Sequence record: SRR31156797_528 | Strand: one strand, 5' to 3' | DNA length: 60,857 nt | Shown here: positions 1 to 60,857 of the stretch, one piece after another | How positions within the stretch are numbered: position 1 is the first letter of the stretch | How the letters are laid out: each line of letters starts with the position of its first letter | Program-made: the position numbers and the translations under genes | The notes under the pieces: generated by a model | Database searches by the model: none | Told to the model about the DNA's origin: nothing | What the model saw: the letters and a program-made list of their open reading frames with translations, nothing else

Positions 1-1940
1 CTGTAGCACATATGGGTGTGAATCTGTGTTGTGTCTGCAACCGTGCTATGACAAAGTCTGAACGACTTAATTGCCCAATCCAGATATTTTTCGTTCCAGT
101 CTGCTCTGCGTAAAGGAAGCTTTTCCTTAAGCGCTGCTTCGTCAATCTGTATTACATTAATGCCTTCACTCTCTAAGTCCAACACCTCATCTCTGATAGC
201 CAATCCGATTTGATATGCCATTTCTTTTAGGGAGATATCCTCTCTTGGGAAAGACCAGTTAAGTATTGTTACAGGACCTGTAAGCATACCTTTGACTGGT
301 TTATTTGATAGTGAGCTGGCATATTTGGAAAAGTAGGTTGTGATAGGTTTTACACGAGATATATCTTTGCAAATAATAGGTGGCTTTACGCACCTTGTAC
401 CATAAGACTGAACCCATGCCTTTTCAGTAAAAACGAATCCGTCAAGATTCTCTCCGAAGAACTCGACCATATCGTTTCGCTCATATTCACCATGCACTAA
501 AATATCTATATCAAGCTCTTCCTGCAGTTTGATACATTCATTAATATATTTCTTTATGTTAGCATAATACTCATCTTGCGAAATTTCACCTGTACGATAT
601 TTGCGGCGATTCCTTTTTACTTCCGCTGTTTGAGGGAATGAGCCTATAGTCGTTGTAGGGAGTGCTGGAAGCTTCAGTGCTTCTTGTTGTATTTTCCCTC
701 TTTTTTTTCTTAGGGTAGCTCTGACAAAATCTTTTTCAGTAAGCTGCAATAATCTTTTTTGCACTTTAGCATTGCTTAATTGATTTCTATTATTGAAAAT
801 TCTTTGATTATCAATATATTTAGTTTCTTGTACTGCATCATGAGATTCTTGTAAGACACATATATCTGACAGTTCCTGCAATTTCTCTTCTGCAAATGCA
901 AGTCTGTTTTTTACGACCGCATCCATTTGTGTTTCATTTTTTAGTGTATATGGAACATGCAGCAGGGAACATGAAGTATTGATTACAATGTTATCAGTAT
1001 ATTTTTTTATTGATTCTATATTATTTAGCTTTTGCTTGTAATCAGATTTCCAGATGTTTTTTCCGTTAATAATACCTGCAAAAAGCACTTTTTCCTTTGG
1101 AAATCCATTTTCTTTTATCAGTTGTAGTGATTTTTCACCTTCTACAAAGTCTAAACCTATACCATCAAAATCCAGATTTATAGTTTCTTTATAGCAATCT
1201 CTTATGTCGCCAAAATATGTTTGAAGTAATACTTTTACTTTACCTTTGTGCTTTAAAATTTCTAAATATATCTTATTATAAATCTCAAGATCATGCTGAT
1301 TAAGGTCAGTTACCAATATTGGCTCGTCTATTTGAAGCCACTTAACATCAGCCTTGTTACATTTATCCAGAATATCAATATACGCTTTAATAATATCATC
1401 AATGTAATCATCAATAGTTTTATTACCAACATACAATGCCAGCTTAAGAAATGTAAATCCGCCAATAACTACAGGCTTTGTATTAATCCCATTTTTCTCA
1501 GCAATATAATAATCCTGCAGGAAATCTTCATTTACTAGTTGGATATTTGTATCATCGGAAAGCTCAGGCTCGATATAGTGGTAATTTGTATTAAACCATT
1601 TTTTCATGACTAGGGCTTTAGCGTCACCGTTTTCGCCCTGATATCCTCTTGCCATAGCAAAGTACGTATCAAGTGGTTTGAGATTCAGATCTTTGTATTT
1701 TTTTGGTATAGCATTTAACAGAGTAATGGTATCCAACATTCCATCATAATATGAAAAATCATTGGATGTGATATAGTCGATGCCAGTAGATTTTTGCAGT
1801 TTAAGCTGATGAATCTTTATATCAACAGCAATGTTTTGTAGTTCTTGTTCATCTATTTCATTGCGAAAGTATTTCTCTGTCGCAAACTTTAATTGTCTTA
1901 ATCCCCCAACCCTTGGATATCCGATAACTGCACTTTTCAT
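1..1940 (-). CDS. metE: Cobalamin-independent methionine synthase (3' end runs off the window)
   Basis: Not in the ORF track; translated by hand. ATG at 1940 after RBS GGAG gives MKSAVIGYPRVGG..., KKWFNTNYHY, LPTTTIGSFPQT, HGEYERNDMVEFF, PVKGMLTGPVT, QIDEAA and the Zn-ligand motif QIHTHMCY at the window edge. Confidence 0.97.
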   Translation of the reverse strand, partial: MKSAVIGYPRVGGLRQLKFATEKYFRNEIDEQELQNIAVDIKIHQLKLQKSTGIDYITSNDFSYYDGMLDTITLLNAIPKKYKDLNLKPLDTYFAMARGYQGENGDAKALVMKKWFNTNYHYIEPELSDDTNIQLVNEDFLQDYYIAEKNGINTKPVVIGGFTFLKLALYVGNKTIDDYIDDIIKAYIDILDKCNKADVKWLQIDEPILVTDLNQHDLEIYNKIYLEILKHKGKVKVLLQTYFGDIRDCYKETINLDFDGIGLDFVEGEKSLQLIKENGFPKEKVLFAGIINGKNIWKSDYKQKLNNIESIKKYTDNIVINTSCSLLHVPYTLKNETQMDAVVKNRLAFAEEKLQELSDICVLQESHDAVQETKYIDNQRIFNNRNQLSNAKVQKRLLQLTEKDFVRATLRKKRGKIQQEALKLPALPTTTIGSFPQTAEVKRNRRKYRTGEISQDEYYANIKKYINECIKLQEELDIDILVHGEYERNDMVEFFGENLDGFVFTEKAWVQSYGTRCVKPPIICKDISRVKPITTYFSKYASSLSNKPVKGMLTGPVTILNWSFPREDISLKEMAYQIGLAIRDEVLDLESEGINVIQIDEAALKEKLPLRRADWNEKYLDWAIKSFRLCHSTVADTTQIHTHMCY

Positions 1941-2022
1941 TTTTTACTCCATTCAATTAGCTTAATCTTACAATTAGTATAGTTTTATGGAGTTATTATG
2001 TAAAATTCTAAAAAAATATGGC

Positions 2023-2047
2023 TTGATATAGGTATTAGCTATATCAA
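2023..2047. promoter_or_regulatory. MetR/MtaR-type LysR operator upstream of metE
   Basis: Perfect inverted repeat TTGATATAG-N7-CTATATCAA containing TATAG-N7-CTATA, about 85 bp upstream of the metE start. Confidence 0.75.
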
Positions 2048-2955
2048 TGAATGAATCCTAATGTATGTTCATATAGGCGTTTTATATAGTCTTTAACTAA
2101 ATCACTCATAATCATGTGCTTATGGGAAATAATGCCAATTTTTATATAATCATCAGCATCAAGAGGTACTGCAATAATATTTTTTCCATTTAGCTTTGGA
2201 TCTATTATGCCTGTTGAAATAGTATATCCATCTAAGCCAATCAAGAGATTAAACAGTGTAGCTCTGTCGCTTACTTTTATATGCTTTTTCTTTTCGATAA
2301 CACTGAGTATCTCTTCTGAATAATAAAATGAATTATGCTCACCCTGACAAAAGGATAAGTAGGGGTAGTCCTCCAAATCCTTTAGTGTTACTACATCAAG
2401 TTTGCTTAAGGGGTTGGAAGAACTGATAAATACATGTGCTTTTGCAGTAAATAATTCTTCAAATATAAAGCCATATTCCTTTATAAGTTTCTGTATTACT
2501 TTACTGTTGAAACTGCTGATATATATAATTCCAATCTGACTGCGCAGATTTTTGACATCTTCAAATATCTCATGAGTAGTTGTTTCCCTTAATGTGAAAT
2601 CGTATTCGTTAAAATCGGTTGATTTTATAATATCTACAAATGCATTTACTGCAAACGAATAATGCTGAGTTGAGATGCTAAAATGCTTCTTTGATGGTTT
2701 GGCATCCAGATATTTCTCTTCTAATAGTAAAGCCTGTTCCACAACCTGCCTTGCATAGCCAATAAATGTCTGCCCCTCAACAGAAACTGTAATACCCCTG
2801 TTTGTTCTATCAAAGATTTTTATATTTATTTCGTTTTCCAATTCTTTTATAGCATTGGTCAAACTAGGCTGTGATATATATAGTGCTTTAGAAGCTGCAC
2901 TAATTGTTCCTTTTTCTGCTATGGCGATTACATATTTTAATTGTTTTAAAGTCAT
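2044..2955 (-). CDS. LysR-family regulator, probably the MetR/MtaR-like activator of metE
   Basis: MTLKQLKY...GTISAASKALYISQPSLT...FDRTNRG LysR HTH; start moved to ATG 2955 (RBS AGGCAGGA). Confidence 0.92.
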   Translation of the reverse strand: MTLKQLKYVIAIAEKGTISAASKALYISQPSLTNAIKELENEINIKIFDRTNRGITVSVEGQTFIGYARQVVEQALLLEEKYLDAKPSKKHFSISTQHYSFAVNAFVDIIKSTDFNEYDFTLRETTTHEIFEDVKNLRSQIGIIYISSFNSKVIQKLIKEYGFIFEELFTAKAHVFISSSNPLSKLDVVTLKDLEDYPYLSFCQGEHNSFYYSEEILSVIEKKKHIKVSDRATLFNLLIGLDGYTISTGIIDPKLNGKNIIAVPLDADDYIKIGIISHKHMIMSDLVKDYIKRLYEHTLGFIH

Positions 2956-3105
2956 AAGTCTGTCCTGCCTAAATATAACTAGTATTTTACGTGGGAATAC
3001 CTGTAAATTATAACACAATCAATTAGTTTGCCAAGTACAGAGGTTGAGATGAGTATTAGATGGTAGTTATCTGGAGCTTTTATATTATATTTATAAGCTA
3101 ATATA

Positions 3106-3158
3106 TTGATTGAATTACAAAACTATGATATACTCAAACAAGTTAGAACGTGCTAACT
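3106..3158 (+). promoter_or_regulatory. Sigma-A promoter with an operator-like inverted repeat for the methyltransferase pair
   Basis: TTGATT(3106)-N17-TATACT(3129) with extended TG; AGTTAG-N6-CTAACT at 3141-3158. Confidence 0.55.
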
Positions 3159-3185
3159 ATTGAGCGTATAGTAGAAAGGATTATT

Positions 3186-3845
3186 ATGAAAAGTGATAAA
3201 GTAAAAGTGGCTTATAAACAATGCAAAGATTTTTATGATGATGCTCTTACAAGGAATAAATTATGGAGCAAATTGTATATTGATATTTTTTGGGGAGTTG
3301 ATGATGTGGAATTGGCTGATGAAATACTTTCATTGATTCCTGATGATTTTAATGGAAAACTTCTGGATGTACCGGTTGGAACCGGTGTATTTACTGCAGA
3401 AAAGTATATGAAAATAAAGAATGCTGAAATCACTGCACTTGATTATTCATCTGATATGCTTGAGCAAGCTAAGTCCAGATTTAAATCAATGGGTATAAAT
3501 AATGTTGACTTTGTACAGGGGAATATTCTGCAACTGCCTTATGAGAATAACTACTTTGATATTGTTCTTTCTATGAATGGCTTTCATGTTTTCAATGAAA
3601 AAAGCAAAGCATTTAGCGAAGTCAGCAGAGTATTGCACAATGGAGGGGTATTTATAGGGTGTTTTTATGTGATGGGTGAAAACAGAAAAACTGATTTTGT
3701 TGTTAATAATTTTCTTTCAAAAAAAGGATGGTTTAATCCTCCTTTCTACACAAAACAGCAGATAGAATCCACATTGAAAAAGGATTATAGTTCTGTTGAA
3801 ATACAATATCGTAAGTCAATGGTATTATTTAAATGTATTAAGTGA
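3186..3845 (+). CDS. Class I SAM-dependent methyltransferase (UbiE/Methyltransf_11/25-like)
   Basis: LLDVPVGTG motif I, LDYS acidic motif, GNILQLPY..FD; ATG 3186 after RBS AGAAAGGA. Confidence 0.9.
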   Translation: MKSDKVKVAYKQCKDFYDDALTRNKLWSKLYIDIFWGVDDVELADEILSLIPDDFNGKLLDVPVGTGVFTAEKYMKIKNAEITALDYSSDMLEQAKSRFKSMGINNVDFVQGNILQLPYENNYFDIVLSMNGFHVFNEKSKAFSEVSRVLHNGGVFIGCFYVMGENRKTDFVVNNFLSKKGWFNPPFYTKQQIESTLKKDYSSVEIQYRKSMVLFKCIK

Positions 3846-3871
3846 TTAATATTATCTAAAAGGAGTTAATC

Positions 3872-4675
3872 ATGTCAAATCTTTCATCTTTATCTGAAAC
3901 ATTGTTTGTGCCGCTTTTAGGTCGTATCTATGCATCAAATAACTGTGCAGATATTCTCTATGATAAAAAGGCGTTGGAAATATCAAATTCACTGCCAAGT
4001 GAATTAGGAAAAATGACAAATCAAAATGAATATATGCTGCTTGCAAGTGCAGTCAGATCAAGAAATTTTGATATTTGTATTCAGGAATTTTTAGGAAGGC
4101 ATCCCAATGGTACTGTAATTAATATAGGCTGCGGATTGGAGAGCTCATTTTATAGAAACGATAACAAAAAGGCATTATGGTACGAATTAGACTTGCCAGA
4201 TGTTCTTAAGCTTAGACAAGAGTATTTACCAAAGCAAGGCAATGAAGAATATCTTGCTTGTTCTATGTTTGATTACGAATGGATAGATATGGTTAAGCAA
4301 AGGTCAAGTAATCATGTACTTATCTTAGCATCAGGAATATTTTATTACTTTAGAGAAGAACAGGTTATTGATTTTATCAGTCATTTATCCGCATTTAAAG
4401 ATGCTGAACTGGTTTTTGATGCAGTATCATCAGCAGGTATAAATATTAATAAGTATTATATGAAAAAGATGGGCAAACAGAACGAGATGATGTATTTTAG
4501 TGTAGATAATGCCAATAAATTCGCTGAAAAACTATCTGGCAGTACGATGGTCATTGATGTGCTCAGTTATTATAGCAGTGCTAAAAAGAGCTCAAATATT
4601 CAGCTTGCAACTAAATTAAAAATGTATATTTCTGATTTTTTTAGTATGGTGAAAATCATAAAATTGAAGCTGTAA
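3872..4675 (+). CDS. Class I SAM methyltransferase, LCM/TcmP-like family
   Basis: ETLFVPLLGR, VINIGCGLES, WYELDLPDV motifs; RBS AAGGAG. Confidence 0.88.
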   Translation: MSNLSSLSETLFVPLLGRIYASNNCADILYDKKALEISNSLPSELGKMTNQNEYMLLASAVRSRNFDICIQEFLGRHPNGTVINIGCGLESSFYRNDNKKALWYELDLPDVLKLRQEYLPKQGNEEYLACSMFDYEWIDMVKQRSSNHVLILASGIFYYFREEQVIDFISHLSAFKDAELVFDAVSSAGININKYYMKKMGKQNEMMYFSVDNANKFAEKLSGSTMVIDVLSYYSSAKKSSNIQLATKLKMYISDFFSMVKIIKLKL

Positions 4676-4907
4676 AAGAATATTTATAATTAAAATTAAA
4701 GATTAGTAAATTTTGATAACTAAGCATTTGAGAAATAAAATTAAGCTACGAAAATTTATGTTAATAATCTTAAAGGAAGAATAGAAAAGAAATTAGTTTA
4801 TACAGATACTCTATTAAATCTCCTAATTATAAAGGGGATATAATGATGATACGAGCATATAATATTGGGTAGAATATATGATAATTCATACTATTTCTGT
4901 AATATAT

Positions 4908-4948
4908 AACCACAGAAGAGCTTTTGTGGTTGAAAAATCTTCTGTGGT
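4908..4948. terminator. Intrinsic terminator hairpin(s) between convergent operons
   Basis: ACCACAGAAGA (4909-4919) pairs with TCTTCTGTGGT (4938-4948) or, alternatively, with CTTTTGTGGTT (4921-4931). Confidence 0.6.
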
Positions 4949-4977
4949 CTTATTTGTTGAAAATCTTACACTTAAAT

Positions 4978-5280
4978 TTATCGGGAGAATGCTTGCTTTT
5001 CATCAAGCAACCCTTTTTCATATGCTTCTCTTAAGAGGTGATATTCATCTCTTCTCCCAAAGTATAAAGCACAGTAATTTCGCTGCACCTGTGTTCCATT
5101 AAAGAGATAATAGGTCATAACATCTATCCCTTCATCCTTCTCAATATGATTTAATGCAAAATCTATAAATTTGGATTCAGCCAGTGTCATTTGCCTGTTT
5201 AAGTCTTTCATAATAATATCTATGGAATCTTTTGTGCTAATCTTAGCAAGATCTACGTAATATTTAATATTTTTTCTTAT
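4978..5280 (-). CDS. Small hypothetical protein (77 aa from ATG 5211; ~100 aa if an ATA start at 5280 is used)
   Basis: The frame stays open upstream to 5286; RBS-like GCAGGTGA precedes the ATA; lies directly downstream of tetR. Confidence 0.65.
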   Translation of the reverse strand: MRKNIKYYVDLAKISTKDSIDIIMKDLNRQMTLAESKFIDFALNHIEKDEGIDVMTYYLFNGTQVQRNYCALYFGRRDEYHLLREAYEKGLLDEKQAFSR

Positions 5281-5282
5281 TT

Positions 5283-5861
5283 TTAATCACCTGCCTTTGT
5301 GAAGATATTGGACAGAAGAAAATCCATATATTCATTTCTAAACGTATCATTATTGAGCATTTTATTTCTGTACTCTACATTGTTCTGAAAATATGAAACA
5401 CCCATATCTATATAATGAAAAATATATGTATTTTCAATATTAGACTTTATCATCCCGTCTTCTTTACCCAAGGCTATTAAATCTAGCAGAATAGTTTCAT
5501 ATAATGTGTTAAATTTATTATATTCATTTTTAAGGTCGCTGTTAAATTTTGCTAAGTCAAAACAAAGAGTTAATCTATTGCTTGCAATAAAATTGCTTAT
5601 GATTTCTATTACATTTGCAACCTTTGCTCTAATCAAAATATTTTCTGATGATTTTTCATTTAGAAGCAATGAGTATTTTTCAAGGATAGATTTACCAACA
5701 TGGAAATATAATTCATCTTTGTCACCAAAGTATTTGTATATAGTGACTTTTGATACGTTAGCTTCCGCTGCAATTTCATCCATAGTAGCCTTCTTAACAC
5801 CGTTTTCAAGGAATAGCTTTATTGATGCATCTAGTATTTTTAATTCTTTTTTGTTCATCAT
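5283..5861 (-). CDS. TetR/AcrR-family transcriptional regulator
   Basis: ILDASIKLFLENG...TMDEIAAEANVSKVTIYKYFGDKDEL HTH; ATGA overlap with the upstream tsf stop. Confidence 0.93.
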   Translation of the reverse strand: MMNKKELKILDASIKLFLENGVKKATMDEIAAEANVSKVTIYKYFGDKDELYFHVGKSILEKYSLLLNEKSSENILIRAKVANVIEIISNFIASNRLTLCFDLAKFNSDLKNEYNKFNTLYETILLDLIALGKEDGMIKSNIENTYIFHYIDMGVSYFQNNVEYRNKMLNNDTFRNEYMDFLLSNIFTKAGD

Positions 5862-6457
5862 TCTTCACCGATTTCATACCTTACGAAACGCTTAATTGTT
5901 ATATTCTCACCGATTCTAGCAATACAATTATCAAGGATATCCTTAACGATGCAATTGGAATCCTTGTAATATTTTTGTTCAAGCAGGCAAGTATTGCTAT
6001 AGAATTTATTGAGTTTACCTTCTATAATTTTATCAATAACATTATTAGGCTTATCTTCTGATTCAAGCTGTTTCCTATAAATATTTCTTTCTTCTTCAAT
6101 GACATTAGCAGAGATGTCATCTCTATTTAGATACATTGGGTTAATAGCAGCAATATGCATTGCAATATCTTTTACAAATGATTTGAAAGTATCTGTACAC
6201 GCAGCAAAATCTGTTTCACAGTAAATTTCTGCTAATACTCCAATCTTTCCGTCTGTATGGATATAAGAACCAACTAAGCCCTCTGATGTAATCCTGGAAG
6301 ACTTCTTTTTTGCTATGACTACACCCTTTTGTCTTAGCAGTTTAGTAGCTTTTTCAGAATCACCGTTAGATTTGAGAAGAGCTTCTTTGCATGCCATGTA
6401 TCCTGCGCCTGTTTGTAAACGTAATTTTTTTATATCGCTTGGATTTATATTATTCAT
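5858..6457 (-). CDS. tsf: Translation elongation factor Ts, short (~199 aa) form, outside the rpsB-tsf-pyrH locus
   Basis: IKKLR.QTGAG.M.CKEAL UBA-like N-terminus, SEGLVGSYIH, CETDF, IAMHIAA, C-terminal IGENI.IKRFVRYEIGE; ATG 6457 after RBS GGGGGT. Confidence 0.93.
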   Translation of the reverse strand: MNNINPSDIKKLRLQTGAGYMACKEALLKSNGDSEKATKLLRQKGVVIAKKKSSRITSEGLVGSYIHTDGKIGVLAEIYCETDFAACTDTFKSFVKDIAMHIAAINPMYLNRDDISANVIEEERNIYRKQLESEDKPNNVIDKIIEGKLNKFYSNTCLLEQKYYKDSNCIVKDILDNCIARIGENITIKRFVRYEIGEE

Positions 6458-6473
6458 ATACGATACCCCCAAA

Positions 6474-6518
6474 ATGTACTATATGTACTAATATAGTACA
6501 TAAATAAATCTATGTCAA
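6474..6518 (-). promoter_or_regulatory. Sigma-A promoter of the tsf-tetR operon overlapped by a palindromic operator
   Basis: Minus-strand TTGACA (6518-6513)-N17-TATATT (6495-6490); perfect IR TATGTACTA-ATA-TAGTACATA (6482-6502) and nested ATGTACTATAT/ATATAGTACAT (6474-6501). Confidence 0.8.
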
Positions 6519-6653
6519 GGTATAAATGAATTATTAAGCTAATATTTAAGATAAACTTAACAAAATTTCTTAAAATGTATTGGTTTATGATAAAATGTTA
6601 TTTGATAGAGTGTTTACTTTATGGTACTAAAATTAGCTATAGAAGGTGAAATT

Positions 6654-7616
6654 TTGGATAAAGCAATAATCAGTGAACTGAAAAAGCTGACAGAAGAAGA
6701 AAAGCAGATACTTAATGGCAAGCATGATATTGATGTTAAGCGTTATATGAGCACAAAATTTTCGAAGGTCATTGACTGCAAAAAATTGATGCAGAGAGGT
6801 GAGCTAATTGCTGTCAGAACTCATACAAGATTTATACATTTTCCAAAACATACACATAACTATGTAGAAGTTATCTATATGCTGGAGGGTGAAACTTGCC
6901 ATATAATTAACGGCGAGAAAGTAATTCTTAATCAGGGTGAATTGCTCTTTCTCAATCAAAATGCAGTGCAGGAGATAGAGAAAGCAGGAGAAAATGATAT
7001 TGCTGTTAACTTCATTATTTTACCTGAATTTTTTGACAGATCACTTACAATGATAGGTGAAGAAGAAAACATGGTAAGAGACTTCATTGTTAGCTGTCTA
7101 AGAAGCGAAAACAGCTCAATGGCATATATGCATTTTAAGGTGGCAGATGTATTACCGGTACAAAACTTAGTTGAAAATCTGATATGGACACTAATAAATA
7201 AAAAAACTAATGAACACAGCATTAATCAAACTACTATGGGTCTGCTGATATTACAGCTTCTAAGTTATGTTGATTTGATGAAAACTGATGATGATAGTTT
7301 GGAAGATGAAATTCTGGTAAAGGTATATCAATTTATTGAGGAAAATTATAGAGATGGTGAATTATCTGATTTGGCTGATAACCTTAATTATAATCTTTAC
7401 TGGTTAAGCCGAATGATTAAGAAACTAACAGGTAAAAATTATACTGAACTGGTACAGAATAAGAGACTAAATCAAGTATCATTTCTTCTAAATAATACTA
7501 CTCTGCCAATTTCTGATATTGGGCATGCAGTTGGATATAGCAATCTAAGCTATTTCTACCGTTTATTCAAGCAGAACTTTGGTATGTCACCAAAAGCCTA
7601 TAGGCATAATAAATAA
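6654..7616 (+). CDS. AraC-family regulator with cupin sensor domain, probable rhamnose operon activator
   Basis: FPKHTHNYVE cupin motif, C-terminal double HTH (VGYSNLSYFYRLFKQNFGMSP); TTG start at 6654 after RBS GAAGGTG. Confidence 0.88.
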   Translation: MDKAIISELKKLTEEEKQILNGKHDIDVKRYMSTKFSKVIDCKKLMQRGELIAVRTHTRFIHFPKHTHNYVEVIYMLEGETCHIINGEKVILNQGELLFLNQNAVQEIEKAGENDIAVNFIILPEFFDRSLTMIGEEENMVRDFIVSCLRSENSSMAYMHFKVADVLPVQNLVENLIWTLINKKTNEHSINQTTMGLLILQLLSYVDLMKTDDDSLEDEILVKVYQFIEENYRDGELSDLADNLNYNLYWLSRMIKKLTGKNYTELVQNKRLNQVSFLLNNTTLPISDIGHAVGYSNLSYFYRLFKQNFGMSPKAYRHNK

Positions 7617-7625
7617 TGTATTAGT

Positions 7626-7660
7626 GCAAATAAGGACACTGTTTTTCGCAAATGATGTCA
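7626..7660 (+). promoter_or_regulatory. Putative AraC tandem binding sites upstream of rhaB
   Basis: GCAAATAAGGACA and GCAAATGATGTCA as direct repeats 22 bp apart. Confidence 0.5.
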
Positions 7661-7712
7661 TTTATTTACTGAAAAAGTCAATGTAGAATATAGAATAGAA
7701 GGAGTAATAGTT

Positions 7713-9122
7713 ATGGGAAAATACTACTTAGCTGTTGACATTGGTGCATCAAGCGGCATCCATATTCTTGGACATGTAAAGGATGGCTGTATCACCTTAG
7801 AGGAAATCTATCGTTTTGAAAATAGTGCAAGACTTGTTGATGGTCAATTGTGCTGGGACTTAGAGAGTTTATTTGATGAAATCAAGGCAGGAATGAAAAA
7901 GTGCAAAGAAATTGGCAAAATACCTGAAAGTATTGGAATAGATACTTGGGCAGTTGATTTCATACTTCTTGATGATGATAATAATATTCTTGGCAATACA
8001 GTTGCATATCGTGATAACAGAACTTATGGTATGGATAAAAAAGTCTATCAAAAAATCAGCGAGACTGAACTATATAGCAGAACTGGTATACAGAAACAAT
8101 TGTTTAATACTATTTATCAATTAATGGCTGTTAAAGAAAAGAAGCCGCAACATATGAGGCAAGCGGTAAGTATGCTCATGATTCCTGATTATTTTCACTT
8201 CTTACTTACTGGGATTAAGAAAAACGAATATACAAATGCAACAACGACTCAGCTAGTCAGTCCTGTATCAAAAGATTGGGATACTGAGCTTATTGAAATG
8301 CTAGGCTACAATAAGAAGATATTTAATGAAATTGTACTGCCGGGTAGTGTTCTTGGGAATCTAAGAAAAGATATTGCAGAGGAAGTTGGTTACGAATGCA
8401 GAGTTGTCCTGCCTCCTACACATGATACTGCTTCAGCTGTCATTGCTGTACCTGCAAAGGGTGAGAATGCAGTATATATTAGTTCAGGTACTTGGTCACT
8501 AATGGGAATTGAACGGATGGAAGCAGACTGCAGTGAAAGGAGTGCTGAGCTAAATTTCACCAACGAAGGCGGTTATGAATATCGCTTCAGATATTTGAAA
8601 AATATAATGGGGCTTTGGATGATACAATCTGTGAAAAAGGAATTGGATAACAAGTATTCCTTTAGTGAGATATGTGAACTTGCATCAGCGGAAAACATTA
8701 AGTCAATTATTGACTGTAATAACCAACGGTACATTGCTCCAAAGAGCATGATTGAACAAGTAAAAGCTGAGTGCAGAGAGTCTAACCAGCAAATCCCTGA
8801 AACCATAGGCGAAGTAGCTGCTGTAATATATAGGTCTCTGGCATACTGCTACAGTAATACGGTAAAGGAAATTGAGGAAATGACTTCAACTAACTTTGAT
8901 AGTATCCATATTGTGGGCGGTGGCTCTAATGCCGATTATTTGAATCAGCTGACTGCTGATTTTACTGGCAAGCGGGTTCTGGCTGGTCCTACGGAAGCAA
9001 CAGCAATAGGCAACTTGGAAGCTCAAATGATATCAGATGGTGAATTTAATAGCTTAGATGAAGCAAGACAATGTATAACAAAATCTTTTGAAATTAAAGA
9101 ATATACCAAGGAGGAAGCATAA
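7713..9122 (+). CDS. rhaB: Rhamnulokinase
   Basis: LAVDIGASSG, IGIDTWAVD, YRDNRT, THDTASA, ISSGTWSLMG, NEGG, NIMGLW, GGG..A, GPTEATAIGN; adjacent to rhaA. Confidence 0.93.
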   Translation: MGKYYLAVDIGASSGIHILGHVKDGCITLEEIYRFENSARLVDGQLCWDLESLFDEIKAGMKKCKEIGKIPESIGIDTWAVDFILLDDDNNILGNTVAYRDNRTYGMDKKVYQKISETELYSRTGIQKQLFNTIYQLMAVKEKKPQHMRQAVSMLMIPDYFHFLLTGIKKNEYTNATTTQLVSPVSKDWDTELIEMLGYNKKIFNEIVLPGSVLGNLRKDIAEEVGYECRVVLPPTHDTASAVIAVPAKGENAVYISSGTWSLMGIERMEADCSERSAELNFTNEGGYEYRFRYLKNIMGLWMIQSVKKELDNKYSFSEICELASAENIKSIIDCNNQRYIAPKSMIEQVKAECRESNQQIPETIGEVAAVIYRSLAYCYSNTVKEIEEMTSTNFDSIHIVGGGSNADYLNQLTADFTGKRVLAGPTEATAIGNLEAQMISDGEFNSLDEARQCITKSFEIKEYTKEEA

Positions 9123-10372
9123 TGAAAATAAATGAACGATACCTATCTGCTAAGGAAATTTACGGAAAAATTGAGGTTGATACAGATAAAGCGATTGAAA
9201 GCCTGATGAATATACCGATATCTCTTCACTGCTGGCAGGGGGATGATGTTACTGGTTTTGAAGGAGATATAAATCTTTCTGGAGGTATTCAGGCTACTGG
9301 TAACTATCCGGGAAAGGCAAGAAACCCAGAAGAATTAATGGCTGATCTTGATAAAGCCCTAAGTTTAATTCCAGGAAATCATAGGATAAATTTGCACGCT
9401 AACTATGCAATATTTGAAAATGATGATAGGGCAGACAGAAATAAATTAGAGCCAAAGCATTTTAAAAAATGGGTTGAATTTGCTAAGGAAAGGGATTTGG
9501 GTCTTGATTTTAATCCAACATATTTTTCACATCCTAAAGCATCATATGCTACATTATCCAGCGAAGATGAGGATATCAGAGAATTCTGGATAGAACATGG
9601 CAAATGCTGCCTAAAAATTTCCGAATATTTTGCAATTGAACTTGGTACGCCTTGTACAATGAATATCTGGATACCTGATGGTTTCAAAGACATACCAGCT
9701 GACAGAAAAGGACCAAGAGAAAGATTAAAGGATTCATTGGACCAAATAATATCTACTGAATATGACAAGAGTAAGGTCAATATTGCTGTAGAATCCAAAG
9801 TATTTGGTATTGGCTTGGAATCATACACAGTAGGATCACATGAATTCTATATGAATTACGCTGCAAAGAACGATTTGCTTTGTCTACTTGATAATGGGCA
9901 TTATCACCCTACAGAATCAGTTGCAGATAAGATATCATCTATGCTGTTGTTTTCAGAAAAGGTTGCCCTTCATGTCACTCGTCCTGTCAGGTGGGATAGT
10001 GATCATGTGGTTTTGTACAATGATGAAACCAAAGAAATTGCCAAGGAAATAATTAAAAATGGTTCTGAACGTGTAATACTAGCTCTAGATTATTTTGATG
10101 CAAGCATTAATCGGATTTCAGCATGGGTTGTAGGAATGAGGAATATGCAGAAAGCACTGCTTAACGCATTGCTATTACCTATGGATAAATTAGGTGAATT
10201 ACAGGACAAAAGACAGCTTACTGAATTAATGGTCATGCAGGAAGAGTTGAAATTATATCCAGTTGGCGATGTGTGGAATTATTTTTGTTCTAAGCATGGT
10301 TTGCCAGCTAATGAAAATTGGTTTGAAGAGATTAAGACATATGAAAAGGATGTTTTGATAAAGAGAGTTTAA
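9122..10372 (+). CDS. rhaA: L-rhamnose isomerase
   Basis: SLHCWQGDDV, GGIQATGNYPGKA, ESKVFGIGLESYTVGSHEFY, DNGHYHPTE, RPVRWDSDHV, LDYFDASINR. Confidence 0.97.
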   Translation: MKINERYLSAKEIYGKIEVDTDKAIESLMNIPISLHCWQGDDVTGFEGDINLSGGIQATGNYPGKARNPEELMADLDKALSLIPGNHRINLHANYAIFENDDRADRNKLEPKHFKKWVEFAKERDLGLDFNPTYFSHPKASYATLSSEDEDIREFWIEHGKCCLKISEYFAIELGTPCTMNIWIPDGFKDIPADRKGPRERLKDSLDQIISTEYDKSKVNIAVESKVFGIGLESYTVGSHEFYMNYAAKNDLLCLLDNGHYHPTESVADKISSMLLFSEKVALHVTRPVRWDSDHVVLYNDETKEIAKEIIKNGSERVILALDYFDASINRISAWVVGMRNMQKALLNALLLPMDKLGELQDKRQLTELMVMQEELKLYPVGDVWNYFCSKHGLPANENWFEEIKTYEKDVLIKRV

Positions 10373-10441
10373 TTGGCATTTACCTGATAAGACTGGTTAA
10401 ATAAAAAACTTAAAATAGGAGATAATAGGAGATAAATAATA

Positions 10442-11458
10442 ATGCAAGAGATACAGGGGCTAATAAAAATTTCACATTATGCAGCTGACAACAAAGGATA
10501 TATACAAGGCGGCGGAGGCAACACATCAGTAAAGATTGATGACAAGCAAATGGCTGTTAAAGCATCAGGATGCAAGTTGTCTGACATGAGTGACAATGAA
10601 GGGTATGTAGTTGTAGATTACAAGAGTATTAAAGAATACTTTATAGATGCAGATGAAAATGATGATAAATTCGACGAGGAAAGCTCAGCAGTCCTAAAAT
10701 CAGCTGTTATTCTAAAAGAAGGTTTAAAGAAGCTAAGACCATCTGTAGAAGCAGGCTTCCATTCTGCACTAAAGAAATACGTAATCCACACCCATTCTGT
10801 TTATACCAATATTTTATGTTGCAGTGAAAACGGGAAAGCAAAAGTTGAAGAAATATTCAATGATGTTTCTTTCTTATGGATTTCTTATGTAGATCCAGGT
10901 GCTAAATTAACTGTTGCTATTACTCAAGAAATTAAGAAATTGAATACAATTCCAGATGTAATATTTATGGAAAATCATGGAGTGATTGTTTCCGCTGATA
11001 CTAGTGACGAAGCAATAGATCTTCATGATAAAGTTAATAACAGTGTTAGAGAATATTTTGGCTTGACAGAAGCATTTCCAGAGGTTTTATTGGAGATTGA
11101 TAACAGCGGATTAATAAAAAGCGCATCGCCATATGTAAAGTCTTTCTTTAATGAGAATCCAAAGGACTTAAGCATACTAAAGGAAAAGGTGCTGTATCCT
11201 GATCAATTGGTTTATCTGAACAATTCAATATATAAGAAAGATGGTTCATCATCAGATATTTATTTTGATGGTGATGACCTATGCTATAATATAAGTGAAA
11301 AGCAGGCTATGGTAAATGAGGAAACATTAGTGGCGTATTTGTATGTTATTAATACGATAAAGAAGCTAGGATTAGATCTGGTTACAATGACATACAAACA
11401 GCAGGCATTTATTCTAGGCTGGGAAAGCGAAGCATATAGGAAAAGTATGCTGAAGTAA
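10442..11458 (+). CDS. Class II aldolase/adducin-family protein, probable rhamnulose-1-phosphate aldolase (RhaEW-type aldolase domain only)
   Basis: GGGGNTSVK, KASG, PSVE..FH, IHTH, MENHG Zn motifs; third gene of the rha operon. Confidence 0.75.
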   Translation: MQEIQGLIKISHYAADNKGYIQGGGGNTSVKIDDKQMAVKASGCKLSDMSDNEGYVVVDYKSIKEYFIDADENDDKFDEESSAVLKSAVILKEGLKKLRPSVEAGFHSALKKYVIHTHSVYTNILCCSENGKAKVEEIFNDVSFLWISYVDPGAKLTVAITQEIKKLNTIPDVIFMENHGVIVSADTSDEAIDLHDKVNNSVREYFGLTEAFPEVLLEIDNSGLIKSASPYVKSFFNENPKDLSILKEKVLYPDQLVYLNNSIYKKDGSSSDIYFDGDDLCYNISEKQAMVNEETLVAYLYVINTIKKLGLDLVTMTYKQQAFILGWESEAYRKSMLK

Positions 11459-11492
11459 ATATAAAAATAACTGTTTATTATCTATATTGCGG

Positions 11493-11517
11493 AAAAGGTG
11501 CTTTTAAAGCACCTTTT
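11493..11517. terminator. Bidirectional intrinsic terminator
   Basis: AAAAGGTGCTTT-T-AAAGCACCTTTT between convergent genes. Confidence 0.75.
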
Positions 11518-11567
11518 AAATAGTATTCTATAATGTTAATGATATGTGAAAGTAGTTTCATTTATAT

Positions 11568-13151
11568 TCAATCTTTCACTTTATAAATAAATTCCTCAAA
11601 TTTTGCTACAGCTGTTTTATTGCTCAAATCCTGACAGCACATACCAACAAATGCGCCTGTAAAGCCGGGAGGGTTGCCGTATTCATCAGATAGGATAGAA
11701 GTATCAATTTTGTCTCCTATTGTATACCACATTTTATTATCATAAGAATAGGAGAACTGTCCCTCGGTATAATCAACATCCAGCTTAAAATATAAATCAT
11801 TACTGCTTGCAAGTGTAATTTTATTAATATTACTGTCAAAAGTAACGATTCCTCTATCGACAGTTTGTATCTCGAGATAGTTGTAGTTTTCGTTTTCGTC
11901 GTAGGTTAAATAGAGGTAATATTGATTGTGTTCATCATATCTGTATAACAGACCAGCCATCTGCTGGAAGTTCTTTGGTTCAAAATGGATTTTTGTTTGA
12001 GCTGAGAATTTGAAATCCGTTTGTCTTCTTAGTAATGCAGACTGGTCGTGGCAGGACATAATGGATTCGCATCCTCTCATGTAAAGATAACCATCCTTTA
12101 CTGAATATACTTCTTTTGAAAAAGGATTACGAAGAGTATTAAAATCATCTAGGAATGTAGTATCGTCAAATGCATACTTGTACTCATCCTTTACTTGCTT
12201 CTCTACGTTAAATGGTGAAGCAAAGTAATCATCAGGTGAATTTGTACCATTTTTCATGATAGGCCAGTCGTCTTCCCAGATTACATTAGCTATGCTTGTT
12301 TCTCTGCCTAGTACACATCGATTAGTATTAGGAAGCGGACGAGCGCAAAGATACGCTAAATACCAATTCCCTGAATTATCTTCTACTAAAGAACCATGTC
12401 CTGCTTTTTGAAGTCGTACATCTTTATTGCGGGATGTAAGCATTGGATATTTTTCGGGCAGTTGGTATGGACCCCAAATATTTTTTGATCGAGCTACTGT
12501 TACTGCATGGTCATAGCTGGTACCGCCTTCTGCAACCATCAGGTAGTAATAACCATTTTGTTTGTATATATGAGGACCTTCTGTCAGACCTAAGGGGCTG
12601 CCCTTAAAGATATTTTTTCTTTCTCCGATTAATTTCTTGCTATGAATATCATATTCCTGCATTACTATTCCGGCAAATCGCTCTATACCGTTCTGACGAT
12701 AATCCCAAAGCATATTCATGTAGTACTTTTTGCCATCGTCATCATGAAACATAGAACCATCGAAGCCACTGCTATTTAAATATACAGGCTCACTCCATGG
12801 TCCCATGATGTTTTCTGCTGTTGTTATATAATTGGGAGTGTCTTTATAAGGAGTGCTGTTCTCCCACATTTTTGTATCCGTATATACCAGATAGAATATA
12901 CCGTCACTATAGCTTAAGCATGGTGCCCAAATACCCCCTGACCTAGGATTACCTTTCATATTCAGTAATTCAATATTATCTAAGAGAGAGGTCAGATGTT
13001 TCCAATTCACCAAATCTGTTGAATGATGAACGCGAACACCTGGGAAATACTCAAATGTTGAGTTAGCAATGTAAAAGTCATTTCCAACTCGTAGAATTGA
13101 TGGATCAGGATGAAATCCAGAAAGCACAGGATTTTTTACATTTGTAGACAT
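11568..13151 (-). CDS. GH43 beta-xylosidase/arabinofuranosidase (XynB-like, with C-terminal beta-sandwich)
   Basis: NPVLSGFHPDPSI, WAP, GFDGS, TEGPH, AGHG, GRET, SDE...GFTGAFVG; ATG 13151 after AAGGAG. Confidence 0.93.
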   Translation of the reverse strand: MSTNVKNPVLSGFHPDPSILRVGNDFYIANSTFEYFPGVRVHHSTDLVNWKHLTSLLDNIELLNMKGNPRSGGIWAPCLSYSDGIFYLVYTDTKMWENSTPYKDTPNYITTAENIMGPWSEPVYLNSSGFDGSMFHDDDGKKYYMNMLWDYRQNGIERFAGIVMQEYDIHSKKLIGERKNIFKGSPLGLTEGPHIYKQNGYYYLMVAEGGTSYDHAVTVARSKNIWGPYQLPEKYPMLTSRNKDVRLQKAGHGSLVEDNSGNWYLAYLCARPLPNTNRCVLGRETSIANVIWEDDWPIMKNGTNSPDDYFASPFNVEKQVKDEYKYAFDDTTFLDDFNTLRNPFSKEVYSVKDGYLYMRGCESIMSCHDQSALLRRQTDFKFSAQTKIHFEPKNFQQMAGLLYRYDEHNQYYLYLTYDENENYNYLEIQTVDRGIVTFDSNINKITLASSNDLYFKLDVDYTEGQFSYSYDNKMWYTIGDKIDTSILSDEYGNPPGFTGAFVGMCCQDLSNKTAVAKFEEFIYKVKD

Positions 13152-13174
13152 AATATTCTCCTTACAAGTTATAG

Positions 13175-14215
13175 TTATATACTTATATTGCAATCCTGAA
13201 GGAATTGCTTCAGATATTTAGCTAAATTCATACCCATTATTCCGTGACCATATGTTGTAGGATGGATAAGGTCAGAGCTAAGACCGTTTATGTCATCAAG
13301 AATCTCATATCCATTAATAAGTTTTAAATATGGACAATTTGCTTCTTTAACAAGCTTTATTAAAATAGTGTTAAATGATTTCTCGCTTTTGGAGATTTTA
13401 TTTTCGCAGTTTATATATTCTGGTGATTGACTGTTTGGGAATGTTGTAATAATCAATGCAGGTTTACCGTGATTTACCAGTCTTTTAATCAGATATGATG
13501 CTCTTTCTTTGAATTCAGATGGAGTATACCAGCCTCTCATATTTACGCCTAATTCACAAGTGATAAAATCAAAATCACAATCATCTATAAAATAATCTAC
13601 CAATTCTTTCTCGATTTCACAAGCACCGCTGAATCCCTTATTTTGCACTTGTATTTTTAATTTACTAGCTGCAATGTGAGGATAGCCATCAAGGCTTGAG
13701 TTGGTAATAGACGAGCCGTAAGCCAGCCAATTGTATTTGGGTAATTCATTCTTATACGGCGCACGAATATTATGTCCAAATGCATTTACTCCGTGTATTA
13801 TTGTAGTTGAATTGTTGCAGACTATACGCCATACATTGGGGGAGAATCCATCCTGATACAGCATTTTATTAGTTGTGTCGGAAAACCTGAAAGGAGGATT
13901 AATACGGTGAACTTTTACTATTCCATGAGGAATATCAATTACTTGGTGTAGAAAATTGCCCTTATAAATACGCACTTCACATGATTTGTTTGATTCAGTT
14001 TCACATGCTGATATATACAGGTCAATATTTGGAGCATTAGTTACGAAACGAATCTCTACACCAACAGAATCCATTCCAATAAAGCGAGCTCTCTCATTGA
14101 GCGAATTACGAATTTTTGATGGAACACGTACTAATCCGTTTGAACCAAAGCCAGGTATATCTTCCAGCGAACCAAGATTATAATATTGTAATTTGTCTAA
14201 ATTCATATCAATCAC
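13175..14215 (-). CDS. SGNH/GDSL esterase with an N-terminal accessory domain
   Basis: YGSSIT, GFSG, GVN, DLIHP blocks. Confidence 0.82.
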   Translation of the reverse strand: MIDMNLDKLQYYNLGSLEDIPGFGSNGLVRVPSKIRNSLNERARFIGMDSVGVEIRFVTNAPNIDLYISACETESNKSCEVRIYKGNFLHQVIDIPHGIVKVHRINPPFRFSDTTNKMLYQDGFSPNVWRIVCNNSTTIIHGVNAFGHNIRAPYKNELPKYNWLAYGSSITNSSLDGYPHIAASKLKIQVQNKGFSGACEIEKELVDYFIDDCDFDFITCELGVNMRGWYTPSEFKERASYLIKRLVNHGKPALIITTFPNSQSPEYINCENKISKSEKSFNTILIKLVKEANCPYLKLINGYEILDDINGLSSDLIHPTTYGHGIMGMNLAKYLKQFLQDCNISI

Positions 14216-14866
14216 TTATTTACTGTCAAATAATGACTTTGTATCCTTTAGCCATGCATCAGCAATTAGTCCATGACCTGCATATGTAGGATGAACACTG
14301 TCCCATATCCAATAGTTTGCAGGTTTTATTTTTGCAGCTTTATTAAATCTATCTTGTAATGGTACATAGATGGTATCAAATTCATTAGCAATTTTCCTTG
14401 TAATTAATTGTTTCTCTTTTAGGTTTTGCCGCATCTTTTGGTATTTCTCTTTTTCTTCATTACCTGAATCCAGCATAAAGGGCTCTATAATTATTAAATC
14501 AACATTCGGAAGTATTTCAAGTGTTTGTGCAAGTAAAAGTCTTAACGTAGTTTCAAACCTTGAGCACAGTAATTCTTTTTCGCAGACAATTTCACGTCCT
14601 GTATCATTAATACCTACTAATAAACTGATTATATCAGGTGCTAGATTTAGAGCATCCATCTGCCATCTCGCATACAAATCAGCAGAAGTATTTCCACTGA
14701 CTCCTTTGTTAATGAATTCATAGTTCTTCTCTGGATATTTATATCCTAATCCAGATGCAATAGAGAATACATATCCGTGACCTAATATATGATTAGGGTC
14801 AGTATTTCTACCTCTTAAACCATCAGTAATAGAGTCTCCTTGGAATAATATTCTACATTTACTCAT
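14216..14866 (-). CDS. SGNH/GDSL carbohydrate acetyl-esterase
   Basis: QGDSITD, GVSGN, GIND, DSVHP. Confidence 0.9.
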   Translation of the reverse strand: MSKCRILFQGDSITDGLRGRNTDPNHILGHGYVFSIASGLGYKYPEKNYEFINKGVSGNTSADLYARWQMDALNLAPDIISLLVGINDTGREIVCEKELLCSRFETTLRLLLAQTLEILPNVDLIIIEPFMLDSGNEEKEKYQKMRQNLKEKQLITRKIANEFDTIYVPLQDRFNKAAKIKPANYWIWDSVHPTYAGHGLIADAWLKDTKSLFDSK

Positions 14867-14903
14867 AGCATATCCTCTCTTTTTCTATATAGTTCTTACT
14901 AAA

Positions 14904-17330
14904 TTATAATTTTATGACTTTGGAATTTCCATCATATTCAGCAGTGTAGGTTTCTTTACCAACTAAAGCGATAGTAAAACTGATTTTACTTTCCATACCA
15001 CTAAATTCACCGTTTCTATCACCGATTGTCAATTCTGACTTTACATCATTATACTTTAGGCTGATGGTTGAGTATTCTCCTTTTTCATAATTATAATTGT
15101 CGTTTTCGTCCTGATAAAGTATGAAATCACCGTCTGCACCTGGATATATTTTGATTGTTAAGTTTGTCTGTGAACTTTTTTCTGCACATTCAGCGATTTC
15201 TGTCATTGGAATAATGGAACCAGCAGGTACATAAATAGGTATGATATCTATTGGAGATGATGCACTTATAGTCTGCGCTCCATCGTAAACTTCATTAGTC
15301 CAGAAATCATACCACTTTGTATCAGCAGGCAGATAAACACTTCGAGATTTGTCTGAATTTTCTATCTTTGATGAATTCGCATTGTAGTACATTGGTTTAG
15401 TAACAGGGCAGATCATTAAAGAGCTGCCAAACATAAACTGATTCTTAATATTGTATACATTTGTGTCACTTAGGAAGTCAAATGCTAGTAATCTCATTAT
15501 TGTACTGTTATTTTGGGTAACACTTGCTGCAAGAGAATAGATATATGGCAGCAGCTGATATCTGAGGTTAATAAATTTTACTATTGAATCGTAGAACATT
15601 TCGCCATTTTTACCAAAATTCCAGATTTCCCTTCTGGTATCAGTGCCATGAGCTCTGAATATTGGTAAAAATGTTCCGTATTGAAGCCATCTGGTATATA
15701 ATTCACGATATCCTAAGTCGTTGCACCCGTCTTCATAATCTCCATCCCAAAACCACATATGACCTTTCCTTGTGAAGAATCCGCCAATATCAAGTGTCCA
15801 ATACGGCATGCCAGATGCACACATATTTAGACCTACAGGTATTTGGCTTTCTAGAGTTGACCACTTAGCGGCAATATCACCTGACCACAAAATTGTTCCA
15901 TATCTTTGCTGTCCTGTGTATCCGCTTCTAGTAAGGTTTACTACACGCTTACTATCGGTAACGTTTCTTTGTCCTTCGTACATAGTCTTTGCATGCATCA
16001 GAGGAAAAGCATTAGTATATATTTCGTCCATATAGGTTTTGGCTGTATTATGGAAATCGTAGAAATTACTATCCGGCTCTGGCTTAATAGGAGAATTCCA
16101 TTCTGGGGTGAAGGGTTCGGATGAATCACACCACCATGCATCTATTCCCTCTGTAAACAAGCCTTCATTTGCCTGTTTCCAGTATAGTTTTCTGGCATTC
16201 TTATCAAAAGCATTATATATCTCTGATTGCTGGAAAAGACAATTGTTGTCTTTCATTTCCTTATAATTTTCTGTACTGTGGTGCATAGTTGGCCATATTG
16301 ATATCATAAAATGTACACCCATTTCATGAAGTGATTCCATCATTTTCTTTACATCGGGGAATCGGCTTTTGTCAAATGTTTTCTGACCCCATTTACCAGC
16401 TTCCCATGATTCCCAGTCCAGTATTATACAGTCCAAAGGCACATCTTTTTTACGATAATTTGCTGCAGTATCAATGATTTCCTGCTGTGATTCGAATCTC
16501 TCTTGTGATTGTATATAGCCCAAAGCCCATTTGGGCAGCATAACTGCAGTTCCGGTAATATCACGATATCCGGATATTACCTCATCAAATGTATTGCCGT
16601 ATATGAAGAAGAAATTAATCTCATCTGCAGCCTGACTATAAATATATGAGCCAAATTCATTGTCATTAAAAATTATAGGAGAGTATGTGTCAAAGAGTAT
16701 TCCGTATTTTTTTGTAGACATAATAAAAGGCACTGAGGTTTTCATATTTGCTTGATGTATATATTGGCGGGTTCCACGTAGATTTAGGATACCTTCTTCC
16801 TGCTGTCCCAAGCCATACAATGCTTCATCTTCACACCACTCAAAAGAGACTTTGGTATGATAAAGTTTCTTATCGAATTCCTTCTTTGATTTTAGTACTA
16901 CATCTTTTATACCATCTGGAGTTTCGATTTTTTCTACTTTGCTGTCTTCGTCCAGAATAGTTTTGTATGAATCAAACGGCGATAGAGTTTTACCATTATG
17001 TCTAGGTTCTTTTGTTAACAAATTATTGTTCTTATCGTAATAGGACAGTGACAGAGATTCTTTACAGATTACTATTTTTAGTTGGTTTGTAAATAATTCG
17101 ATGTAATAATCTTTCTCGGAGTAGTCCCAATTGATTTCCTTGGGAGCTGCTACAATGCCAAGACCTTCTGTTTGAAAGAAATCCTCATTATGTGTAAATA
17201 CAACTCTTATTATTGAGGGAGAGTAAATTACAAATTTAAGATTTCCGTTGTTTGTCTTTAGCATTAATTCATTTTTTGTTTTTGTTATAGTTTTTATTAT
17301 AGTAGAATCAGGTTTATTTGCAATTAACAT
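14904..17330 (-). CDS. GH31 glycosidase, alpha-xylosidase-like
   Basis: YGLGQ, nucleophile region WWCDSSEP, WSGDI, acid/base WTLDIGGF, RAHG; ATG 17330 after GAGGTG. Confidence 0.9.
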   Translation of the reverse strand: MLIANKPDSTIIKTITKTKNELMLKTNNGNLKFVIYSPSIIRVVFTHNEDFFQTEGLGIVAAPKEINWDYSEKDYYIELFTNQLKIVICKESLSLSYYDKNNNLLTKEPRHNGKTLSPFDSYKTILDEDSKVEKIETPDGIKDVVLKSKKEFDKKLYHTKVSFEWCEDEALYGLGQQEEGILNLRGTRQYIHQANMKTSVPFIMSTKKYGILFDTYSPIIFNDNEFGSYIYSQAADEINFFFIYGNTFDEVISGYRDITGTAVMLPKWALGYIQSQERFESQQEIIDTAANYRKKDVPLDCIILDWESWEAGKWGQKTFDKSRFPDVKKMMESLHEMGVHFMISIWPTMHHSTENYKEMKDNNCLFQQSEIYNAFDKNARKLYWKQANEGLFTEGIDAWWCDSSEPFTPEWNSPIKPEPDSNFYDFHNTAKTYMDEIYTNAFPLMHAKTMYEGQRNVTDSKRVVNLTRSGYTGQQRYGTILWSGDIAAKWSTLESQIPVGLNMCASGMPYWTLDIGGFFTRKGHMWFWDGDYEDGCNDLGYRELYTRWLQYGTFLPIFRAHGTDTRREIWNFGKNGEMFYDSIVKFINLRYQLLPYIYSLAASVTQNNSTIMRLLAFDFLSDTNVYNIKNQFMFGSSLMICPVTKPMYYNANSSKIENSDKSRSVYLPADTKWYDFWTNEVYDGAQTISASSPIDIIPIYVPAGSIIPMTEIAECAEKSSQTNLTIKIYPGADGDFILYQDENDNYNYEKGEYSTISLKYNDVKSELTIGDRNGEFSGMESKISFTIALVGKETYTAEYDGNSKVIKL

Positions 17331-17379
17331 TGACTGCACCTCATTATTAGATTAATTTGTATTTCTATCTATCAAATGA

Positions 17380-18396
17380 TTATAACTCATTTACACTTTG
17401 TCGTTTTATTAAATTTGTCTCCAGAAGTATTTTCACAACTTCATCATTTGAATCCTCGATATTGTCAACAAGTCTTCGGACAGCCAGTATACCCATTCTT
17501 GAATTATTTACCTCAATTGTGGATAGTTTTGGCTGAAGCATAGTACAATATGGCATATCGTCAAATCCTACAACAGACACATCATTAGGTATATCATACC
17601 CATGTTCTTTTAGTGCATTGACTGCACCAGTAGCAATAATATCATTATCTGCGATTAATGCTTTTGGTATTTCGGCATTTCTCTTAATATAATTACTCAT
17701 ATCATTATATGCTCCCTCTAGTGTAGGTTCAAGGGAAAAAATGTTGTCGGACTTGAATTTCAGATTGTTTAATTCTAGTCCTAATTTATATCCTGTATGG
17801 CGTTCTTCAAAGTTTTGTATCCATATTGATGAATGAAGATATCCGATATCATTATGCCCCATTGAAACAAGGTGATTCACTGCAGTTATTATGCTATCTA
17901 CATTGTCTATCTTGACCGTATCAATATTGATGTTTGAGAAGCTGCTGTCAAGAATCAGCATAGGAACATTTAAATCAATAAATGGAAGCACATCAGATTT
18001 TGTCATCTCAGTTGCGAGCAGAATTATGCCGTCAGTAGGATTGTCAATTATAATTTGCCTTACATGAGCAATTGTATGATCGCTTTTGTTGGCATAAGAA
18101 TGAAGGCAGTCATATCCCCTTTTTCTTGCCTCTTCATCTATACTCTCTATTAGCTTGGCAAAAAAAGGAGTTTCGCCGACAACTTTACCATGACTTTTAA
18201 AGAGAACAAATCTTATATTACCGTTCTTCTTAGCTTCAGGCAGCCGTATATTTGATTCATATCCAGCATTCTCGATTTCGTTTAACACAAGCTTCCTGGT
18301 TTCATCTGATATTCCTGGTTTGTTGTTTAAAACCAAAGATACAGTTGAAGTAGAGACACCAAGCTTCTTTGCAATATCCTTTGATTTAATCTTCAT
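17380..18396 (-). CDS. LacI-family transcriptional regulator
   Basis: KDIAKKLGVSTSTVSLVLN HTH; IPNDVSVVGFDD. Confidence 0.95.
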   Translation of the reverse strand: MKIKSKDIAKKLGVSTSTVSLVLNNKPGISDETRKLVLNEIENAGYESNIRLPEAKKNGNIRFVLFKSHGKVVGETPFFAKLIESIDEEARKRGYDCLHSYANKSDHTIAHVRQIIIDNPTDGIILLATEMTKSDVLPFIDLNVPMLILDSSFSNINIDTVKIDNVDSIITAVNHLVSMGHNDIGYLHSSIWIQNFEERHTGYKLGLELNNLKFKSDNIFSLEPTLEGAYNDMSNYIKRNAEIPKALIADNDIIATGAVNALKEHGYDIPNDVSVVGFDDMPYCTMLQPKLSTIEVNNSRMGILAVRRLVDNIEDSNDEVVKILLETNLIKRQSVNEL

Positions 18397-18527
18397 TCAA
18401 TCACCACGCACGTTAAGATTACAGTTCTAATTAACTGTTGTTGTTATTTATCACTTATTATTCATAGAGACAAATAAACCATTTATTTTAAAATGTCAGT
18501 TTCTATATGAATAGTTAATGTGCTTTA

Positions 18528-18563
18528 ATCATACATCTAAAAAAATTTAGTGTCAACTAAATT
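18528..18563 (-). promoter_or_regulatory. lacI promoter with an operator centred on its -35 box
   Basis: TTGACA (18556-18551)-N17-TATGAT (18533-18528); ATTTAGT-N4-ACTAAAT at 18545-18562. Confidence 0.65.
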
Positions 18564-18798
18564 ATTTAAGTATATATATACATGAAGCACGCATTATATA
18601 TGGATAATATACAAAAATTGTTGCGATCTATATGTGTTAATTGTAGTATATTATGGACTTTTTTAATTAAAACATCAAAGATAGTTGTATATATTAAACA
18701 GAAGATTATAATGAAAGTTGTAAAAATGATATAGCATTACCGAATTTGCTAAGCAAATAGGTGAATTTTATAAATATTTATAAAAAAGTATATGTATA

Positions 18799-18818
18799 TA
18801 TTTAGTTCCGACTAAATA
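18799..18818. promoter_or_regulatory. Second copy of the operator upstream of the ABC operon
   Basis: TATTTAGT-TCCG-ACTAAATA, with the same arms as 18545-18562. Confidence 0.6.
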
Positions 18819-18956
18819 AATTTAGCATCTTGTAGACTACAGCTAGAATTTGTACAGATTAATCTTTTTAATCTTTTACATTAGCTGATTAAACAGGCTA
18901 AAACTTAGGCAAACTAAGTTTGGTAATAAAATTAAGGAAAATTAGGAGGAAACGAA

Positions 18957-20402
18957 ATGACAAAAAGAATATTGATCTTTATGCTAATTATGATCATGAC
19001 AGTGTCATTAGTAGCTGGCTGTGCTAAAACATCTGTTGAAGATGAGTCTGCAGAAGCAACTGCTGAAGAAGTAACTGAAGAAGCAACTGATGAAGCTTCA
19101 GAAGAAGCAGAAGAGCTTACACCTGTTACTTTAGAAGTTGTTGCTTCTCAACCTGAGTATGCTGCACAAGAACAGGAAATCTGGAACATTTATATGGAGG
19201 AAAATCCACATGTAACAATTGAATTGATTTCAGTTAACGAAGATACTTCTGCTGCATTCAATACTCGTATTGCTAGTGGTGATGCACCTGATATTCAATG
19301 TTACGTAGGCGTTGACAAAGCTAATTACGAAACTTATCAAAACTTAGCAGATATCGATTACCCATACTGGGATCTAATTCAATATGATGCACAAAATGTT
19401 TATTCTGAATCTAACGGAACAGAAGAAGGCTATGTACCTGTATTATATCCATTCTCTGGTACTACTTTCAGCTGGATTTATCATGAAGACGAGATGGAAA
19501 AAGCTGGTCTAAGTCCACGTGAAACTGTACGTACTATGGAAGATTTCGATGCATTCTTAGCTGAGCTAAAAGTATATGTTGACTCAAATGATGATATTAA
19601 ATATACTTTAGATATGGGCTGGCATTCATGGTGTATTTTCTCACAAGAAATTGATGAACTAGCTGTTGCTATGGGATCAAATCAAGATGAACTAAAAGAA
19701 CTATGGATTAACCGTACAATTGCATGGAATGATGTAGAAAACAATCCATATGCTCCTGCTTTTGAAAAGCTGAAAGAATGGTACGACTTAGGTTATCTGC
19801 CTGAAAAATGGTGGACACGTAACTGGGAAACAGACTTCGAAGCTGGATTCACAGCTAAGAACTCTATCCTATGTTTCCACGGACCATGGTTATGGACAAA
19901 AGTAGAAACTGCTGATCCAGATGCACAATTAGGCGGATTCCCAATGCCTGCTAATGAAGATGGTATCATCCAAAATGGTGCTGTTGAGCCAGGTAAAGGT
20001 ACTGTACTATTTGAATGCAATAAAGACGGCGAAAACCAAGAAGAAGCTGTAAAAGCATTTATCTGGTGGAACAGTCCAGAAGTTATCAAAATGCGCGCTG
20101 AAGCATTCGGTTCAGTTCCTCTGATGGATTTATCATCTGTTGGTCAAGCTGAATTGGCTTCATCACAATACAATGAAGTTATAGGACCTATCCAAGAAGG
20201 TTACTTCGGTGACGTTACATTTGACTCATCACTATGGGCAAGTACACTAGTGGCTAAGTACAAGACTAAAGATTCACAAGATGTTCTTGCTGCTGACGAT
20301 ATGGCTGTACAATATGGTGCTTATTTCGAAGGCGAAATGTCACTAGAAGAGTTGCTGCAAATACTGCAAGATCGTTATGATGCAGCTTATTCTTTTGAAT
20401 AA
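18957..20402 (+). CDS. Carbohydrate ABC transporter solute-binding lipoprotein
   Basis: Lipobox VAGC, acidic linker, family-1 SBP size, HGPW motif; followed by two permeases. Confidence 0.9.
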   Translation: MTKRILIFMLIMIMTVSLVAGCAKTSVEDESAEATAEEVTEEATDEASEEAEELTPVTLEVVASQPEYAAQEQEIWNIYMEENPHVTIELISVNEDTSAAFNTRIASGDAPDIQCYVGVDKANYETYQNLADIDYPYWDLIQYDAQNVYSESNGTEEGYVPVLYPFSGTTFSWIYHEDEMEKAGLSPRETVRTMEDFDAFLAELKVYVDSNDDIKYTLDMGWHSWCIFSQEIDELAVAMGSNQDELKELWINRTIAWNDVENNPYAPAFEKLKEWYDLGYLPEKWWTRNWETDFEAGFTAKNSILCFHGPWLWTKVETADPDAQLGGFPMPANEDGIIQNGAVEPGKGTVLFECNKDGENQEEAVKAFIWWNSPEVIKMRAEAFGSVPLMDLSSVGQAELASSQYNEVIGPIQEGYFGDVTFDSSLWASTLVAKYKTKDSQDVLAADDMAVQYGAYFEGEMSLEELLQILQDRYDAAYSFE

Positions 20403-20440
20403 ACAATAAATACGACTAATAGATTGATTTAGTTTAAACC

Positions 20441-20478
20441 GGCAGCCGTCTGGTATTCCGGACGGTTGCCAATTTTTT
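20441..20478 (+). terminator. Intra-operon stem-loop after the SBP gene
   Basis: GGCAGCCGTCTGG-TATT-CCGGACGGTTGCC followed by AATTTTTT. Confidence 0.75.
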
Positions 20479-20590
20479 AAATATTACTAAAAAACATCAT
20501 ACTAATACTTAAACCAGAGAAGTCAGATTCGTGTAATCTGATATTATTGACATTAAATAGGCAATAGATAATAATGCGGAGGAAACCTAT

Positions 20591-21511
20591 ATGAAAAAAA
20601 CTAATAAGACGAGAGCCAAAAGAAAGAGGCAGGAAACAACGCAGGAGATACTGTTTGTATTACCTCAATTGCTTCTGTATCTTACATTGACAATCCTTCC
20701 GTTTTTTGTAGCGATTCCATTGGTTTTGACTGACCGGAAGACATTCCTTGATAACGAGGTTATGTATGTTGGATTAAGAAATTTCGTTACTATATTTCAG
20801 GAACCTTTCATATCTGAATTTTTACCTGCATTAAGAAGGACTGTAATATTTACTGTGCTAAACTATAGCACGATTTATATTTTCGGCTTTTCATTAGCAC
20901 TTGTTATGTTTGAATTTAACTCAAGGTTGAAAAAGTCATTTTTTACAGTTATTTATATGCCATACATTATTTCTGGCTTAGGTATTGGTATGCTGCTGAC
21001 TCTTATGTTTGCTAAGGATTCAGGTACTGTTAACTTAATCTTGCAGCAATTAGGCTGGATTAAGGAACCTTTGGATATAAAAACGCAGGCAGCTGTTACC
21101 TGGGCATTGCCGCTTACCACTGGGTGGCGTTATGCTGGAGTTAATATGGCGTTTTTCTTAGGAGGGCTTCTGGCAATACCAACGGACAATCTGGAGGCAG
21201 CTGTAGTTGATGGTGCTAATTACTGGCAGAAACTGCGGCACATTTATATTCCTCAGATTATTCCATCTATAGTTATGGCAACCGTAGTATGCCTGATTGG
21301 TTCATTTAACCTTATTGATGAATTATTAGGCTTGGGCGCAATGTACGGAAACCAGAGTGCAGTATTCCTATCTGTTTTGGTATTGAAGAAGGGATTTGAT
21401 GCTAACGGAGGAGGCTTATCTCAATCTGTAGCTATGTCACTTACTGTATTTGTACCGTTGATTATTATAGCAATGGGTTTGATTCGTTGGCAAAAGAAGA
21501 TGCAGTATTGA
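20591..21511 (+). CDS. Carbohydrate ABC permease (MalF/UgpA-like)
   Basis: YVGLRNF, hydrophobic helices, EAA loop LEAAVVDGANYWQ. Confidence 0.92.
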   Translation: MKKTNKTRAKRKRQETTQEILFVLPQLLLYLTLTILPFFVAIPLVLTDRKTFLDNEVMYVGLRNFVTIFQEPFISEFLPALRRTVIFTVLNYSTIYIFGFSLALVMFEFNSRLKKSFFTVIYMPYIISGLGIGMLLTLMFAKDSGTVNLILQQLGWIKEPLDIKTQAAVTWALPLTTGWRYAGVNMAFFLGGLLAIPTDNLEAAVVDGANYWQKLRHIYIPQIIPSIVMATVVCLIGSFNLIDELLGLGAMYGNQSAVFLSVLVLKKGFDANGGGLSQSVAMSLTVFVPLIIIAMGLIRWQKKMQY

Positions 21512-21556
21512 TAGGTTTATCAAAGAGATATTTATTCAAGAAAGTGGAGAATATAT

Positions 21557-22621
21557 ATGAGTTCACAAACTAATAAAAAGAAGAAGCATGCTTTAAAATC
21601 TGACTTCTATAAAGTAAAGAGAAATAAGAAGAAACTATATCATGCTATTATTACAATAATATTGATTGTATATACAATAGTTACGATTACACCTTTCTAT
21701 TTTCTTTTTGTTCGTTCATTTGTAGCAACCAAAGACAGCACAGATTTGCATTTATGGATACCAGAGGCTGAAGAGTTCAGTATGAACTATAAATATGGTA
21801 ATATGGCTACCTATTATAATCTGGACTTAACAGAATTTAAAGAGGAAATGGGTCTTTCAGGATATATAAATCCAAATCTGACCTTGGAGCAGATTTCTGA
21901 GAAATATGATATTCCAGCAGAAAAAATTGAAGATTATCTATCTAATTTCATTAGATTTAATGGTTTCATTACTATTTGGAACGCAGGGTTCTTGAAAGCG
22001 TTCTTTAATACTATGATTATTGTTATGGGTACATTGGCATTTGGTGGTATGTTTACTATAATGACAGGTTCAGTACTTGCTAAATTCCGAAAAAGATGGC
22101 ATCAGGGACTGTATAATCTGTATATCTTTTCTATGATAATTCCAGGAGCAGTAGTAATGCTGCCACAGTATATGATTATTACAAAATACCTTGGTTTATA
22201 TGATAATTATCTGGCATTGATTTTAATAGGTGCTCAAGGCGGTGCTATTCCAATAATGATATTCACATCTGCAATTGCAGCAATTCCAGGTGAATTAAGA
22301 GAAGCAGTTGAGATTGATGGTGGTTCACAGTTGACTTATTTCTGGCATATACTGCTGCCAAATATGAAAACACCTTTTGCTGCATACGTAGCTATTGTTT
22401 TACCAAGTGTATGGAACAATGTACTGTATGGTATACTTTATCTAAAGCCTGAACATCAGCCAATAACTGCTCTGATTAGTTCATTAAATGGTACATATGC
22501 AACAAATTATCAGGCAATGTATTCAGGATTATTCCTGTCAATAATGCCAATATTAATTGTTTATCTGCTGTTCCAGAATCTCTTTGTTAGATCATCAATG
22601 ACAGGAGCTATAAAAGGATAA
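21557..22621 (+). CDS. Carbohydrate ABC permease (MalG-like) with an enlarged first loop
   Basis: EAA loop ELREAVEIDGG, VWNN, C-terminal GAIKG. Confidence 0.92.
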   Translation: MSSQTNKKKKHALKSDFYKVKRNKKKLYHAIITIILIVYTIVTITPFYFLFVRSFVATKDSTDLHLWIPEAEEFSMNYKYGNMATYYNLDLTEFKEEMGLSGYINPNLTLEQISEKYDIPAEKIEDYLSNFIRFNGFITIWNAGFLKAFFNTMIIVMGTLAFGGMFTIMTGSVLAKFRKRWHQGLYNLYIFSMIIPGAVVMLPQYMIITKYLGLYDNYLALILIGAQGGAIPIMIFTSAIAAIPGELREAVEIDGGSQLTYFWHILLPNMKTPFAAYVAIVLPSVWNNVLYGILYLKPEHQPITALISSLNGTYATNYQAMYSGLFLSIMPILIVYLLFQNLFVRSSMTGAIKG

Positions 22622-22826
22622 AATTTAATAATAAGAATATATACTGCACCAGAAGCTTGTTGTAACAATAAAGATTATTAAACTGCGACTGGTGCTGTGT
22701 TATGTAAATCTATTGGACTGTAATGACTAACCTAGAAAATATACACTGATTAAATAGTACTGATATTACTTGTATGTACTTTACGACAACCATTGTAGCA
22801 TTAAATAGTTAGTTGAGGAGTAATTT

Positions 22827-25169
22827 ATGAAATTATGGTATGAACAGCCTGCTGCATCATGGATTGAGGCACTGCCTATTGGTAATGGCAGACTAGGAGC
22901 AATGGTATTTGGCTGTATAAAAAAAGAGATAATATCGCTAAATGAAGATAGTTTATGGTCAGGATATCCTAGAGATCTTAACCCGAAGAATAAAACACAT
23001 TGTTATCAAGATGCCGTAAAGCTTACTAAAGAAGGGAAGTTTCTAGAGGCTCAGAGTGTTATTGAGAGTAATCTTACATCTGGCTGGAGCCAGTCATACC
23101 TTCCATTGGGAGACCTTATATTAGATTTCAAAACTAATAGCAAAGAATCTGGCTACATTAGATGTCTCGACTTGGATACGGCAATATTAACTGTTGAGTA
23201 TGAAATAGATGGTGTTAAGTATAAAAGAGAGATGTTTTCTTCTGCTCCTCAGAATGTAATGGTAATTCGTATATCAGCTGACAAAAAGAATAGTATTAGC
23301 TTTTCGATGGGACTTGACAGCCAGTTAAAGCCAAAAGTAAATACATATAATCAAAGTGTTGTCTTGCAGGGTGAAGCACCTGCATATGTAGAACCAAGCT
23401 ATATTGAAAATTGTGATAATCCAGTGCTATATTTTGAAGAAGATGAAAAGCGTGGTATGCTCTATGAGATGAGAGCAAAGCTTATAAACTTTGGCGGTAG
23501 AGTAACACATACCGATACTACAATACAAATAGATAATGCAGACAGTGCTGTTATATTAGTTACTGCTCAAACGAGTTTTGCCGGATTCGATGTTCATCCA
23601 TTTCTAAATGGAAAGGATTTTGAATTACTTTGTCAGAAAGATTTATATGCAGTATCTGACATGTCATATGATGAACTATTAGAAAATCATATAAAAGATT
23701 ATAAGTCGTACTATGATAGAGTATATATGAATTTAGGAGAGAGTGAAGCATCATTGCTGCCAACTGATAAAAGGTTATACCGCTTTCAAAAAGAAAAAGA
23801 TGACAAATCTTTATATACTTTGTTATTTCAGTATGGCAGATACTTATTGATTTCAGCATCCAGACAGGGTACACAGGCTACTAATCTGCAAGGTATTTGG
23901 AGCAGTCAGCTTCGTCCAGCATGGAGCTCAAATTATACTATTAATATTAATACACAGATGAATTACTGGCCAGTATTTTCATGTGCACTTGGAGAAATGC
24001 AGCAGCCGCTGAATACGCTGATAAAGGAGCTTGCTGTTACAGGAGAAATTACTGCAAAGGATGTCTATGGTGTCAGAGGGTTTACTTCTCATCATAATTC
24101 TGATATTTGGAGGCTGTCCTCACCTGTTGGTAATAAGCAGAGATTTTCAGCTGGCTATGCTTTCTGGAATATGTCTTCAGCCTGGCTTTGCAGGCATTTG
24201 TATGATCAGTATGAGTATACGCTTGATAAGATTTTTTTAGAAGATGAAGCGTATCCTATTATGAAAAGTGCAGCAAAATTTCTTTTAGATATTATTGCTG
24301 AAGATAAAGATGGCTATTTAATTATTTGCCCGTCTACATCTCCTGAAAACACCTTTATTTATGAGGATGAAAAATGCAATGTCTCACCGTCAGCAACTAT
24401 GTCTATAGCAATAGCAAGGGAACTATTTACAAACTGTATTAAAAGCTGCGAAATACTAAAAACAGATTATGAATTTAAAAAAGAGCTTGAAACTGTGGTA
24501 GAAAAATTATATCCATATAAAATTGGAAGCAAAGGACAATTGCTGGAATGGTATGATGAATATGAAGAGGAAAATCCTCATCACAGACATATATCACACC
24601 TGTATGGTTTACATCCAGCAAACGAAATTACTGTCGAAGATTGCCCCGAATTAGCTAAAGCATGTGAAACCACACTAAACATAAGAGGCGATGACGGAAC
24701 CGGATGGAGTTTAGCATGGAAAATAAATCAATGGGCTAGGCTATTTGATGGTGACAGAGCTTTAAAATTATTGAACAGACAGCTTAGAGTTGTCGGCAGT
24801 ATGGATGAAGAGTATAAATTCTCTACAGATGGCGGAACATATATTAATATGTTTGATGCGCATCCGCCGTTTCAGATAGATGGTAATTTTGGAGCTGTTT
24901 CAGGTATTGCAGAGATGCTGGTGCAGAGCCGTGACAATAAAGTTTTCATATTACCTGCATTACCATCAGAATGGAAAAATGGTACAGTTAACGGGCTAAG
25001 GGCAAAAGGGCGGATACAGGTTAACATTGAGTGGAATGGTAATAAGGTAATAACTAGTTTATTGTCTGATAAAGACCAAAAAGTATTATTGTATTTAGGT
25101 AGTAAAATGCATTCAGAAATAAGTTTGAGTGCAGGTGTCCAAAAAGTTATTAATAGTGAAATTAAATAG
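22827..25169 (+). CDS. GH95 alpha-L-fucosidase/alpha-L-galactosidase
   Basis: LPIGNGRLG, YGRYLLIS, NLQGIW, YTININTQMNYW, SPEN, HRHISHL, PFQIDGNFG. Confidence 0.95.
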   Translation: MKLWYEQPAASWIEALPIGNGRLGAMVFGCIKKEIISLNEDSLWSGYPRDLNPKNKTHCYQDAVKLTKEGKFLEAQSVIESNLTSGWSQSYLPLGDLILDFKTNSKESGYIRCLDLDTAILTVEYEIDGVKYKREMFSSAPQNVMVIRISADKKNSISFSMGLDSQLKPKVNTYNQSVVLQGEAPAYVEPSYIENCDNPVLYFEEDEKRGMLYEMRAKLINFGGRVTHTDTTIQIDNADSAVILVTAQTSFAGFDVHPFLNGKDFELLCQKDLYAVSDMSYDELLENHIKDYKSYYDRVYMNLGESEASLLPTDKRLYRFQKEKDDKSLYTLLFQYGRYLLISASRQGTQATNLQGIWSSQLRPAWSSNYTININTQMNYWPVFSCALGEMQQPLNTLIKELAVTGEITAKDVYGVRGFTSHHNSDIWRLSSPVGNKQRFSAGYAFWNMSSAWLCRHLYDQYEYTLDKIFLEDEAYPIMKSAAKFLLDIIAEDKDGYLIICPSTSPENTFIYEDEKCNVSPSATMSIAIARELFTNCIKSCEILKTDYEFKKELETVVEKLYPYKIGSKGQLLEWYDEYEEENPHHRHISHLYGLHPANEITVEDCPELAKACETTLNIRGDDGTGWSLAWKINQWARLFDGDRALKLLNRQLRVVGSMDEEYKFSTDGGTYINMFDAHPPFQIDGNFGAVSGIAEMLVQSRDNKVFILPALPSEWKNGTVNGLRAKGRIQVNIEWNGNKVITSLLSDKDQKVLLYLGSKMHSEISLSAGVQKVINSEIK

Positions 25170-25188
25170 GCAGGAGAATGATATATAA

Positions 25189-26481
25189 ATGATTAATACA
25201 AAAAAATATTACAATGGAATACTAGAGTATATCAAAGATAATGTGGATAGAGTGTTTAAGCCATCAAATGATACATTTAAGTATCCATTTATAGATCCAG
25301 GTTCAATATACGATGGAAACTTATGGGACTGGGACTCATTCTGGACAGTTTACGCATTAATTGCATACGAAAAGACTATTGATGACAGTGAATTCAAAGT
25401 GAAATTAATTGAAGGTGCTAAAGGAAATGTTTTGAACTTCTTTACTTTTCAGCTGGAAGACGGATATATTCCAATGATGGTTACTATTGATAATCAAGGT
25501 GAAGAAGGTGACCCTTACCTGATAAGAAAGCATAAAGAGGGAGCTATACTAAATATGCATAAGCCTTTTTTGTGCCAGCAGGCATGTCTAGTAAGCGGAT
25601 TAATGGATTCATATGATTGGTTGGATGAATATGTTAATAATTTAAAGAAGTATTTCGAATGTTACGACGTATACTATTTGAATGAAAAATGTGGTCTATA
25701 TGTATGGGCTGATGATGTAATGATAGGCATGGATAATGATCCAGCTACATTTGGTCGTCCAAGATTCTCAACAGCAAATGTATTCCTTAATTCATTTATG
25801 GTACTTGAGTTAAGAGCAATGGCGAAGATATTGGAAGGTCTTAATAAAAAAGAATTTGCACAAGAATACATTGATAAGGCTGATAAATTAGCTGATGCTA
25901 TACAGAAAGAATGCTATGATCCAAAAGATGAGTTCTTTTATTCTGTTGATGTGGATATAAGGACTAGATCATATGACTGGTTCCATAAAGGTCTGGGAGT
26001 ATTCTGGAACACCCTTCCAATAAAGATACAAACATGGACTGGATTCATACCAATGTATGCAAAATTTGCAACAGGGGAGCAGTCAGAAAAAATACTAAAA
26101 AAACATATGAATAATAAAGCATCATTTAATTCTCCATATGGGATTCGTGCATTGGCAAAAGATGAGAAGATGTATAATTTAGATGTTACTAATAATCCAT
26201 CTAATTGGCTAGGTCCAATATGGCTTATTGTAAATTATGTTGTTTTCCGTGCACTGCTAAATTACGGATATAAGAAGGAAGCTAAGGAACTGTGTAATAA
26301 AACTCTGCTCCTTCTGGGTGAAGACTATGAAAAAACAGGCTCTTTGCATGAATACTATTCACCTGAAAGTGGAGAACCTATAATGAATCCTGGATTTTTG
26401 AACTGGAATATGCTTGCAGTTAATATGGTGTTGGAATTAGAGGGCAAAGGCTCTTCGTTTGATTTTTTATTTAAGGAATAA
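25189..26481 (+). CDS. (alpha/alpha)6 inverting glycosidase, GH63/MGH1-like
   Basis: LWDWDS, GMDNDP (general-acid region), NWLGPIW, LHEYY. Confidence 0.8.
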   Translation: MINTKKYYNGILEYIKDNVDRVFKPSNDTFKYPFIDPGSIYDGNLWDWDSFWTVYALIAYEKTIDDSEFKVKLIEGAKGNVLNFFTFQLEDGYIPMMVTIDNQGEEGDPYLIRKHKEGAILNMHKPFLCQQACLVSGLMDSYDWLDEYVNNLKKYFECYDVYYLNEKCGLYVWADDVMIGMDNDPATFGRPRFSTANVFLNSFMVLELRAMAKILEGLNKKEFAQEYIDKADKLADAIQKECYDPKDEFFYSVDVDIRTRSYDWFHKGLGVFWNTLPIKIQTWTGFIPMYAKFATGEQSEKILKKHMNNKASFNSPYGIRALAKDEKMYNLDVTNNPSNWLGPIWLIVNYVVFRALLNYGYKKEAKELCNKTLLLLGEDYEKTGSLHEYYSPESGEPIMNPGFLNWNMLAVNMVLELEGKGSSFDFLFKE

Positions 26482-26500
26482 TACAGATTAAGGAATAAAA

Positions 26501-27157
26501 ATGAGTATAGCAGATAAACAATTATATTTAAAACCAGCACTTGATGAAATGAGGAAGAAATGGCCTGATAACCGCACCGTAAATATAGCGTGTCATGGTC
26601 ATAGTGTACCGTCTGGGTATTTTGCCACACCTTATGTTGATACGTTTAATTCCTATCCACATCTTCTTCATAAAGCGTTAAAGGAGAGATTCCCATTCGC
26701 TGTAATAAATGTTATAACTACTGCGATAGGCGGTGAGGATTCATTATCTGGCAGTGAAAGATTTGCTGATAAAGTTCTGTGCCACGATATTGACGTAGTA
26801 ACCATTGATTATTCTCTAAATGATAGAGCAATTGGATTAGATGCTGCAAATACAAGCTGGAGAAAAATGATAGAGAGTTCACTTAAGAAAAATGTGAAAG
26901 TCATTTTGCTAACTCCATCATGGGATAAAACATATTTTGAACAAAGCGATTATTGGAATTTACTGATAAAACATACCCAGCAGGTTCGTAAATTGGCTGA
27001 TGAATACTCAGTAGGACTTAGTGATACTTTTCAGGCATTCCAGAAATATGCTGACATGGGAGGAGATATAACGAACCTCTTATCCTACAATAATCATCCA
27101 AATCGAAAAGGACATGAAATAATAACAAATGAGTTGACTAAGTGGTTTATCGCCTAG
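26501..27157 (+). CDS. SGNH/GDSL hydrolase
   Basis: HGHSV, AIGGE, SLND, NHP. Confidence 0.82.
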   Translation: MSIADKQLYLKPALDEMRKKWPDNRTVNIACHGHSVPSGYFATPYVDTFNSYPHLLHKALKERFPFAVINVITTAIGGEDSLSGSERFADKVLCHDIDVVTIDYSLNDRAIGLDAANTSWRKMIESSLKKNVKVILLTPSWDKTYFEQSDYWNLLIKHTQQVRKLADEYSVGLSDTFQAFQKYADMGGDITNLLSYNNHPNRKGHEIITNELTKWFIA

Positions 27158-27169
27158 TCAACTCATTTG
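27126..27169. terminator. Long hairpin overlapping the SGNH stop codon, between convergent genes
   Basis: 15-bp perfect IR CAAATGAGTTGACTA / TAGTCAACTCATTTG. Confidence 0.7.
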
Positions 27170-27211
27170 CATAAAGTTAAGCATATATTGGAGCAAATTT
27201 TTTTCTTTTTT

Positions 27212-28258
27212 CTATGAACGTGCAAGCTTAATAGCATCTAGTGTTTGCTGCCATCCATTAATAAATGCGTTTCTAAATAGTGTTACTGGTCCATAGTCTT
27301 CAAAATCATCGACAGGTAAAGCATCTGCTTCATATGCCAATGTATATTCAGGTATTAATTTTTTTAGAGTATTTACGGCTTCTGTATCAATAGGTTGATG
27401 TAGATTATCTTCTATTTCAGGTGATTTTTCAATTAAAAGGTCAGCTGTACCTTTCCAGTTAATTGTAACATCTGCTTTTTCCCCTACAAGCCCAGTGAAA
27501 TGGCGCAATGAACGTGCTCCGCCCCCTAGTAGGATACCTGGATAATTTCTTTCTTTCATCATCTTGTACTGTTTCCTAGCGACCATAAGGCCTGCAATAT
27601 CTATAATTTCCTTCGGAATATCAACACCTGTTTCTTTCACTCTGTTTTTCAAGAAAGCATCAAAAATACCTGTTATGTGAGTAACATATAGGGCAGGTTT
27701 GTGTTCTTTGCCATATGTTGCCTTTTGGTACGTTTCACATACTCTTATCATTTGTGAAATGCTCATGATTTCTGTTGCTATAATAGGAATATTCTTTGCT
27801 GATAGATACTCAATTGCCGTTAAGCCAGACTGTGTTACTGGTATCTTTGCTATTACGTTTTTTCCTAGCTTCATATCAATAAGAGCTTCATTGATGATTA
27901 CATCAGGGTCAGATTCTGCAAACGGATCCCCCTGCATGGATACAAATCCATTGCTTCCGGAGGATTTGCTGAAAAGAGGTAGGAATTTCTCCAACAATGG
28001 AACTATAGTCTTGCGCTGTAGGATTTGTGCTGCTTTAGAATCATCATCTGTTTCCTTAATAGTTTCCATCAAGTCCTTTTTTACTCTTTCACCATCAGTA
28101 GGTGAATTTAGCATTTTCGCTGTATAAGTAGGATTTGTTGTGCAGCCAATAAATCCTGCAGAGATGGCAAGATTTACTTGATTTATAGTTGGATTATTAA
28201 TCCAAGCTCCATTTTGATATTTTTCAGATACCTGTTTAAAATAATCTTGATTGTTCAT
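27212..28258 (-). CDS. Divergent transaldolase/FSA-family protein
   Basis: GCTTNPT and Schiff-base IAKIP motifs; several canonical residues altered. Confidence 0.8.
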   Translation of the reverse strand: MNNQDYFKQVSEKYQNGAWINNPTINQVNLAISAGFIGCTTNPTYTAKMLNSPTDGERVKKDLMETIKETDDDSKAAQILQRKTIVPLLEKFLPLFSKSSGSNGFVSMQGDPFAESDPDVIINEALIDMKLGKNVIAKIPVTQSGLTAIEYLSAKNIPIIATEIMSISQMIRVCETYQKATYGKEHKPALYVTHITGIFDAFLKNRVKETGVDIPKEIIDIAGLMVARKQYKMMKERNYPGILLGGGARSLRHFTGLVGEKADVTINWKGTADLLIEKSPEIEDNLHQPIDTEAVNTLKKLIPEYTLAYEADALPVDDFEDYGPVTLFRNAFINGWQQTLDAIKLARS

Positions 28259-28301
28259 AACTACTAACTTACGACTAGAGTAACTACTCTATCCCTTTCG
28301 C

Positions 28302-30314
28302 TTATTTTTTCTTAAGTACAGCTATGCCGTATGGAGGCAATTGATAGTCTGCGGAGATTTTATTACCTGTAATTAATTCTATATATTTATCTTCTCCTAA
28401 ATTTAGACTTTGCTGTTGGTTTTTATGATTAAGAATGAAAATATACTCATCCTTACCTTTAACTCTTTTTGTTACTTCAATTCCATCTGGAGCTGAAAGT
28501 TGAGGTTTAATATTCACATCGCTGCAAATATCGTTTACTATGTCTGAAAGCATTGATGGTTCAGGATTTGAAGCTACATAGTATGCTTTACCGTTTCCAC
28601 AATTATTAACTGTAATGCATGGATGTCCAGCATAGAATCCATCACCATATTCTGCTATTGAATCAGCCCCCTGCAGATGTAAGATGTCACATAGCAAATC
28701 ACATTCATATTCACCTGATAGATGCTTTGTTGGGTTTGTTACTATCATTCGGTTCTTATCACCTGGGAGTAAAGCATCAGTTTCCTCTACCCATATACCA
28801 AGAGTTTCTTTCAAAGGACCTGGATAACCTCCTAGGTGGAGTCTGTCATTTTCATCGACAATTCCGCTGAAGAATGAAACCAATAGTGTACCGCCCTGTT
28901 TAACAAACTCATGTAATCGCTCTGCAATGACTCCCTTTAGCATATACAGCAATGGAGCTACAATCACTTTGTATTTATTGAATTCAGCAGTAGTTGGTAT
29001 AATATCAACAGGTATATTTTTGTTGTAAAAAGCACTATAATACGTGTTTACCTGCTCCAGATAATCTAAATCTCTGCTTGGACCGCTTGACATTTCGACA
29101 GCCCACCAGTTATCCCAATCAAATATAAAACCAACTTGAGAATCAATTCTAGAACCTATGATATCTGTTAGAGAAGATAATTCATTTCCTATCTGTGCAC
29201 ATTCTCTAAAAACTCTTGTATTCTCATGCCCAGCACTGGATATTACAGCACCGTGGAGCTTCTCTACTCCTGCTATAGACTGTCTCATCTGGAAATACAT
29301 AATTGCGTCAGCGCCGTGGGCAAGTGCCTGATAGCTAAGAAGCCTTAGGAAGCCTGGCAGCTTGAGAGTGTTATATGGCTGCCAGTTCTGTGAAGATGGT
29401 GACTGCTCAATCAAAAGGTAAGGCTGACCATCTTTTAATCCGCGCATAATATCATGCTTTAATGCAACTAAAGAAGGATCAGCGTTTGGAGCAGGGTAGT
29501 TATCCCAGCCAACTATATCCAGATTTTTTGTAAACTTAAACTGGTCAAGTTTTTTGATAAAACCAGACATATTTGTTGTAATTGGTATATGAGGTGTTGC
29601 TTCCTTTATAATATTCTGCTCGTTCAGGTAACAATCAATAGTAGAATCAGTAATAAAACGCATATAATCCAGCATTATTGGTTGATACCATTTATTATCA
29701 TCATTTTTTTCTGATGGAACAACTATATCTTCCCAATCGTAGACTGTGTGTCCCCAGAAGGACAGAGTCCATCGATCGTTAAGCTCTTCAATAGTGTGAT
29801 ATCTATTTTTCAGCCATACTCGGAAATCCTTTTCGCATTGCTCGCAATAGCAGTAAGTACCGTATTCATTTGCAACATGCCACAGAGCTAGTCCCGGATG
29901 ATTTCCATATCTTTCCACCATTTTCCTTGTGATATTAGCTGCAAATTTGCGGAAAGAACGACTGTTAGGACAGATGTTGACTCTTTTACCGTGGGTACGC
30001 TTCCGTCCGTACTCATCAACTGGCATGATATCAGGATACTTACGTGACATCCATGCAGGCTGCGCAGCAGTTGGCGTTGCAAGGCAGAATGATATTCCGT
30101 TTTCATGAAGAAGGTTAAGAATTTTATCCAGCCATTCAAAGTCATATTGATCTTCTGCTGGCTGCAGTTTCGCCCATGAAAATACAGGCAGTGTAACTAA
30201 ATTAATACCTGCAAGCTTAAATAAGCGAATGTCTTCATGCCATGTTTTTTCATCCCATTGATCAGGATTATAATCTCCCCCATAGTAAATCTTTGGGAAG
30301 TCTAAATTGACCAT
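28302..30314 (-). CDS. GH42 beta-galactosidase
   Basis: YGGDYNPDQW, FSWAKLQP, WHVANEY, CYC..C, IEQSP, EKLHG; ATG 30314 after AGGAGG. Confidence 0.95.
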   Translation of the reverse strand: MVNLDFPKIYYGGDYNPDQWDEKTWHEDIRLFKLAGINLVTLPVFSWAKLQPAEDQYDFEWLDKILNLLHENGISFCLATPTAAQPAWMSRKYPDIMPVDEYGRKRTHGKRVNICPNSRSFRKFAANITRKMVERYGNHPGLALWHVANEYGTYCYCEQCEKDFRVWLKNRYHTIEELNDRWTLSFWGHTVYDWEDIVVPSEKNDDNKWYQPIMLDYMRFITDSTIDCYLNEQNIIKEATPHIPITTNMSGFIKKLDQFKFTKNLDIVGWDNYPAPNADPSLVALKHDIMRGLKDGQPYLLIEQSPSSQNWQPYNTLKLPGFLRLLSYQALAHGADAIMYFQMRQSIAGVEKLHGAVISSAGHENTRVFRECAQIGNELSSLTDIIGSRIDSQVGFIFDWDNWWAVEMSSGPSRDLDYLEQVNTYYSAFYNKNIPVDIIPTTAEFNKYKVIVAPLLYMLKGVIAERLHEFVKQGGTLLVSFFSGIVDENDRLHLGGYPGPLKETLGIWVEETDALLPGDKNRMIVTNPTKHLSGEYECDLLCDILHLQGADSIAEYGDGFYAGHPCITVNNCGNGKAYYVASNPEPSMLSDIVNDICSDVNIKPQLSAPDGIEVTKRVKGKDEYIFILNHKNQQQSLNLGEDKYIELITGNKISADYQLPPYGIAVLKKK

Positions 30315-30471
30315 AGTGTTCCTCCTATGTCTTATATACTCTATACTAATTTTATAAATATTATAGCAATAATACAATGTAAATAAGCTATATTATTATG
30401 TACTTAATATAGATAAAAAGTAGGTAAATCAGAAATATTATCATATTATGCTAATCAAAATTTAATCATAA

Positions 30472-30509
30472 TATAAGTCCATCATTTTTATAAATATAAT
30501 GGACTTATA
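30472..30509. terminator. Hairpin downstream of the GH127-like gene
   Basis: TATAAGTCCAT / ATGGACTTATA arms with an imperfect AT-rich inner stem. Confidence 0.5.
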
Positions 30510-30563
30510 AAGTATACTATTTGTATTGATAAGACGATAACATAGACTATTTCTTACGGAGTA

Positions 30564-32321
30564 TTAGTCCAGATTTTCTTTTGTTTCTATATGTAGCTTT
30601 TGCTCACGAACAGGTGATTTATCCAGTACACGGCGGTTGCTATACAGAGGATAGTATGTACCTTGTGGTGAAATACCTACTACATCGTCTCCGACCCATT
30701 TTGTGATATATGTCAGTCCAGCAGCTAATTCTGTAGTTGTACGTTCTATCATTGGGAAGGTTATTGTTATTTTTTCATTCGGCATTGCACCTCTTAGCAG
30801 TATAAAGCAATCTTTGACCCAAGGGACATCTCTGCCTGATAATTCAATAGTTTCACCATTTGTGTTTCTAAGAATTTTAACACCACCGAAAGGAGTCCAT
30901 TCAGGAATTCTTACTAAAAGCTCGGGTATCTCCTTATTGATGTGAAGCTCTATTTTTCCTTCGTGAGGCATATAGCTTAGTAAATTCAAATCCTCGGTTG
31001 CTTTATTAATCAGCATATTTACGCTAACTCTACCATTAGCTGTCTTAGTAATAATATTAGTCCAGCCATTGTATAGTCCACGTGTACCGGAGGCTACACA
31101 GCATGTCTGTACATCCATAATGTGGCCACGTCCGTATGTACCGCTGTAGACAAAATCATTAGGAGCAGAATATCCGGCAAAAGTACCACGCAGTCTCTCT
31201 GCAACCTTATAATAGGTTTTTTCCTTTGGAATATCCATAGATTTATCTTCTCTTTGCTTAATCCAGCTGGTATCTAGTATCTGAGCTTCTGTCAGATGGT
31301 TCCTTAGGAACCTTTCGGCAACACCCCAGTATGAAGTATGTCCTTTTTTCGCCAGAGTAATCGCGATATTGATTGCATCTACCAAAGTACATGTTTCGTG
31401 TTCATACTCTTGGTCTTCCAGGTCACCGGGAGTCCAGCCAAAGCTGGTGCATTTGGTAAGTGCCCAGTCGAAGCTCTTTTTGACATAAGATATTATAGAG
31501 GAATCATCTGTAACATCTGCAAAGCGAGCTAAAGCATAGAGCGTACCCATGCGTGTATGAAAATGTCCATTTCTAAATATCAGACCATCATTGAAGCTGC
31601 CATCAGGCAGGAATACTCCGCTTCTGTTTATGATATTTGAAACAAAATTCTCTGACAATTCATATGCATCCATATTACCTGTATGCTCATAATAGCGGAT
31701 TAAAGGCATTACCTGTCGTCCCCACATTGCTGCTGGGTCATAGGCTAGGCGAGTATGCACAGCGTCAAATGAAGGCCAGCCGTTTTGTGTATATTCGGAT
31801 GCTGGATAGTACCAGGATGTTCTTTCTTTGCGTGCAATCCTTTTTAATGCAGCTACGTGATTATCAGCATATTCTTTGATTTTCTCGTCTTTTGTATCTA
31901 CAAACCATGTTGTAAGTCCCAAAATTACAGAACGCTGGTCAATCATACTGGCACTCTCTTGGAATGGAGCTTGATACTCAAGAGGTGTTGCTTCATCGAA
32001 GGTATTTCTTCTATAGCTTAGACCATTAGGTCTGAAGAATTTCAGTAGATTTTCTCTGTAGTGCTGCTCGATATCCTCGCCGTATTTGCTGTTTGACATT
32101 CTTCTGGCTAATATTATACAGTCAACCAGACGACCGTGGCTTGAACCATAGTCCCAGTTACCGTGGCTCATCCATGCAGGGTCAGACTGAAAGAAACCGC
32201 TGAAGTACGGAATATATTCATAATCCTCATCTGCTACATTAATCATTGCATTTAATGCTATCTCTGCACGTTCCTCTAGGTTCAGCGTGTCAGGCATTTT
32301 GATTTTTATTTCTTGACTCAA
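30564..32321 (-). CDS. Divergent GH127/GH146-like cysteine glycosidase (putative)
   Basis: EHETC and TCCVASG match the Zn/Cys ligands of HypBA1-type enzymes; GHFH, ERFLRNHL, LLVRIPEW; TTG start after AAAGGAG. Confidence 0.6.
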   Translation of the reverse strand: MSQEIKIKMPDTLNLEERAEIALNAMINVADEDYEYIPYFSGFFQSDPAWMSHGNWDYGSSHGRLVDCIILARRMSNSKYGEDIEQHYRENLLKFFRPNGLSYRRNTFDEATPLEYQAPFQESASMIDQRSVILGLTTWFVDTKDEKIKEYADNHVAALKRIARKERTSWYYPASEYTQNGWPSFDAVHTRLAYDPAAMWGRQVMPLIRYYEHTGNMDAYELSENFVSNIINRSGVFLPDGSFNDGLIFRNGHFHTRMGTLYALARFADVTDDSSIISYVKKSFDWALTKCTSFGWTPGDLEDQEYEHETCTLVDAINIAITLAKKGHTSYWGVAERFLRNHLTEAQILDTSWIKQREDKSMDIPKEKTYYKVAERLRGTFAGYSAPNDFVYSGTYGRGHIMDVQTCCVASGTRGLYNGWTNIITKTANGRVSVNMLINKATEDLNLLSYMPHEGKIELHINKEIPELLVRIPEWTPFGGVKILRNTNGETIELSGRDVPWVKDCFILLRGAMPNEKITITFPMIERTTTELAAGLTYITKWVGDDVVGISPQGTYYPLYSNRRVLDKSPVREQKLHIETKENLD

Positions 32322-32350
32322 AATAATTTCTCCTTTAATTATGGTTGATT

Positions 32351-34708
32351 TTACTTTATAACAGTTAGCTCCAATGAAGCTGGCGGTAAATTACTGCATA
32401 CAGCAGTTACTGTAATAGTTCCTGTTTTACCGATGGATTTAATGACTCCCTGAAGTCTTCCCTCATATGCTTTTTGTCTGTTTTCTGTATAGATTTCTGT
32501 TGATTTCGGGTCACTGCTACCTAAGGCAATAACTTCACCTTCTCCATAAGCAAATAGTGAGACTGAACGATTGAATGAATGTACTACGTTTTCATTTTCG
32601 TCAACAGCTTCAATGGTAATATACGATAAATCGTTACAGCTATTTATACATGTACGGTCAGCACTAAGTCGTAATCCTGTTGCTTTACCAGCTGTAACAA
32701 CTGAATATCTGGATACTTCCTGCCCAGCTTTATAGCCAATTGCTGTTAGTGTTCCCGGTGAGTACTCCAAAGTATACTCGGCTTTGCATTTAACAGCTTT
32801 TCCACAGGGCTTTTTGCCTAATGATTTACCATTTAATATTAATTCCACTTCATCCAGCGAGCAGTAGATTTCTGCATGAGTTTTCGCACCTTCGTATCCT
32901 GCGTAATCCCATATTGATGAAACATCTGTCCACCCCCAGCTGGATACTTGACATTCTTTTCCGTAGTATTTAGGATGCTCGACAGCAATAAACGGTGTAT
33001 CCGTATTTGACCAAACTGCATCTCGGTAATATGACTGAGGTCTTTTGAAACCGCATATATCCCTATCTCCACAGTTTGCGTGATGCCATGGATATTCGCC
33101 TAGGAAGTTAGTCTCTCCATTTCGCCAGACATGTCCTAATCCAACTTCCCCCAGATAGTCTATAGCAGCCCAGGCAAAGTCGCCAACTACATGAGGATAT
33201 TTCAGGACATCTTCCCAGCTATCATATGCTTTTGCAGGGAATGATTCTGCACCGAATATTATTCTATCAGGAAATTGTTTGTGGTCTTTTTCATAGCGGT
33301 CATTCAGATAATTATACCCTACGATATCAAGGTGTTTAATAAAATCCTTAGTATTTATTCCGAAGAAATCATAATCTGGATCATCTACTAGTAAGTTTGC
33401 CTCCAGATTATTTATATGTGGATTTGTGCTTATATTGTTTAGCGCATTGGTAACAGGACGGGTAGTATCAAGGCTTCGTACTGTATCAGCTAGTTTCTTG
33501 GATAATTCATATCCATCAGACATGCCGGCACGTTCTGGAATCTCATTACCTGTTGACCAGAAAATTACTGATGGGTGGTTTCTATCACGAAGCACCATAG
33601 CTGAAAGGTCTTTTTTCCAGTTTTGGGCAAAATACACATGATAGTCATGGGGATTCTTGCCCTCCAGCCAGCAGTCGAATGCTTCATCTATTACATACAA
33701 ACCAATCCTATTACAAGCATCTAAGAATGCGGGTGATGGCTGATTATGTGCACGTACAGCATTAAAACCAGATGCCTTAAGAAGCTCAACTTTTCTTACC
33801 TCTGCTCTGTCATAGCTGGCAGCTCCTAGAATGCCGTGGTCGTGGTGGATACATCCGCCTTTTAGATTGACAGGTGTATTATTTATCAACAGTCCTTTAT
33901 CAGGAGATAGATTGATTGTCCTGATTCCAAAACTTGTGTCCTTACTGTCTATTAGTGTACCTTTATCAAATAACTGACTGCTTAAAGTATATAGATACGG
34001 ATTTTCAACAGACCATAGTTTTGCTGGTGAAACATTTAACTGTTGACTGAATGTGTTATCACCTTTAGTGTCTGTAGAAATATTTATATCATTTGACGCA
34101 ACTATATTATTATCAGCATCCAGTATAGTTGTTTTTAGTGAGTATGTATTGTTTTGGTAGCATATTGTTCTTAATTTTGTATTTACTTTAACGATTGATT
34201 CATTTGTATCAGCTTTCGGGGTGGTAACATATACTCCCCAAGGAGCAATTGATGTTTGTTCTCCTACAAGCAGCCAGACATTTCTGTATATTCCTGTTCC
34301 AGTGTACCAACGGCAATTTGGTTGAGCACTGTTAGTAGCTACTACCCGCAGTGTGTTCTTACCACCCCAGTTGATGTATGGTGTGATATCTCCATGAAAG
34401 CTGGTGAAGCCATAGTTTTGTGAAGTTACAAACTGATTATTCAGCTTAACTTCTGCATTCATATATACGCCCTCAAACTCAAGAATAAGCTGTTTGCCCT
34501 GCCAATCAGCTGGAATATCAAGTTCTTTAATATAGATAATAGATGCACCTGGGTAATATGCTCCGTTTGCTCCAGATGGATTCCTGCTGTTGCGTGGCTG
34601 TGAAATGCTCCAGTCATGAGGAAGAGTAATTTCTACTGGAGATTGTTTATCCCACCAGTTACCCCAAACTGTATATGTCCAATGCTCGTTTAAGTTAATA
34701 CGCTTCAC
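32351..34708 (-). CDS. GH2 beta-glycosidase (beta-galactosidase-like)
   Basis: LPHDW, FEGVY, RWYTGTGIYR, DRNHPSVIFWSTGNE, GYNY, AES, DYLGE; GTG 34708 after GGGAGG. Confidence 0.92.
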   Translation of the reverse strand: MKRINLNEHWTYTVWGNWWDKQSPVEITLPHDWSISQPRNSRNPSGANGAYYPGASIIYIKELDIPADWQGKQLILEFEGVYMNAEVKLNNQFVTSQNYGFTSFHGDITPYINWGGKNTLRVVATNSAQPNCRWYTGTGIYRNVWLLVGEQTSIAPWGVYVTTPKADTNESIVKVNTKLRTICYQNNTYSLKTTILDADNNIVASNDINISTDTKGDNTFSQQLNVSPAKLWSVENPYLYTLSSQLFDKGTLIDSKDTSFGIRTINLSPDKGLLINNTPVNLKGGCIHHDHGILGAASYDRAEVRKVELLKASGFNAVRAHNQPSPAFLDACNRIGLYVIDEAFDCWLEGKNPHDYHVYFAQNWKKDLSAMVLRDRNHPSVIFWSTGNEIPERAGMSDGYELSKKLADTVRSLDTTRPVTNALNNISTNPHINNLEANLLVDDPDYDFFGINTKDFIKHLDIVGYNYLNDRYEKDHKQFPDRIIFGAESFPAKAYDSWEDVLKYPHVVGDFAWAAIDYLGEVGLGHVWRNGETNFLGEYPWHHANCGDRDICGFKRPQSYYRDAVWSNTDTPFIAVEHPKYYGKECQVSSWGWTDVSSIWDYAGYEGAKTHAEIYCSLDEVELILNGKSLGKKPCGKAVKCKAEYTLEYSPGTLTAIGYKAGQEVSRYSVVTAGKATGLRLSADRTCINSCNDLSYITIEAVDENENVVHSFNRSVSLFAYGEGEVIALGSSDPKSTEIYTENRQKAYEGRLQGVIKSIGKTGTITVTAVCSNLPPASLELTVIK

Positions 34709-34897
34709 AGTATGCCTCCCTGTTCTAATCACTTATATAGAATCGCAAAGCAGTAATTTAATGCTAATCTATATTTATTATGATGTGAATAATGGTAATA
34801 AATTTACCATAGTAAGTATATCACGATGCAATTTCATTATAACATAGAAGTATTAAAGGTCTTTGCAGCTTAAGTGATTGAATATATAAAAATAGTA

Positions 34898-34917
34898 CAT
34901 ATTTAACGTTAAATATG
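34898..34917. promoter_or_regulatory. Perfect 20-bp palindrome in the GH2/GH106 divergent promoter region
   Basis: CATATTTAACGTTAAATATG with central CG, LacI/CcpA-like geometry. Confidence 0.6.
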
Positions 34918-35041
34918 CTGTTTCTTATTTGAGTCGTTTTTGATATCATATTATATGGATTACAAGTATAAGGTTTTGACATTGACTAAAAGAAGCATTT
35001 AATGGTTAACATACATATTATCTAGAAACGAGGATATTGAT

Positions 35042-38000
35042 ATGAGTGAAAAGCACCAATTAATGGTGAAAGAAATTGATAAAAGCTATCGACCTATTCC
35101 ATTTTGGTCATGGAACGATGTACTAGACCCTGATTTACTTCGCTGGCAAATACGTGAAATGGAAAAGACTGGACACGGCGGATTCTTTATGCATGCACGC
35201 AGTGGTCTGCAGACAGAGTATTTGGGCAAAAAGTGGATGGAATGCGTAGGAGCATGTATTGATGAAGCTCAAAAGACCAATATGCACGCATGGCTATATG
35301 ATGAAGACGGCTGGCCCAGTGGATTTGGAGCTGGTAAGGTTACATCCTTGGGTGATGCTTATCATGGACGTTGGCTTGTACTAGCAGAGTATTCATCCCA
35401 AAAGCAGGCTGATGAAGCTGACATTAAGAATTTAATAGGTATATATAATTATGAGGATAAAGTATTAGTAATTAGCCACACATCAAATCCATATTATATT
35501 GATGTAATGAGCAAGGAAGCTGTAAGCGCATTTATATCCAGTACTCATCAGAGATATTATGATGAATTCCCTCAGTACTTTGATGGTACTATCAAAGGAT
35601 TCTTTACAGATGAACCCCGCTTATCTGGTAATATTGAGGGCGATATTCCATGGTCATATGCTATTCCAAGCACATTTTTAAAGAAGAAAGGATATGATAT
35701 AGTCAAGCATCTGCCTGAGTTGTTTTATCCAATTGATGGATATGAGAAAGTGCGATATGATTTCTATCAGGTGGTTAATGAATTATTCGTTTCCTCTTAT
35801 ATGGAGCAGATACAGTCATGGTGCCATGAGCATAACTGTAAACTAACAGGTCATATGATGATGGAAGAGAGCATTTTTACCCAGATGACAGGTACAGGTG
35901 GTGTTATGCCTTTCTATGAATACATGGATGTGCCGGGTATCGATTCGCTGAGAAGAATGATTGCATCACCAATTATGCCTAGACAACTAAGTTCGGTTGC
36001 TCATCAGATTGGTATATCCCAGACGATTACAGAATCATTTGCATTGACTGGTTGGAATGTACGCATGGAGGAACTAAAATGGATAATTGACTGGCAGTTG
36101 GTTAATGGTGTTAACATGTTATGTCAGCATCTGGCAGGATATACTCTGCGAGGAGTGAGGAAAAGAGATTATCCGCCATCATTATTCTATCAGTTGCCAT
36201 GGTGGGAAAAGTACCATCTGCTGAATGACTATGTTTCAAGAGTTGGTATGATGCTGTCAGAGGGTGAATATACTGCTGATGTTCTGTTGCTTCATCCAAT
36301 GCGCAGCGGATGGGTACTATATGCTGGTGCACAAAACGATGCTATTGAAAAATTAGATGATGATTTCACGTTGGCAACTGAAATACTGTCAGCTCTTCAG
36401 ATAGAATACGACTTAGGCGATGAAGGAATAATAAAAAAGCATGGAAGCGTAAAGCCAGATGGACTTTACGTAGGACAAGCTGTGTACAGAATGGTTGTCT
36501 TGCCTGATATGGTAACGATTGATAAGAATACAGTCAAACTTCTGCTTGAATTCATAGATAATGGTGGCAGAGTAGTAACATTAGGAAGCTTCCCGAATCA
36601 TGCAGGTGGCGAGTATTATGAAAAACTTGAAATGCTGCGTGATAAAGTGGGCAAATGCCCAGATGGTGTAAATATAAAATCATGGCTAAAAAGTGAGCTT
36701 AATGCAATTGAACAGCTATCATGCCAATTATTAGATAAAAATAACGATATTAGCATATCGGATATACACAGCAGAGGATTTGTATACAATGGCATGGAAT
36801 GCAGATTCTTTGTAAATCATCATCAGGAATCAGCATTTAATGTAATAATAAAGATGCATGGAAGCGGAAACCTGTGCGAAATGGATATATTAAGCGGTGA
36901 ATGGTTGTTATTAGATGATCAGGAAGTTGATAATGGATATATTAGCACTGTGGCATCCTTTGAACCCATGCAGTCCAGAATGTATGCAATTATAAGTGAT
37001 GAACAATTGAAGCAGCTGGGAGTTGAGAAAATATCCAAATGTGATGTAGAAGTACTATCAATATCGCCAAACAGTGAGTGGGATATATTAGAGATGGATG
37101 ATAATGCTCTAACTCTGGATAAATGCTCATATAAGATTGATGATGGCTTATGGAAGAATGAAAAGGCAGTCATACATATTTTTGATGAATTGCTTTCATT
37201 GAAAAGACAATGCAGTATTTCACTTAAGTTTAATTTTGATATAGCATGTGATATATCTAGCATATCAAAGGAAATATTTATAGCAATAGAGAGAGCTAAT
37301 GAGTTTGAGATAATGGTTAATGGACAAGAGATAAAATATAGTCCAAAAGGGTATTGGAAGGATAGCACATTTTTGAAGGTCAACATCGGCGATTATATCA
37401 AAGAGGGAACAAACGAGATAATTTTATCAAGAGATTTCTACCAATCAGAGCAAGTGTATCATGTATTATTCGATGATGACGTATATGAAACTGAACTGAA
37501 TAAACTGACATATGATGTTGAGCTGGAAAGCATATATCTAATTGGTAAATTTGGAGTTAATAGTATTAGCAAATATTCAGCAGGAGATAGAGAAGCTTAT
37601 TTTACTGATGGACCTTTTGAATTGGTGAAACAGCCAACTAAAACAAATGGTAATATGACAGTGGAATCTATGCCTTTCTTTGCTGGAACTGTGAAGTTGG
37701 GTCAGACTATCACAGTTGATAAACCTGAAAATTCAAAGGTTAAACTTTGCTTTAATCGACCATCAGCAGCTATTAGTGAAGTTCTAGTAAACGGTAAAAG
37801 AGTGAAAGAAATGCCTTGGGCACCATATGAAATGGATATTACTGATGCTGTAAATCAGGGAGATAATCTGCTGGAGGTAATATTATACTCAGGAAACAGA
37901 AATCTGCTTGGACCTCATCACCATATAAATGGTGAAATATATAATGTTGGTCCAGACAGCTTTACAGGTAAATGGAGCTGGGTGGAAAAGCAAAGTGAGA

Positions 38001-38077
38001 AAATACCGGCTACAAATGAAGAAAGAGCACGAAACTATTGGAACGACAGATATTGTATGGTTCGTTTTGGAATATAA
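35042..38077 (+). CDS. GH106-like glycoside hydrolase (alpha-L-rhamnosidase-related)
   Basis: PFWSWN, GGFFMHARSG, WLYDEDGWPSG, FFTDEP, PGID, KRDYPP. Confidence 0.8.
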   Translation: MSEKHQLMVKEIDKSYRPIPFWSWNDVLDPDLLRWQIREMEKTGHGGFFMHARSGLQTEYLGKKWMECVGACIDEAQKTNMHAWLYDEDGWPSGFGAGKVTSLGDAYHGRWLVLAEYSSQKQADEADIKNLIGIYNYEDKVLVISHTSNPYYIDVMSKEAVSAFISSTHQRYYDEFPQYFDGTIKGFFTDEPRLSGNIEGDIPWSYAIPSTFLKKKGYDIVKHLPELFYPIDGYEKVRYDFYQVVNELFVSSYMEQIQSWCHEHNCKLTGHMMMEESIFTQMTGTGGVMPFYEYMDVPGIDSLRRMIASPIMPRQLSSVAHQIGISQTITESFALTGWNVRMEELKWIIDWQLVNGVNMLCQHLAGYTLRGVRKRDYPPSLFYQLPWWEKYHLLNDYVSRVGMMLSEGEYTADVLLLHPMRSGWVLYAGAQNDAIEKLDDDFTLATEILSALQIEYDLGDEGIIKKHGSVKPDGLYVGQAVYRMVVLPDMVTIDKNTVKLLLEFIDNGGRVVTLGSFPNHAGGEYYEKLEMLRDKVGKCPDGVNIKSWLKSELNAIEQLSCQLLDKNNDISISDIHSRGFVYNGMECRFFVNHHQESAFNVIIKMHGSGNLCEMDILSGEWLLLDDQEVDNGYISTVASFEPMQSRMYAIISDEQLKQLGVEKISKCDVEVLSISPNSEWDILEMDDNALTLDKCSYKIDDGLWKNEKAVIHIFDELLSLKRQCSISLKFNFDIACDISSISKEIFIAIERANEFEIMVNGQEIKYSPKGYWKDSTFLKVNIGDYIKEGTNEIILSRDFYQSEQVYHVLFDDDVYETELNKLTYDVELESIYLIGKFGVNSISKYSAGDREAYFTDGPFELVKQPTKTNGNMTVESMPFFAGTVKLGQTITVDKPENSKVKLCFNRPSAAISEVLVNGKRVKEMPWAPYEMDITDAVNQGDNLLEVILYSGNRNLLGPHHHINGEIYNVGPDSFTGKWSWVEKQSEKIPATNEERARNYWNDRYCMVRFGI

Positions 38078-38103
38078 CAAAATAAAGTATGGAGAAAATA
38101 ATC

Positions 38104-38763
38104 ATGAAAAAAATAGTTGCAGTCTACACAGGACAAGGTTTGTCAGGTCCACTACAGGCACTATTCAATGAACAGTTACCACAATGTGAATTTAGAAATA
38201 TTATTGATGACAGTTTAATCCGTGATGTTGTCACTAACGGTGGATTAACTCCAGAAGTAACACGCAGATTAACTCAATATTTCTTGATGGCGGAGGATAT
38301 GGGAGCCGACATTATTATAAACACTTGCTCTTCTGTCAGAGAAGTAGTGGATGCTGCTATGCCATTTATGAATGTACCAATTGTACGTATTGATGATGCT
38401 ATGGGCGATGAAGCAGTAATGAATTATGAATCTGTATGTGTATTGGCGACTCTGCCTACAACTCTTGATCCAACGGTTAGAATGCTGGAGAAAAAGGCAG
38501 AAGCATTGGGCAAGAAAGTAGATATAGTAAAAGGTTTGGCACAGGGTGCATATGATGCACTGGTATCTGGAGATCAAGAGGGTCATGACAGAATGATACT
38601 GGAGACAGCAGAAAAATTGTCTACCGAAAACGGATGCTTTGTATTAGCACAGGGTTCAATGGGGCGTATGCAGGAAAAATTGATGGAAGTATCAGGCAGA
38701 CCTGTACTAGCTAGCCCGCCGCTTTGTGTACAGCAGGTAGCAAAGATGCTGGAGGATAAATAA
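38104..38763 (+). CDS. Asp/Glu/hydantoin racemase-fold protein of the sugar-operon type
   Basis: NTCSS (one Cys), LATLPTT, VLAQGSM in place of the second Cys motif; ATG 38104. Confidence 0.75.
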   Translation: MKKIVAVYTGQGLSGPLQALFNEQLPQCEFRNIIDDSLIRDVVTNGGLTPEVTRRLTQYFLMAEDMGADIIINTCSSVREVVDAAMPFMNVPIVRIDDAMGDEAVMNYESVCVLATLPTTLDPTVRMLEKKAEALGKKVDIVKGLAQGAYDALVSGDQEGHDRMILETAEKLSTENGCFVLAQGSMGRMQEKLMEVSGRPVLASPPLCVQQVAKMLEDK

Positions 38764-39593
38764 TGAGCAAGGAAATGTTTGAAGTACAGGAATTTGCCTG
38801 TCAACTGCGTAAAGATATTGTAACCATGATACATTTAGGCGGAGAAGGTCATCCGGGTCCATCTCTATCATGTGCGGATATTGTGGCAACGCTGTATTCA
38901 TCATTTATGAATATTAATTCTGATAATCCCAAATGGCTAGAACGAGACAGATTAGTACTCTCAAAAGGTCATGCTTGTCCAGTACTATATGCGGCATTAG
39001 CTAGAAAGGGATTTCTATCTACAGAAGAATATCCGACACTTAGGCATTATGGTTCAAGACTGCAGGGGCATCCAGATATCAAAACACCTGGTATTGATAT
39101 GACATCAGGCTCATTAGGGAACGGTATATCAGTTGGACTAGGTATGGTTTTGGCTGCTCGAATGAAGAGTATTGATAATTATGTTTATGTAATAACCGGT
39201 GATGGTGAACTACAGGAGGGTGTTCTGTGGGAAGCCCTAAATGCTGCTGCGAAGTATAAGGCAGATAGATTAATAGTATTTGTCGATAATAATGGTATGC
39301 AAAGCGGCGGTTCTATTGGTGAGGTTGGTAATATAAAGAATATTGCCAGCAGATTTGAGTCCTTTGGATGGCATAGTCAGGAAATAGATGGTCATAATTT
39401 AGAGGAGATACACGATGCTGTAGAGTCTGCAAAATCTGCAAAAGGTGTACCATCTGTGATTGTTGCAAGTACTGTAAAAGGAAAAGGTGTACCATATATG
39501 GAACACAACAATGCTTGGCATAAGGGCACACCAGATGAAAAGCAATTAGCCGAAGCAATAGCAGCACTTGATGCTTCTTTGGAGGTGAAATGA
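38763..39593 (+). CDS. Split transketolase, N-terminal TPP-binding subunit
   Basis: GHPGPSLS, LSKGHA, LQGHP, GSLGNG, GDGELQEG...DNN, KGKG..WH. Confidence 0.93.
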   Translation: MSKEMFEVQEFACQLRKDIVTMIHLGGEGHPGPSLSCADIVATLYSSFMNINSDNPKWLERDRLVLSKGHACPVLYAALARKGFLSTEEYPTLRHYGSRLQGHPDIKTPGIDMTSGSLGNGISVGLGMVLAARMKSIDNYVYVITGDGELQEGVLWEALNAAAKYKADRLIVFVDNNGMQSGGSIGEVGNIKNIASRFESFGWHSQEIDGHNLEEIHDAVESAKSAKGVPSVIVASTVKGKGVPYMEHNNAWHKGTPDEKQLAEAIAALDASLEVK

Positions 39594-40537
39594 TGCAAAA
39601 AATGAGTACAAGAATAGGCTTCACAAACGGATTGATGGAAGCTGCAGAAAAAAACGATGATATAGTATTAGTAATGGCTGACTCTTTAAAAGTTATAAAA
39701 GCTGAACCGTTTGTTGAGAAATATCCTGAACGCTCTGTAGATGTAGGCATTGCTGAGCAGAATGCAGTAGCTGTGGCGGCAGGTATGGCATCAGCAGGTA
39801 TGATACCATTTGTGGCAACATATGCAGGGTTTATTACCATGCGTGCTTGTGAGCAGGTCAGAACCTTTGTAGCATATCCGAATTTACCTGTTAAATTAAT
39901 TGGTGCAAACGGCGGTATTACAGGTGGTGAAAAAGAAGGAGTTACTCATCAGTTCTTTGAGGACTTAGGGATACTTCGCACTATACCTGGAATGACAGTA
40001 TTAGTGCCAGCGGATGCAAATCAGGTTCGCAGGGCTGTACTGGCAGCGGCCTCTTATAATGGACCAGTATATATTCGCATTGGCAGCGGAAGAGATCCGG
40101 TTGTTTATGAAGACGATGTGCTCCCATTTGAAATCGGTAAGGCTAGAAATATCTATGGCACAGGAAAAGATGTGACTTTATTCGCATGCGGTGGTCTGAT
40201 AAACAAAGCTTTGGAAGCTGCAAAGGAACTGAAAAAATCTGGCATAGACGCACAGGTTATTGAGGTGCATACTATTAAACCTTTAGATAAGGATACAATT
40301 ATTAATGCTCTCAAGACTTCAGGGGCGGCGGTTACTGTTGAGGATCACAATATCATAGGCGGACTTGGCAGTGCTGTATGTGAATTAGCATCAGAAGCTT
40401 ATCCAGTTCCTATAAAAAGAATAGGCTTACAGGATATCTGGCCTCAGTCAGGTTCAGCTGAAAGATTAGCTGAGGAATTTAACATGGAAATTCAGGACAT
40501 AGTGGATGCTGCACAGGCAGTAATATCGATGAAATAG
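39590..40537 (+). CDS. Split transketolase, C-terminal subunit
   Basis: GIAEQN, RACEQVR, GVTHQ..ED, GPVYIR, EDHNIIGGLG. Confidence 0.93.
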   Translation: MMQKMSTRIGFTNGLMEAAEKNDDIVLVMADSLKVIKAEPFVEKYPERSVDVGIAEQNAVAVAAGMASAGMIPFVATYAGFITMRACEQVRTFVAYPNLPVKLIGANGGITGGEKEGVTHQFFEDLGILRTIPGMTVLVPADANQVRRAVLAAASYNGPVYIRIGSGRDPVVYEDDVLPFEIGKARNIYGTGKDVTLFACGGLINKALEAAKELKKSGIDAQVIEVHTIKPLDKDTIINALKTSGAAVTVEDHNIIGGLGSAVCELASEAYPVPIKRIGLQDIWPQSGSAERLAEEFNMEIQDIVDAAQAVISMK

Positions 40538-40594
40538 ACAATCATTCATATGTTATAGTAATAGTATAAAAACTTTAACAGGAAGGAAAAATTC

Positions 40595-40948
40595 ATGAGT
40601 TTAAGTAAACAATATATACCGGTTAAGGAGCAAAAGGCAGAAAAGATGTTTGATGGGATTTACCGCAGAACACTCTGCTACGATGATCAGAATATGCTTT
40701 GTTATTTTACATTAGCAAAGGGATCAGAAATACCTTTGCATAAGCATGTTGCAATACAAAATGGTTATGTTATTAAAGGGAAGGTTCGCTTTTTAAGTGA
40801 AAATGATGATTCTATTGTTGTTGAAGCTGGAGATGGATACTTCTTTAAATCAAATGAAGTTCATGGTTCACAGGTGCTAGAGGATTCAGAATTGATTGAA
40901 TGCTTCTCTCCATGTCGACCAGAATATAAGCCAAAGGATAATATCTGA
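40595..40948 (+). CDS. Cupin protein, KdgF-like
   Basis: H-x-H-xxx-Q (HKHVAIQ), distal His (EVHG), C-terminal FSP.RPEY. Confidence 0.7.
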   Translation: MSLSKQYIPVKEQKAEKMFDGIYRRTLCYDDQNMLCYFTLAKGSEIPLHKHVAIQNGYVIKGKVRFLSENDDSIVVEAGDGYFFKSNEVHGSQVLEDSELIECFSPCRPEYKPKDNI

Positions 40949-40994
40949 AATAAATCTCTATTGTTTCATAAAGAGAAGATTGGAAGATACAAAG

Positions 40995-43900
40995 ATGATA
41001 TATCCAAGGAGTAAAAGCAGTAAATTAGATCAGGAATTATTTAAGAATCCTACATCAGAATATAGAGCGGCACCATTTTGGGCTTGGAATTGTAAGCTTG
41101 ACAAAGAGCAGCTCTTACGGCAGATAAGGCAGCTCAAGGAAATGGGTATGGGAGGATTTATGATTCATGCTAGAAACGGTCTAGCAACCCAATACTTGGG
41201 TGATGAGTTTATGAATCTAGTAAAAGCCTGCAACCAAAAAGGTAATGAAGAAGGTATGCTTACGTGGCTTTATGATGAGGACAGATACCCATCAGGCAGT
41301 GCCGGCGGTATGGTTACAAAGAATAGAGATTTGTCAGCAAAGTATTTGCTGTTTACGCCCTATTCATATGGTAATGCTCCAGAAGAACAAAAGAAAAATC
41401 TGCTCTTTAGTGTACCAAGACAGGAAAACGGAGAGCTATTGTCTAGGTATGCTGTTGAACTTGATAGTGATGGTTTCTTAACATATTATAAACGTCTTGA
41501 AAAAGACGAAGAATATGATGGAGCAGGGCATATTTGGTATGCATATCTTGAAACTGTAGGCGAAAGTCCGTGGTTTAATATGGAAATGTATTCAGACAAT
41601 ATGAATAAGGAAGCTGTCGAGAAATTTATACAAATTACGCACGAAGCCTACTATAAGAAAGTTGGAGATGAATTTGGCAAGACTATTCCAGCTATTTTTA
41701 CTGATGAACCGCAGATAGCAGGGAAGGGAAGGCTAGAGGTATCTACCTCTCTTCGTGATGTTACTTTGCCTTGTACTAAGGACTTATCTGATACATTTAA
41801 AGCAAAGTATGGTTATGATTTATTGGACAAGCTGCCTGAGCTGATTTGGGAATTTACTAATAAACAGTATTCAAAGCTTCGATATGATTATCATCAACAT
41901 ACAAATGACAGGTTCTATGAAGCATTTTTTGAAACAATAGGAAAGTGGTGTGACTCGCATAATATCTGCTTTACTGGTCACTTAATGTCAGAACATTCAC
42001 TGCTGGGTCAATATCTGCGTCTAGGTGAAGCAATGAGGCTATATGATGCATTCCAATTACCAGGCATAGATATACTATCAGATAACCGAGAGTATACAAC
42101 TGCGAAGCAGGCGCAGTCTGTCGTTCATCAAAACGGACAAAACGGAATGATTTCTGAGCTATATGGAGTTACAAACTGGGATTACGATTTCCGAGGTCAT
42201 AAGCTGCAGGGAGACTGGCAGGCTGCTCTAGGGGTGACTGTAAGAGTTCCCCATTTAACTTGGGTATCTATGGAAGGCGAGGCAAAGCGTGATTATCCTG
42301 CATCAATTGGCTACCAGTCTCCGTGGTACAAAGAATATTTTTATGTGGAAGATCATTTTGCCAGATTAAATACTGTATTGACCAGAGGTAAGCCAGAAGT
42401 CCATGTAGCAGTTGTTCACCCTGTGGAGAGCTACTGGATGATTAGCGGTCCTGTGGATAAGACTTTGGATGAATGCACACAAATGGATAATAATTTCAAA
42501 AATTTGTGTGAGTGGCTGATATTTGGACAAATCGATTTTGATTATATTTCAGAGTGTTTGTTAGAAGAAAAATGCAGTATTTCAAATAAATCTTTTAAGG
42601 TTGGTGAAATGTCTTATGATGCTGTAATAGTATCAGACTGTATTAATTTGCGATCTACTACTGTAAAGTTCATAGATGATTATGCAAATTCTGGTGGTAA
42701 AGTTATATTCACTGGACGAGTGCCTGAGATGGTGGATGCTCTGCCTTCGCAAGAGACTCAGAAGCTGATCGAAAAATCAGAATATACTAATCTTTATAAG
42801 ACTCAGATAATATCAGCATTGGACGATTATCGCATTGTTGACATTTGCAGTGAGCGTGGCAACAGAACTGATAACCTGATATATCAAATGCGAATAGATG
42901 AAGACTGCAAATGGCTCTTTATTTGCCATGGACGAAATCCTGAGAAACCAGATATTGTACCACAGGAAACAATAACTATTTCAATAAAGGGTACATGGAA
43001 ACCTCTGGTTTATGAGACAATAACAGGCGAGATAAAAAGCATTGACTACTATTATGAAAATAATAAGACAATAATACCGTACTCATTTTATGCTTATGAT
43101 AGTCTGCTCTTAAAGCTGACATCTTGTGACAAAAGAATTAAACTAGAAAAAAAATTATCAATTGTAAACGAACTTACTAGTATGGAGCTGCCATTATCTG
43201 TACCTATTCGTTTATCTGAACCAAATGTACTATTGCTGGATTTAGCAGTATATGCATATGATGATGGAACGTGGCAGAGCATGGATGAAATATTACGGAT
43301 TGATGCCCAGTTTAGAAGTAATTTAGGCTACCCAAAGCGGGATGGTTATCTTAAGCAGCCTTGGACAATTACTGAAACTGAACAAAATAAACACAGCATT
43401 AAGCTTAGATTTCGAATTGAATCTCAGGTGGATATTTCAGATATAATGCTGGCTATAGAGCATCCGGAATTAGCTGATATTAAGTGGAACGGACAATCTG
43501 TAGAAACTCATGTCAATGGCTGGTTTGTTGATGAATCTATTAAAAAAGTCGGCTTACCTCCGTTAGTCAAAGGTACAAATTTTTTGGAGATAAATATGCC
43601 AATAGGTAAGAGAATTGGTGCAGAATGGTGCTATTTGCTTGGAGATTTCGGAGTAAGGACAAGTGGAAGTAAAAGCATAATCATAGAACCTGTGAGATAT
43701 CTTACATTTGGTGATTGGTGCAGTCAGGGACTTCCGTTCTATGCTGGGAATGTGACGTATTGTATAGATATCGAAACAAAAGATAAACTGCAAATTGAAG
43801 CTGCGCATTTTAGGAACCCTGTATTAAGAGTTGACTTAGATGGTAAGAAGCAGGGATTGATTGCATATGCACCATATCAATTGAAGATAGATACGGATGA

Positions 43901-44087
43901 AGGCAAGCATCTTCTTGAAATAACAGCTTATGGGAATAGATATAATGCATTTGGAGCAGTTCATAATGCTGATGACAAAAGAGAATTTATTGATCCATTG
44001 ACATGGCGGACCACAGGAAATGAATGGAGCTATGAATATAAGTTAAGACCTATGGGAATTCTTGTAAGACCAATAATTAAAGTGTGA
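40995..44087 (+). CDS. Second GH106-like glycoside hydrolase
   Basis: PFWAWN, GGFMIHARNG, WLYDEDRYPSG, FTDEP, PGID, KRDYPA; likely start ATG 40995. Confidence 0.8.
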   Translation: MIYPRSKSSKLDQELFKNPTSEYRAAPFWAWNCKLDKEQLLRQIRQLKEMGMGGFMIHARNGLATQYLGDEFMNLVKACNQKGNEEGMLTWLYDEDRYPSGSAGGMVTKNRDLSAKYLLFTPYSYGNAPEEQKKNLLFSVPRQENGELLSRYAVELDSDGFLTYYKRLEKDEEYDGAGHIWYAYLETVGESPWFNMEMYSDNMNKEAVEKFIQITHEAYYKKVGDEFGKTIPAIFTDEPQIAGKGRLEVSTSLRDVTLPCTKDLSDTFKAKYGYDLLDKLPELIWEFTNKQYSKLRYDYHQHTNDRFYEAFFETIGKWCDSHNICFTGHLMSEHSLLGQYLRLGEAMRLYDAFQLPGIDILSDNREYTTAKQAQSVVHQNGQNGMISELYGVTNWDYDFRGHKLQGDWQAALGVTVRVPHLTWVSMEGEAKRDYPASIGYQSPWYKEYFYVEDHFARLNTVLTRGKPEVHVAVVHPVESYWMISGPVDKTLDECTQMDNNFKNLCEWLIFGQIDFDYISECLLEEKCSISNKSFKVGEMSYDAVIVSDCINLRSTTVKFIDDYANSGGKVIFTGRVPEMVDALPSQETQKLIEKSEYTNLYKTQIISALDDYRIVDICSERGNRTDNLIYQMRIDEDCKWLFICHGRNPEKPDIVPQETITISIKGTWKPLVYETITGEIKSIDYYYENNKTIIPYSFYAYDSLLLKLTSCDKRIKLEKKLSIVNELTSMELPLSVPIRLSEPNVLLLDLAVYAYDDGTWQSMDEILRIDAQFRSNLGYPKRDGYLKQPWTITETEQNKHSIKLRFRIESQVDISDIMLAIEHPELADIKWNGQSVETHVNGWFVDESIKKVGLPPLVKGTNFLEINMPIGKRIGAEWCYLLGDFGVRTSGSKSIIIEPVRYLTFGDWCSQGLPFYAGNVTYCIDIETKDKLQIEAAHFRNPVLRVDLDGKKQGLIAYAPYQLKIDTDEGKHLLEITAYGNRYNAFGAVHNADDKREFIDPLTWRTTGNEWSYEYKLRPMGILVRPIIKV

Positions 44088-44281
44088 TTGGAAGAAAATT
44101 AATTCTATTGGATTTGTTTGCAGCAGTAAAGTAGATAGCAATATTTTCTTGGATACAATATTAAAGAATGGGAAATAAAACGAAAAGTATATAATAAGTC
44201 ATAAAGCGTGTATAATAACTGAAAAGTACATATTTGTGTTTTACCAAAATATGTATTTGATATATAATACACATATAATGA

Positions 44282-46081
44282 TTGGATATAAAAATGATTA
44301 GAAATATTTTGCAGCAGCAATCTGTTAGAACTCAATGGGTTATATTTATTACTTTTATTGTGATTATAATGCTTTTGTTTAATTTTTGGTATTCTAACAA
44401 ACTAATAGATACGTTGGAACAGGAATTGTTAAATAATGCTGATATATCAGTAAGGCATCACGAGGATAACTTAAGTACTAAATATGACAATGTATCAGCA
44501 ATGTTGGAAGCAATTGCATCTAGTGAATTAATACAGAATTATATAATAGCAAGTAGTGACGATAGTCGTTTAGAAATTCAAGGAAACTTAAAGGAATCAC
44601 TAAAACTTATTTTAGAATCTCGAGTTGATATCATTGATATTGTGATTTTAGGAGATAGTGGTGATGAAATTTATATTAACGGTACAGATAGTATTAATAT
44701 GTCTTTGCTGGATGGATTAACTAATGAATCTTCTTTGATTTTCTCGACGATTTCAGAAGATATACTATATATTGGTTTACGATTTAATTTGATGGATACA
44801 TCTGATGAAAGCAATAGTATTAAAGTTATAGCAGCAAAGATAAAAGTAGAAGAATTTTTTGGTTTGAGTCAAGAAGATAATTATATTGATGATGGTGAAT
44901 TATTTTTCCTAGATAGTTCAGAGCATTTGATATACGCTTCCTCATCATTTAATGATGACCAAAAGCTAATTGATGAATTTAGCGGATACATTGAAAATGG
45001 AATGAATACATCATTTATTTCTATTGATAACAAGAGGTATTATATCAGTGCTTATAAGGCAGATAGGATATCAGGACATTATATAAGTGTTATTCCTGAG
45101 GATATTTTATTTCAAAAGGTAAAACATTTACAGGTGATTCAGCATTTAGTTTCATTAGTAATCTTTGTGCTAATGCTGATACAATACAGATTTTTTCTTA
45201 GTAATTTTCTTTCTCCATTAAGGAGGATAACACTGTTAATGGAAAGCATAAGTGCTGGTAATAGAAAAATGATGAAACAGAGACTATCTGCAAAGGGAGG
45301 CAATATTGAAGTAAATATCCTGACAGAATCCTTTAACCATATGATGGATGAAATTGCGGCCCTGACCCAGAACTTATCAAAAAGCTATGAGAGCTTATAT
45401 GAAATGAAATTGGAGACTGAACGATCTGAGCTGGCATTTCTTCGAAGCCAGATAAACCCCCATTTCCTGTATAATACTCTAGAGAGTATCAAGGGAATTG
45501 CTGTAGAGGAAGATGTACCACGGATAACAGAAATAGTAAATGCACTTGGTAATATGTTCAGATACAGTATTAAGGGTGAAAATATGGTTCCATTGAGAAA
45601 TGAAATCAATATTATTAAGTCATATGTAAAAATACAGAAAGTGCGTTTCGAAGATCGTTTCGAAGTAGAATATGCCTTTGATGAAGAAATTATGGACTGG
45701 CTACTGCCCAAAATGGTTCTGCAGCCATTGGTGGAAAATGCAATATATCATGGACTTGAAAAAATTGAATCTTCAGGTAATTTGAATATAGGCGGTAGGG
45801 CAGAGGACAGCAGCCATATGGTTCTATGGGTAAAAGATGATGGATATGGTATCAGTAAAGATAGATTGAATGCAATTCGTGAATCATTGAATCAAAAATC
45901 GGGTAGTTATGGGTTTTCTTCAATCGAAGATTCTCGTGAAAGCATAGGATTAAGCAATGTACATAATCGTATTCGCATTATGTATGGTGACGATTATGGG
46001 ATTTTTATAAATAGTGAGGAAGGACAAGGTACACAGGTGAAAATTAGAATTCCTGCAAGCCAAGGAGAAAAGAATGTATAA
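44282..46081 (+). CDS. YesM/LytS-type sensor histidine kinase
   Basis: Two TM helices, HAMP, LRSQINPHFLYNTLE, QPLVENAIYHG, DDGYG, IGLSNV. Confidence 0.95.
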   Translation: MDIKMIRNILQQQSVRTQWVIFITFIVIIMLLFNFWYSNKLIDTLEQELLNNADISVRHHEDNLSTKYDNVSAMLEAIASSELIQNYIIASSDDSRLEIQGNLKESLKLILESRVDIIDIVILGDSGDEIYINGTDSINMSLLDGLTNESSLIFSTISEDILYIGLRFNLMDTSDESNSIKVIAAKIKVEEFFGLSQEDNYIDDGELFFLDSSEHLIYASSSFNDDQKLIDEFSGYIENGMNTSFISIDNKRYYISAYKADRISGHYISVIPEDILFQKVKHLQVIQHLVSLVIFVLMLIQYRFFLSNFLSPLRRITLLMESISAGNRKMMKQRLSAKGGNIEVNILTESFNHMMDEIAALTQNLSKSYESLYEMKLETERSELAFLRSQINPHFLYNTLESIKGIAVEEDVPRITEIVNALGNMFRYSIKGENMVPLRNEINIIKSYVKIQKVRFEDRFEVEYAFDEEIMDWLLPKMVLQPLVENAIYHGLEKIESSGNLNIGGRAEDSSHMVLWVKDDGYGISKDRLNAIRESLNQKSGSYGFSSIEDSRESIGLSNVHNRIRIMYGDDYGIFINSEEGQGTQVKIRIPASQGEKNV

Positions 46082-47501
46082 GATTATTATTATAGATGAT
46101 GAAAGATTGGTTATAAAAAGCCTGCGTGCTACTATTGCCTGGGAAAAGTATGGATATAAGGTTGTAGGTGAAGCATATAATGGTGCTGACGGCATCAAAT
46201 TAATTGAAGAAGCAAAGCCTGACTTAGTGTTCATAGATATCCGTATGCCCGGTTTAAATGGATTAGAAGTTATAGAAAAAACTAAAAAATTGGGGCTGGA
46301 TACGCTTTTTACTGTAGTGAGCGGATATGCTGAGTTTTCATATGCTCAAAAGGCTATTAAGCAAGGTGCTATCGGTTATTGTTTGAAGCCATTCTCACAA
46401 AATGATATTCTGGAATCTTTGAGTGAAGCTACTAAAAGGCTGGATAGTATTAGAGAAAAGAAAATGGCATCTCTCTATATGCTCCTAGACGAACCTTACC
46501 AAAAAGTGAATGAGCAATTAGATTCTGAATTAAAAAAATTAGGTATTTACAAACAGATGGACGACGGAATTCATTTTGCTGTAATTATTGAAAAGGATAA
46601 TTCTCAGTTAAAATATCCATCTGATACAATTGGACTTCGCCTAGGTAGAAATCGCTATGGAATATTTATTCCTAAGGATACAATTAAAGATTTTACAAAT
46701 AGAGCAGAAAATGATTTTAAGGGTGAATATGTAAGTGTAGGTATAAGCGGAGCGATAAATGATACAAGCCAACTAAGAAAGGGAATAGATGAAGCAAGAA
46801 ATGCAGCATGGTATTTCTTTATTACTGGTAAAACCTCCAAAGTCTATTATGGAGACGATGCAAATGCAGAAATAGGAGATGCTTTATTAAAAGATGTAGA
46901 AAAGAGCTGTTATAAGAGGGATTTTAATAAACTTATTGATGTTCTTACAAATGCGAAAGTATCAATGCAGGAGGGGGATATTAAACCTGTCCATATTGTA
47001 AGGCTGTATAATTATTTGCGTGAGACTCTGTCAATTAATGATAATGATATAAAGTTAGATGAAGATTATATTAGTAACATAGAGCAATTAGCGGAAGTAT
47101 TTAGTGATTCAAATGAGGTAATAGATATGTTCATATCATTATTGGATAAAGAGGATAATCAAAGTCAAATAAAAACAAAAAATGTGAAAAATGTTACAGC
47201 TAAGCAAATATTAGAATATGTGAACAATAATTACACAGATGATATAGCTATTCGTCAGATATCAAAAATATTCTTTATTAATCCTAGTTATCTAAGTCAA
47301 CTATTCAAGAAAGAATTTGGAGAAACTTTTACAAGCTATTTGATGAAACTTCGTATAGAACATGCATGTAATTTGCTGACATCTACATCAATGCCGATAT
47401 CGGAGATTGCAGAAAAATCAGGATATACAGACTATTTTTATTTCGCTAGAGTATTTAAAAAGATAACGAATAAAACAGCAAGCGAATATAGATTTCAGTA
47501 G
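46074..47501 (+). CDS. YesN-type response regulator (REC + AraC HTH)
   Basis: IIDDE, DIRMPGLNG, LKP; C-terminal GYTDYFYFARVFKK. Confidence 0.95.
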   Translation: MYKIIIIDDERLVIKSLRATIAWEKYGYKVVGEAYNGADGIKLIEEAKPDLVFIDIRMPGLNGLEVIEKTKKLGLDTLFTVVSGYAEFSYAQKAIKQGAIGYCLKPFSQNDILESLSEATKRLDSIREKKMASLYMLLDEPYQKVNEQLDSELKKLGIYKQMDDGIHFAVIIEKDNSQLKYPSDTIGLRLGRNRYGIFIPKDTIKDFTNRAENDFKGEYVSVGISGAINDTSQLRKGIDEARNAAWYFFITGKTSKVYYGDDANAEIGDALLKDVEKSCYKRDFNKLIDVLTNAKVSMQEGDIKPVHIVRLYNYLRETLSINDNDIKLDEDYISNIEQLAEVFSDSNEVIDMFISLLDKEDNQSQIKTKNVKNVTAKQILEYVNNNYTDDIAIRQISKIFFINPSYLSQLFKKEFGETFTSYLMKLRIEHACNLLTSTSMPISEIAEKSGYTDYFYFARVFKKITNKTASEYRFQ

Positions 47502-47661
47502 GTAAAGAAAAGTAATTTTTTAGATATTGTCGCTTTAAGCTGGAATAGAATAATAAGTATAAACATAATTACATAAGGAGATTATTAAATAATCAAATAA
47601 AGAATATATTTATATAGGCTAATGTGAGTGATAAAAAATATAAAGCAGTGGGAGCACAATA

Positions 47662-48732
47662 ATGGTTAATGGAAGATTAATAAAACAGGGATACTTCTTC
47701 AAAATTAATAGAAAATATGGCAGCAGGTTCTGGATAAATAATCCGACCCTAAAAGAAGTACGCTTGGCAATAAAGGCAGGTGCTGTTGGCTGTACAACAA
47801 ATCCTACATATGCGATGAAACTTCTTAAGAGCTCTGATGAAGCTGAGAAGAATGAAGTGAAAAAGATTATAAAAGAATCTTTAGAAGAAACATCTGATAA
47901 TAATAAAGCTGCGCAGCTTATTCAATCACGATTGCTTCAGCGTTTGCTTCCATATTTCCAAGATATTTACAAAAGTTATAAAGGGCAAGAGGGATTTGTA
48001 ACACTCCAAGGTAATCCATCTATGGAAAAGGATGTGGATAGTGTAATAAATGAGGGACTGCATAATATGCAGTATGGACCTAATGCTATGATGAAAATTC
48101 CTGTTACCCATGCTGGTCTGCAGGCTATCAGAGAATTGGTTAAACAGGGTGTTCCGATAATGGCTACTGAAGTTATGAGCCTGGCACAGACAATAAGTGC
48201 ATGTGATGCATATAATCAGGCATGCGTGGAGTCAGGAAAAACCCCTCCATTCTTTTTGGCAAATATCTCAGGAGCATTTGATGACTATATAAGGGCTTGT
48301 GCAATTGTAGAAAACATTAACATTAAGTCAGAAATTCTGGAACAAGCAGGCTGTATTATAGCACGACGTCAGTTTCGTATTCTGCAGGAAAGAGATTTCA
48401 AAGGAGCTTTCCTTAGCGGCGGTGCAAAGAAGCTGTATCATTTTACTGAATTAATAGGCGGACCTATGCATCTGACTATTAACTGGAATGGAACTGCGGA
48501 TGCACTGCTATCAAATAATCCGCCTATAAAAGACAGATTACATACAGAGGAGTCACCAGAAGTACTGAATACATTGCTAGAAAAGGTTACAGACTTTCGC
48601 AGAGCATATGAATTAGATGGTCTTGACGAGATGAGTTATGCATCTTTCGGTCCTGTTGAATTGTTTAGAAATTCATTTATTTCAGGCTGGAACTATCTGC
48701 AAAAAATGATAGAAGAAGAAAGAAATCGTTAG
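47662..48732 (+). CDS. Second divergent transaldolase/FSA-family protein
   Basis: WINNPT, GCTTNPT, MKIP; paralogous to 27212-28258. Confidence 0.8.
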   Translation: MVNGRLIKQGYFFKINRKYGSRFWINNPTLKEVRLAIKAGAVGCTTNPTYAMKLLKSSDEAEKNEVKKIIKESLEETSDNNKAAQLIQSRLLQRLLPYFQDIYKSYKGQEGFVTLQGNPSMEKDVDSVINEGLHNMQYGPNAMMKIPVTHAGLQAIRELVKQGVPIMATEVMSLAQTISACDAYNQACVESGKTPPFFLANISGAFDDYIRACAIVENINIKSEILEQAGCIIARRQFRILQERDFKGAFLSGGAKKLYHFTELIGGPMHLTINWNGTADALLSNNPPIKDRLHTEESPEVLNTLLEKVTDFRRAYELDGLDEMSYASFGPVELFRNSFISGWNYLQKMIEEERNR

Positions 48733-48774
48733 CATAAGTAACGGTTTCTTTATTAAAATATTTATATGTAGGTT

Positions 48775-49530
48775 TTATAATTGTATTTCTGATACGTTTG
48801 GCATGTTAATATTAAACAAATTCTTAGAAATTTCATAAGCCATAATATAATGCCCATCTTTTCCAGGATGAATACCATCTCCATATTCGTAACTTGGATT
48901 CTCTTTGCGTTTTAATTGAATATAGGATTTTAATGGTGTATGCAAATCAATACTGTGATAGATTTCTTTGATATTGGATTGTAAAATCCACTGGGAATAC
49001 TTTTTCAATACATCATCATATCCTTCATATGGTACAGGATATTTCGAGCTGTCATCTGATGGAGCTTTCTTTGCTGCTAATTCAAAGTAAGATTTTGCAT
49101 CAAATGGCGGTGGTGTTAAGGTGATGATTTTGACATCAAGTTTTTTCAGCCGTTGAACTAGTCTATTGATACCATTTTTGTATGCATTAAAGTACTCATC
49201 TGAATACGGTTCATAAATACCATCATTCATTCCATAGCAAAGTATAACATCAGTTATATCATCATACAGAGCTAGAACTTCTTCCAGTCTTTCAAATAAA
49301 TTTGGTCTAGGCAGAGGTCTAGTAGCTTCACATAATCCTGATACGGTCTCTCCGCTGCGTCCGTGCTGATAGAACACAACGGAGTGATTTGGATATTGTT
49401 TAGTTAAATTCTCCTCAATATAATTAATATAATGTCCAATATAGGTTATACTATTGCCAAGAACTAATATACGGTGAGGTTGGGATAAGTCTAGTACTGC
49501 AGATGCTGATTGTTTGTCTTCAGTTTTCAC
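48775..49530 (-). CDS. SGNH/GDSL esterase
   Basis: LGNSIT, GRSGET, GMND, DGIHP; GTG start overlaps the GH29 stop. Confidence 0.87.
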   Translation of the reverse strand: MKTEDKQSASAVLDLSQPHRILVLGNSITYIGHYINYIEENLTKQYPNHSVVFYQHGRSGETVSGLCEATRPLPRPNLFERLEEVLALYDDITDVILCYGMNDGIYEPYSDEYFNAYKNGINRLVQRLKKLDVKIITLTPPPFDAKSYFELAAKKAPSDDSSKYPVPYEGYDDVLKKYSQWILQSNIKEIYHSIDLHTPLKSYIQLKRKENPSYEYGDGIHPGKDGHYIMAYEISKNLFNINMPNVSEIQL

Positions 49531-50963
49531 TTATTTGTACCTGTTATCTTCAAGACATAAGCATGAGACTGTGTATATTCATTTGGCAGCTCAATAGATA
49601 GTCCAGCTTCATCACGTGTCCACTTTAGCTCTGCTTTACCGTTAATCAAATCAATTTGCTTGATATCTTCAAAAGGCAGTGTTTCCTGTGAGGACAACTT
49701 TTCAAGTGTAATACCATTATCAGGCCAGCCTAACATAATAGCGTAAAGCACATTTCCTTTTTTAGTATATCTAATATCTTTTGATGTAAATTCTTTAATG
49801 TCTCTTTCGTTTAGGTCAGGCTCTTCAAAGCGATTTGTACCTTCGCCGTAGTATTTATAGGCACGTGTTCCGTATATAGCCTCTCCATGAGCTTTTAGCC
49901 AATCACCGACTTCAAATAAGATTTTTTGTGCACCCTCAGGGAAAGTACCATCTTGCTTAGGACCTACATTTAATATCAGATTACCGTTTTTGGCAACTAC
50001 ATCTGCCAGCTGATGGATTATACGTTTAGCTGATTTGTAGTCTGGTGTTTTTACATGACACCATGTATTCCAATCCAGTTTATCATCTGTCTGCCAGTAG
50101 AAGTCAGGAGCTTCAGCGAAACGGCTACATTCCATATCATGGACAGCTGTTCCTTCTGGGAAGTCTTCCTGCTTATAAGTAACTAGTACATCCATATTAT
50201 TTTTATCAGCGAAATCATAATAGAATTTTATGAATTCTTTTCGGTATGATTCCTTGATTATATTTACCCTGCTGTCAAAGTACACCATATCAGGCTTGTA
50301 CTGAATAACAACTTCCTTTGATTTATCAAGCCAGTTTTGGCAGAAAGCATCATCAGGCATAGGATATGGGATATATTGTATTGCACTATATGGCAGAATA
50401 GGACCGTAGAATTTCTCGTTTTGGGGATCATAGACATCGGCTTCAGGATCACTTGACATAAACCAGCCCCATAACCAAGAGTGATGAAGTGATGTCAGGA
50501 AAGGTATATTTTTCTTGCGGAAAGCTGCTTCCAGTTCTCCGACAATATCACGATGGATACCGAAATTTACTGAGTTTACAGGGTTCACTTTGCTGTCCCA
50601 CATAGCGAAACCATCACCGTGCTCAGCAACAGGACCTGCATATTTCGCTCCAGAGCGTTCAATGAAATCAATCCATATATCTGGATTGAAATTCTCACCT
50701 TTTAATTGGTCATGAAAATCCTTGTAACCAAAATCGCTTAATGGACCATAGGTTTCAACATGATGCTTGTTAGCTGTATGACCCTTTGTATAGATATTTC
50801 TGGAGTACCATTCATTTTCCCATTCTGGTACACTGTAAGGACCCCAGTGGAAAAATAGTCCAAACTTTGCGTCTTTAAACCATTCTGGTGCTTTTTTATA
50901 TAATCCGCTCCAATCCAAGGTAACTTCGTTAGTGCTTCTAAGCCTCTCCATCATTAGTTCCAT
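49527..50963 (-). CDS. GH29 alpha-L-fucosidase
   Basis: WFKDAKFGLFFHWG, GAKY..VAEHGDGF, YFD nucleophile region, KNGNLILNVGP, GEAIYGTR; ATG 50963 after AGGAG. Confidence 0.93.
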   Translation of the reverse strand: MELMMERLRSTNEVTLDWSGLYKKAPEWFKDAKFGLFFHWGPYSVPEWENEWYSRNIYTKGHTANKHHVETYGPLSDFGYKDFHDQLKGENFNPDIWIDFIERSGAKYAGPVAEHGDGFAMWDSKVNPVNSVNFGIHRDIVGELEAAFRKKNIPFLTSLHHSWLWGWFMSSDPEADVYDPQNEKFYGPILPYSAIQYIPYPMPDDAFCQNWLDKSKEVVIQYKPDMVYFDSRVNIIKESYRKEFIKFYYDFADKNNMDVLVTYKQEDFPEGTAVHDMECSRFAEAPDFYWQTDDKLDWNTWCHVKTPDYKSAKRIIHQLADVVAKNGNLILNVGPKQDGTFPEGAQKILFEVGDWLKAHGEAIYGTRAYKYYGEGTNRFEEPDLNERDIKEFTSKDIRYTKKGNVLYAIMLGWPDNGITLEKLSSQETLPFEDIKQIDLINGKAELKWTRDEAGLSIELPNEYTQSHAYVLKITGTNK

Positions 50964-51276
50964 AATAATCTCCTGAGTGTAAATATTTTTTATTAACAGA
51001 CAATTCATTTTATACCAAAATGTTAATTAATGATATTGACTGTTTTTATATTTATATAAATAATTTAATGAAATACAATATTATTATTCGAACAAAGTGC
51101 TCAATAAATTCGTGTAATTAGTCATTTGGTATAATCAGAATATAAAAAAATATTTAATATCTGAAGTAATAATTGATAATTATTAAGGACTTGATATAAT
51201 ATATTTTGGATGTATTCCAACTTAATTTACAAAATTCAATCTGGAAAAAATCACTATATAATAAGGGGAAATAAAA

Positions 51277-52125
51277 ATGGAAATAAGAAATGTGGACCTG
51301 TACAAGGTGTTTGACAAAGAAAGACAGACAGACGCAAGAGGATTCCTAAGGAGCTATCAGCCGGAAATAACTAAGGATATAAATGCTGATAGAACTCATC
51401 CTGCAGTGCTTATTATACCCGGTGGCGGTTATGGGTATGTTTCACCGAGAGAAGCAGAACCTATAGCATTAAGGTATCTAGCTAAGGGATTCGCAGCGTA
51501 TATTCTGGATTATTCCGTGGCACCGTTTAAATACCCTACGGCATTTTTAGAAGCTAGCATGGCTATGCTGTATCTAAGGGATAATTGCAATAGTCTTGCA
51601 CTAAACAAAGAGAGAATCGCTGCTATCGGATTTTCTGCCGGCGGACATCTATGCGGATGTTTGGCAACTCTTTTTGATGACGAAATTATTAATGATAATC
51701 TAGGTAATGTAAATGATAAAGTACGCCCAGATGCGGTTATACTATCTTATCCTGTAATTACATCAGGAATAAAATCTCATAGAGGATCATTTGATAATCT
51801 ATGCGGAAATGATGAAGATTTGAAGAAAAAGCTTTCCTTAGAGAACTGCGTAACGAAGAATTCAGCACCAGCATTTATCTGGCATACTTTTGAGGATGGT
51901 GCAGTACCTGTACTGAATAGCCTTTTGATAGCTCAAGCATATGAGAGCCAAGGAGTTCCTTTCAATTTGCATATATACGAAAAAGGAGGCCATGGGGTTT
52001 CTACAGCAGATTTATCAAGCAACCATGCAGATAAATTACCTGATGTAAGCACCAGCTTAAAGGGATGGGTCGATATGAGTATTGACTGGCTGATTGACAG
52101 AGGATTTACTGTAAAGGATAAATAA
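51277..52125 (+). CDS. Alpha/beta hydrolase, acetyl/feruloyl esterase-like
   Basis: PGGGY oxyanion hole, GFSAGG nucleophile, EDGAV, GHG. Confidence 0.9.
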   Translation: MEIRNVDLYKVFDKERQTDARGFLRSYQPEITKDINADRTHPAVLIIPGGGYGYVSPREAEPIALRYLAKGFAAYILDYSVAPFKYPTAFLEASMAMLYLRDNCNSLALNKERIAAIGFSAGGHLCGCLATLFDDEIINDNLGNVNDKVRPDAVILSYPVITSGIKSHRGSFDNLCGNDEDLKKKLSLENCVTKNSAPAFIWHTFEDGAVPVLNSLLIAQAYESQGVPFNLHIYEKGGHGVSTADLSSNHADKLPDVSTSLKGWVDMSIDWLIDRGFTVKDK

Positions 52126-52703
52126 TTTTGTAGTAGATTTATGTAGGTTACAGTTTGAAATCTGTAGGAAAATTGGATTTGATGTAATAAGTTTTGATGG
52201 TTTTATTCTGTAGCCGCTGATGTATGTTGAAGAACATATGATAAAGTCAAGTGTATTTAGAAGGATTATGTCAACTCTGAAATGAATGATATTTCTGACA
52301 ATTCATTGTCTAGTTTGAAGCTAGCTTTTATTGACTGAACTTTCAGATGTTATATTTGTATTAAATTATTTAGAATCCTGCTTTTATTAATGTTGATACC
52401 ATTATAATAATTGCATTATACATAAATGTTTGGTATGATAACTATGTGAAATAAAACGCAAAGTGACATATGTCCATTTGGGATGTATTGTTTATCATTA
52501 TGTTTATGATTTGATACTTATTCGTACAAAATGAAGTTGACATTTATAATCAGCTTTATAAAATATAAAAATTTAATATTTATTTCCGTAATGCTGTTTG
52601 TATTAATTACATTTGGTTTATGCTACTGATTTTTCTGTCCATTAAAAGAAATATCTTTCATAGTCTGATAAATAATTGCATAGCATTACATTAAAATCTT
52701 TTA

Positions 52704-52721
52704 TTGTGAAATATTTAACAA
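52704..52721. promoter_or_regulatory. Rex (NADH/NAD+ sensor) operator
   Basis: TTGTGAA-ATAT-TTAACAA matches the Rex consensus TTGT(G/T)AA-N4-TT(C/A)ACAA, ~115 bp upstream of hydC. Confidence 0.8.
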
Positions 52722-52837
52722 AGGCAAATTTTGTCTTTGTTTGTGAAGTGATTTTAGAATGCAGAAATATTGATTTCTCAACTAATGGCATGCACTTAAG
52801 ACGACTCAATAAACGACAAAAATGTACGGAGGTAAAT

Positions 52838-53335
52838 ATGCAAGAAGCCCAACAACACAACTGCCATGAACTAGATAACGAAGAACAATACAGATTGTTG
52901 AAGGACGTTATTTCTCAGTTTGATGGCGATGAAAAAAATCTTATTCAGATTCTGCACATGGCACAGGCTATTTTTGGTTGTCTGCCGCTGGATGTGCAGA
53001 AATTCATTGCACAGGAAATGAATATCCCGTTGTCAAGAGTAAGCGGGGTAATCACTTTTTACTCATTCTTTTCAACACAGCCCAAAGGCAAACATACAAT
53101 TCAGATATGTCTTGGTACAGCTTGCTATGTTCGAGGCGGCAAGAAGATTGTTGATAAACTCAAAGAACTCCTAAACGTAGATGTCGGATTAACAACTGAA
53201 GATGGTAAATTCTCTTTGGAAGTAATGAGATGTATCGGAGCTTGCGGGTTAGCACCGGCAATATGTATTGACGATACTGTTTACAAGAGAGTAAATCCCA
53301 ACAAGATTAAAGACATCTTAGAAAAATATGAGTAG
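52838..53335 (+). CDS. hydC: [FeFe]-hydrogenase gamma subunit (NuoE-like, [2Fe-2S])
   Basis: LIQILHMAQ, VITFYSFF, CLGTACYVRG, CIGACGLAP; ATG 52838 after GGAGG. Confidence 0.9.
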   Translation: MQEAQQHNCHELDNEEQYRLLKDVISQFDGDEKNLIQILHMAQAIFGCLPLDVQKFIAQEMNIPLSRVSGVITFYSFFSTQPKGKHTIQICLGTACYVRGGKKIVDKLKELLNVDVGLTTEDGKFSLEVMRCIGACGLAPAICIDDTVYKRVNPNKIKDILEKYE

Positions 53336-56300
53336 GGAGGTAATAATGGATAAAGTTATAAAAAATATAGAAGATTTGAAGAATATAAAATCAGATTTTA
53401 TTAATTCAGAGAAAGATTATGACAAAAGCGTACTTGTTTGCTATGGGGCCAGTTGTATTTCTTCAGACTGTAAAGAAGTAAAAGAGGCACTGGAATTAAG
53501 CATAAAGGAAAATGGCATAGAAGAAAAAATCAGAGTAAAGCTAACAGGCTGTATGGGAACTTGCGCTGTAGGACCAACTATGATAATACAGCCGGAAGGC
53601 GTATTTTACTGCTCTCTTACACCAGAGAAAGTTGATAAAATTGTAAAAGATCACCTGATTGGCGGCGAGATTGTAGAAGAATTCTGCTATGTGGATAAAA
53701 ATACTAATGAAACAGTCCCATATGTAAAAGACATAGAGTACTTCAAGAGACAATTAAAGATAGTTATGAAGAATTGCGGCTCAATAGATTTCAGCTCTTT
53801 AGATGAATATATTGCAAATGATGGATATCTTGCTCTAAACAAAGTCATAAACGAGCAAAGTCCTGAGGAAGTAATTGATATTATTAAGAAATCAGGCTTA
53901 AGAGGCAGAGGCGGCGGCGGATTTCCAACAGGATTGAAGTGGGCATTAGCCCGCAAAACACCAACCGATGAAAAATATATTATATGTAACGCTGACGAAG
54001 GCGACCCTGGTGCATTTATGGATAGATGTCTGGTGGAAGGTGATGCTTACTTAGTTATTGAGGGAATGACAATTGCGGGATATGCGGTAGGTGCAGGTAA
54101 AGGCGTTGTTTACGTTCGTGCAGAGTACCCTGTTGCAATAGAAAGACTTAATGCAGCTATAAAAAATGCGAGAGAAACAGGATTATTAGGAAAAGATATA
54201 TTAGGTTCAGGTTTTGAATTTGATATTGAAATAAGAATTGGTGCAGGCGCATTTGTATGCGGTGAAGAAACAGCTTTGATTTCATCGATAGAAGGAAAAA
54301 GAGGAGAACCAAAACAAAAGCCTCCTTATCCATCAGATAAAGGATTGTACGGTAAACCTTCTATTATCAATAATGTTGAAACTTTCGGAAACATTGCAAC
54401 TATTATCCTAAAAGGTGCTGACTGGTTTAGAGGCATCGGTACGGAAAAAAGCCCAGGAACAAAGGTATTTGCATTAGCAGGTGATATTAACAATACTGGT
54501 ATTATTGAAGTGCCTATGGGTACTACATTAGGTGAGATTATTTTTGATATCGGTGGTGGAATACCTAATGAAAAGAAATTCAAAGTAGCTCAGACAGGAG
54601 GGCCTTCAGGAGGCTGTCTGACATCGGAGCACTTAAATGCTAAGGCTGATTATGATTCACTAGTTGAACTAGGTGCTATCATGGGTTCAGGCGGACTTAT
54701 CTGTATGGATGAAGATACATGTATGGTGGATGTTGCAAGGTATTTCATGGAATTTGTTCAGGAAGAATCCTGCGGTAAATGTGTAGCCTGCAGACTGGGC
54801 ACAAAGCGTATGCTGGAAATATTAGAAAATATAACACAAGGTAAAGGCAAGGAAGGCGATGTAGAGCTTTTGGTTGAGTTAGGATTAACCATCAAGGATA
54901 CAGCTCTTTGCGGTTTAGGACAGACAGCTCCGAATCCTGTTTTATCTACAATTAAATATTTCCGAGATGAATATGATGAACATATAAGGAACAAAAAATG
55001 CAGAGCTGGTGTCTGCGGAGATATGTTCATTTCCCCATGTGAAAATGCATGTCCTGCTGGTGTAAATGTACCCGGATATGTTGCCCTTATTGCTGCTGGC
55101 AGAGCAAAAGATGCTTATAGGTTGATTCGTCAGGAGAATCCTTTCCCATCTGTGTGTGGTAGGGTATGCACACATCCATGCGAGTCAAGGTGCAGGCGTG
55201 CACAGCTTGACGATCCAATTGCAATTGCAGATTTGAAGCGTTACGCAGCTGATGAAATGATGAAATCAGACGAACCATTCTCAGAATTAATTTTCCCCAA
55301 AAACAATAAATCAATTGGTATAGTTGGTGCAGGCCCTTCAGGATTAACATGCGGTTATTATCTGGCAAAGCTAGGTTATGATGTAACAGTTTATGAAGAA
55401 CAGCCAACCCCAGGCGGTATGCTGGCTGTAGGTATTCCTGAATACCGTATGCCCAAGGAAATTTTACAAAAAGAGATTAATACCATACGTCAGGTGGGTG
55501 TGAATATTCTCTGCGATACAAAAGTAGGCGAAGATATTACTTTTGAAGAATTAAAAGAAAAGCACAATGCAGTATACATTGCTACTGGTACTCAACACTC
55601 CAGAAAGATTGGTATTGAGGGTGAAGACCTAGAGGGTGTTTACCACGGACTTGATTTCCTAAAAGATGTTAACCTTAATAAAATCGACAAGATTGACGGA
55701 GTGACGGCAGTAATCGGGGGAGGTAATACAGCTATTGATGCAGCAAGAACTGCTAGGAGAATGGGGGCGAAAGAGGTTCACATCTTCTACCGGAGAGCAA
55801 TATCAGATATGCCTGCTGACAAGCGTGAAATACGTGATGCCATTGAAGAGGGTATTGTGATTCATGAAATGATGGCACCGGTAAAAATGGCTGGAGATGA
55901 TAAAGTTACTGGTATCACATTCCAGCAAATGAAATTTGAAGGTTTTGACAGAAGCGGTCGTAAAGTGCCAAAAGTCATTGAAAACAGAGAGTTCACGTTC
56001 AATGCAGACTTGATAATCCCAGCTGTGAGTCAATATTCAGATTTACCATTTGTAAGCAAAGATGAAGTTGAAGTAACAAAGTGGGGCACATTCGTAATCG
56101 ACTCTGATACTATGATGACTACTATGTCCAGCGTCTTCGCAGGCGGAGATGTAGTAAGGGGTGCAGATGTCGTTATTACAGCTATTGCTGACGGTAAAAA
56201 TGCAGCACGTTACATAGACCTGTATTTAGGCGGAAAAGGTGAACTGAATAAAGGTGAAAAGATTGACATACCAGTGCCTATGGATGATGATGAACTTGTA

Positions 56301-56438
56301 GAGCATGATCGGTTTGAGATGAAATATCTTGACCCTGAATACAGGAAGAATAATTGTGAGGAAGTTGCTCTTGGTTTCCACAAGCTAAACGCTGTAGCGG
56401 AAGCAATGCGCTGTCTCAGATGCGACAGAAGGCAGTAA
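53328..56438 (+). CDS. hydB: [FeFe]-hydrogenase beta subunit (NuoF-like) fused to a GltD/NfnB-like FAD/NADPH oxidoreductase module
   Basis: N-terminal thioredoxin-like 2Fe domain, GLRGRGGGGFPTG, NADEGDPGAFMDR, GGPSGG, ESCGKCVACR; then PCENACP, CGRVCTHPCE..C, VGAGPSG, IGGGNTA, YRR, FAGGD, RCLRC. Confidence 0.9.
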   Translation: MSREVIMDKVIKNIEDLKNIKSDFINSEKDYDKSVLVCYGASCISSDCKEVKEALELSIKENGIEEKIRVKLTGCMGTCAVGPTMIIQPEGVFYCSLTPEKVDKIVKDHLIGGEIVEEFCYVDKNTNETVPYVKDIEYFKRQLKIVMKNCGSIDFSSLDEYIANDGYLALNKVINEQSPEEVIDIIKKSGLRGRGGGGFPTGLKWALARKTPTDEKYIICNADEGDPGAFMDRCLVEGDAYLVIEGMTIAGYAVGAGKGVVYVRAEYPVAIERLNAAIKNARETGLLGKDILGSGFEFDIEIRIGAGAFVCGEETALISSIEGKRGEPKQKPPYPSDKGLYGKPSIINNVETFGNIATIILKGADWFRGIGTEKSPGTKVFALAGDINNTGIIEVPMGTTLGEIIFDIGGGIPNEKKFKVAQTGGPSGGCLTSEHLNAKADYDSLVELGAIMGSGGLICMDEDTCMVDVARYFMEFVQEESCGKCVACRLGTKRMLEILENITQGKGKEGDVELLVELGLTIKDTALCGLGQTAPNPVLSTIKYFRDEYDEHIRNKKCRAGVCGDMFISPCENACPAGVNVPGYVALIAAGRAKDAYRLIRQENPFPSVCGRVCTHPCESRCRRAQLDDPIAIADLKRYAADEMMKSDEPFSELIFPKNNKSIGIVGAGPSGLTCGYYLAKLGYDVTVYEEQPTPGGMLAVGIPEYRMPKEILQKEINTIRQVGVNILCDTKVGEDITFEELKEKHNAVYIATGTQHSRKIGIEGEDLEGVYHGLDFLKDVNLNKIDKIDGVTAVIGGGNTAIDAARTARRMGAKEVHIFYRRAISDMPADKREIRDAIEEGIVIHEMMAPVKMAGDDKVTGITFQQMKFEGFDRSGRKVPKVIENREFTFNADLIIPAVSQYSDLPFVSKDEVEVTKWGTFVIDSDTMMTTMSSVFAGGDVVRGADVVITAIADGKNAARYIDLYLGGKGELNKGEKIDIPVPMDDDELVEHDRFEMKYLDPEYRKNNCEEVALGFHKLNAVAEAMRCLRCDRRQ

Positions 56439-56450
56439 GGGGGATTAAAT

Positions 56451-58274
56451 ATGATTAACTTAAAAATTAATGGTAAAGACATACAAGCCAAAGAGGGTAC
56501 AACAATCCTTAAGGCAGCAAAGGATAGTAATATTACAATACCCAGCCTTTGTCATCTGGAGAATATACATGAATTTGGATCCTGCAGAATATGCGTAGTA
56601 GAAGTAGAGGGTGCGAAAGCACTACAGGCTTCATGCGTAACTCCAGTCTCTGAAGGCATGGTAGTTCATACAAATTCGGCAAGGGTGAGAAACAGACGAA
56701 AAGTACTATATGAATTAATATTATCTGATCATCCAAAGGACTGCCTAAGCTGCGGACGAAACGGAGAATGTGAGCTGCAGGAATTGGGAGAAACTATTAT
56801 GGTAGATAAGACCAGATTTGATGGAGAGAAATCTAAATTCAAAGCTGATGAATCAAGCCCGTCTATAGTACGTGATGCTTCAAAATGTATCCTATGCAGA
56901 AGATGTGTTACAATTTGTAATGAGGTGCAGGGATTAGGGATTCTGAATGCTCAGTCAAGAGGTTTTGCTACTGAAATAGGTCCTGGAAATGATTCTTTGC
57001 TTGGTACTGTTTCCTGCTCAAACTGTGGTCAGTGTACTGTAGTATGCCCTGTTAATGCATTGCATGAGAAGGATTCTCTGGAAGAAGTATGGCAGGCATT
57101 AGCAGATGATTCCAAAATTGTTGTAGTACAGACTGCTCCAGCTATTCGTGCTGCACTAGGTGAAGAATTTGGGTATCCTATTGGCACTTCAGTTACAGGT
57201 AAGATGGTTTCAGCTCTTCGTCAGATTGGATTTGATCATGTTTTTGACACGAATTTCACCGCAGATTTAACCATTATGGAAGAAGGAACTGAATTCCTAT
57301 CAAGGATAGTCAGTTATTTCTATTCTTTGGGTAAAATAACGGATGAGCAGGTGGAAGCTCTGGGAATGAAGGAGCATATCAAAGAGCCTGTTTTGCCTAT
57401 GATTACGTCTTGCAGTCCTGGTTGGATAAAATTTATTGAACACTATTATAGTGACAATTTGGGTAATTTATCAACATGTAAATCTCCTCATACTATGCTA
57501 GGAGCTTTGGTTAAGTCTTTCTTTGCAAAGAAAATTGGTGCTAAACCAGAGGATATGTATGTAGTATCGATTATGCCTTGTACTGCAAAGAAATTCGAGA
57601 TTACACGTCCTGAAATGCAGAATGATGATGCAATGAATGTTGATGCAGTATTGACAACTCGTGAGCTTGGTCGAATGATAAAGCAGGCAGGTATAGATTT
57701 TACTAGTCTTGATGATGACAAATTTGATTCACCAATGGGATTGTCTACAGGTGCTGCAGATATATTTGGTACAACCGGTGGTGTAATGGAAGCTGCATTA
57801 AGAACTGTATACGAAATCATCACAGGTCGTGAACTGCCATTTGAGCAATTGCATGTAACTCCAATAGTTGGTCTGGAGAAGATAAAGACTGCTGCAATAA
57901 CATTTCAAGATGTATTGCCTGCATGGTCATTCTTAAATGATGTAGAGGTAAAGGTAGCTGTAACATCAGGTTTAAGCGGTGCAGCGACATTACTTGATGA
58001 GGTGAAAGACGGAGAAAGTCCATATCTGTTTATAGAAGTTATGGGTTGCCCAGGTGGTTGTATAACAGGAGGAGGACAGCCTAGAAGTGATGATGTAGAG
58101 GTGCGTAGAAAAAGAATGGAATCTTTGTATGCAGAGGATGAGGGTAAGCCTTTACGTAAGAGTCACAATAACCCTGATATTGAAAAACTCTATAAGGAAT
58201 TCTTGGGTAAACCTTTAGGTCATATATCTCATGAACTGCTGCACACTCATTATACCAGAAGAGATAAATATTAA
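56451..58274 (+). CDS. hydA: [FeFe]-hydrogenase catalytic subunit (group A, M3 architecture)
   Basis: N-terminal 2Fe-2S, His-ligated and 2x4Fe-4S motifs; H-cluster motifs TSCSPGW, MPCTAKKFE, EVMGCPGGCITGGGQP; C-terminal ELLHTHY. Confidence 0.95.
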   Translation: MINLKINGKDIQAKEGTTILKAAKDSNITIPSLCHLENIHEFGSCRICVVEVEGAKALQASCVTPVSEGMVVHTNSARVRNRRKVLYELILSDHPKDCLSCGRNGECELQELGETIMVDKTRFDGEKSKFKADESSPSIVRDASKCILCRRCVTICNEVQGLGILNAQSRGFATEIGPGNDSLLGTVSCSNCGQCTVVCPVNALHEKDSLEEVWQALADDSKIVVVQTAPAIRAALGEEFGYPIGTSVTGKMVSALRQIGFDHVFDTNFTADLTIMEEGTEFLSRIVSYFYSLGKITDEQVEALGMKEHIKEPVLPMITSCSPGWIKFIEHYYSDNLGNLSTCKSPHTMLGALVKSFFAKKIGAKPEDMYVVSIMPCTAKKFEITRPEMQNDDAMNVDAVLTTRELGRMIKQAGIDFTSLDDDKFDSPMGLSTGAADIFGTTGGVMEAALRTVYEIITGRELPFEQLHVTPIVGLEKIKTAAITFQDVLPAWSFLNDVEVKVAVTSGLSGAATLLDEVKDGESPYLFIEVMGCPGGCITGGGQPRSDDVEVRRKRMESLYAEDEGKPLRKSHNNPDIEKLYKEFLGKPLGHISHELLHTHYTRRDKY

Positions 58275-58310
58275 AATTAATCTCATAAACTGATATTAGC
58301 TAATAAAAAT

Positions 58311-58352
58311 ATCGCTGTAAACACAAAGTTTTTATCTTAGGTTTACAGCGAT
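58311..58352. terminator. Bidirectional terminator
   Basis: ATCGCTGTAAAC / GTTTACAGCGAT 12-bp stem flanked by A/T tracts. Confidence 0.7.
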
Positions 58353-58377
58353 TTATTTGTTTCAAAAAGATTTGATA

Positions 58378-59232
58378 TTATCGATTTACATTAGCTTGTC
58401 CATGAATTCTTTTTTCATGAATTCTGCGCTGGATAGTTTTTTTGACTAATAAAATAGCCAGATATACTATTGTAGTCAATATAATTATACAAACTCCAGA
58501 TGGAATATTAATATAATATGATATAGCTAATCCAGTAATACAAAAGAACATACTTATAATAGCTGATGAAATTACAACTTTTCCAAAAGACTTAAAGAAT
58601 AGTTTTGCGATGGATGTTGGAGCAGTCATAAGAGCTATGGTTAAAATAATACCAACAATTCTGATAAGTACTATAATACCTATTGGAATTATCAAATATA
58701 CTAAAAATTTAATCAGTTTAATATTGATGTTCTTTGCGCTGGCAAATTCTTCATCGAAAAGGTAAACAATCCAGTAATTATATAAAAGGATAAATACAAA
58801 TAGTATTATAGCTGTAAATATACTCATTGATAGAATTGCTGTATTTGATATTGATAATATATCGCCGAAAAGATAACTGGTCATATCTGGCATATAGCCT
58901 GGCTTTAGTGAAATAAACAGTATGCCTAATGCCATACCAAAAGACCATAATATACCTGTCAATGTATCGGCATTTACTCGTTTGCTTTTGGACAATTTTG
59001 ATATTAATCCTGATGAAGCGATTGCGAAAGCAAGACCACCCAGAATAGGTTCAAATCCTAACAGATATCCTAAACCTATACCACCAAATGAGGCATGGGC
59101 AATACCACCAGACATGCTGATTAGTTTTTTCTCAATTGCTATAGTACCAATAATACCTGTTACAATGCTTGCTAAGACTGCAGCAATCAGTGCATTTTTC
59201 ATAAAAGTATAGTTTAATATTGCTTGAATCAT
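58378..59232 (-). CDS. znuB: Metal (Zn/Mn) ABC transporter permease, ZnuB-like
   Basis: GIAHASFGG, YLFGDIL, FDEEFA, VGIIL, PSG..I. Confidence 0.85.
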   Translation of the reverse strand: MIQAILNYTFMKNALIAAVLASIVTGIIGTIAIEKKLISMSGGIAHASFGGIGLGYLLGFEPILGGLAFAIASSGLISKLSKSKRVNADTLTGILWSFGMALGILFISLKPGYMPDMTSYLFGDILSISNTAILSMSIFTAIILFVFILLYNYWIVYLFDEEFASAKNINIKLIKFLVYLIIPIGIIVLIRIVGIILTIALMTAPTSIAKLFFKSFGKVVISSAIISMFFCITGLAISYYINIPSGVCIIILTTIVYLAILLVKKTIQRRIHEKRIHGQANVNR

Positions 59233-59912
59233 AATTTTATACCATTATTTAAACTTTCTTTTAAGATATTAGGATTGTCATAATATTTAGCAGTTTTATT
59301 TACATATACTGCACTATCAGCAATATCCAAAAAATAGTCAATATTGTGACTTACCAGCAAAATTGCCTTAAACAATTTCAATTTGTTAAGCAGTAAATGC
59401 AGTTCTTCCAGTGATTCTATATCCAGATTGCTGTCTGGCTCATCCAAGACTATTATATCTGCATCTGCAGCTAGTGCCCTTGCAATAATCACACGTTTTA
59501 GCTGACCACCTGATAGTTGATTAATACCTCTGTTTTCAAATCCATCTAACCCTACAGTAGTAATAGCACTCTGCGCTTTTTTCTTATTCTCCTTTGAATA
59601 TTTGAAAAATGGCTTTATACCTTTATTCAATGTTCCTGTCAGAACAACTTCCTTCACAGTTATTGGGAATGAATCATCAAAGTTGAATTTTTGTGCCACG
59701 TATCCAATTGTCAAATTTTCTTTAATTAAAAGGCTGCCGTCATCAGGTTTTAACAGTCCTGAGAAAAGCTTAATCAATGTACTTTTCCCTCCACCATTAG
59801 GACCTACGAGGACGGTCAGCCCTTTGGCAGGAATTGAAAATGTTACATCAGTTACTGCACATACATTTTCATAGCAGTACCTTACATTTTTAAATTCTGC
59901 TGCATGTTTCAC
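59229..59912 (-). CDS. znuC: Metal ABC transporter ATPase, ZnuC-like
   Basis: GPNGGGKST, YVAQ, FPITVKEVV, LSGGQ, LDEP, SH. Confidence 0.85.
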   Translation of the reverse strand: MKHAAEFKNVRYCYENVCAVTDVTFSIPAKGLTVLVGPNGGGKSTLIKLFSGLLKPDDGSLLIKENLTIGYVAQKFNFDDSFPITVKEVVLTGTLNKGIKPFFKYSKENKKKAQSAITTVGLDGFENRGINQLSGGQLKRVIIARALAADADIIVLDEPDSNLDIESLEELHLLLNKLKLFKAILLVSHNIDYFLDIADSAVYVNKTAKYYDNPNILKESLNNGIKL

Positions 59913-59918
59913 TTTTGT

Positions 59919-60824
59919 TTAATCTCCGTTATTTGATAATGCATTTGCGAAATTACGTAGACCTTGTATATAATCTTTAGTTAAAGGAGCAGATTTTACA
60001 ACTGAACCTCCGATTTCCTGTGCTACAGTCTGCGCTTGAGTATCATCAAACTCGTCTTGATAGAATATAGCTGATATACCAATTTCCTTTGCATGTTCTA
60101 TTAGTTCTTCCAATGAAGCTGCAGTAGCGGCTTTGCCATCAGCTTCAATTGCTATCATTTCTAGTCCATAATCATCAGAAAAATATCCATAAGCTCCATG
60201 ATATATCATAAATGCCTTTTTGTCCATATTGCTTACAATATCAGTAATATCACTATCTAGTGCTTCCAAATCATTAATAAATTTTTCTGCATTTTCTTGA
60301 TATACCTGTGAGTTTTCTTCATCCAGTTTTGAAAGCTCGTCCGCTATTGTCTGAACCATAACCATTGCTCGTTTAGGTGACAGCCAGATATGAGGATCAA
60401 CGGTTTGCTCATCCGTATTTTCATCTGAGCTACCACCCATATATCTTAGCGGGTATTGTTCGCTTACTACATCACGCAGATTAACCAGAGTAATTTCCTC
60501 GTTAAAGTCAGCGATTTTTGGAAGGATATTTGCTTCCTCTGTTGGAACATGCATAACAAAATAAATATCTGCATCTGATAATGCCTGCATTTCCGTTGTA
60601 GTAGGCTGATAGTTTGCAGGACTGTTTCCTGGTGGGATTATGGTTACGATTTCTACTAAGTCTCCGGCTACAGCTTCAATAAATCCTGTTTCAGGAACAA
60701 TGCTTGAAGCAATAATAAGTTTATCATCACCTGACGTTTGCTCATTCTCAGCGGAAGTACATCCAGATAAAACAAGTAAAAACATAAGTGAAAAAGACAA
60801 TATTAAAATAAGTAATTTTTTCAT
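59919..60824 (-). CDS. znuA: Metal ABC transporter substrate-binding lipoprotein (cluster A-I, ZnuA-like)
   Basis: Lipobox LSGC, DPHIWLSP, YHGAYGYF; ATG 60824 after AAGGAGG. Confidence 0.8.
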   Translation of the reverse strand: MKKLLILILSFSLMFLLVLSGCTSAENEQTSGDDKLIIASSIVPETGFIEAVAGDLVEIVTIIPPGNSPANYQPTTTEMQALSDADIYFVMHVPTEEANILPKIADFNEEITLVNLRDVVSEQYPLRYMGGSSDENTDEQTVDPHIWLSPKRAMVMVQTIADELSKLDEENSQVYQENAEKFINDLEALDSDITDIVSNMDKKAFMIYHGAYGYFSDDYGLEMIAIEADGKAATAASLEELIEHAKEIGISAIFYQDEFDDTQAQTVAQEIGGSVVKSAPLTKDYIQGLRNFANALSNNGD

Positions 60825-60834
60825 TACAACCTCC

Positions 60835-60857
60835 TTATTGCAAATCATTTGCAATAA
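60835..60857. promoter_or_regulatory. Fur/Zur-family operator
   Basis: Perfect 11-1-11 palindrome TTATTGCAAAT-C-ATTTGCAATAA abutting the znuA RBS. Confidence 0.75.

Follow-up and report, generated by a model that had tools for sequence, protein, structure and literature searches.

The stretch of DNA analysed here (60,857 nucleotides, hereafter the window) carries what appears to be a self-repressed three-gene operon, in which the gene for the translation factor EF-Ts (tsf) is followed by a TetR-family repressor gene (tetR) and a small ORF (orfX). It is reasonably likely that this tsf encodes an accessory, inducible EF-Ts and not the housekeeping copy. A spare EF-Ts under TetR is probably of a kind not yet described, and no description of a TetR-linked tsf was found in the literature searched (subscription journals lay outside its coverage). 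The first-pass annotation had taken the gene for an accessory paralogue, and this status is favoured here because tsf is patchily distributed within one TetR family, because the linked EF-Ts proteins have derived residues and long branches and, as weak evidence, because tsf is without codon bias (its usage is middling).

To our knowledge, EF-Ts is generally regarded as a housekeeping protein, encoded once per genome and in association with rpsB. If a second form is conserved under the control of a repressor, bacteria would be able to tune the EF-Tu cycle as needed. The operator and TetR would also provide a handle on the natural signal, possibly an EF-Tu-directed compound or attack.

Organization of the locus

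The operon runs along the minus strand in the order promoter/operator, tsf, tetR, small ORF and hairpin (Table 1). All of these elements were found where the first-pass annotation had placed them, and its view of a single three-gene operon, with a palindrome over the -10 box of the promoter, is supported. The coupling of tsf and tetR was also confirmed, the ATG of tetR overlapping the TGA of tsf as ATGA. An alternative tetR ATG three bases on fits the MNKK start of homologues and overlaps the stop codon by one base. One flank of the operon is an AraC/rhamnose operon, and the other comprises two methyltransferases, a LysR regulator and metE.

Table 1. Positions of the operon's genes and predicted control elements in the window
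Feature	Position	Strand	Description
tsf	5858..6457	-	199-aa short (Thermus-type) EF-Ts; ATG behind GGGGG
tetR	5283..5861	-	192-aa TetR-family repressor gene; PF00440 HTH
orfX (small HEAT-like protein)	4978..5280	-	77 aa from ATG 5211; ~100 aa from ATA 5280
-35 hexamer TTGACA	6513..6518	-	Promoter scan; TTGAC invariant in 7/7 aligned loci
-10 hexamer TATATT	6490..6495	-	17 nt from -35
Putative TetR operator TGTACTA-N12-TAGTACA	6475..6500	.	Perfect inverted repeats; half-sites conserved
Terminator-like hairpin, then UUAUAUAUU	4904..4953	-	Folding energy vs shuffles

The tsf gene is not directly downstream of rpsB. That rpsB is missing upstream had been noticed on first reading and was borne out by tblastn, as RpsB from a canonical rpsB-tsf locus (L002) had no match within the 60-kb window; nor did it match L007, a second tsf-bearing locus described below. 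With EF-Ts as the query, the sole tblastn match in the 60-kb window was the tsf itself. Scanning the window for Rfam families and tRNAs gave no matches, no defence island was seen in it, and its annotated ORFs include no efflux pump, resistant EF-Tu or biosynthetic cluster of the kind expected in an EF-Tu-drug context.

The stretch was found in one DNA sequencing run, no RNA run being listed for it, and its proteins had no exact matches in a collection of 15 billion proteins. The closest matches to the organism's rhamnulokinase come from Lachnospirales and Epulopiscium-like sequences (best identity 72%). The source organism is a gut-type anaerobe, remote from database sequences.

Promoter, operator and terminator

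The TTGACA-N17-TATATT promoter proposed at first reading stood up to a promoter scan, with 11 of 12 consensus matches and the best score of the region; promoter-like sites overall were not above chance (10 found versus 13.6 in shuffles). The palindrome over the -10 box was likewise verified and comprises two perfect inverted repeats, one with 11 nt arms and a 6 nt spacer (6474-6484/6491-6501) and an inner one with 9 nt arms and a 3 nt spacer (6482-6490/6494-6502). A single TGTACTA-N12-TAGTACA is present in the window, where 0.04 would be expected.

Seven loci were compared, namely the window and six metagenome loci of the same TetR family (L004 to L009). All seven have the ungapped motif TTGAC-N14-TGTACTA-N12-TAGTACA, so that promoter and operator are in register from organisms of 28-40% GC to a GC-rich one. 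The -10 position in the other six loci reads TATATT, TATAAT, TATTAT or TAAAAT, and the inner repeat (6482-6502) is peculiar to the window. A palindromic operator-like site is thus predicted at the promoter of tetR itself, where it would cover the -10 hexamer and the likely transcription start. As the promoter/operator is upstream of tsf in both tsf-bearing loci, tsf belongs to the putatively repressed unit.

A terminator after the small gene, another element of the first-pass annotation, is consistent with a hairpin of -19.3 kcal/mol (z -4.18), which none of 200 shuffles equalled. The loop of this hairpin is long, and a simple terminator scan overlooked it for that reason.

Recurrence of the module

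The helix-turn-helix of the repressor matches PF00440 with E 4.2e-16 (58.9 bits; cut-off 24). The search for its family gave 71 hits, and 64 proteins at E ≤ 2.2e-33 form the distinct family to which the repressor belongs. Its nearest solved relatives are fatty-acid regulators of the FadR type (E 2.3e-15), and no NCBIfam equivalog reached its cut-off. A search of the plasmid collection with TetR gave no match above approximately 33% identity, viral contigs held no relatives of TetR or of the small protein, and neither EF-Ts nor TetR matched a PADLOC model.

A survey of gene neighbourhoods, which the first-pass annotation had proposed, showed that the tsf-tetR-small ORF order recurs in the GC-rich metagenome locus L007, where the coupling of tsf and tetR reads TGAGCATG. 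A third tsf-bearing case is formed by an EF-Ts (P0006) and a TetR (P0244) that very probably lie on one 1971-bp Logan contig, the linkage resting solely on equal contig size and source. Counting this probable case, three tsf-bearing examples are known. The gene is missing from L004, L005, L006, L008 and L009, leaving one in six metagenome family loci with tsf, and L006, L008 and L009 have a metal-dependent amidohydrolase instead. Copies of the small protein, 64-77% identical, follow tetR in five of the six family loci. In the TetR tree, the tsf-less L004 falls in a four-row clade with P0244, which is presumed to be tsf-linked (support 98), while L007 is in the other main clade.

Judged by these sequence comparisons, and beyond what the first-pass annotation had noticed, the conserved core is the promoter/operator, tetR and the small ORF, with tsf as optional cargo between the operator and tetR; tsf is one of several apparently interchangeable cargoes, the amidohydrolase being another. 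Identity between the window and L007 is 41% for EF-Ts, 41% for TetR and 64% for the small protein, so by this measure EF-Ts evolves at the same pace as its repressor.

EF-Ts protein and phylogeny

The gene encodes a full short-form EF-Ts, as had been suggested. The protein scores 199.1 bits against TIGR00116 (cut-off 104.05) and 142.9 bits against PF00889 (cut-off 27), and an end-to-end alignment was obtained with Thermus EF-Ts 1aip_C (residues 9-197 versus 7-195, E 2.4e-53). The TGAG motif of the N-terminal EF-Tu-binding (UBA-like) domain is present and aligned; PF25025 reaches 23.2 bits, under its cut-off of 33.2. The TDF wedge, whose Asp-Phe pair we take to correspond to E. coli D80/F81, is intact, and ETDF is found in all three TetR-linked copies.

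Conserved columns were defined on 92 short EF-Ts, to the exclusion of 27 long forms and of P0006, and the window protein differs at four of the 69 columns with conservation of 90% or more. Window and P0006 proteins retain nearly all conserved columns, while the L007 protein departs at 20 of the 69. Three residues are common to all three TetR-linked copies. Y20 is found in none of the 92 ordinary short EF-Ts, which have M, L, I, V or F at this position; A85, directly after TDF, is found in two, the other 90 having V; and C178 is found in none.

Identity to many ordinary short forms is 55-60%, and as the organism is remote from databases the ceiling of 60% is by itself no sign of fast evolution. 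With an ENC of 46.3, tsf ranks 20th of 43 genes in codon bias, a middling position and weak evidence as the ranking has no ribosomal-protein reference set. A search of the plasmid collection with EF-Ts returned 61 records, all below 60% identity and all mislabelled chromosomes or chromids. A search of genome contigs with EF-Ts found only one distant gammaproteobacterial housekeeping locus (35% identity), which was used as the rpsB-tsf control.

An EF-Ts tree had been called for at first reading. In the tree built here, the window EF-Ts pairs with P0006 (support 99). When the three TetR-linked proteins were constrained to one clade, the log-likelihood was 23.6 above that of the free quick tree (p-AU 0.74); long-branch attraction may contribute to this clade, and the composition of the L007 copy is deviant. 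The linked copies have long branches (0.24, 0.44 and 1.19, with a stem of 0.35) against a median end branch of 0.021, a median deflated by near-identical rows in the tree. On these grounds the TetR-linked EF-Ts look like one lineage. The window EF-Ts groups with short forms, the few named members of which are Nitrospirae MAGs. This placement differs from that of the rhamnulokinase, which is with Lachnospirales.

The small HEAT-like protein

Relatives of the small ORF product are 101-107 aa long, and 103 representatives of its family were found. In the family alignment, the 23 codons upstream of ATG 5211 are homologous to the N-termini of these relatives, and the true product is therefore likely to be about 100 aa. 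There is no ATG, GTG or TTG from which the form of about 100 aa could start, and the ATA at 5280 lies 6 nt behind AGGTGA. The length of about 100 aa given in the first-pass annotation thus agrees with the relatives, but the ATG start yields only 77 aa.

The predicted structure is confident (pLDDT 95.5), with seven helices in an alpha-alpha repeat. Its best fold matches are HEAT-like repeats, with a Z of 6.7 and a Foldseek E of 0.26, both within the generic range. No Pfam family was found for the protein at E up to 1, except for single weak matches to HEAT_2 (E 0.0095) and HEAT_PBS (E 0.029), each in one of 36 family members. The ESM Atlas returned only clusters of 'hypothetical protein', and comparison of the small ORF with PADLOC gave one stray match (E 0.00099, 0 stretches). 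According to the model, the small ORF encodes a new HEAT-like domain of about 100 aa that is absent from Pfam.

The domain is also fused to other proteins, and its partners go beyond what had been noticed at first reading. Among 43 fused representatives, the partner is TIR_2 in 11, SEFIR in three, a protein kinase in three, a KAP NTPase in two and a caspase in one, with the small-protein domain C-terminal in each of these kinds of fusion. The PADLOC models matched by fusion partners are ThsB/PDC-S66, QatA/PifA, PD-T4-6 and caspase. Fusions to regulators (TetR in two, MarR in four), to hydrolases and to an acetyltransferase were also found. By its fusions, the domain also occurs in immune-type effectors. 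Since it is found both on TetR and MarR regulators and on TIR, caspase, KAP and kinase proteins, it is a candidate common sensor or adaptor. In the model of a natural fusion of TetR with the small-protein domain (P0258), both domains are confident, but the linker is soft and pTM is 0.69, and therefore no docking between them is inferred.

Proposed mechanism and alternative explanations

The architecture of the operator suggests that a TetR dimer, or a pair of dimers, would bind the 26-bp palindrome, cover the -10 hexamer and the transcription start and keep expression of the three genes low. Repression would be released by a signal, which may be a small molecule in the C-terminal pocket of TetR or, alternatively, may be relayed by the HEAT-like partner; some bacteria have this partner fused to a TetR of the same family. 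The derepressed operon would then make a Thermus-type EF-Ts, with TGAG and TDF intact and with Y20, A85 and C178, that is presumably active. The extra EF-Ts may act on EF-Tu, so that under the inducing condition GDP/GTP exchange and the turnover of ternary complexes would be raised or altered.

Alternatively, the gene might be the organism's only, housekeeping tsf, moved into a TetR operon whose repression is weak or constitutively relieved. Such a relocation would agree with a protein that is fully intact and near the short EF-Ts consensus (4 of 69 columns differ; 55-60% identity), but it is decidedly unlikely: the order operator-tsf-tetR-small ORF is also found in a very distant GC-rich organism, sister TetR operons have no tsf, and the linked copies have a derived signature and long branches. 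In addition, tsf lacks codon bias, and it would be unusual for an essential gene to have its only strong promoter covered by an operator. That the paralogue has largely given up nucleotide exchange for a structural or regulatory role, such as binding of the TetR/HEAT-like pair or titration of EF-Tu, seems very improbable. EF-Ts diverges as fast as the regulator (41% versus 41%), the L007 copy is off at 20 of 69 conserved columns, and EF-Ts is known to play a structural part in other complexes, as in the Q-beta replicase entries among the structure matches. However, hardly any conserved column is lost in the window and P0006 copies, which have TGAG and TDF intact, and most operons of the family do without tsf.

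Other alternatives concern the signal. TetR regulators often sense xenobiotics, and the repressor could respond to an EF-Tu-directed antibiotic (elfamycin or thiopeptide) or toxin, with the extra EF-Ts protecting or recycling EF-Tu, as the first-pass annotation had suggested. The variant A85 adjoins the TDF wedge, and the alternative cargo, the amidohydrolase of L006, L008 and L009, would fit detoxification of a compound. Nevertheless, drug sensing of this kind is unlikely, as no efflux pump, resistant EF-Tu or biosynthetic cluster is nearby in the window, the best solved relatives of TetR are fatty-acid FadR types and even these only at E 2e-15, and EF-Ts-mediated drug protection was not found in the literature searched. 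Defence is a further and improbable explanation, with the HEAT-like protein as sensor or adaptor in a response to phage or toxin and the variant EF-Ts replacing, or acting as a decoy for, a hijacked or damaged EF-Tu/EF-Ts pair. The C-terminal fusions to TIR_2, SEFIR, kinase, KAP NTPase and caspase proteins, partners that match PADLOC models, and the presence of the domain on TetR and MarR regulators point in this direction. Against it, the three window proteins have no meaningful PADLOC match, relatives of TetR or the small protein are absent from viral contigs, the window has no defence island, and the domain also occurs on hydrolases and an acetyltransferase.

A more general proposal, which we regard as a long shot, is that TetR and its HEAT-like partner form a widespread sensing module whose HEAT-like domain is the same sensor or adaptor that TIR, caspase, KAP NTPase and kinase immune proteins use, and whose output in some lineages is a dedicated variant EF-Ts. 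An attack on translation factors, or their hijacking, would then lead to a rewired EF-Tu cycle. If true, bacterial immunity or toxin defence would have an arm that is transcriptional and non-suicidal.

Comparison with known systems

The accessory EF-Ts favoured here resembles that of Thermus thermophilus (PDB 1AIP, 1TFE), a homodimer, in its short length class and end-to-end alignment. Unlike the Thermus protein, it is encoded apart from rpsB, behind a putative TetR operator, and Y20, A85 and C178 are each absent from 90 to 92 of 92 ordinary short EF-Ts. The same protein family is encoded in the canonical rpsB-tsf(-pyrH-frr) operon, which is autogenously controlled by ribosomal protein S2 and in which, as in L002, rpsB is directly upstream of tsf. 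In contrast, the window has no rpsB in 60 kb and what appears to be a TetR-type operator instead.

Antibiotic-linked alternative translation factors include the kirromycin-insensitive EF-Tu3 of Streptomyces, FusB-type proteins and ribosome-protection proteins. These are likewise extra copies or partners of a core translation factor outside the housekeeping operon, and their targets, or the components that they replace, are EF-Tu, EF-G or the ribosome. We know of none that is an EF-Ts or sits in a TetR and HEAT-like module. With autoregulated TetR/tetO operons the tsf-tetR operon shares the PF00440 HTH, a palindrome over the promoter and a repressor gene within the regulated unit. It differs from them in its cargo, a translation factor and not a pump or enzyme, and in the dedicated HEAT-like partner gene beside tetR, sometimes fused to it.

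The small protein is predicted to be a seven-helix alpha-alpha repeat, for which HEAT-like repeats (alphaRep, AlkD2 and YibA) are the best fold matches, with scores in the generic range. Kaur et al. (2020; PMC7159879) describe effector-associated adaptor domains on TIR, caspase, kinase and NTPase proteins, and the small-protein domain is found on the same kinds of protein. Unlike those adaptor domains, it lies at C-termini and also occurs on TetR and MarR regulators.

Organization of the tsf operon and its neighbourhood

The first-pass annotation had described a short operon with a palindrome over its promoter, a full EF-Ts gene without rpsB, a TetR gene in ATGA overlap, a small protein and a terminator, and every one of these elements was borne out (see table). 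The tsf stop codon (TGA) overlaps the tetR ATG. Promoter-like sites as such number 10 in this AT-rich stretch versus 13.6 in shuffled sequence, which is not above chance. One tsf copy is present in the window, and RpsB from L002, a canonical rpsB-tsf locus, found no match there. The rpsB linkage that defines the context of a housekeeping tsf is thus absent from the window arrangement.

Features of the tsf operon, its surroundings and related loci
Feature	Position	Strand	Remarks
Whole compact unit	4904-6518	minus
Promoter, TTGACA-17-TATATT	-35 6518-6513, -10 6495-6490	minus	score 11/12, top site in region
Inverted repeats (two, perfect, overlapping)	6474-6484/6491-6501 and 6482-6490/6494-6502		span the -10 box and likely start site
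tsf, 199 aa	6457..5858	minus	start 17 bases past the inverted repeats, GGGGG ahead
tetR, 192 aa	5861..5283	minus	TetR family, PF00440 match
Small ORF	end at 4978	minus	3' of tetR
Strong hairpin, U/A-rich tail	4953-4904	minus	z -4.18; 3' of small ORF
Complete rhamnose catabolic set	6621-11458		RhaS-like AraC regulator, rhamnulokinase, L-rhamnose isomerase, class II aldolase
Glycoside hydrolase region	11568-51008		GH43, GH31, GH95, GH63-like, GH42, GH2, two GH106-like, GH29 fucosidase; GDSL esterases, ABC sugar transporter, two transaldolase-like genes
ORFs without Pfam match at E 1e-5	18957-20402 and 30564-32321
Hydrogenase region	53328-58274		1036-aa fusion (NuoF-like, 2Fe-2S thioredoxin-like, pyridine-nucleotide-disulphide oxidoreductase) adjoining FeFe hydrogenase large subunit
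Metal-dependent amidohydrolase, L006	5938-7155		weakly Xaa-Pro dipeptidase- or imidazolonepropionase-like
Metal-dependent amidohydrolase, L008	5575-6918		as L006
Metal-dependent amidohydrolase, L009	5880-6326		as L006; truncated in appearance, adjoins recombinase-like gene

To one side of the operon lies a divergent AraC/rhamnose operon; on the opposite side come genes for methyltransferases and a LysR regulator, and metE. Sugar transporters and glycoside hydrolases, together with a two-component system and an FeFe hydrogenase, are encoded elsewhere in the window. A 163-bp intergenic region, which holds both promoters, is common to the tsf operon and the rhamnose set. The densely packed glycoside hydrolase region looks like one for utilisation of plant or host glycans, and the hydrogenase is possibly an electron-bifurcating variant.

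None of the window proteins was found in a collection of 15 billion proteins. As the rhamnulokinase adjoining the operon is at best 72% identical to any sequence, and its named near matches are Epulopiscium-like, Lachnospiraceae and Clostridium, the source is a saccharolytic anaerobe of the class Clostridia without close sequenced relatives. Consequently, the top identity of 60% among 7959 significant EF-Ts matches is by itself no evidence of unusual divergence.

A conserved putative operator and a patchy cargo

The window TetR belongs to a tight family of 64 proteins (E ≤ 2.2e-33, 38 to 61% identical). Scanning metagenomes with the TetR alignment left 80 loci, six of which (L004-L009) contain full-length family members, and the three window proteins were compared with all 83 loci by tblastn. 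Five of the six (L004, L005, L006, L007, L009) have the small ORF 3' of tetR, with 64 to 77% identity to the window copy, well above the 41 to 52% of TetR. The tsf-tetR-small ORF order reported in the first-pass annotation recurs in the GC-rich L007, where two bases separate the tsf stop from the tetR start. This is the only one of the six loci with an EF-Ts gene directly 5' of tetR, and the conserved core of the module does not include tsf. L006, L008 and L009 have an amidohydrolase gene downstream rather than tsf.

The closest EF-Ts match (P0006, 60%) and a TetR relative (P0244, 55%) each lie on a 1971-bp Logan contig from the same source and are almost certainly neighbours. In the TetR tree P0244 falls with L004, which is without tsf, in a four-row clade (support 98); L007 belongs to the second main clade. 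Linkage to tsf is therefore patchy across the tree.

The seven promoter regions can be aligned free of gaps and share an invariant TTGAC, 14 bases, TGTACTA, 12 bases and TAGTACA, where TGTACTA overlaps the first part of the -10 hexamer. The pattern is kept in L007 despite its GC-rich flanking DNA, and a single copy of the motif is present in the window versus 0.04 expected. This alignment probably represents the phylogenetic footprint of an operator over the -10 box and start site. In the window and in L007, the two loci with tsf, the gene is placed between operator and tetR, putting it inside what would be a self-repressed unit.

Identity and lineage of the EF-Ts

Judged by sequence, the tsf product is unmistakably EF-Ts: it scores 199.1 bits with TIGR00116 (cut-off 104.05) and 142.9 bits with PF00889, and its alignment with the 196-aa protein of Thermus thermophilus (1aip_C, E 2.4e-53), the EF-Ts chain of the EF-Tu.EF-Ts crystal structure, runs from end to end. 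At the 69 columns conserved to at least 90%, the window protein keeps 65 residues, P0006 63 and L007 49, and the machinery for nucleotide exchange looks intact.

In a tree built from the 120 best matches plus the window and L007 proteins, the window protein pairs with P0006 (support 99) on a long stem, and L007, deviant in composition, is on a very long branch. Forcing the three TetR-linked EF-Ts into one clade improved the log-likelihood by 23.6 over the free quick search (p-AU 0.74), so the data allow, and even favour, a single origin, with long-branch attraction as a caveat. Evidence independent of this tree comes from three signature residues shared by all three proteins. Of the 120 matches, 27 are long forms and were left out of this alignment. 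Among the 92 other short forms, Y20 of the TGAG(Y)M motif and C178 occur in none, and A85, directly after the TDF wedge, in two. Window and L007 are 41% identical in EF-Ts, 41% in TetR and 64% in the small protein; divergence equal to that of the repressor is unlike a housekeeping factor. Codon bias of tsf is unremarkable (ENC 46.3, rank 20 of 43 genes), which is weak evidence. Jointly, the signature residues, equal divergence, patchy linkage, clade test and codon usage favour the first-pass proposal of an accessory paralogue, here apparently a cargo of the TetR module.

A small HEAT-like protein

From ATG 5211 the small ORF encodes 77 aa, while its relatives have 101 to 107 aa. The 23 codons upstream are clearly homologous to the relatives' N-termini and the frame stays open as far upstream as 5286, with no ATG, GTG or TTG in this conserved part (5211-5286). 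The closely related L004 likewise has no canonical start there (5572-5650); the remaining family members have ATG at the equivalent position. Translation may start at ATA 5280, 6 nt behind AGGTGA (in L004 at ATT 5581, behind a Shine-Dalgarno sequence), or by re-initiation after the tetR stop.

The family has no Pfam model. AlphaFold predicts a seven-helix alpha-alpha repeat (pLDDT 95.5), whose best fold matches are HEAT-like repeats with generic scores (Foldseek E 0.26; Z 6.7 to AlkD2). A full HMMER search gave 103 cluster representatives: 41 stand-alone (91 to 140 aa), 18 shorter and 44 longer. Domains were scanned in 43 of the longer ones, a 5937-aa protein being left out. In these the small domain is itself C-terminal, preceded by TIR_2 (11), alpha/beta hydrolase (4), MarR (4), SEFIR (3), protein kinase (3), KAP NTPase (2), TetR (2), acetyltransferase (1), caspase (1) and others. 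Matches to defence models of PADLOC were obtained for the partners of the TIR, KAP, kinase and caspase types. One fused relative matches GUN4_N (ARM-like, E 4.6e-06). Fused or related proteins noted are P0313, P0315, P0258, P0320, P0327, P0355, P0388 and P0338. The TetR fusions P0258, P0313 and P0315 are members of the window's own TetR family, and such natural gene fusion links repressor and small protein. P0258 is predicted to fold as two confident domains with a soft linker (pTM 0.69). These results suggest that the unnamed domain of about 100 aa is a candidate shared sensor or adaptor, a second point of interest independent of tsf.

Proposed mechanism and comparison with known systems

The first-pass annotation also held the narrower idea that the extra EF-Ts protects against an antibiotic. 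This is unlikely: the amidohydrolase cargo of the sister operons is the sole hint of a chemical trigger, whereas a pump, a resistant EF-Tu and a biosynthetic cluster are all absent nearby and the solved structures nearest to the window TetR are FadR types with weak scores. That the gene is a relocated sole housekeeping tsf is improbable. A role in conflict or defence, at which the fusion partners of the small domain's relatives hint, is more doubtful still, since the three window proteins have no meaningful PADLOC matches and viral contigs contained no relatives of the TetR or the small protein.

The accessory paralogue would work as follows. TetR may repress its own operon via the 26-bp palindrome, as the conserved architecture indicates, until released by a signal that the TetR pocket senses or the HEAT-like partner passes on. 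Where a lineage carries tsf as cargo, a variant Thermus-type EF-Ts would then be made and presumably act on EF-Tu. This mechanism as a whole is considered reasonably probable.

Full-text literature searches, with little coverage of subscription journals, brought up no description of a TetR-linked or inducible tsf paralogue. By family the window protein is an EF-Ts and its regulator a TetR; what seems new here is that a probable accessory paralogue of a translation factor is placed under the control of a TetR switch.

What the first reader, a model, noticed from the sequence alone, without database searches (positions are those of the whole stretch)
53328..56438. HydB fused to a GltD/NfnB-like NADPH module instead of the usual C-terminal ferredoxin domain
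The first ~565 aa are a HydB with signatures associated with bifurcating enzymes (GAFMDR, GGPSG, Cys/His site ...H..C..GVC). At ~55030 the 2x[4Fe-4S] domain that reduces ferredoxin in HydABC is replaced by a GltD-like unit with its own FeS clusters, FAD (GAGPSG) and an NADPH-type site (GGGNTA + YRR). Inference: one complex linking H2, NADH and NADPH (and perhaps ferredoxin), a hydrogenase-transhydrogenase hybrid related to Nfn/Stn-type modules. Such fusions may be present in databases, but I know of little biochemical work on them.
Basis: partly seen in the sequence, partly recalled or inferred. Interest (0 to 1): 0.72.

Follow-up and report, generated by a model that had tools for sequence, protein, structure and literature searches.

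The report
Hydrogenase diaphorase subunit fused to NADPH module
A three-gene iron hydrogenase whose NADH-binding subunit carries an NADPH/FAD module where the ferredoxin-reducing domain normally sits; the type is common in Clostridia, and I found no enzyme work on it.

Summary
ORF 53328-56438 (1036 aa) is a complete HydB/NuoF-type subunit up to the His/Cys hinge (C563). It then continues, after 7 residues, into a GltD-like 2x[4Fe-4S]/FAD/NADPH module. It lies between hydC and hydA.

New points:
- The module is circularly permuted. Its last ~40 residues, with CxxC 1029/1032, are the N-terminus of a normal NfnB.
- It shares this permutation and a Lys at the FAD-proximal cluster with the non-bifurcating NADPH modules of StnC/NfnA(Bfu). 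It also shares them with ~610-aa subunits encoded beside dimeric hydrogenases. NfnB has Glu at that position.
- The HydB half keeps the marks of bifurcating enzymes.
- The partner HydA always has TSCSPGW, with Ser at a [4Fe-4S]H ligand position.
- The operon is conserved and common: 71 of 80 fetched loci, and 36 of 398 other sampled genomes of the class.

One 2018 genome paper already noted the architecture. I found no biochemistry.

Most likely it is a hydrogenase with no ferredoxin-binding domain that links H2 to both NAD(H) and NADP(H). Whether the two nucleotides are energetically coupled cannot be read from sequence. It is a new variant of a known kind.

The parts
52537..52564 (+). promoter-like site upstream of hydC (TTGACA-16-TAAAAT)
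   Evidence: 11 of 12 consensus matches. The scan found 18 such sites against 23.3 expected from shuffles, so this is weak evidence only.
52838..53335 (+). hydC (NuoE-type [2Fe-2S] subunit), probable start ATG 52838, 165 aa; the longest ORF starts at TTG 52676
   Evidence: Pfam 2Fe-2S_thioredx 5.3e-50. GGAGG at 52827-52831 lies before ATG 52838. Relatives align only from about residue 55-69 of the long ORF. Cys 145/150/186/190 in long-ORF numbering.
53328..56438 (+). hydB::gltD fusion gene, 1036 aa
53421..53651 (+). N-terminal thioredoxin-like [2Fe-2S] domain of HydB (residues 32-108; C38, C43, C75, C79)
   Evidence: Pfam hit. The four Cys are invariant in 46 of 46 fused proteins.
53883..54614 (+). 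FMN/NAD(H) domain and SLBB domain (residues 186-429), with GAFMDR 228, GAGAF 305-309, GGPSG 424-428
   Evidence: Pfam hits. Motif positions. A229, M231, F309 and GGPSG are invariant in 46 of 46. The criteria come from PMC7311640 section 17.
54729..54983 (+). four-helix-bundle domain with the N3-type [4Fe-4S] (C482, C485, C488, C528)
   Evidence: Pfam NADH_4Fe-4S 6.9e-34. The Cys are invariant.
54981..55016 (+). hinge (B2/Zn-type) site: H552, C558, C563, with C465 upstream
   Evidence: It aligns residue for residue with A. woodii and T. kivui HydB and with StnB. C465, H552, C558 and C563 are invariant in 57 of 57. Ligand roles follow the T. sibiricus NfnB numbering quoted in PMC12018979, mapped by the offset of the alignment. 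That mapping is my inference.
55017..55268 (+). start of the permuted GltD module: [4Fe-4S]-binding helical domain (C571, C575, C610, C614, C618, C622, K637)
   Evidence: Pfam Fer4_20 matches only profile positions 23-111 of 113. Alignments to StnC, NfnA and NfnB. All these residues are invariant in 46 of 46.
55314..56195 (+). FAD (GAGPSG 667) and NADPH (GGGNTA 797, YRR 821) Rossmann domains
   Evidence: Pfam Pyr_redox_2 5.1e-28. The motif residues are invariant. GxGxxA is read as an NADP(H) motif in PMC7483475 (passage).
56310..56426 (+). C-terminal tail (residues 995-1033) equal to the N-terminal segment of a normal NfnB/GltD; carries CxxC 1029/1032
   Evidence: phmmer aligns it to residues 5-43 of T. 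maritima NfnB 4ylf_B and to the end of the GltD insert of 9bov_A, 9n5u_A and 8oh5_C. C1029 and C1032 are invariant in 46 of 46. The model gives a helix at 1019-1029 with pLDDT 71-81.
56451..58274 (+). hydA, [FeFe] hydrogenase catalytic subunit, 607 aa (2Fe-2S, His-ligated 4Fe-4S, 2x4Fe-4S, H-domain, SSU-like tail)
   Evidence: Pfam and NCBIfam hits; NF040763 scores 867.8 against a cut-off of 765. All FeS Cys/His are invariant in 57 of 57.
57405..57425 (+). H-cluster motif L1 in variant form TSCSPGW (Ser322 in place of the second Cys)
   Evidence: The ligand role of the replaced Cys is taken from PMC11966682 (passage).

Best explanation
hydC-hydB::gltD-hydA encodes a soluble heterotrimeric [FeFe] hydrogenase of the HydABC/Bfu lineage with three substrate sites: the H-cluster (H2), the FMN of HydB (NAD(H)) and the FAD of the fused module (NADP(H)). 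It has no ferredoxin-binding domain.

Shown from sequence:
- The HydB core keeps every cofactor site and the marks of bifurcating B subunits.
- The 2x[4Fe-4S] ferredoxin-like domain after the hinge is replaced by a circularly permuted GltD module. Its chain ends lie at its own distal-cluster loop, 7 residues after hinge ligand C563.
- The module is of the Stn/NfnA(Bfu)/NF009410 type (Lys ligand). In StnABC this type was shown to be a plain NADPH-to-FeS converter, not a bifurcating flavin.

Inferred: electrons pass FAD - proximal [4Fe-4S] (K637) - distal [4Fe-4S] (C1029, C1032, C571, plus one Cys of the second segment) and on into the HydBC core, at the place where the ferredoxin branch normally leaves.

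My committed reading: in this sugar fermenter the enzyme makes H2 from NADH and NADPH together. NADPH takes the role of the low-potential partner that ferredoxin has in HydABC: NADH + NADPH + 2 H+ = 2 H2 + NAD+ + NADP+. This would allow H2 formation up to about 100-200 Pa, against a few Pa for NADH alone.
For: Architecture and cofactor residues.

Bifurcating-type marks:
- A229/M231 and GGPSG match the criteria in PMC7311640 section 17 and are invariant in 46 of 46.
- The N-terminal [2Fe-2S] Cys and the hinge residues C465/H552/C558/C563 are invariant.
- By sequence and fold, the nearest solved chains for residues 1-567 are B subunits of proven bifurcating enzymes: A. woodii, T. kivui and T. 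maritima HydB, and the NiFe HydB.

Module type:
- Best solved matches are C. saccharolyticus NfnA 9bov_A (E 1e-118), T. sibiricus NfnA and S. ovata StnC. All score ahead of NfnB/NfnL.
- K637 aligns with StnC K170, where NfnB has Glu.
- The Stn paper shows that StnC feeds NADPH electrons without bifurcating (PMC10482914, Discussion).
- The permutation is shared.

Conservation as a unit:
- 71 of 80 loci are fused, 66 with hydC directly upstream and 67 with a hydA-like gene directly downstream. One of the 67, L079, is only a 237-aa FeS protein without an H-domain.
- Fused-operon HydAs are monophyletic, 100/100, for all 20 sampled.
- 66 of 67 fused HydB cores form one clade, support 0.992.

Distinct role: genomes with this operon also hold canonical HydB+HydA sets with the ferredoxin-like domain. 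So this one is an extra enzyme, not a replacement.

Energetics (my calculation), using potentials quoted in PMC9304861 Table 1 and PMC6288185: NADH alone equilibrates at 4.4 Pa H2, and NADH+NADPH at 128-186 Pa.
Against: No assay exists, and coupling is not readable from sequence.

The ~610-aa relatives (39% identical to residues 485-1033) work without FMN, HydC or a Zn hinge, beside a HydA or an FDH-like protein. In them the same module probably hands electrons to the N3-type cluster or straight to the A subunit. If that wiring holds here, NADPH reaches the H-cluster without passing the bifurcating site, and no coupling is needed.

NADPH alone could already drive H2 to 3.7-7.9 kPa, so coupling to NADH is not compulsory.

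The third criterion of PMC7311640 (Phe, not Tyr, at 'T. maritima 367') could not be mapped by number. I take it to be GAGA[F/Y].

The nucleotide preference of the FMN site is unknown; T. kivui HydABC is said to use NADP (PMC12018979 passage).

Ser322 at a [4Fe]H ligand position leaves the properties of the catalytic site open.

Neither the direction in vivo nor expression was observed.
Confidence: 0.4

Rival explanations
1. Uncoupled dual-nucleotide hydrogenase, possibly doubling as an FeS-wired transhydrogenase. The module feeds or drains the ordinary FeS chain (N3-type cluster or HydA clusters). NADH and NADPH then each exchange electrons with H2, and with each other, independently and without energetic coupling.
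For: The same unit (four-helix bundle with N3-type cluster + hinge remnant + permuted GltD) exists as a stand-alone ~610-aa subunit. It lies beside a TSCCPGW HydA (L096, L097) or an FDH-like protein (L095), with no FMN domain and no HydC. So the module can serve a hydrogenase without any bifurcating core.

In Stn/NfnABC the module feeds the mid-potential chain (PMC10482914 Discussion; PMC9304861 passage).

NADPH alone is reducing enough for kPa H2.
Against: All 46-57 family members keep features that non-bifurcating NADH hydrogenases have lost: the N-terminal [2Fe-2S] domain, GGPSG, A/M at the NADH site and the full His/Cys3 hinge (PMC7311640). Short HydBs in the same genomes show what relaxed forms look like: NFK/TFK and no GGPSG in three (L082, L088, L091); in the fourth (L093) my patterns caught only GAGAY.

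Here the module is attached after the hinge, not in the A subunit as in Stn.
Confidence: 0.3
2. Ferredoxin or flavodoxin is still a substrate. It docks at the exposed distal [4Fe-4S] of the module, as it does on NfnB. This gives a four-substrate enzyme (H2, NAD, NADP, Fd), a hydrogenase and Nfn/Stn-type transhydrogenase in one complex.
For: The two module clusters stand where B3/B4 stand in HydB. The core bifurcating marks are kept. The FastTree sister of the fused HydB clade is the NuoF-like subunit (L089) that lies beside an StnC-like 1166-aa protein, support 0.975.
Against: No ferredoxin-like domain or gene is in the operon. The module type is the one that lost bifurcation, and in Stn it does not bind ferredoxin; B3/B4 of StnB do that (PMC10482914 Discussion). 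The sister relation rests on one sequence in a small, fast tree.
Confidence: 0.2
3. The complex is not a working H2-converting enzyme (for instance a sensor or a diaphorase only), because HydA lacks the canonical Cys ligand in motif L1.
For: [quoted passage not shown]
Against: Ser322, C321, C377, C533, C537 and the remaining H-domain motifs are invariant in 57 of 57. The variant marks a large clade: 24 of the 150 nearest cluster representatives. It also occurs with other HydB types. No sensory domains (PAS, kinase) are in the operon.
Confidence: 0.05

Closest known systems
Electron-bifurcating [FeFe] hydrogenase HydABC (T. maritima, A. woodii, T. kivui; Bfu family)
   Same: Same three genes in the same order. 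The HydB core has the N-terminal [2Fe-2S], FMN/NADH site, N3-type cluster, GGPSG and His/Cys hinge. Identity to solved HydB chains is 47-56% (Foldseek rows for the full-length chains; alignments).
   Different: The C-terminal 2x[4Fe-4S] ferredoxin-like domain (B3/B4), the exit to ferredoxin, is absent. A 473-residue FAD/NADPH module takes its place. HydA has TSCSPGW instead of TSCCPxW.
StnABC / NfnABC (Nfn-Bfu) transhydrogenases (S. ovata 8oh5, C. saccharolyticus 9bov, T. sibiricus 9n5u)
   Same: The NADPH module is the same kind: permuted order, Lys at the proximal-cluster position, and FAD and GxGxxA NADPH motifs. These are the best solved matches for residues 565-1033. The B and C subunits are homologous.
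   Different: In those enzymes the module is inserted into the A subunit after its [2Fe-2S] domain. The A subunit has no H-cluster, and the B subunit keeps B3/B4 for ferredoxin. Here the module is on the B subunit, B3/B4 are gone and the A subunit is a hydrogenase.
~610-aa NAD(P)-binding subunits of family NF009410 (PRK12771), encoded beside HydA or FDH-like genes. By the HydDB rule these are the GltD-linked group A2 type; that filing is my reading.
   Same: 39% identity over residues 485-1033, including the four-helix bundle with the N3-type cluster, His and the first Cys of the hinge, the permuted module, the Lys in three of the four I read (L094, L096, L097; my pattern missed L095) and the CxxC tail.
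   Different: They lack residues 1-~440 (the [2Fe-2S] domain, FMN/NADH site and SLBB) and the second hinge Cys. They have ~15 more C-terminal residues. They pair with a TSCCPGW HydA and have no HydC. The window protein scores 496.8, below the family cut-off of 516.
NfnAB / NfnSL (NfnB, NfnL)
   Same: Same fold and cofactors in the large subunit: 2x[4Fe-4S], FAD, NADPH.
   Different: NfnB has the native order (N-terminal CxxC) and a Glu ligand at the proximal cluster, its FAD bifurcates, and it pairs with NfnA. None of these applies here (PMC10482914).
Non-bifurcating NADH-dependent [FeFe] hydrogenases (S. aciditrophicus HydAB, S. wolfei Hyd1ABC type)
   Same: No ferredoxin-binding domain on the B subunit. 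HydAs beside short HydBs in related genomes share the TSCSPGW variant.
   Different: Their B subunits have T/S..K/S/A at the NADH site and Tyr in place of Phe, and lack GGPSG, the N-terminal [2Fe-2S] domain and any second nucleotide site (PMC7311640 section 17).

Membership tests
HydB / BfuB of electron-bifurcating HydABC-type enzymes | NuoF-type FMN/NADH domain and N3-type [4Fe-4S] | tested here: met
   Pfam Complex1_51K 1.8e-47 and NADH_4Fe-4S 6.9e-34. C482/485/488/528 invariant.
HydB / BfuB of electron-bifurcating HydABC-type enzymes | N-terminal thioredoxin-like [2Fe-2S] domain | tested here: met
   Pfam match at 32-108. C38, C43, C75 and C79 invariant in 46 of 46.
HydB / BfuB of electron-bifurcating HydABC-type enzymes | Sequence marks of bifurcating B subunits (PMC7311640): A/E and M at the NADH site, and GGPSG | tested here: met
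   GAFMDR at 228 and GGPSG at 424, invariant. Both lie at offset +3 from the T. maritima numbers.
HydB / BfuB of electron-bifurcating HydABC-type enzymes | Phe instead of Tyr near the FMN site ('T. maritima 367') | tested here: inconclusive
   The number could not be mapped. GAGAF309 (Phe in 46 of 46) fits the paper's description. One short HydB shows GAGAY (L093). F367 is Phe in 38 and Tyr in 8 of 46.
HydB / BfuB of electron-bifurcating HydABC-type enzymes | His/Cys3 hinge (B2/Zn) site | tested here: met
   H552, C558 and C563 align with HydB and StnB. C465 was mapped by offset. All are invariant.
HydB / BfuB of electron-bifurcating HydABC-type enzymes | C-terminal ferredoxin-like domain with two [4Fe-4S] (B3/B4) | tested here: not met
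   Alignments to HydB chains end at residue 564-572, except one NiFe HydB chain (7t2r_B) that runs on to residue 604. There is no ferredoxin-type Pfam hit and no CxxCxxCxxxCP motif after C563.
HydB / BfuB of electron-bifurcating HydABC-type enzymes | Coupled reduction of NAD(P)+ and ferredoxin by H2 | not testable with these tools
   Needs enzyme assays.
NADPH module of StnC / NfnA (Bfu) | Permuted order: the module starts at PCxxxCP and ends with the helix + CxxC that opens a normal NfnB | tested here: met
   Fer4_20 is matched only from profile position 23.
NADPH module of StnC / NfnA (Bfu) | Lys (StnC K170) at the proximal-cluster ligand position | tested here: met
   K637 aligns with K170 and is invariant in 46 of 46. 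The C114 counterpart is Val/Ile/Thr.
NADPH module of StnC / NfnA (Bfu) | Insertion into the NuoG-like A subunit after its [2Fe-2S] domain | tested here: not met
   Here the module follows HydB residue 563. HydA has no insert.
NfnB / NfnL (bifurcating large subunit of NfnAB) | Glu ligand of the proximal [4Fe-4S] | tested here: not met
   Lys in place of the Glu of 4ylf_B and 5vj7_A.
NfnB / NfnL (bifurcating large subunit of NfnAB) | NfnA/NfnS partner gene | tested here: not met
   No such gene within 45-60.8 kb of the window. The rest of the genome is not held.
NCBIfam NF009410 (PRK12771, NAD(P)-binding protein) | Score at or above the curated cut-off | tested here: not met
   496.8 bits against a cut-off of 516. 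The stand-alone relative L097 scores 601.5.
[FeFe] hydrogenase group A catalytic subunit (HydA) | H-cluster motifs L1 TSCCPxW, L2 MPCxxKxxE, L3 ExMACxxGCxxGGGxP (as written in PMC6085437) | tested here: not met
   L2 is present (MPCTAKKFE). L1 is TSCSPGW and L3 is EVMGCPGGCITGGGQP. NCBIfam NF040763 is above its cut-off, 867.8 against 765.
HydDB [FeFe] group A3 (NuoF-linked) | NuoF domain in the neighbouring protein (rule quoted in PMC5037454) | not testable with these tools
   HydDB could not be run. The rule looks at the downstream protein, whereas here the NuoF gene is upstream. The rule's clause 'GltD ... but not NuoF' would send a NuoF+GltD protein to A3.

The most novel reading that the evidence does not exclude
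This is the first Bfu/HydABC-type enzyme whose low-potential branch ends in a pyridine nucleotide instead of ferredoxin. It would be an NADH/NADPH-confurcating hydrogenase, using the in-vivo gap between the NADPH and NADH pools to push H2 formation about 30-40-fold above the NADH-only limit. Its H-cluster [4Fe-4S] would have lost a canonical Cys ligand to Ser. If so, the conformational gating of the HydBC core works with a covalently attached 2-electron acceptor. That would make the bifurcation mechanism testable without ferredoxin.
Probability: 0.3. Interest if true: 0.8.

Novelty: new variant of a known kind. Interest (0 to 1): 0.6.

Why it matters
HydABC-type hydrogenases are the main route by which fermenting anaerobes dispose of NADH as H2. 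How they bifurcate is still argued; see the cryo-EM papers read.

This family is common: about 9% of sampled genomes of the class, and all 120 listed database homologues share the length and domain set. In it, nature has swapped the ferredoxin exit for an NADPH site.

If the two nucleotides are coupled, several things follow:
- The low-potential partner need not be ferredoxin.
- There would be a ferredoxin-free system for studying the gating mechanism.
- Redox and H2 budgets would have to be written differently for many Clostridia of guts and digesters.
- It would offer a route from NADPH to H2 for engineering.

If they are not coupled, it is still an unassayed NAD(P)H hydrogenase type that current classifiers file as an ordinary bifurcating enzyme.

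The Ser-for-Cys change at the H-cluster is a natural experiment on a ligand regarded as essential.

Tried and rejected
- Complex prediction (GltD module 564-1036 against HydA 1-215, to ask whether the module docks on HydA as in StnC) was never accepted. No result exists, so the wiring question stays open.
- No whole genome is held for the window. The physiological context comes from five other genomes that hold the operon.
- The look-up of sequencing runs: one DNA holder and no RNA holder listed.
- The NCBIfam name of HydA ('NADH-dependent [FeFe] hydrogenase, group A6') looked like a clue to ferredoxin independence. I rejected it because a HydA beside a canonical HydB also passes that model, 769.9 against 765.
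- I first took C430 as the third Cys of the hinge. Offset mapping to the T. sibiricus numbers points to C465 instead. Both are invariant.
- I first thought C558/C563 might be the missing first two ligands of the Fer4_20 clusters. The tail alignment shows that CxxC 1029/1032 fills that role.
- TSCSPGW is not exclusive to ferredoxin-domain-less complexes. L073 and L075 have it, and L083 and L087 have TSCSAGW, all beside canonical HydB.
- The AlphaFold model (pLDDT 80.6, pTM 0.70) and the Foldseek search only confirm the two halves. Coordinates are not returned, so cluster distances could not be measured.
- Literature. Searches found no assay of this architecture. Two reviews and the Bfu family paper (PMC6288185, PMC6405883, PMC9304861) gave passages for my terms with none on this fusion, and a third review (PMC8924675) had no hit.
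- Calusinska 2010 and Poudel 2016 are recalled, not held. I opened no supplements. Any of these may mention the fusion.

Full report
**What is there.** The window (35.6% G+C) holds three co-directional genes.
- hydC: the longest ORF is 52676-53335, but the start is probably ATG 52838, behind a GGAGG.
- A 1036-aa gene at 53328-56438. Its start overlaps the hydC stop.
- hydA at 56451-58274.

Pfam finds six domains in the 1036-aa protein: a thioredoxin-like [2Fe-2S] domain (32-108), the NuoF FMN domain (186-357), SLBB (381-429), the NuoF [4Fe-4S] bundle (468-552), Fer4_20 (562-647) and a pyridine-nucleotide-disulfide oxidoreductase domain (663-956).

Against solved structures the protein splits cleanly. 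Residues 34-567 match HydB of A. woodii (E 9e-217), the NiFe HydB of A. mobile, T. kivui HydB and T. maritima HydB. Residues 565/569-1033 match the GltD-like insert of 9bov_A, 9n5u_A and 8oh5_C. Foldseek on an AlphaFold model (pLDDT 80.6, pTM 0.70) names these entries as C. saccharolyticus NfnABC, T. sibiricus NfnABC and S. ovata StnABC, and gives the same split.

**The HydB half.** Alignment with A. woodii and T. kivui HydB and with StnB runs without gaps through ...EYDEHIRNKKCRAGVC. That stretch is the hinge site, which in these enzymes binds Zn through one His and three Cys (PMC12018979, passage). By offset to the T. sibiricus numbers, the ligands here are C465, H552, C558 and C563; this mapping is my inference. 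All four are invariant in 57 of 57 aligned family members.

Losey et al. list marks that separate bifurcating from non-bifurcating B subunits (PMC7311640, section 17 read whole). Ala/Glu and Met at the NADH site, and GGPSG, are both present and invariant in 46 of 46. Their third mark, Phe rather than Tyr, I could not map by its printed number. The site that fits their description, GAGA[F/Y], is Phe here in 46 of 46, and Tyr in one short HydB (L093). The N-terminal [2Fe-2S] Cys and the N3-type cluster Cys are invariant too.

What is missing is the ferredoxin-like domain with two [4Fe-4S] clusters that follows the hinge in all these enzymes. That domain hands the low-potential electrons to ferredoxin (PMC10482914 Discussion; PMC12018979).

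**The fused module.** Seven residues after C563 the chain enters a GltD/NfnB fold at ...SPCENACP. Three results define which kind it is.
- Order. Residues 568-699 align with T. maritima NfnB 44-179, and residues 940-970 with NfnB 432-462. The last stretch, 995-1033 (...RKNNCEEVALGF...AEAMRCLRC), aligns with NfnB residues 5-43, its N-terminus. The module is therefore circularly permuted. The helix and CxxC that open a normal NfnB close this protein. Pfam agrees: Fer4_20 is matched only from profile position 23, and from 17-26 in the fused proteins of five other genomes. Ordinary ~460-470-aa GltD/NfnB-like genes in those genomes match from position 1-2. C1029 and C1032 are invariant in 46 of 46.
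- Shared permutation. The GltD inserts of StnC, of both NfnA(Bfu) structures and of a stand-alone family described below have the same permuted order.
- Ligand. In NfnB a Glu ligates the FAD-proximal cluster. In StnC, Lys170 (alternating with C114) does so, and StnC does not bifurcate (PMC10482914 Discussion). The column of K170 holds Glu in NfnB of T. maritima and in P. furiosus Xfn. It holds Lys in StnC, in both NfnA chains and here (K637, invariant).

The FAD motif GAGPSG, the GxGxxA motif and YRR are invariant. GxGxxA was read as NADP(H)-specific for StnC (PMC7483475, passage).

More exactly, it is the non-bifurcating, permuted Stn type.

**How common, and is it one system?**
- The protein database returned 7999 hits. 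The 120 listed are all 1026-1048 aa, 67-81% identical, and have the same domain list.
- In one-genome-per-species contigs, 586 stretches encode relatives and 80 were kept. Of these, 71 are fused, 2 are cut by a contig end and 7 are unfused.
- Of the 71 fused loci, 66 have hydC directly upstream and 67 have a hydA-like gene directly downstream. The misses lie at contig ends, except L079.
- Record titles span Christensenellaceae (81% identity, the nearest), Oscillospiraceae, Clostridiaceae, Anaerovoracaceae, Peptococcaceae, Lachnospiraceae and others.
- In an even sample of the class of the nearest complete genome, a frame of 999-1094 aa (one cut at 844) spans the junction in 37 of 399 scored genomes. 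That is 36 of 398 without the centre genome itself.
- HydAs of fused operons are monophyletic: 100/100 for 20 of 20 sampled.
- 66 of 67 fused HydB cores form one clade in a FastTree, support 0.992. The outlier is L079.
- The five carrier genomes searched hold 3-8 matches to the H-domain family each. Where I read the stretches around these and around the NuoF-family matches, I found canonical HydB (597-641 aa) and short HydB (417-431 aa) sets, most with a HydA beside them. The fused enzyme is thus an addition, not a substitute.

**Relatives that bear on the wiring.** The junction query also hit frames of ~615-647 aa at ~47% identity over its whole length. Four were fetched. Each is ~610 aa and consists of the NuoF four-helix bundle with its N3-type Cys motif, His and the first Cys of the hinge, the permuted module, and CxxC followed by ~15 more residues. 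The Lys showed in three of the four; my pattern missed L095. One of them, L097, is 39% identical to window residues 485-1033, and it is a true member of NF009410. Two lie beside a HydA with canonical TSCCPGW, and one beside a molybdopterin FDH-like protein.

By the rule quoted from the HydDB paper (PMC5037454), these look like the GltD-linked 'A2' type; that filing is my reading. They show that the unit 'bundle + module' serves a hydrogenase without FMN, HydC or a complete hinge.

Other placements also exist:
- a 1159-aa HydA with the module inserted (L086);
- StnC-like 1166-aa proteins beside a NuoF-like gene (L089);
- a NuoF::GltD fusion in an operon with a glutamate-synthase-domain protein and no H-cluster protein (L079).

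The permuted module is thus a cassette used at several positions in this enzyme superfamily.

**The catalytic subunit.** HydA has all FeS ligands of an M3-type enzyme plus an SSU-like tail. Its L1 motif, however, is TSCSPGW. In ungapped alignments with T. kivui HydA1, the HDCR HydA2 and C. reinhardtii HydA1, Ser322 sits under the second Cys of TSCCP. It lies 55 residues before the L2 Cys, as C170 lies before C225 in CrHydA1. [quoted passage not shown]

Where the variant occurs:
- Ser322 is invariant in 57 of 57.
- 61 of the 71 fused loci show TSCSP and none shows TSCCP. In the other 10 the motif region is not in the locus or, in L079, does not exist.
- Among the 150 nearest 50%-cluster representatives, 94 have TSCCP and 24 have TSCSP or SSCSP. 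Nine have other forms and 23 did not match my pattern. The Ser forms are concentrated among the nearest.
- The variant also goes with short, non-bifurcating-type HydB (4 of 4 seen) and with some canonical HydB (L073, L075; TSCSAGW in L083, L087). It is therefore a clade trait, not a mark of this fusion alone.
- The only paper found with this motif is a passing remark on Melainabacteria hydrogenases (PMC3787301).

**Mechanism.** These points are shown: three substrate sites, no ferredoxin domain, a non-bifurcating type of NADPH module, and a module whose chain ends sit at the loop of its own distal cluster, directly behind the hinge. The rest is inferred.

- Reading 1 (0.4). The module replaces B3/B4 as receiver of the electrons that the mobile HydC [2Fe-2S] domain carries away from the flavin site. 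The enzyme then couples NADH and NADPH: 2 H2 + NAD+ + NADP+ = NADH + NADPH + 2 H+. Potentials of -280 mV (NADH) and -370 to -380 mV (NADPH) are quoted in PMC9304861 Table 1 and PMC6288185. With them, the pair equilibrates at 128-186 Pa H2 at 37 C. NADH alone gives 4.4 Pa and NADPH alone 3.7-7.9 kPa. The strict retention of the bifurcation-type features argues for this reading.
- Reading 2 (0.3). As in the 610-aa relatives, the module talks to the N3-type cluster or to HydA, so both nucleotides act independently. The complex could then also act as an FeS-wired transhydrogenase.
- Reading 3 (0.2). Ferredoxin still docks, at the distal cluster of the module.
- Reading 4 (0.05). HydA is not a working catalyst.

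**Known or new.** The architecture is in print. [quoted passage not shown] The HydDB rule 'GltD ... but not NuoF' (PMC5037454) also implies that such proteins had been seen.

I found no purification, assay or structure. Two reviews and the Bfu family paper gave passages for my terms with none on it, and a third review had no hit. Limits: only open-access papers and preprints are searched, three listed papers could not be opened, and two older surveys are only recalled.

- the permutation and its sharing with the Stn, NfnABC and NF009410 modules;
- the Lys/Glu distinction applied to this family;
- the intact hinge next to the module;
- the single origin and the prevalence;
- the obligatory Ser variant of HydA.

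**Verdict.** This is a real and common member of the HydABC/Bfu superfamily in a variant form whose reaction is unknown: a new variant of a known kind. Interest 0.6.

Noticed in passing
window 57405-57425 (HydA residues 319-325): The H-cluster motif L1 reads TSCSPGW. Ser322 stands where all solved [FeFe] hydrogenases aligned have the second Cys of TSCCP, a [4Fe]H ligand. It is invariant in 57 of 57 family HydAs and marks a wider clade: 24 of the 150 nearest cluster representatives.
   Followed up: partly
L094:4732-6561, L095:3999-5828 (-), L096:4147-5997 (-), L097:5022-6851: ~610-aa proteins made of the NuoF four-helix bundle (N3-type cluster), a hinge remnant and the same permuted GltD module. 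L097 is 39% identical to window residues 485-1033. Three lie beside a TSCCPGW HydA (L096, L097) or an FDH-like molybdoenzyme (L095); I did not read the neighbours of L094. They look like FMN-less, unfused relatives of the fusion.
   Followed up: partly
L079:3435-11540: A second NuoF::GltD fusion (1023 aa, 52% identical) sits in an operon with NuoE, a small [2Fe-2S] protein, a 237-aa FeS protein without an H-domain, a Glu_synthase-domain protein and a glutamate dehydrogenase. This may be a Bfu-type glutamate synthase.
   Followed up: partly
L086:2564-6040; also P0160, P0161, P0166-P0168, P0171 and others of 1100-1200 aa: [FeFe] hydrogenase catalytic subunits of ~1160-1195 aa. The one I read (L086) has the permuted GltD module inserted (HydA::GltD) with TSCCPGW; P0171 has TSCSPGW. 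For the P proteins I saw only lengths and L1 motifs. The same cassette thus seems placed on the A subunit of a true hydrogenase.
   Followed up: no
L082, L088, L091, L093 (genomes G001, G002, G005): The carrier genomes also encode short HydB (417-431 aa). Three have NFK/TFK at the NADH site and no GGPSG; in L093 only GAGAY was caught. That is the non-bifurcating pattern, and each is paired with a TSCSPGW HydA. One close relative (G001) holds four multimeric HydAB sets of three kinds.
   Followed up: partly
L089 (G005:C1:686500-695000): An StnC-like 1166-aa protein lies beside a 611-aa NuoF-like subunit. In a small FastTree that subunit is the sister of the fused HydB clade (support 0.975). This hints that the fusion arose from an Stn-type complex.
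   Followed up: no
window 7713-51008: A dense set of plant-glycan and deoxy-sugar genes: rhamnose isomerase, rhamnulokinase-like FGGY kinase, class II aldolase, GH43, GH31, GH95, GH42, GH2, a GH106-like protein, alpha-L-fucosidase, GDSL esterases, two transaldolase-family genes, a split transketolase, and an AraC-type two-component pair. The organism is a saccharolytic fermenter.
   Followed up: no
window 58378-60857 (-): A ZnuABC/AztABC-type metal ABC transporter lies directly downstream of hydA on the other strand. No hydrogenase maturase genes (hydE/F/G) are in the window.
   Followed up: no
window 13175-14215 (-), 18957-20402 (+), 30564-32321 (-), 40896-44087 (+): Four long ORFs (346, 481, 585 and 1063 aa) have no Pfam hit at E <= 1e-8.
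   Followed up: no
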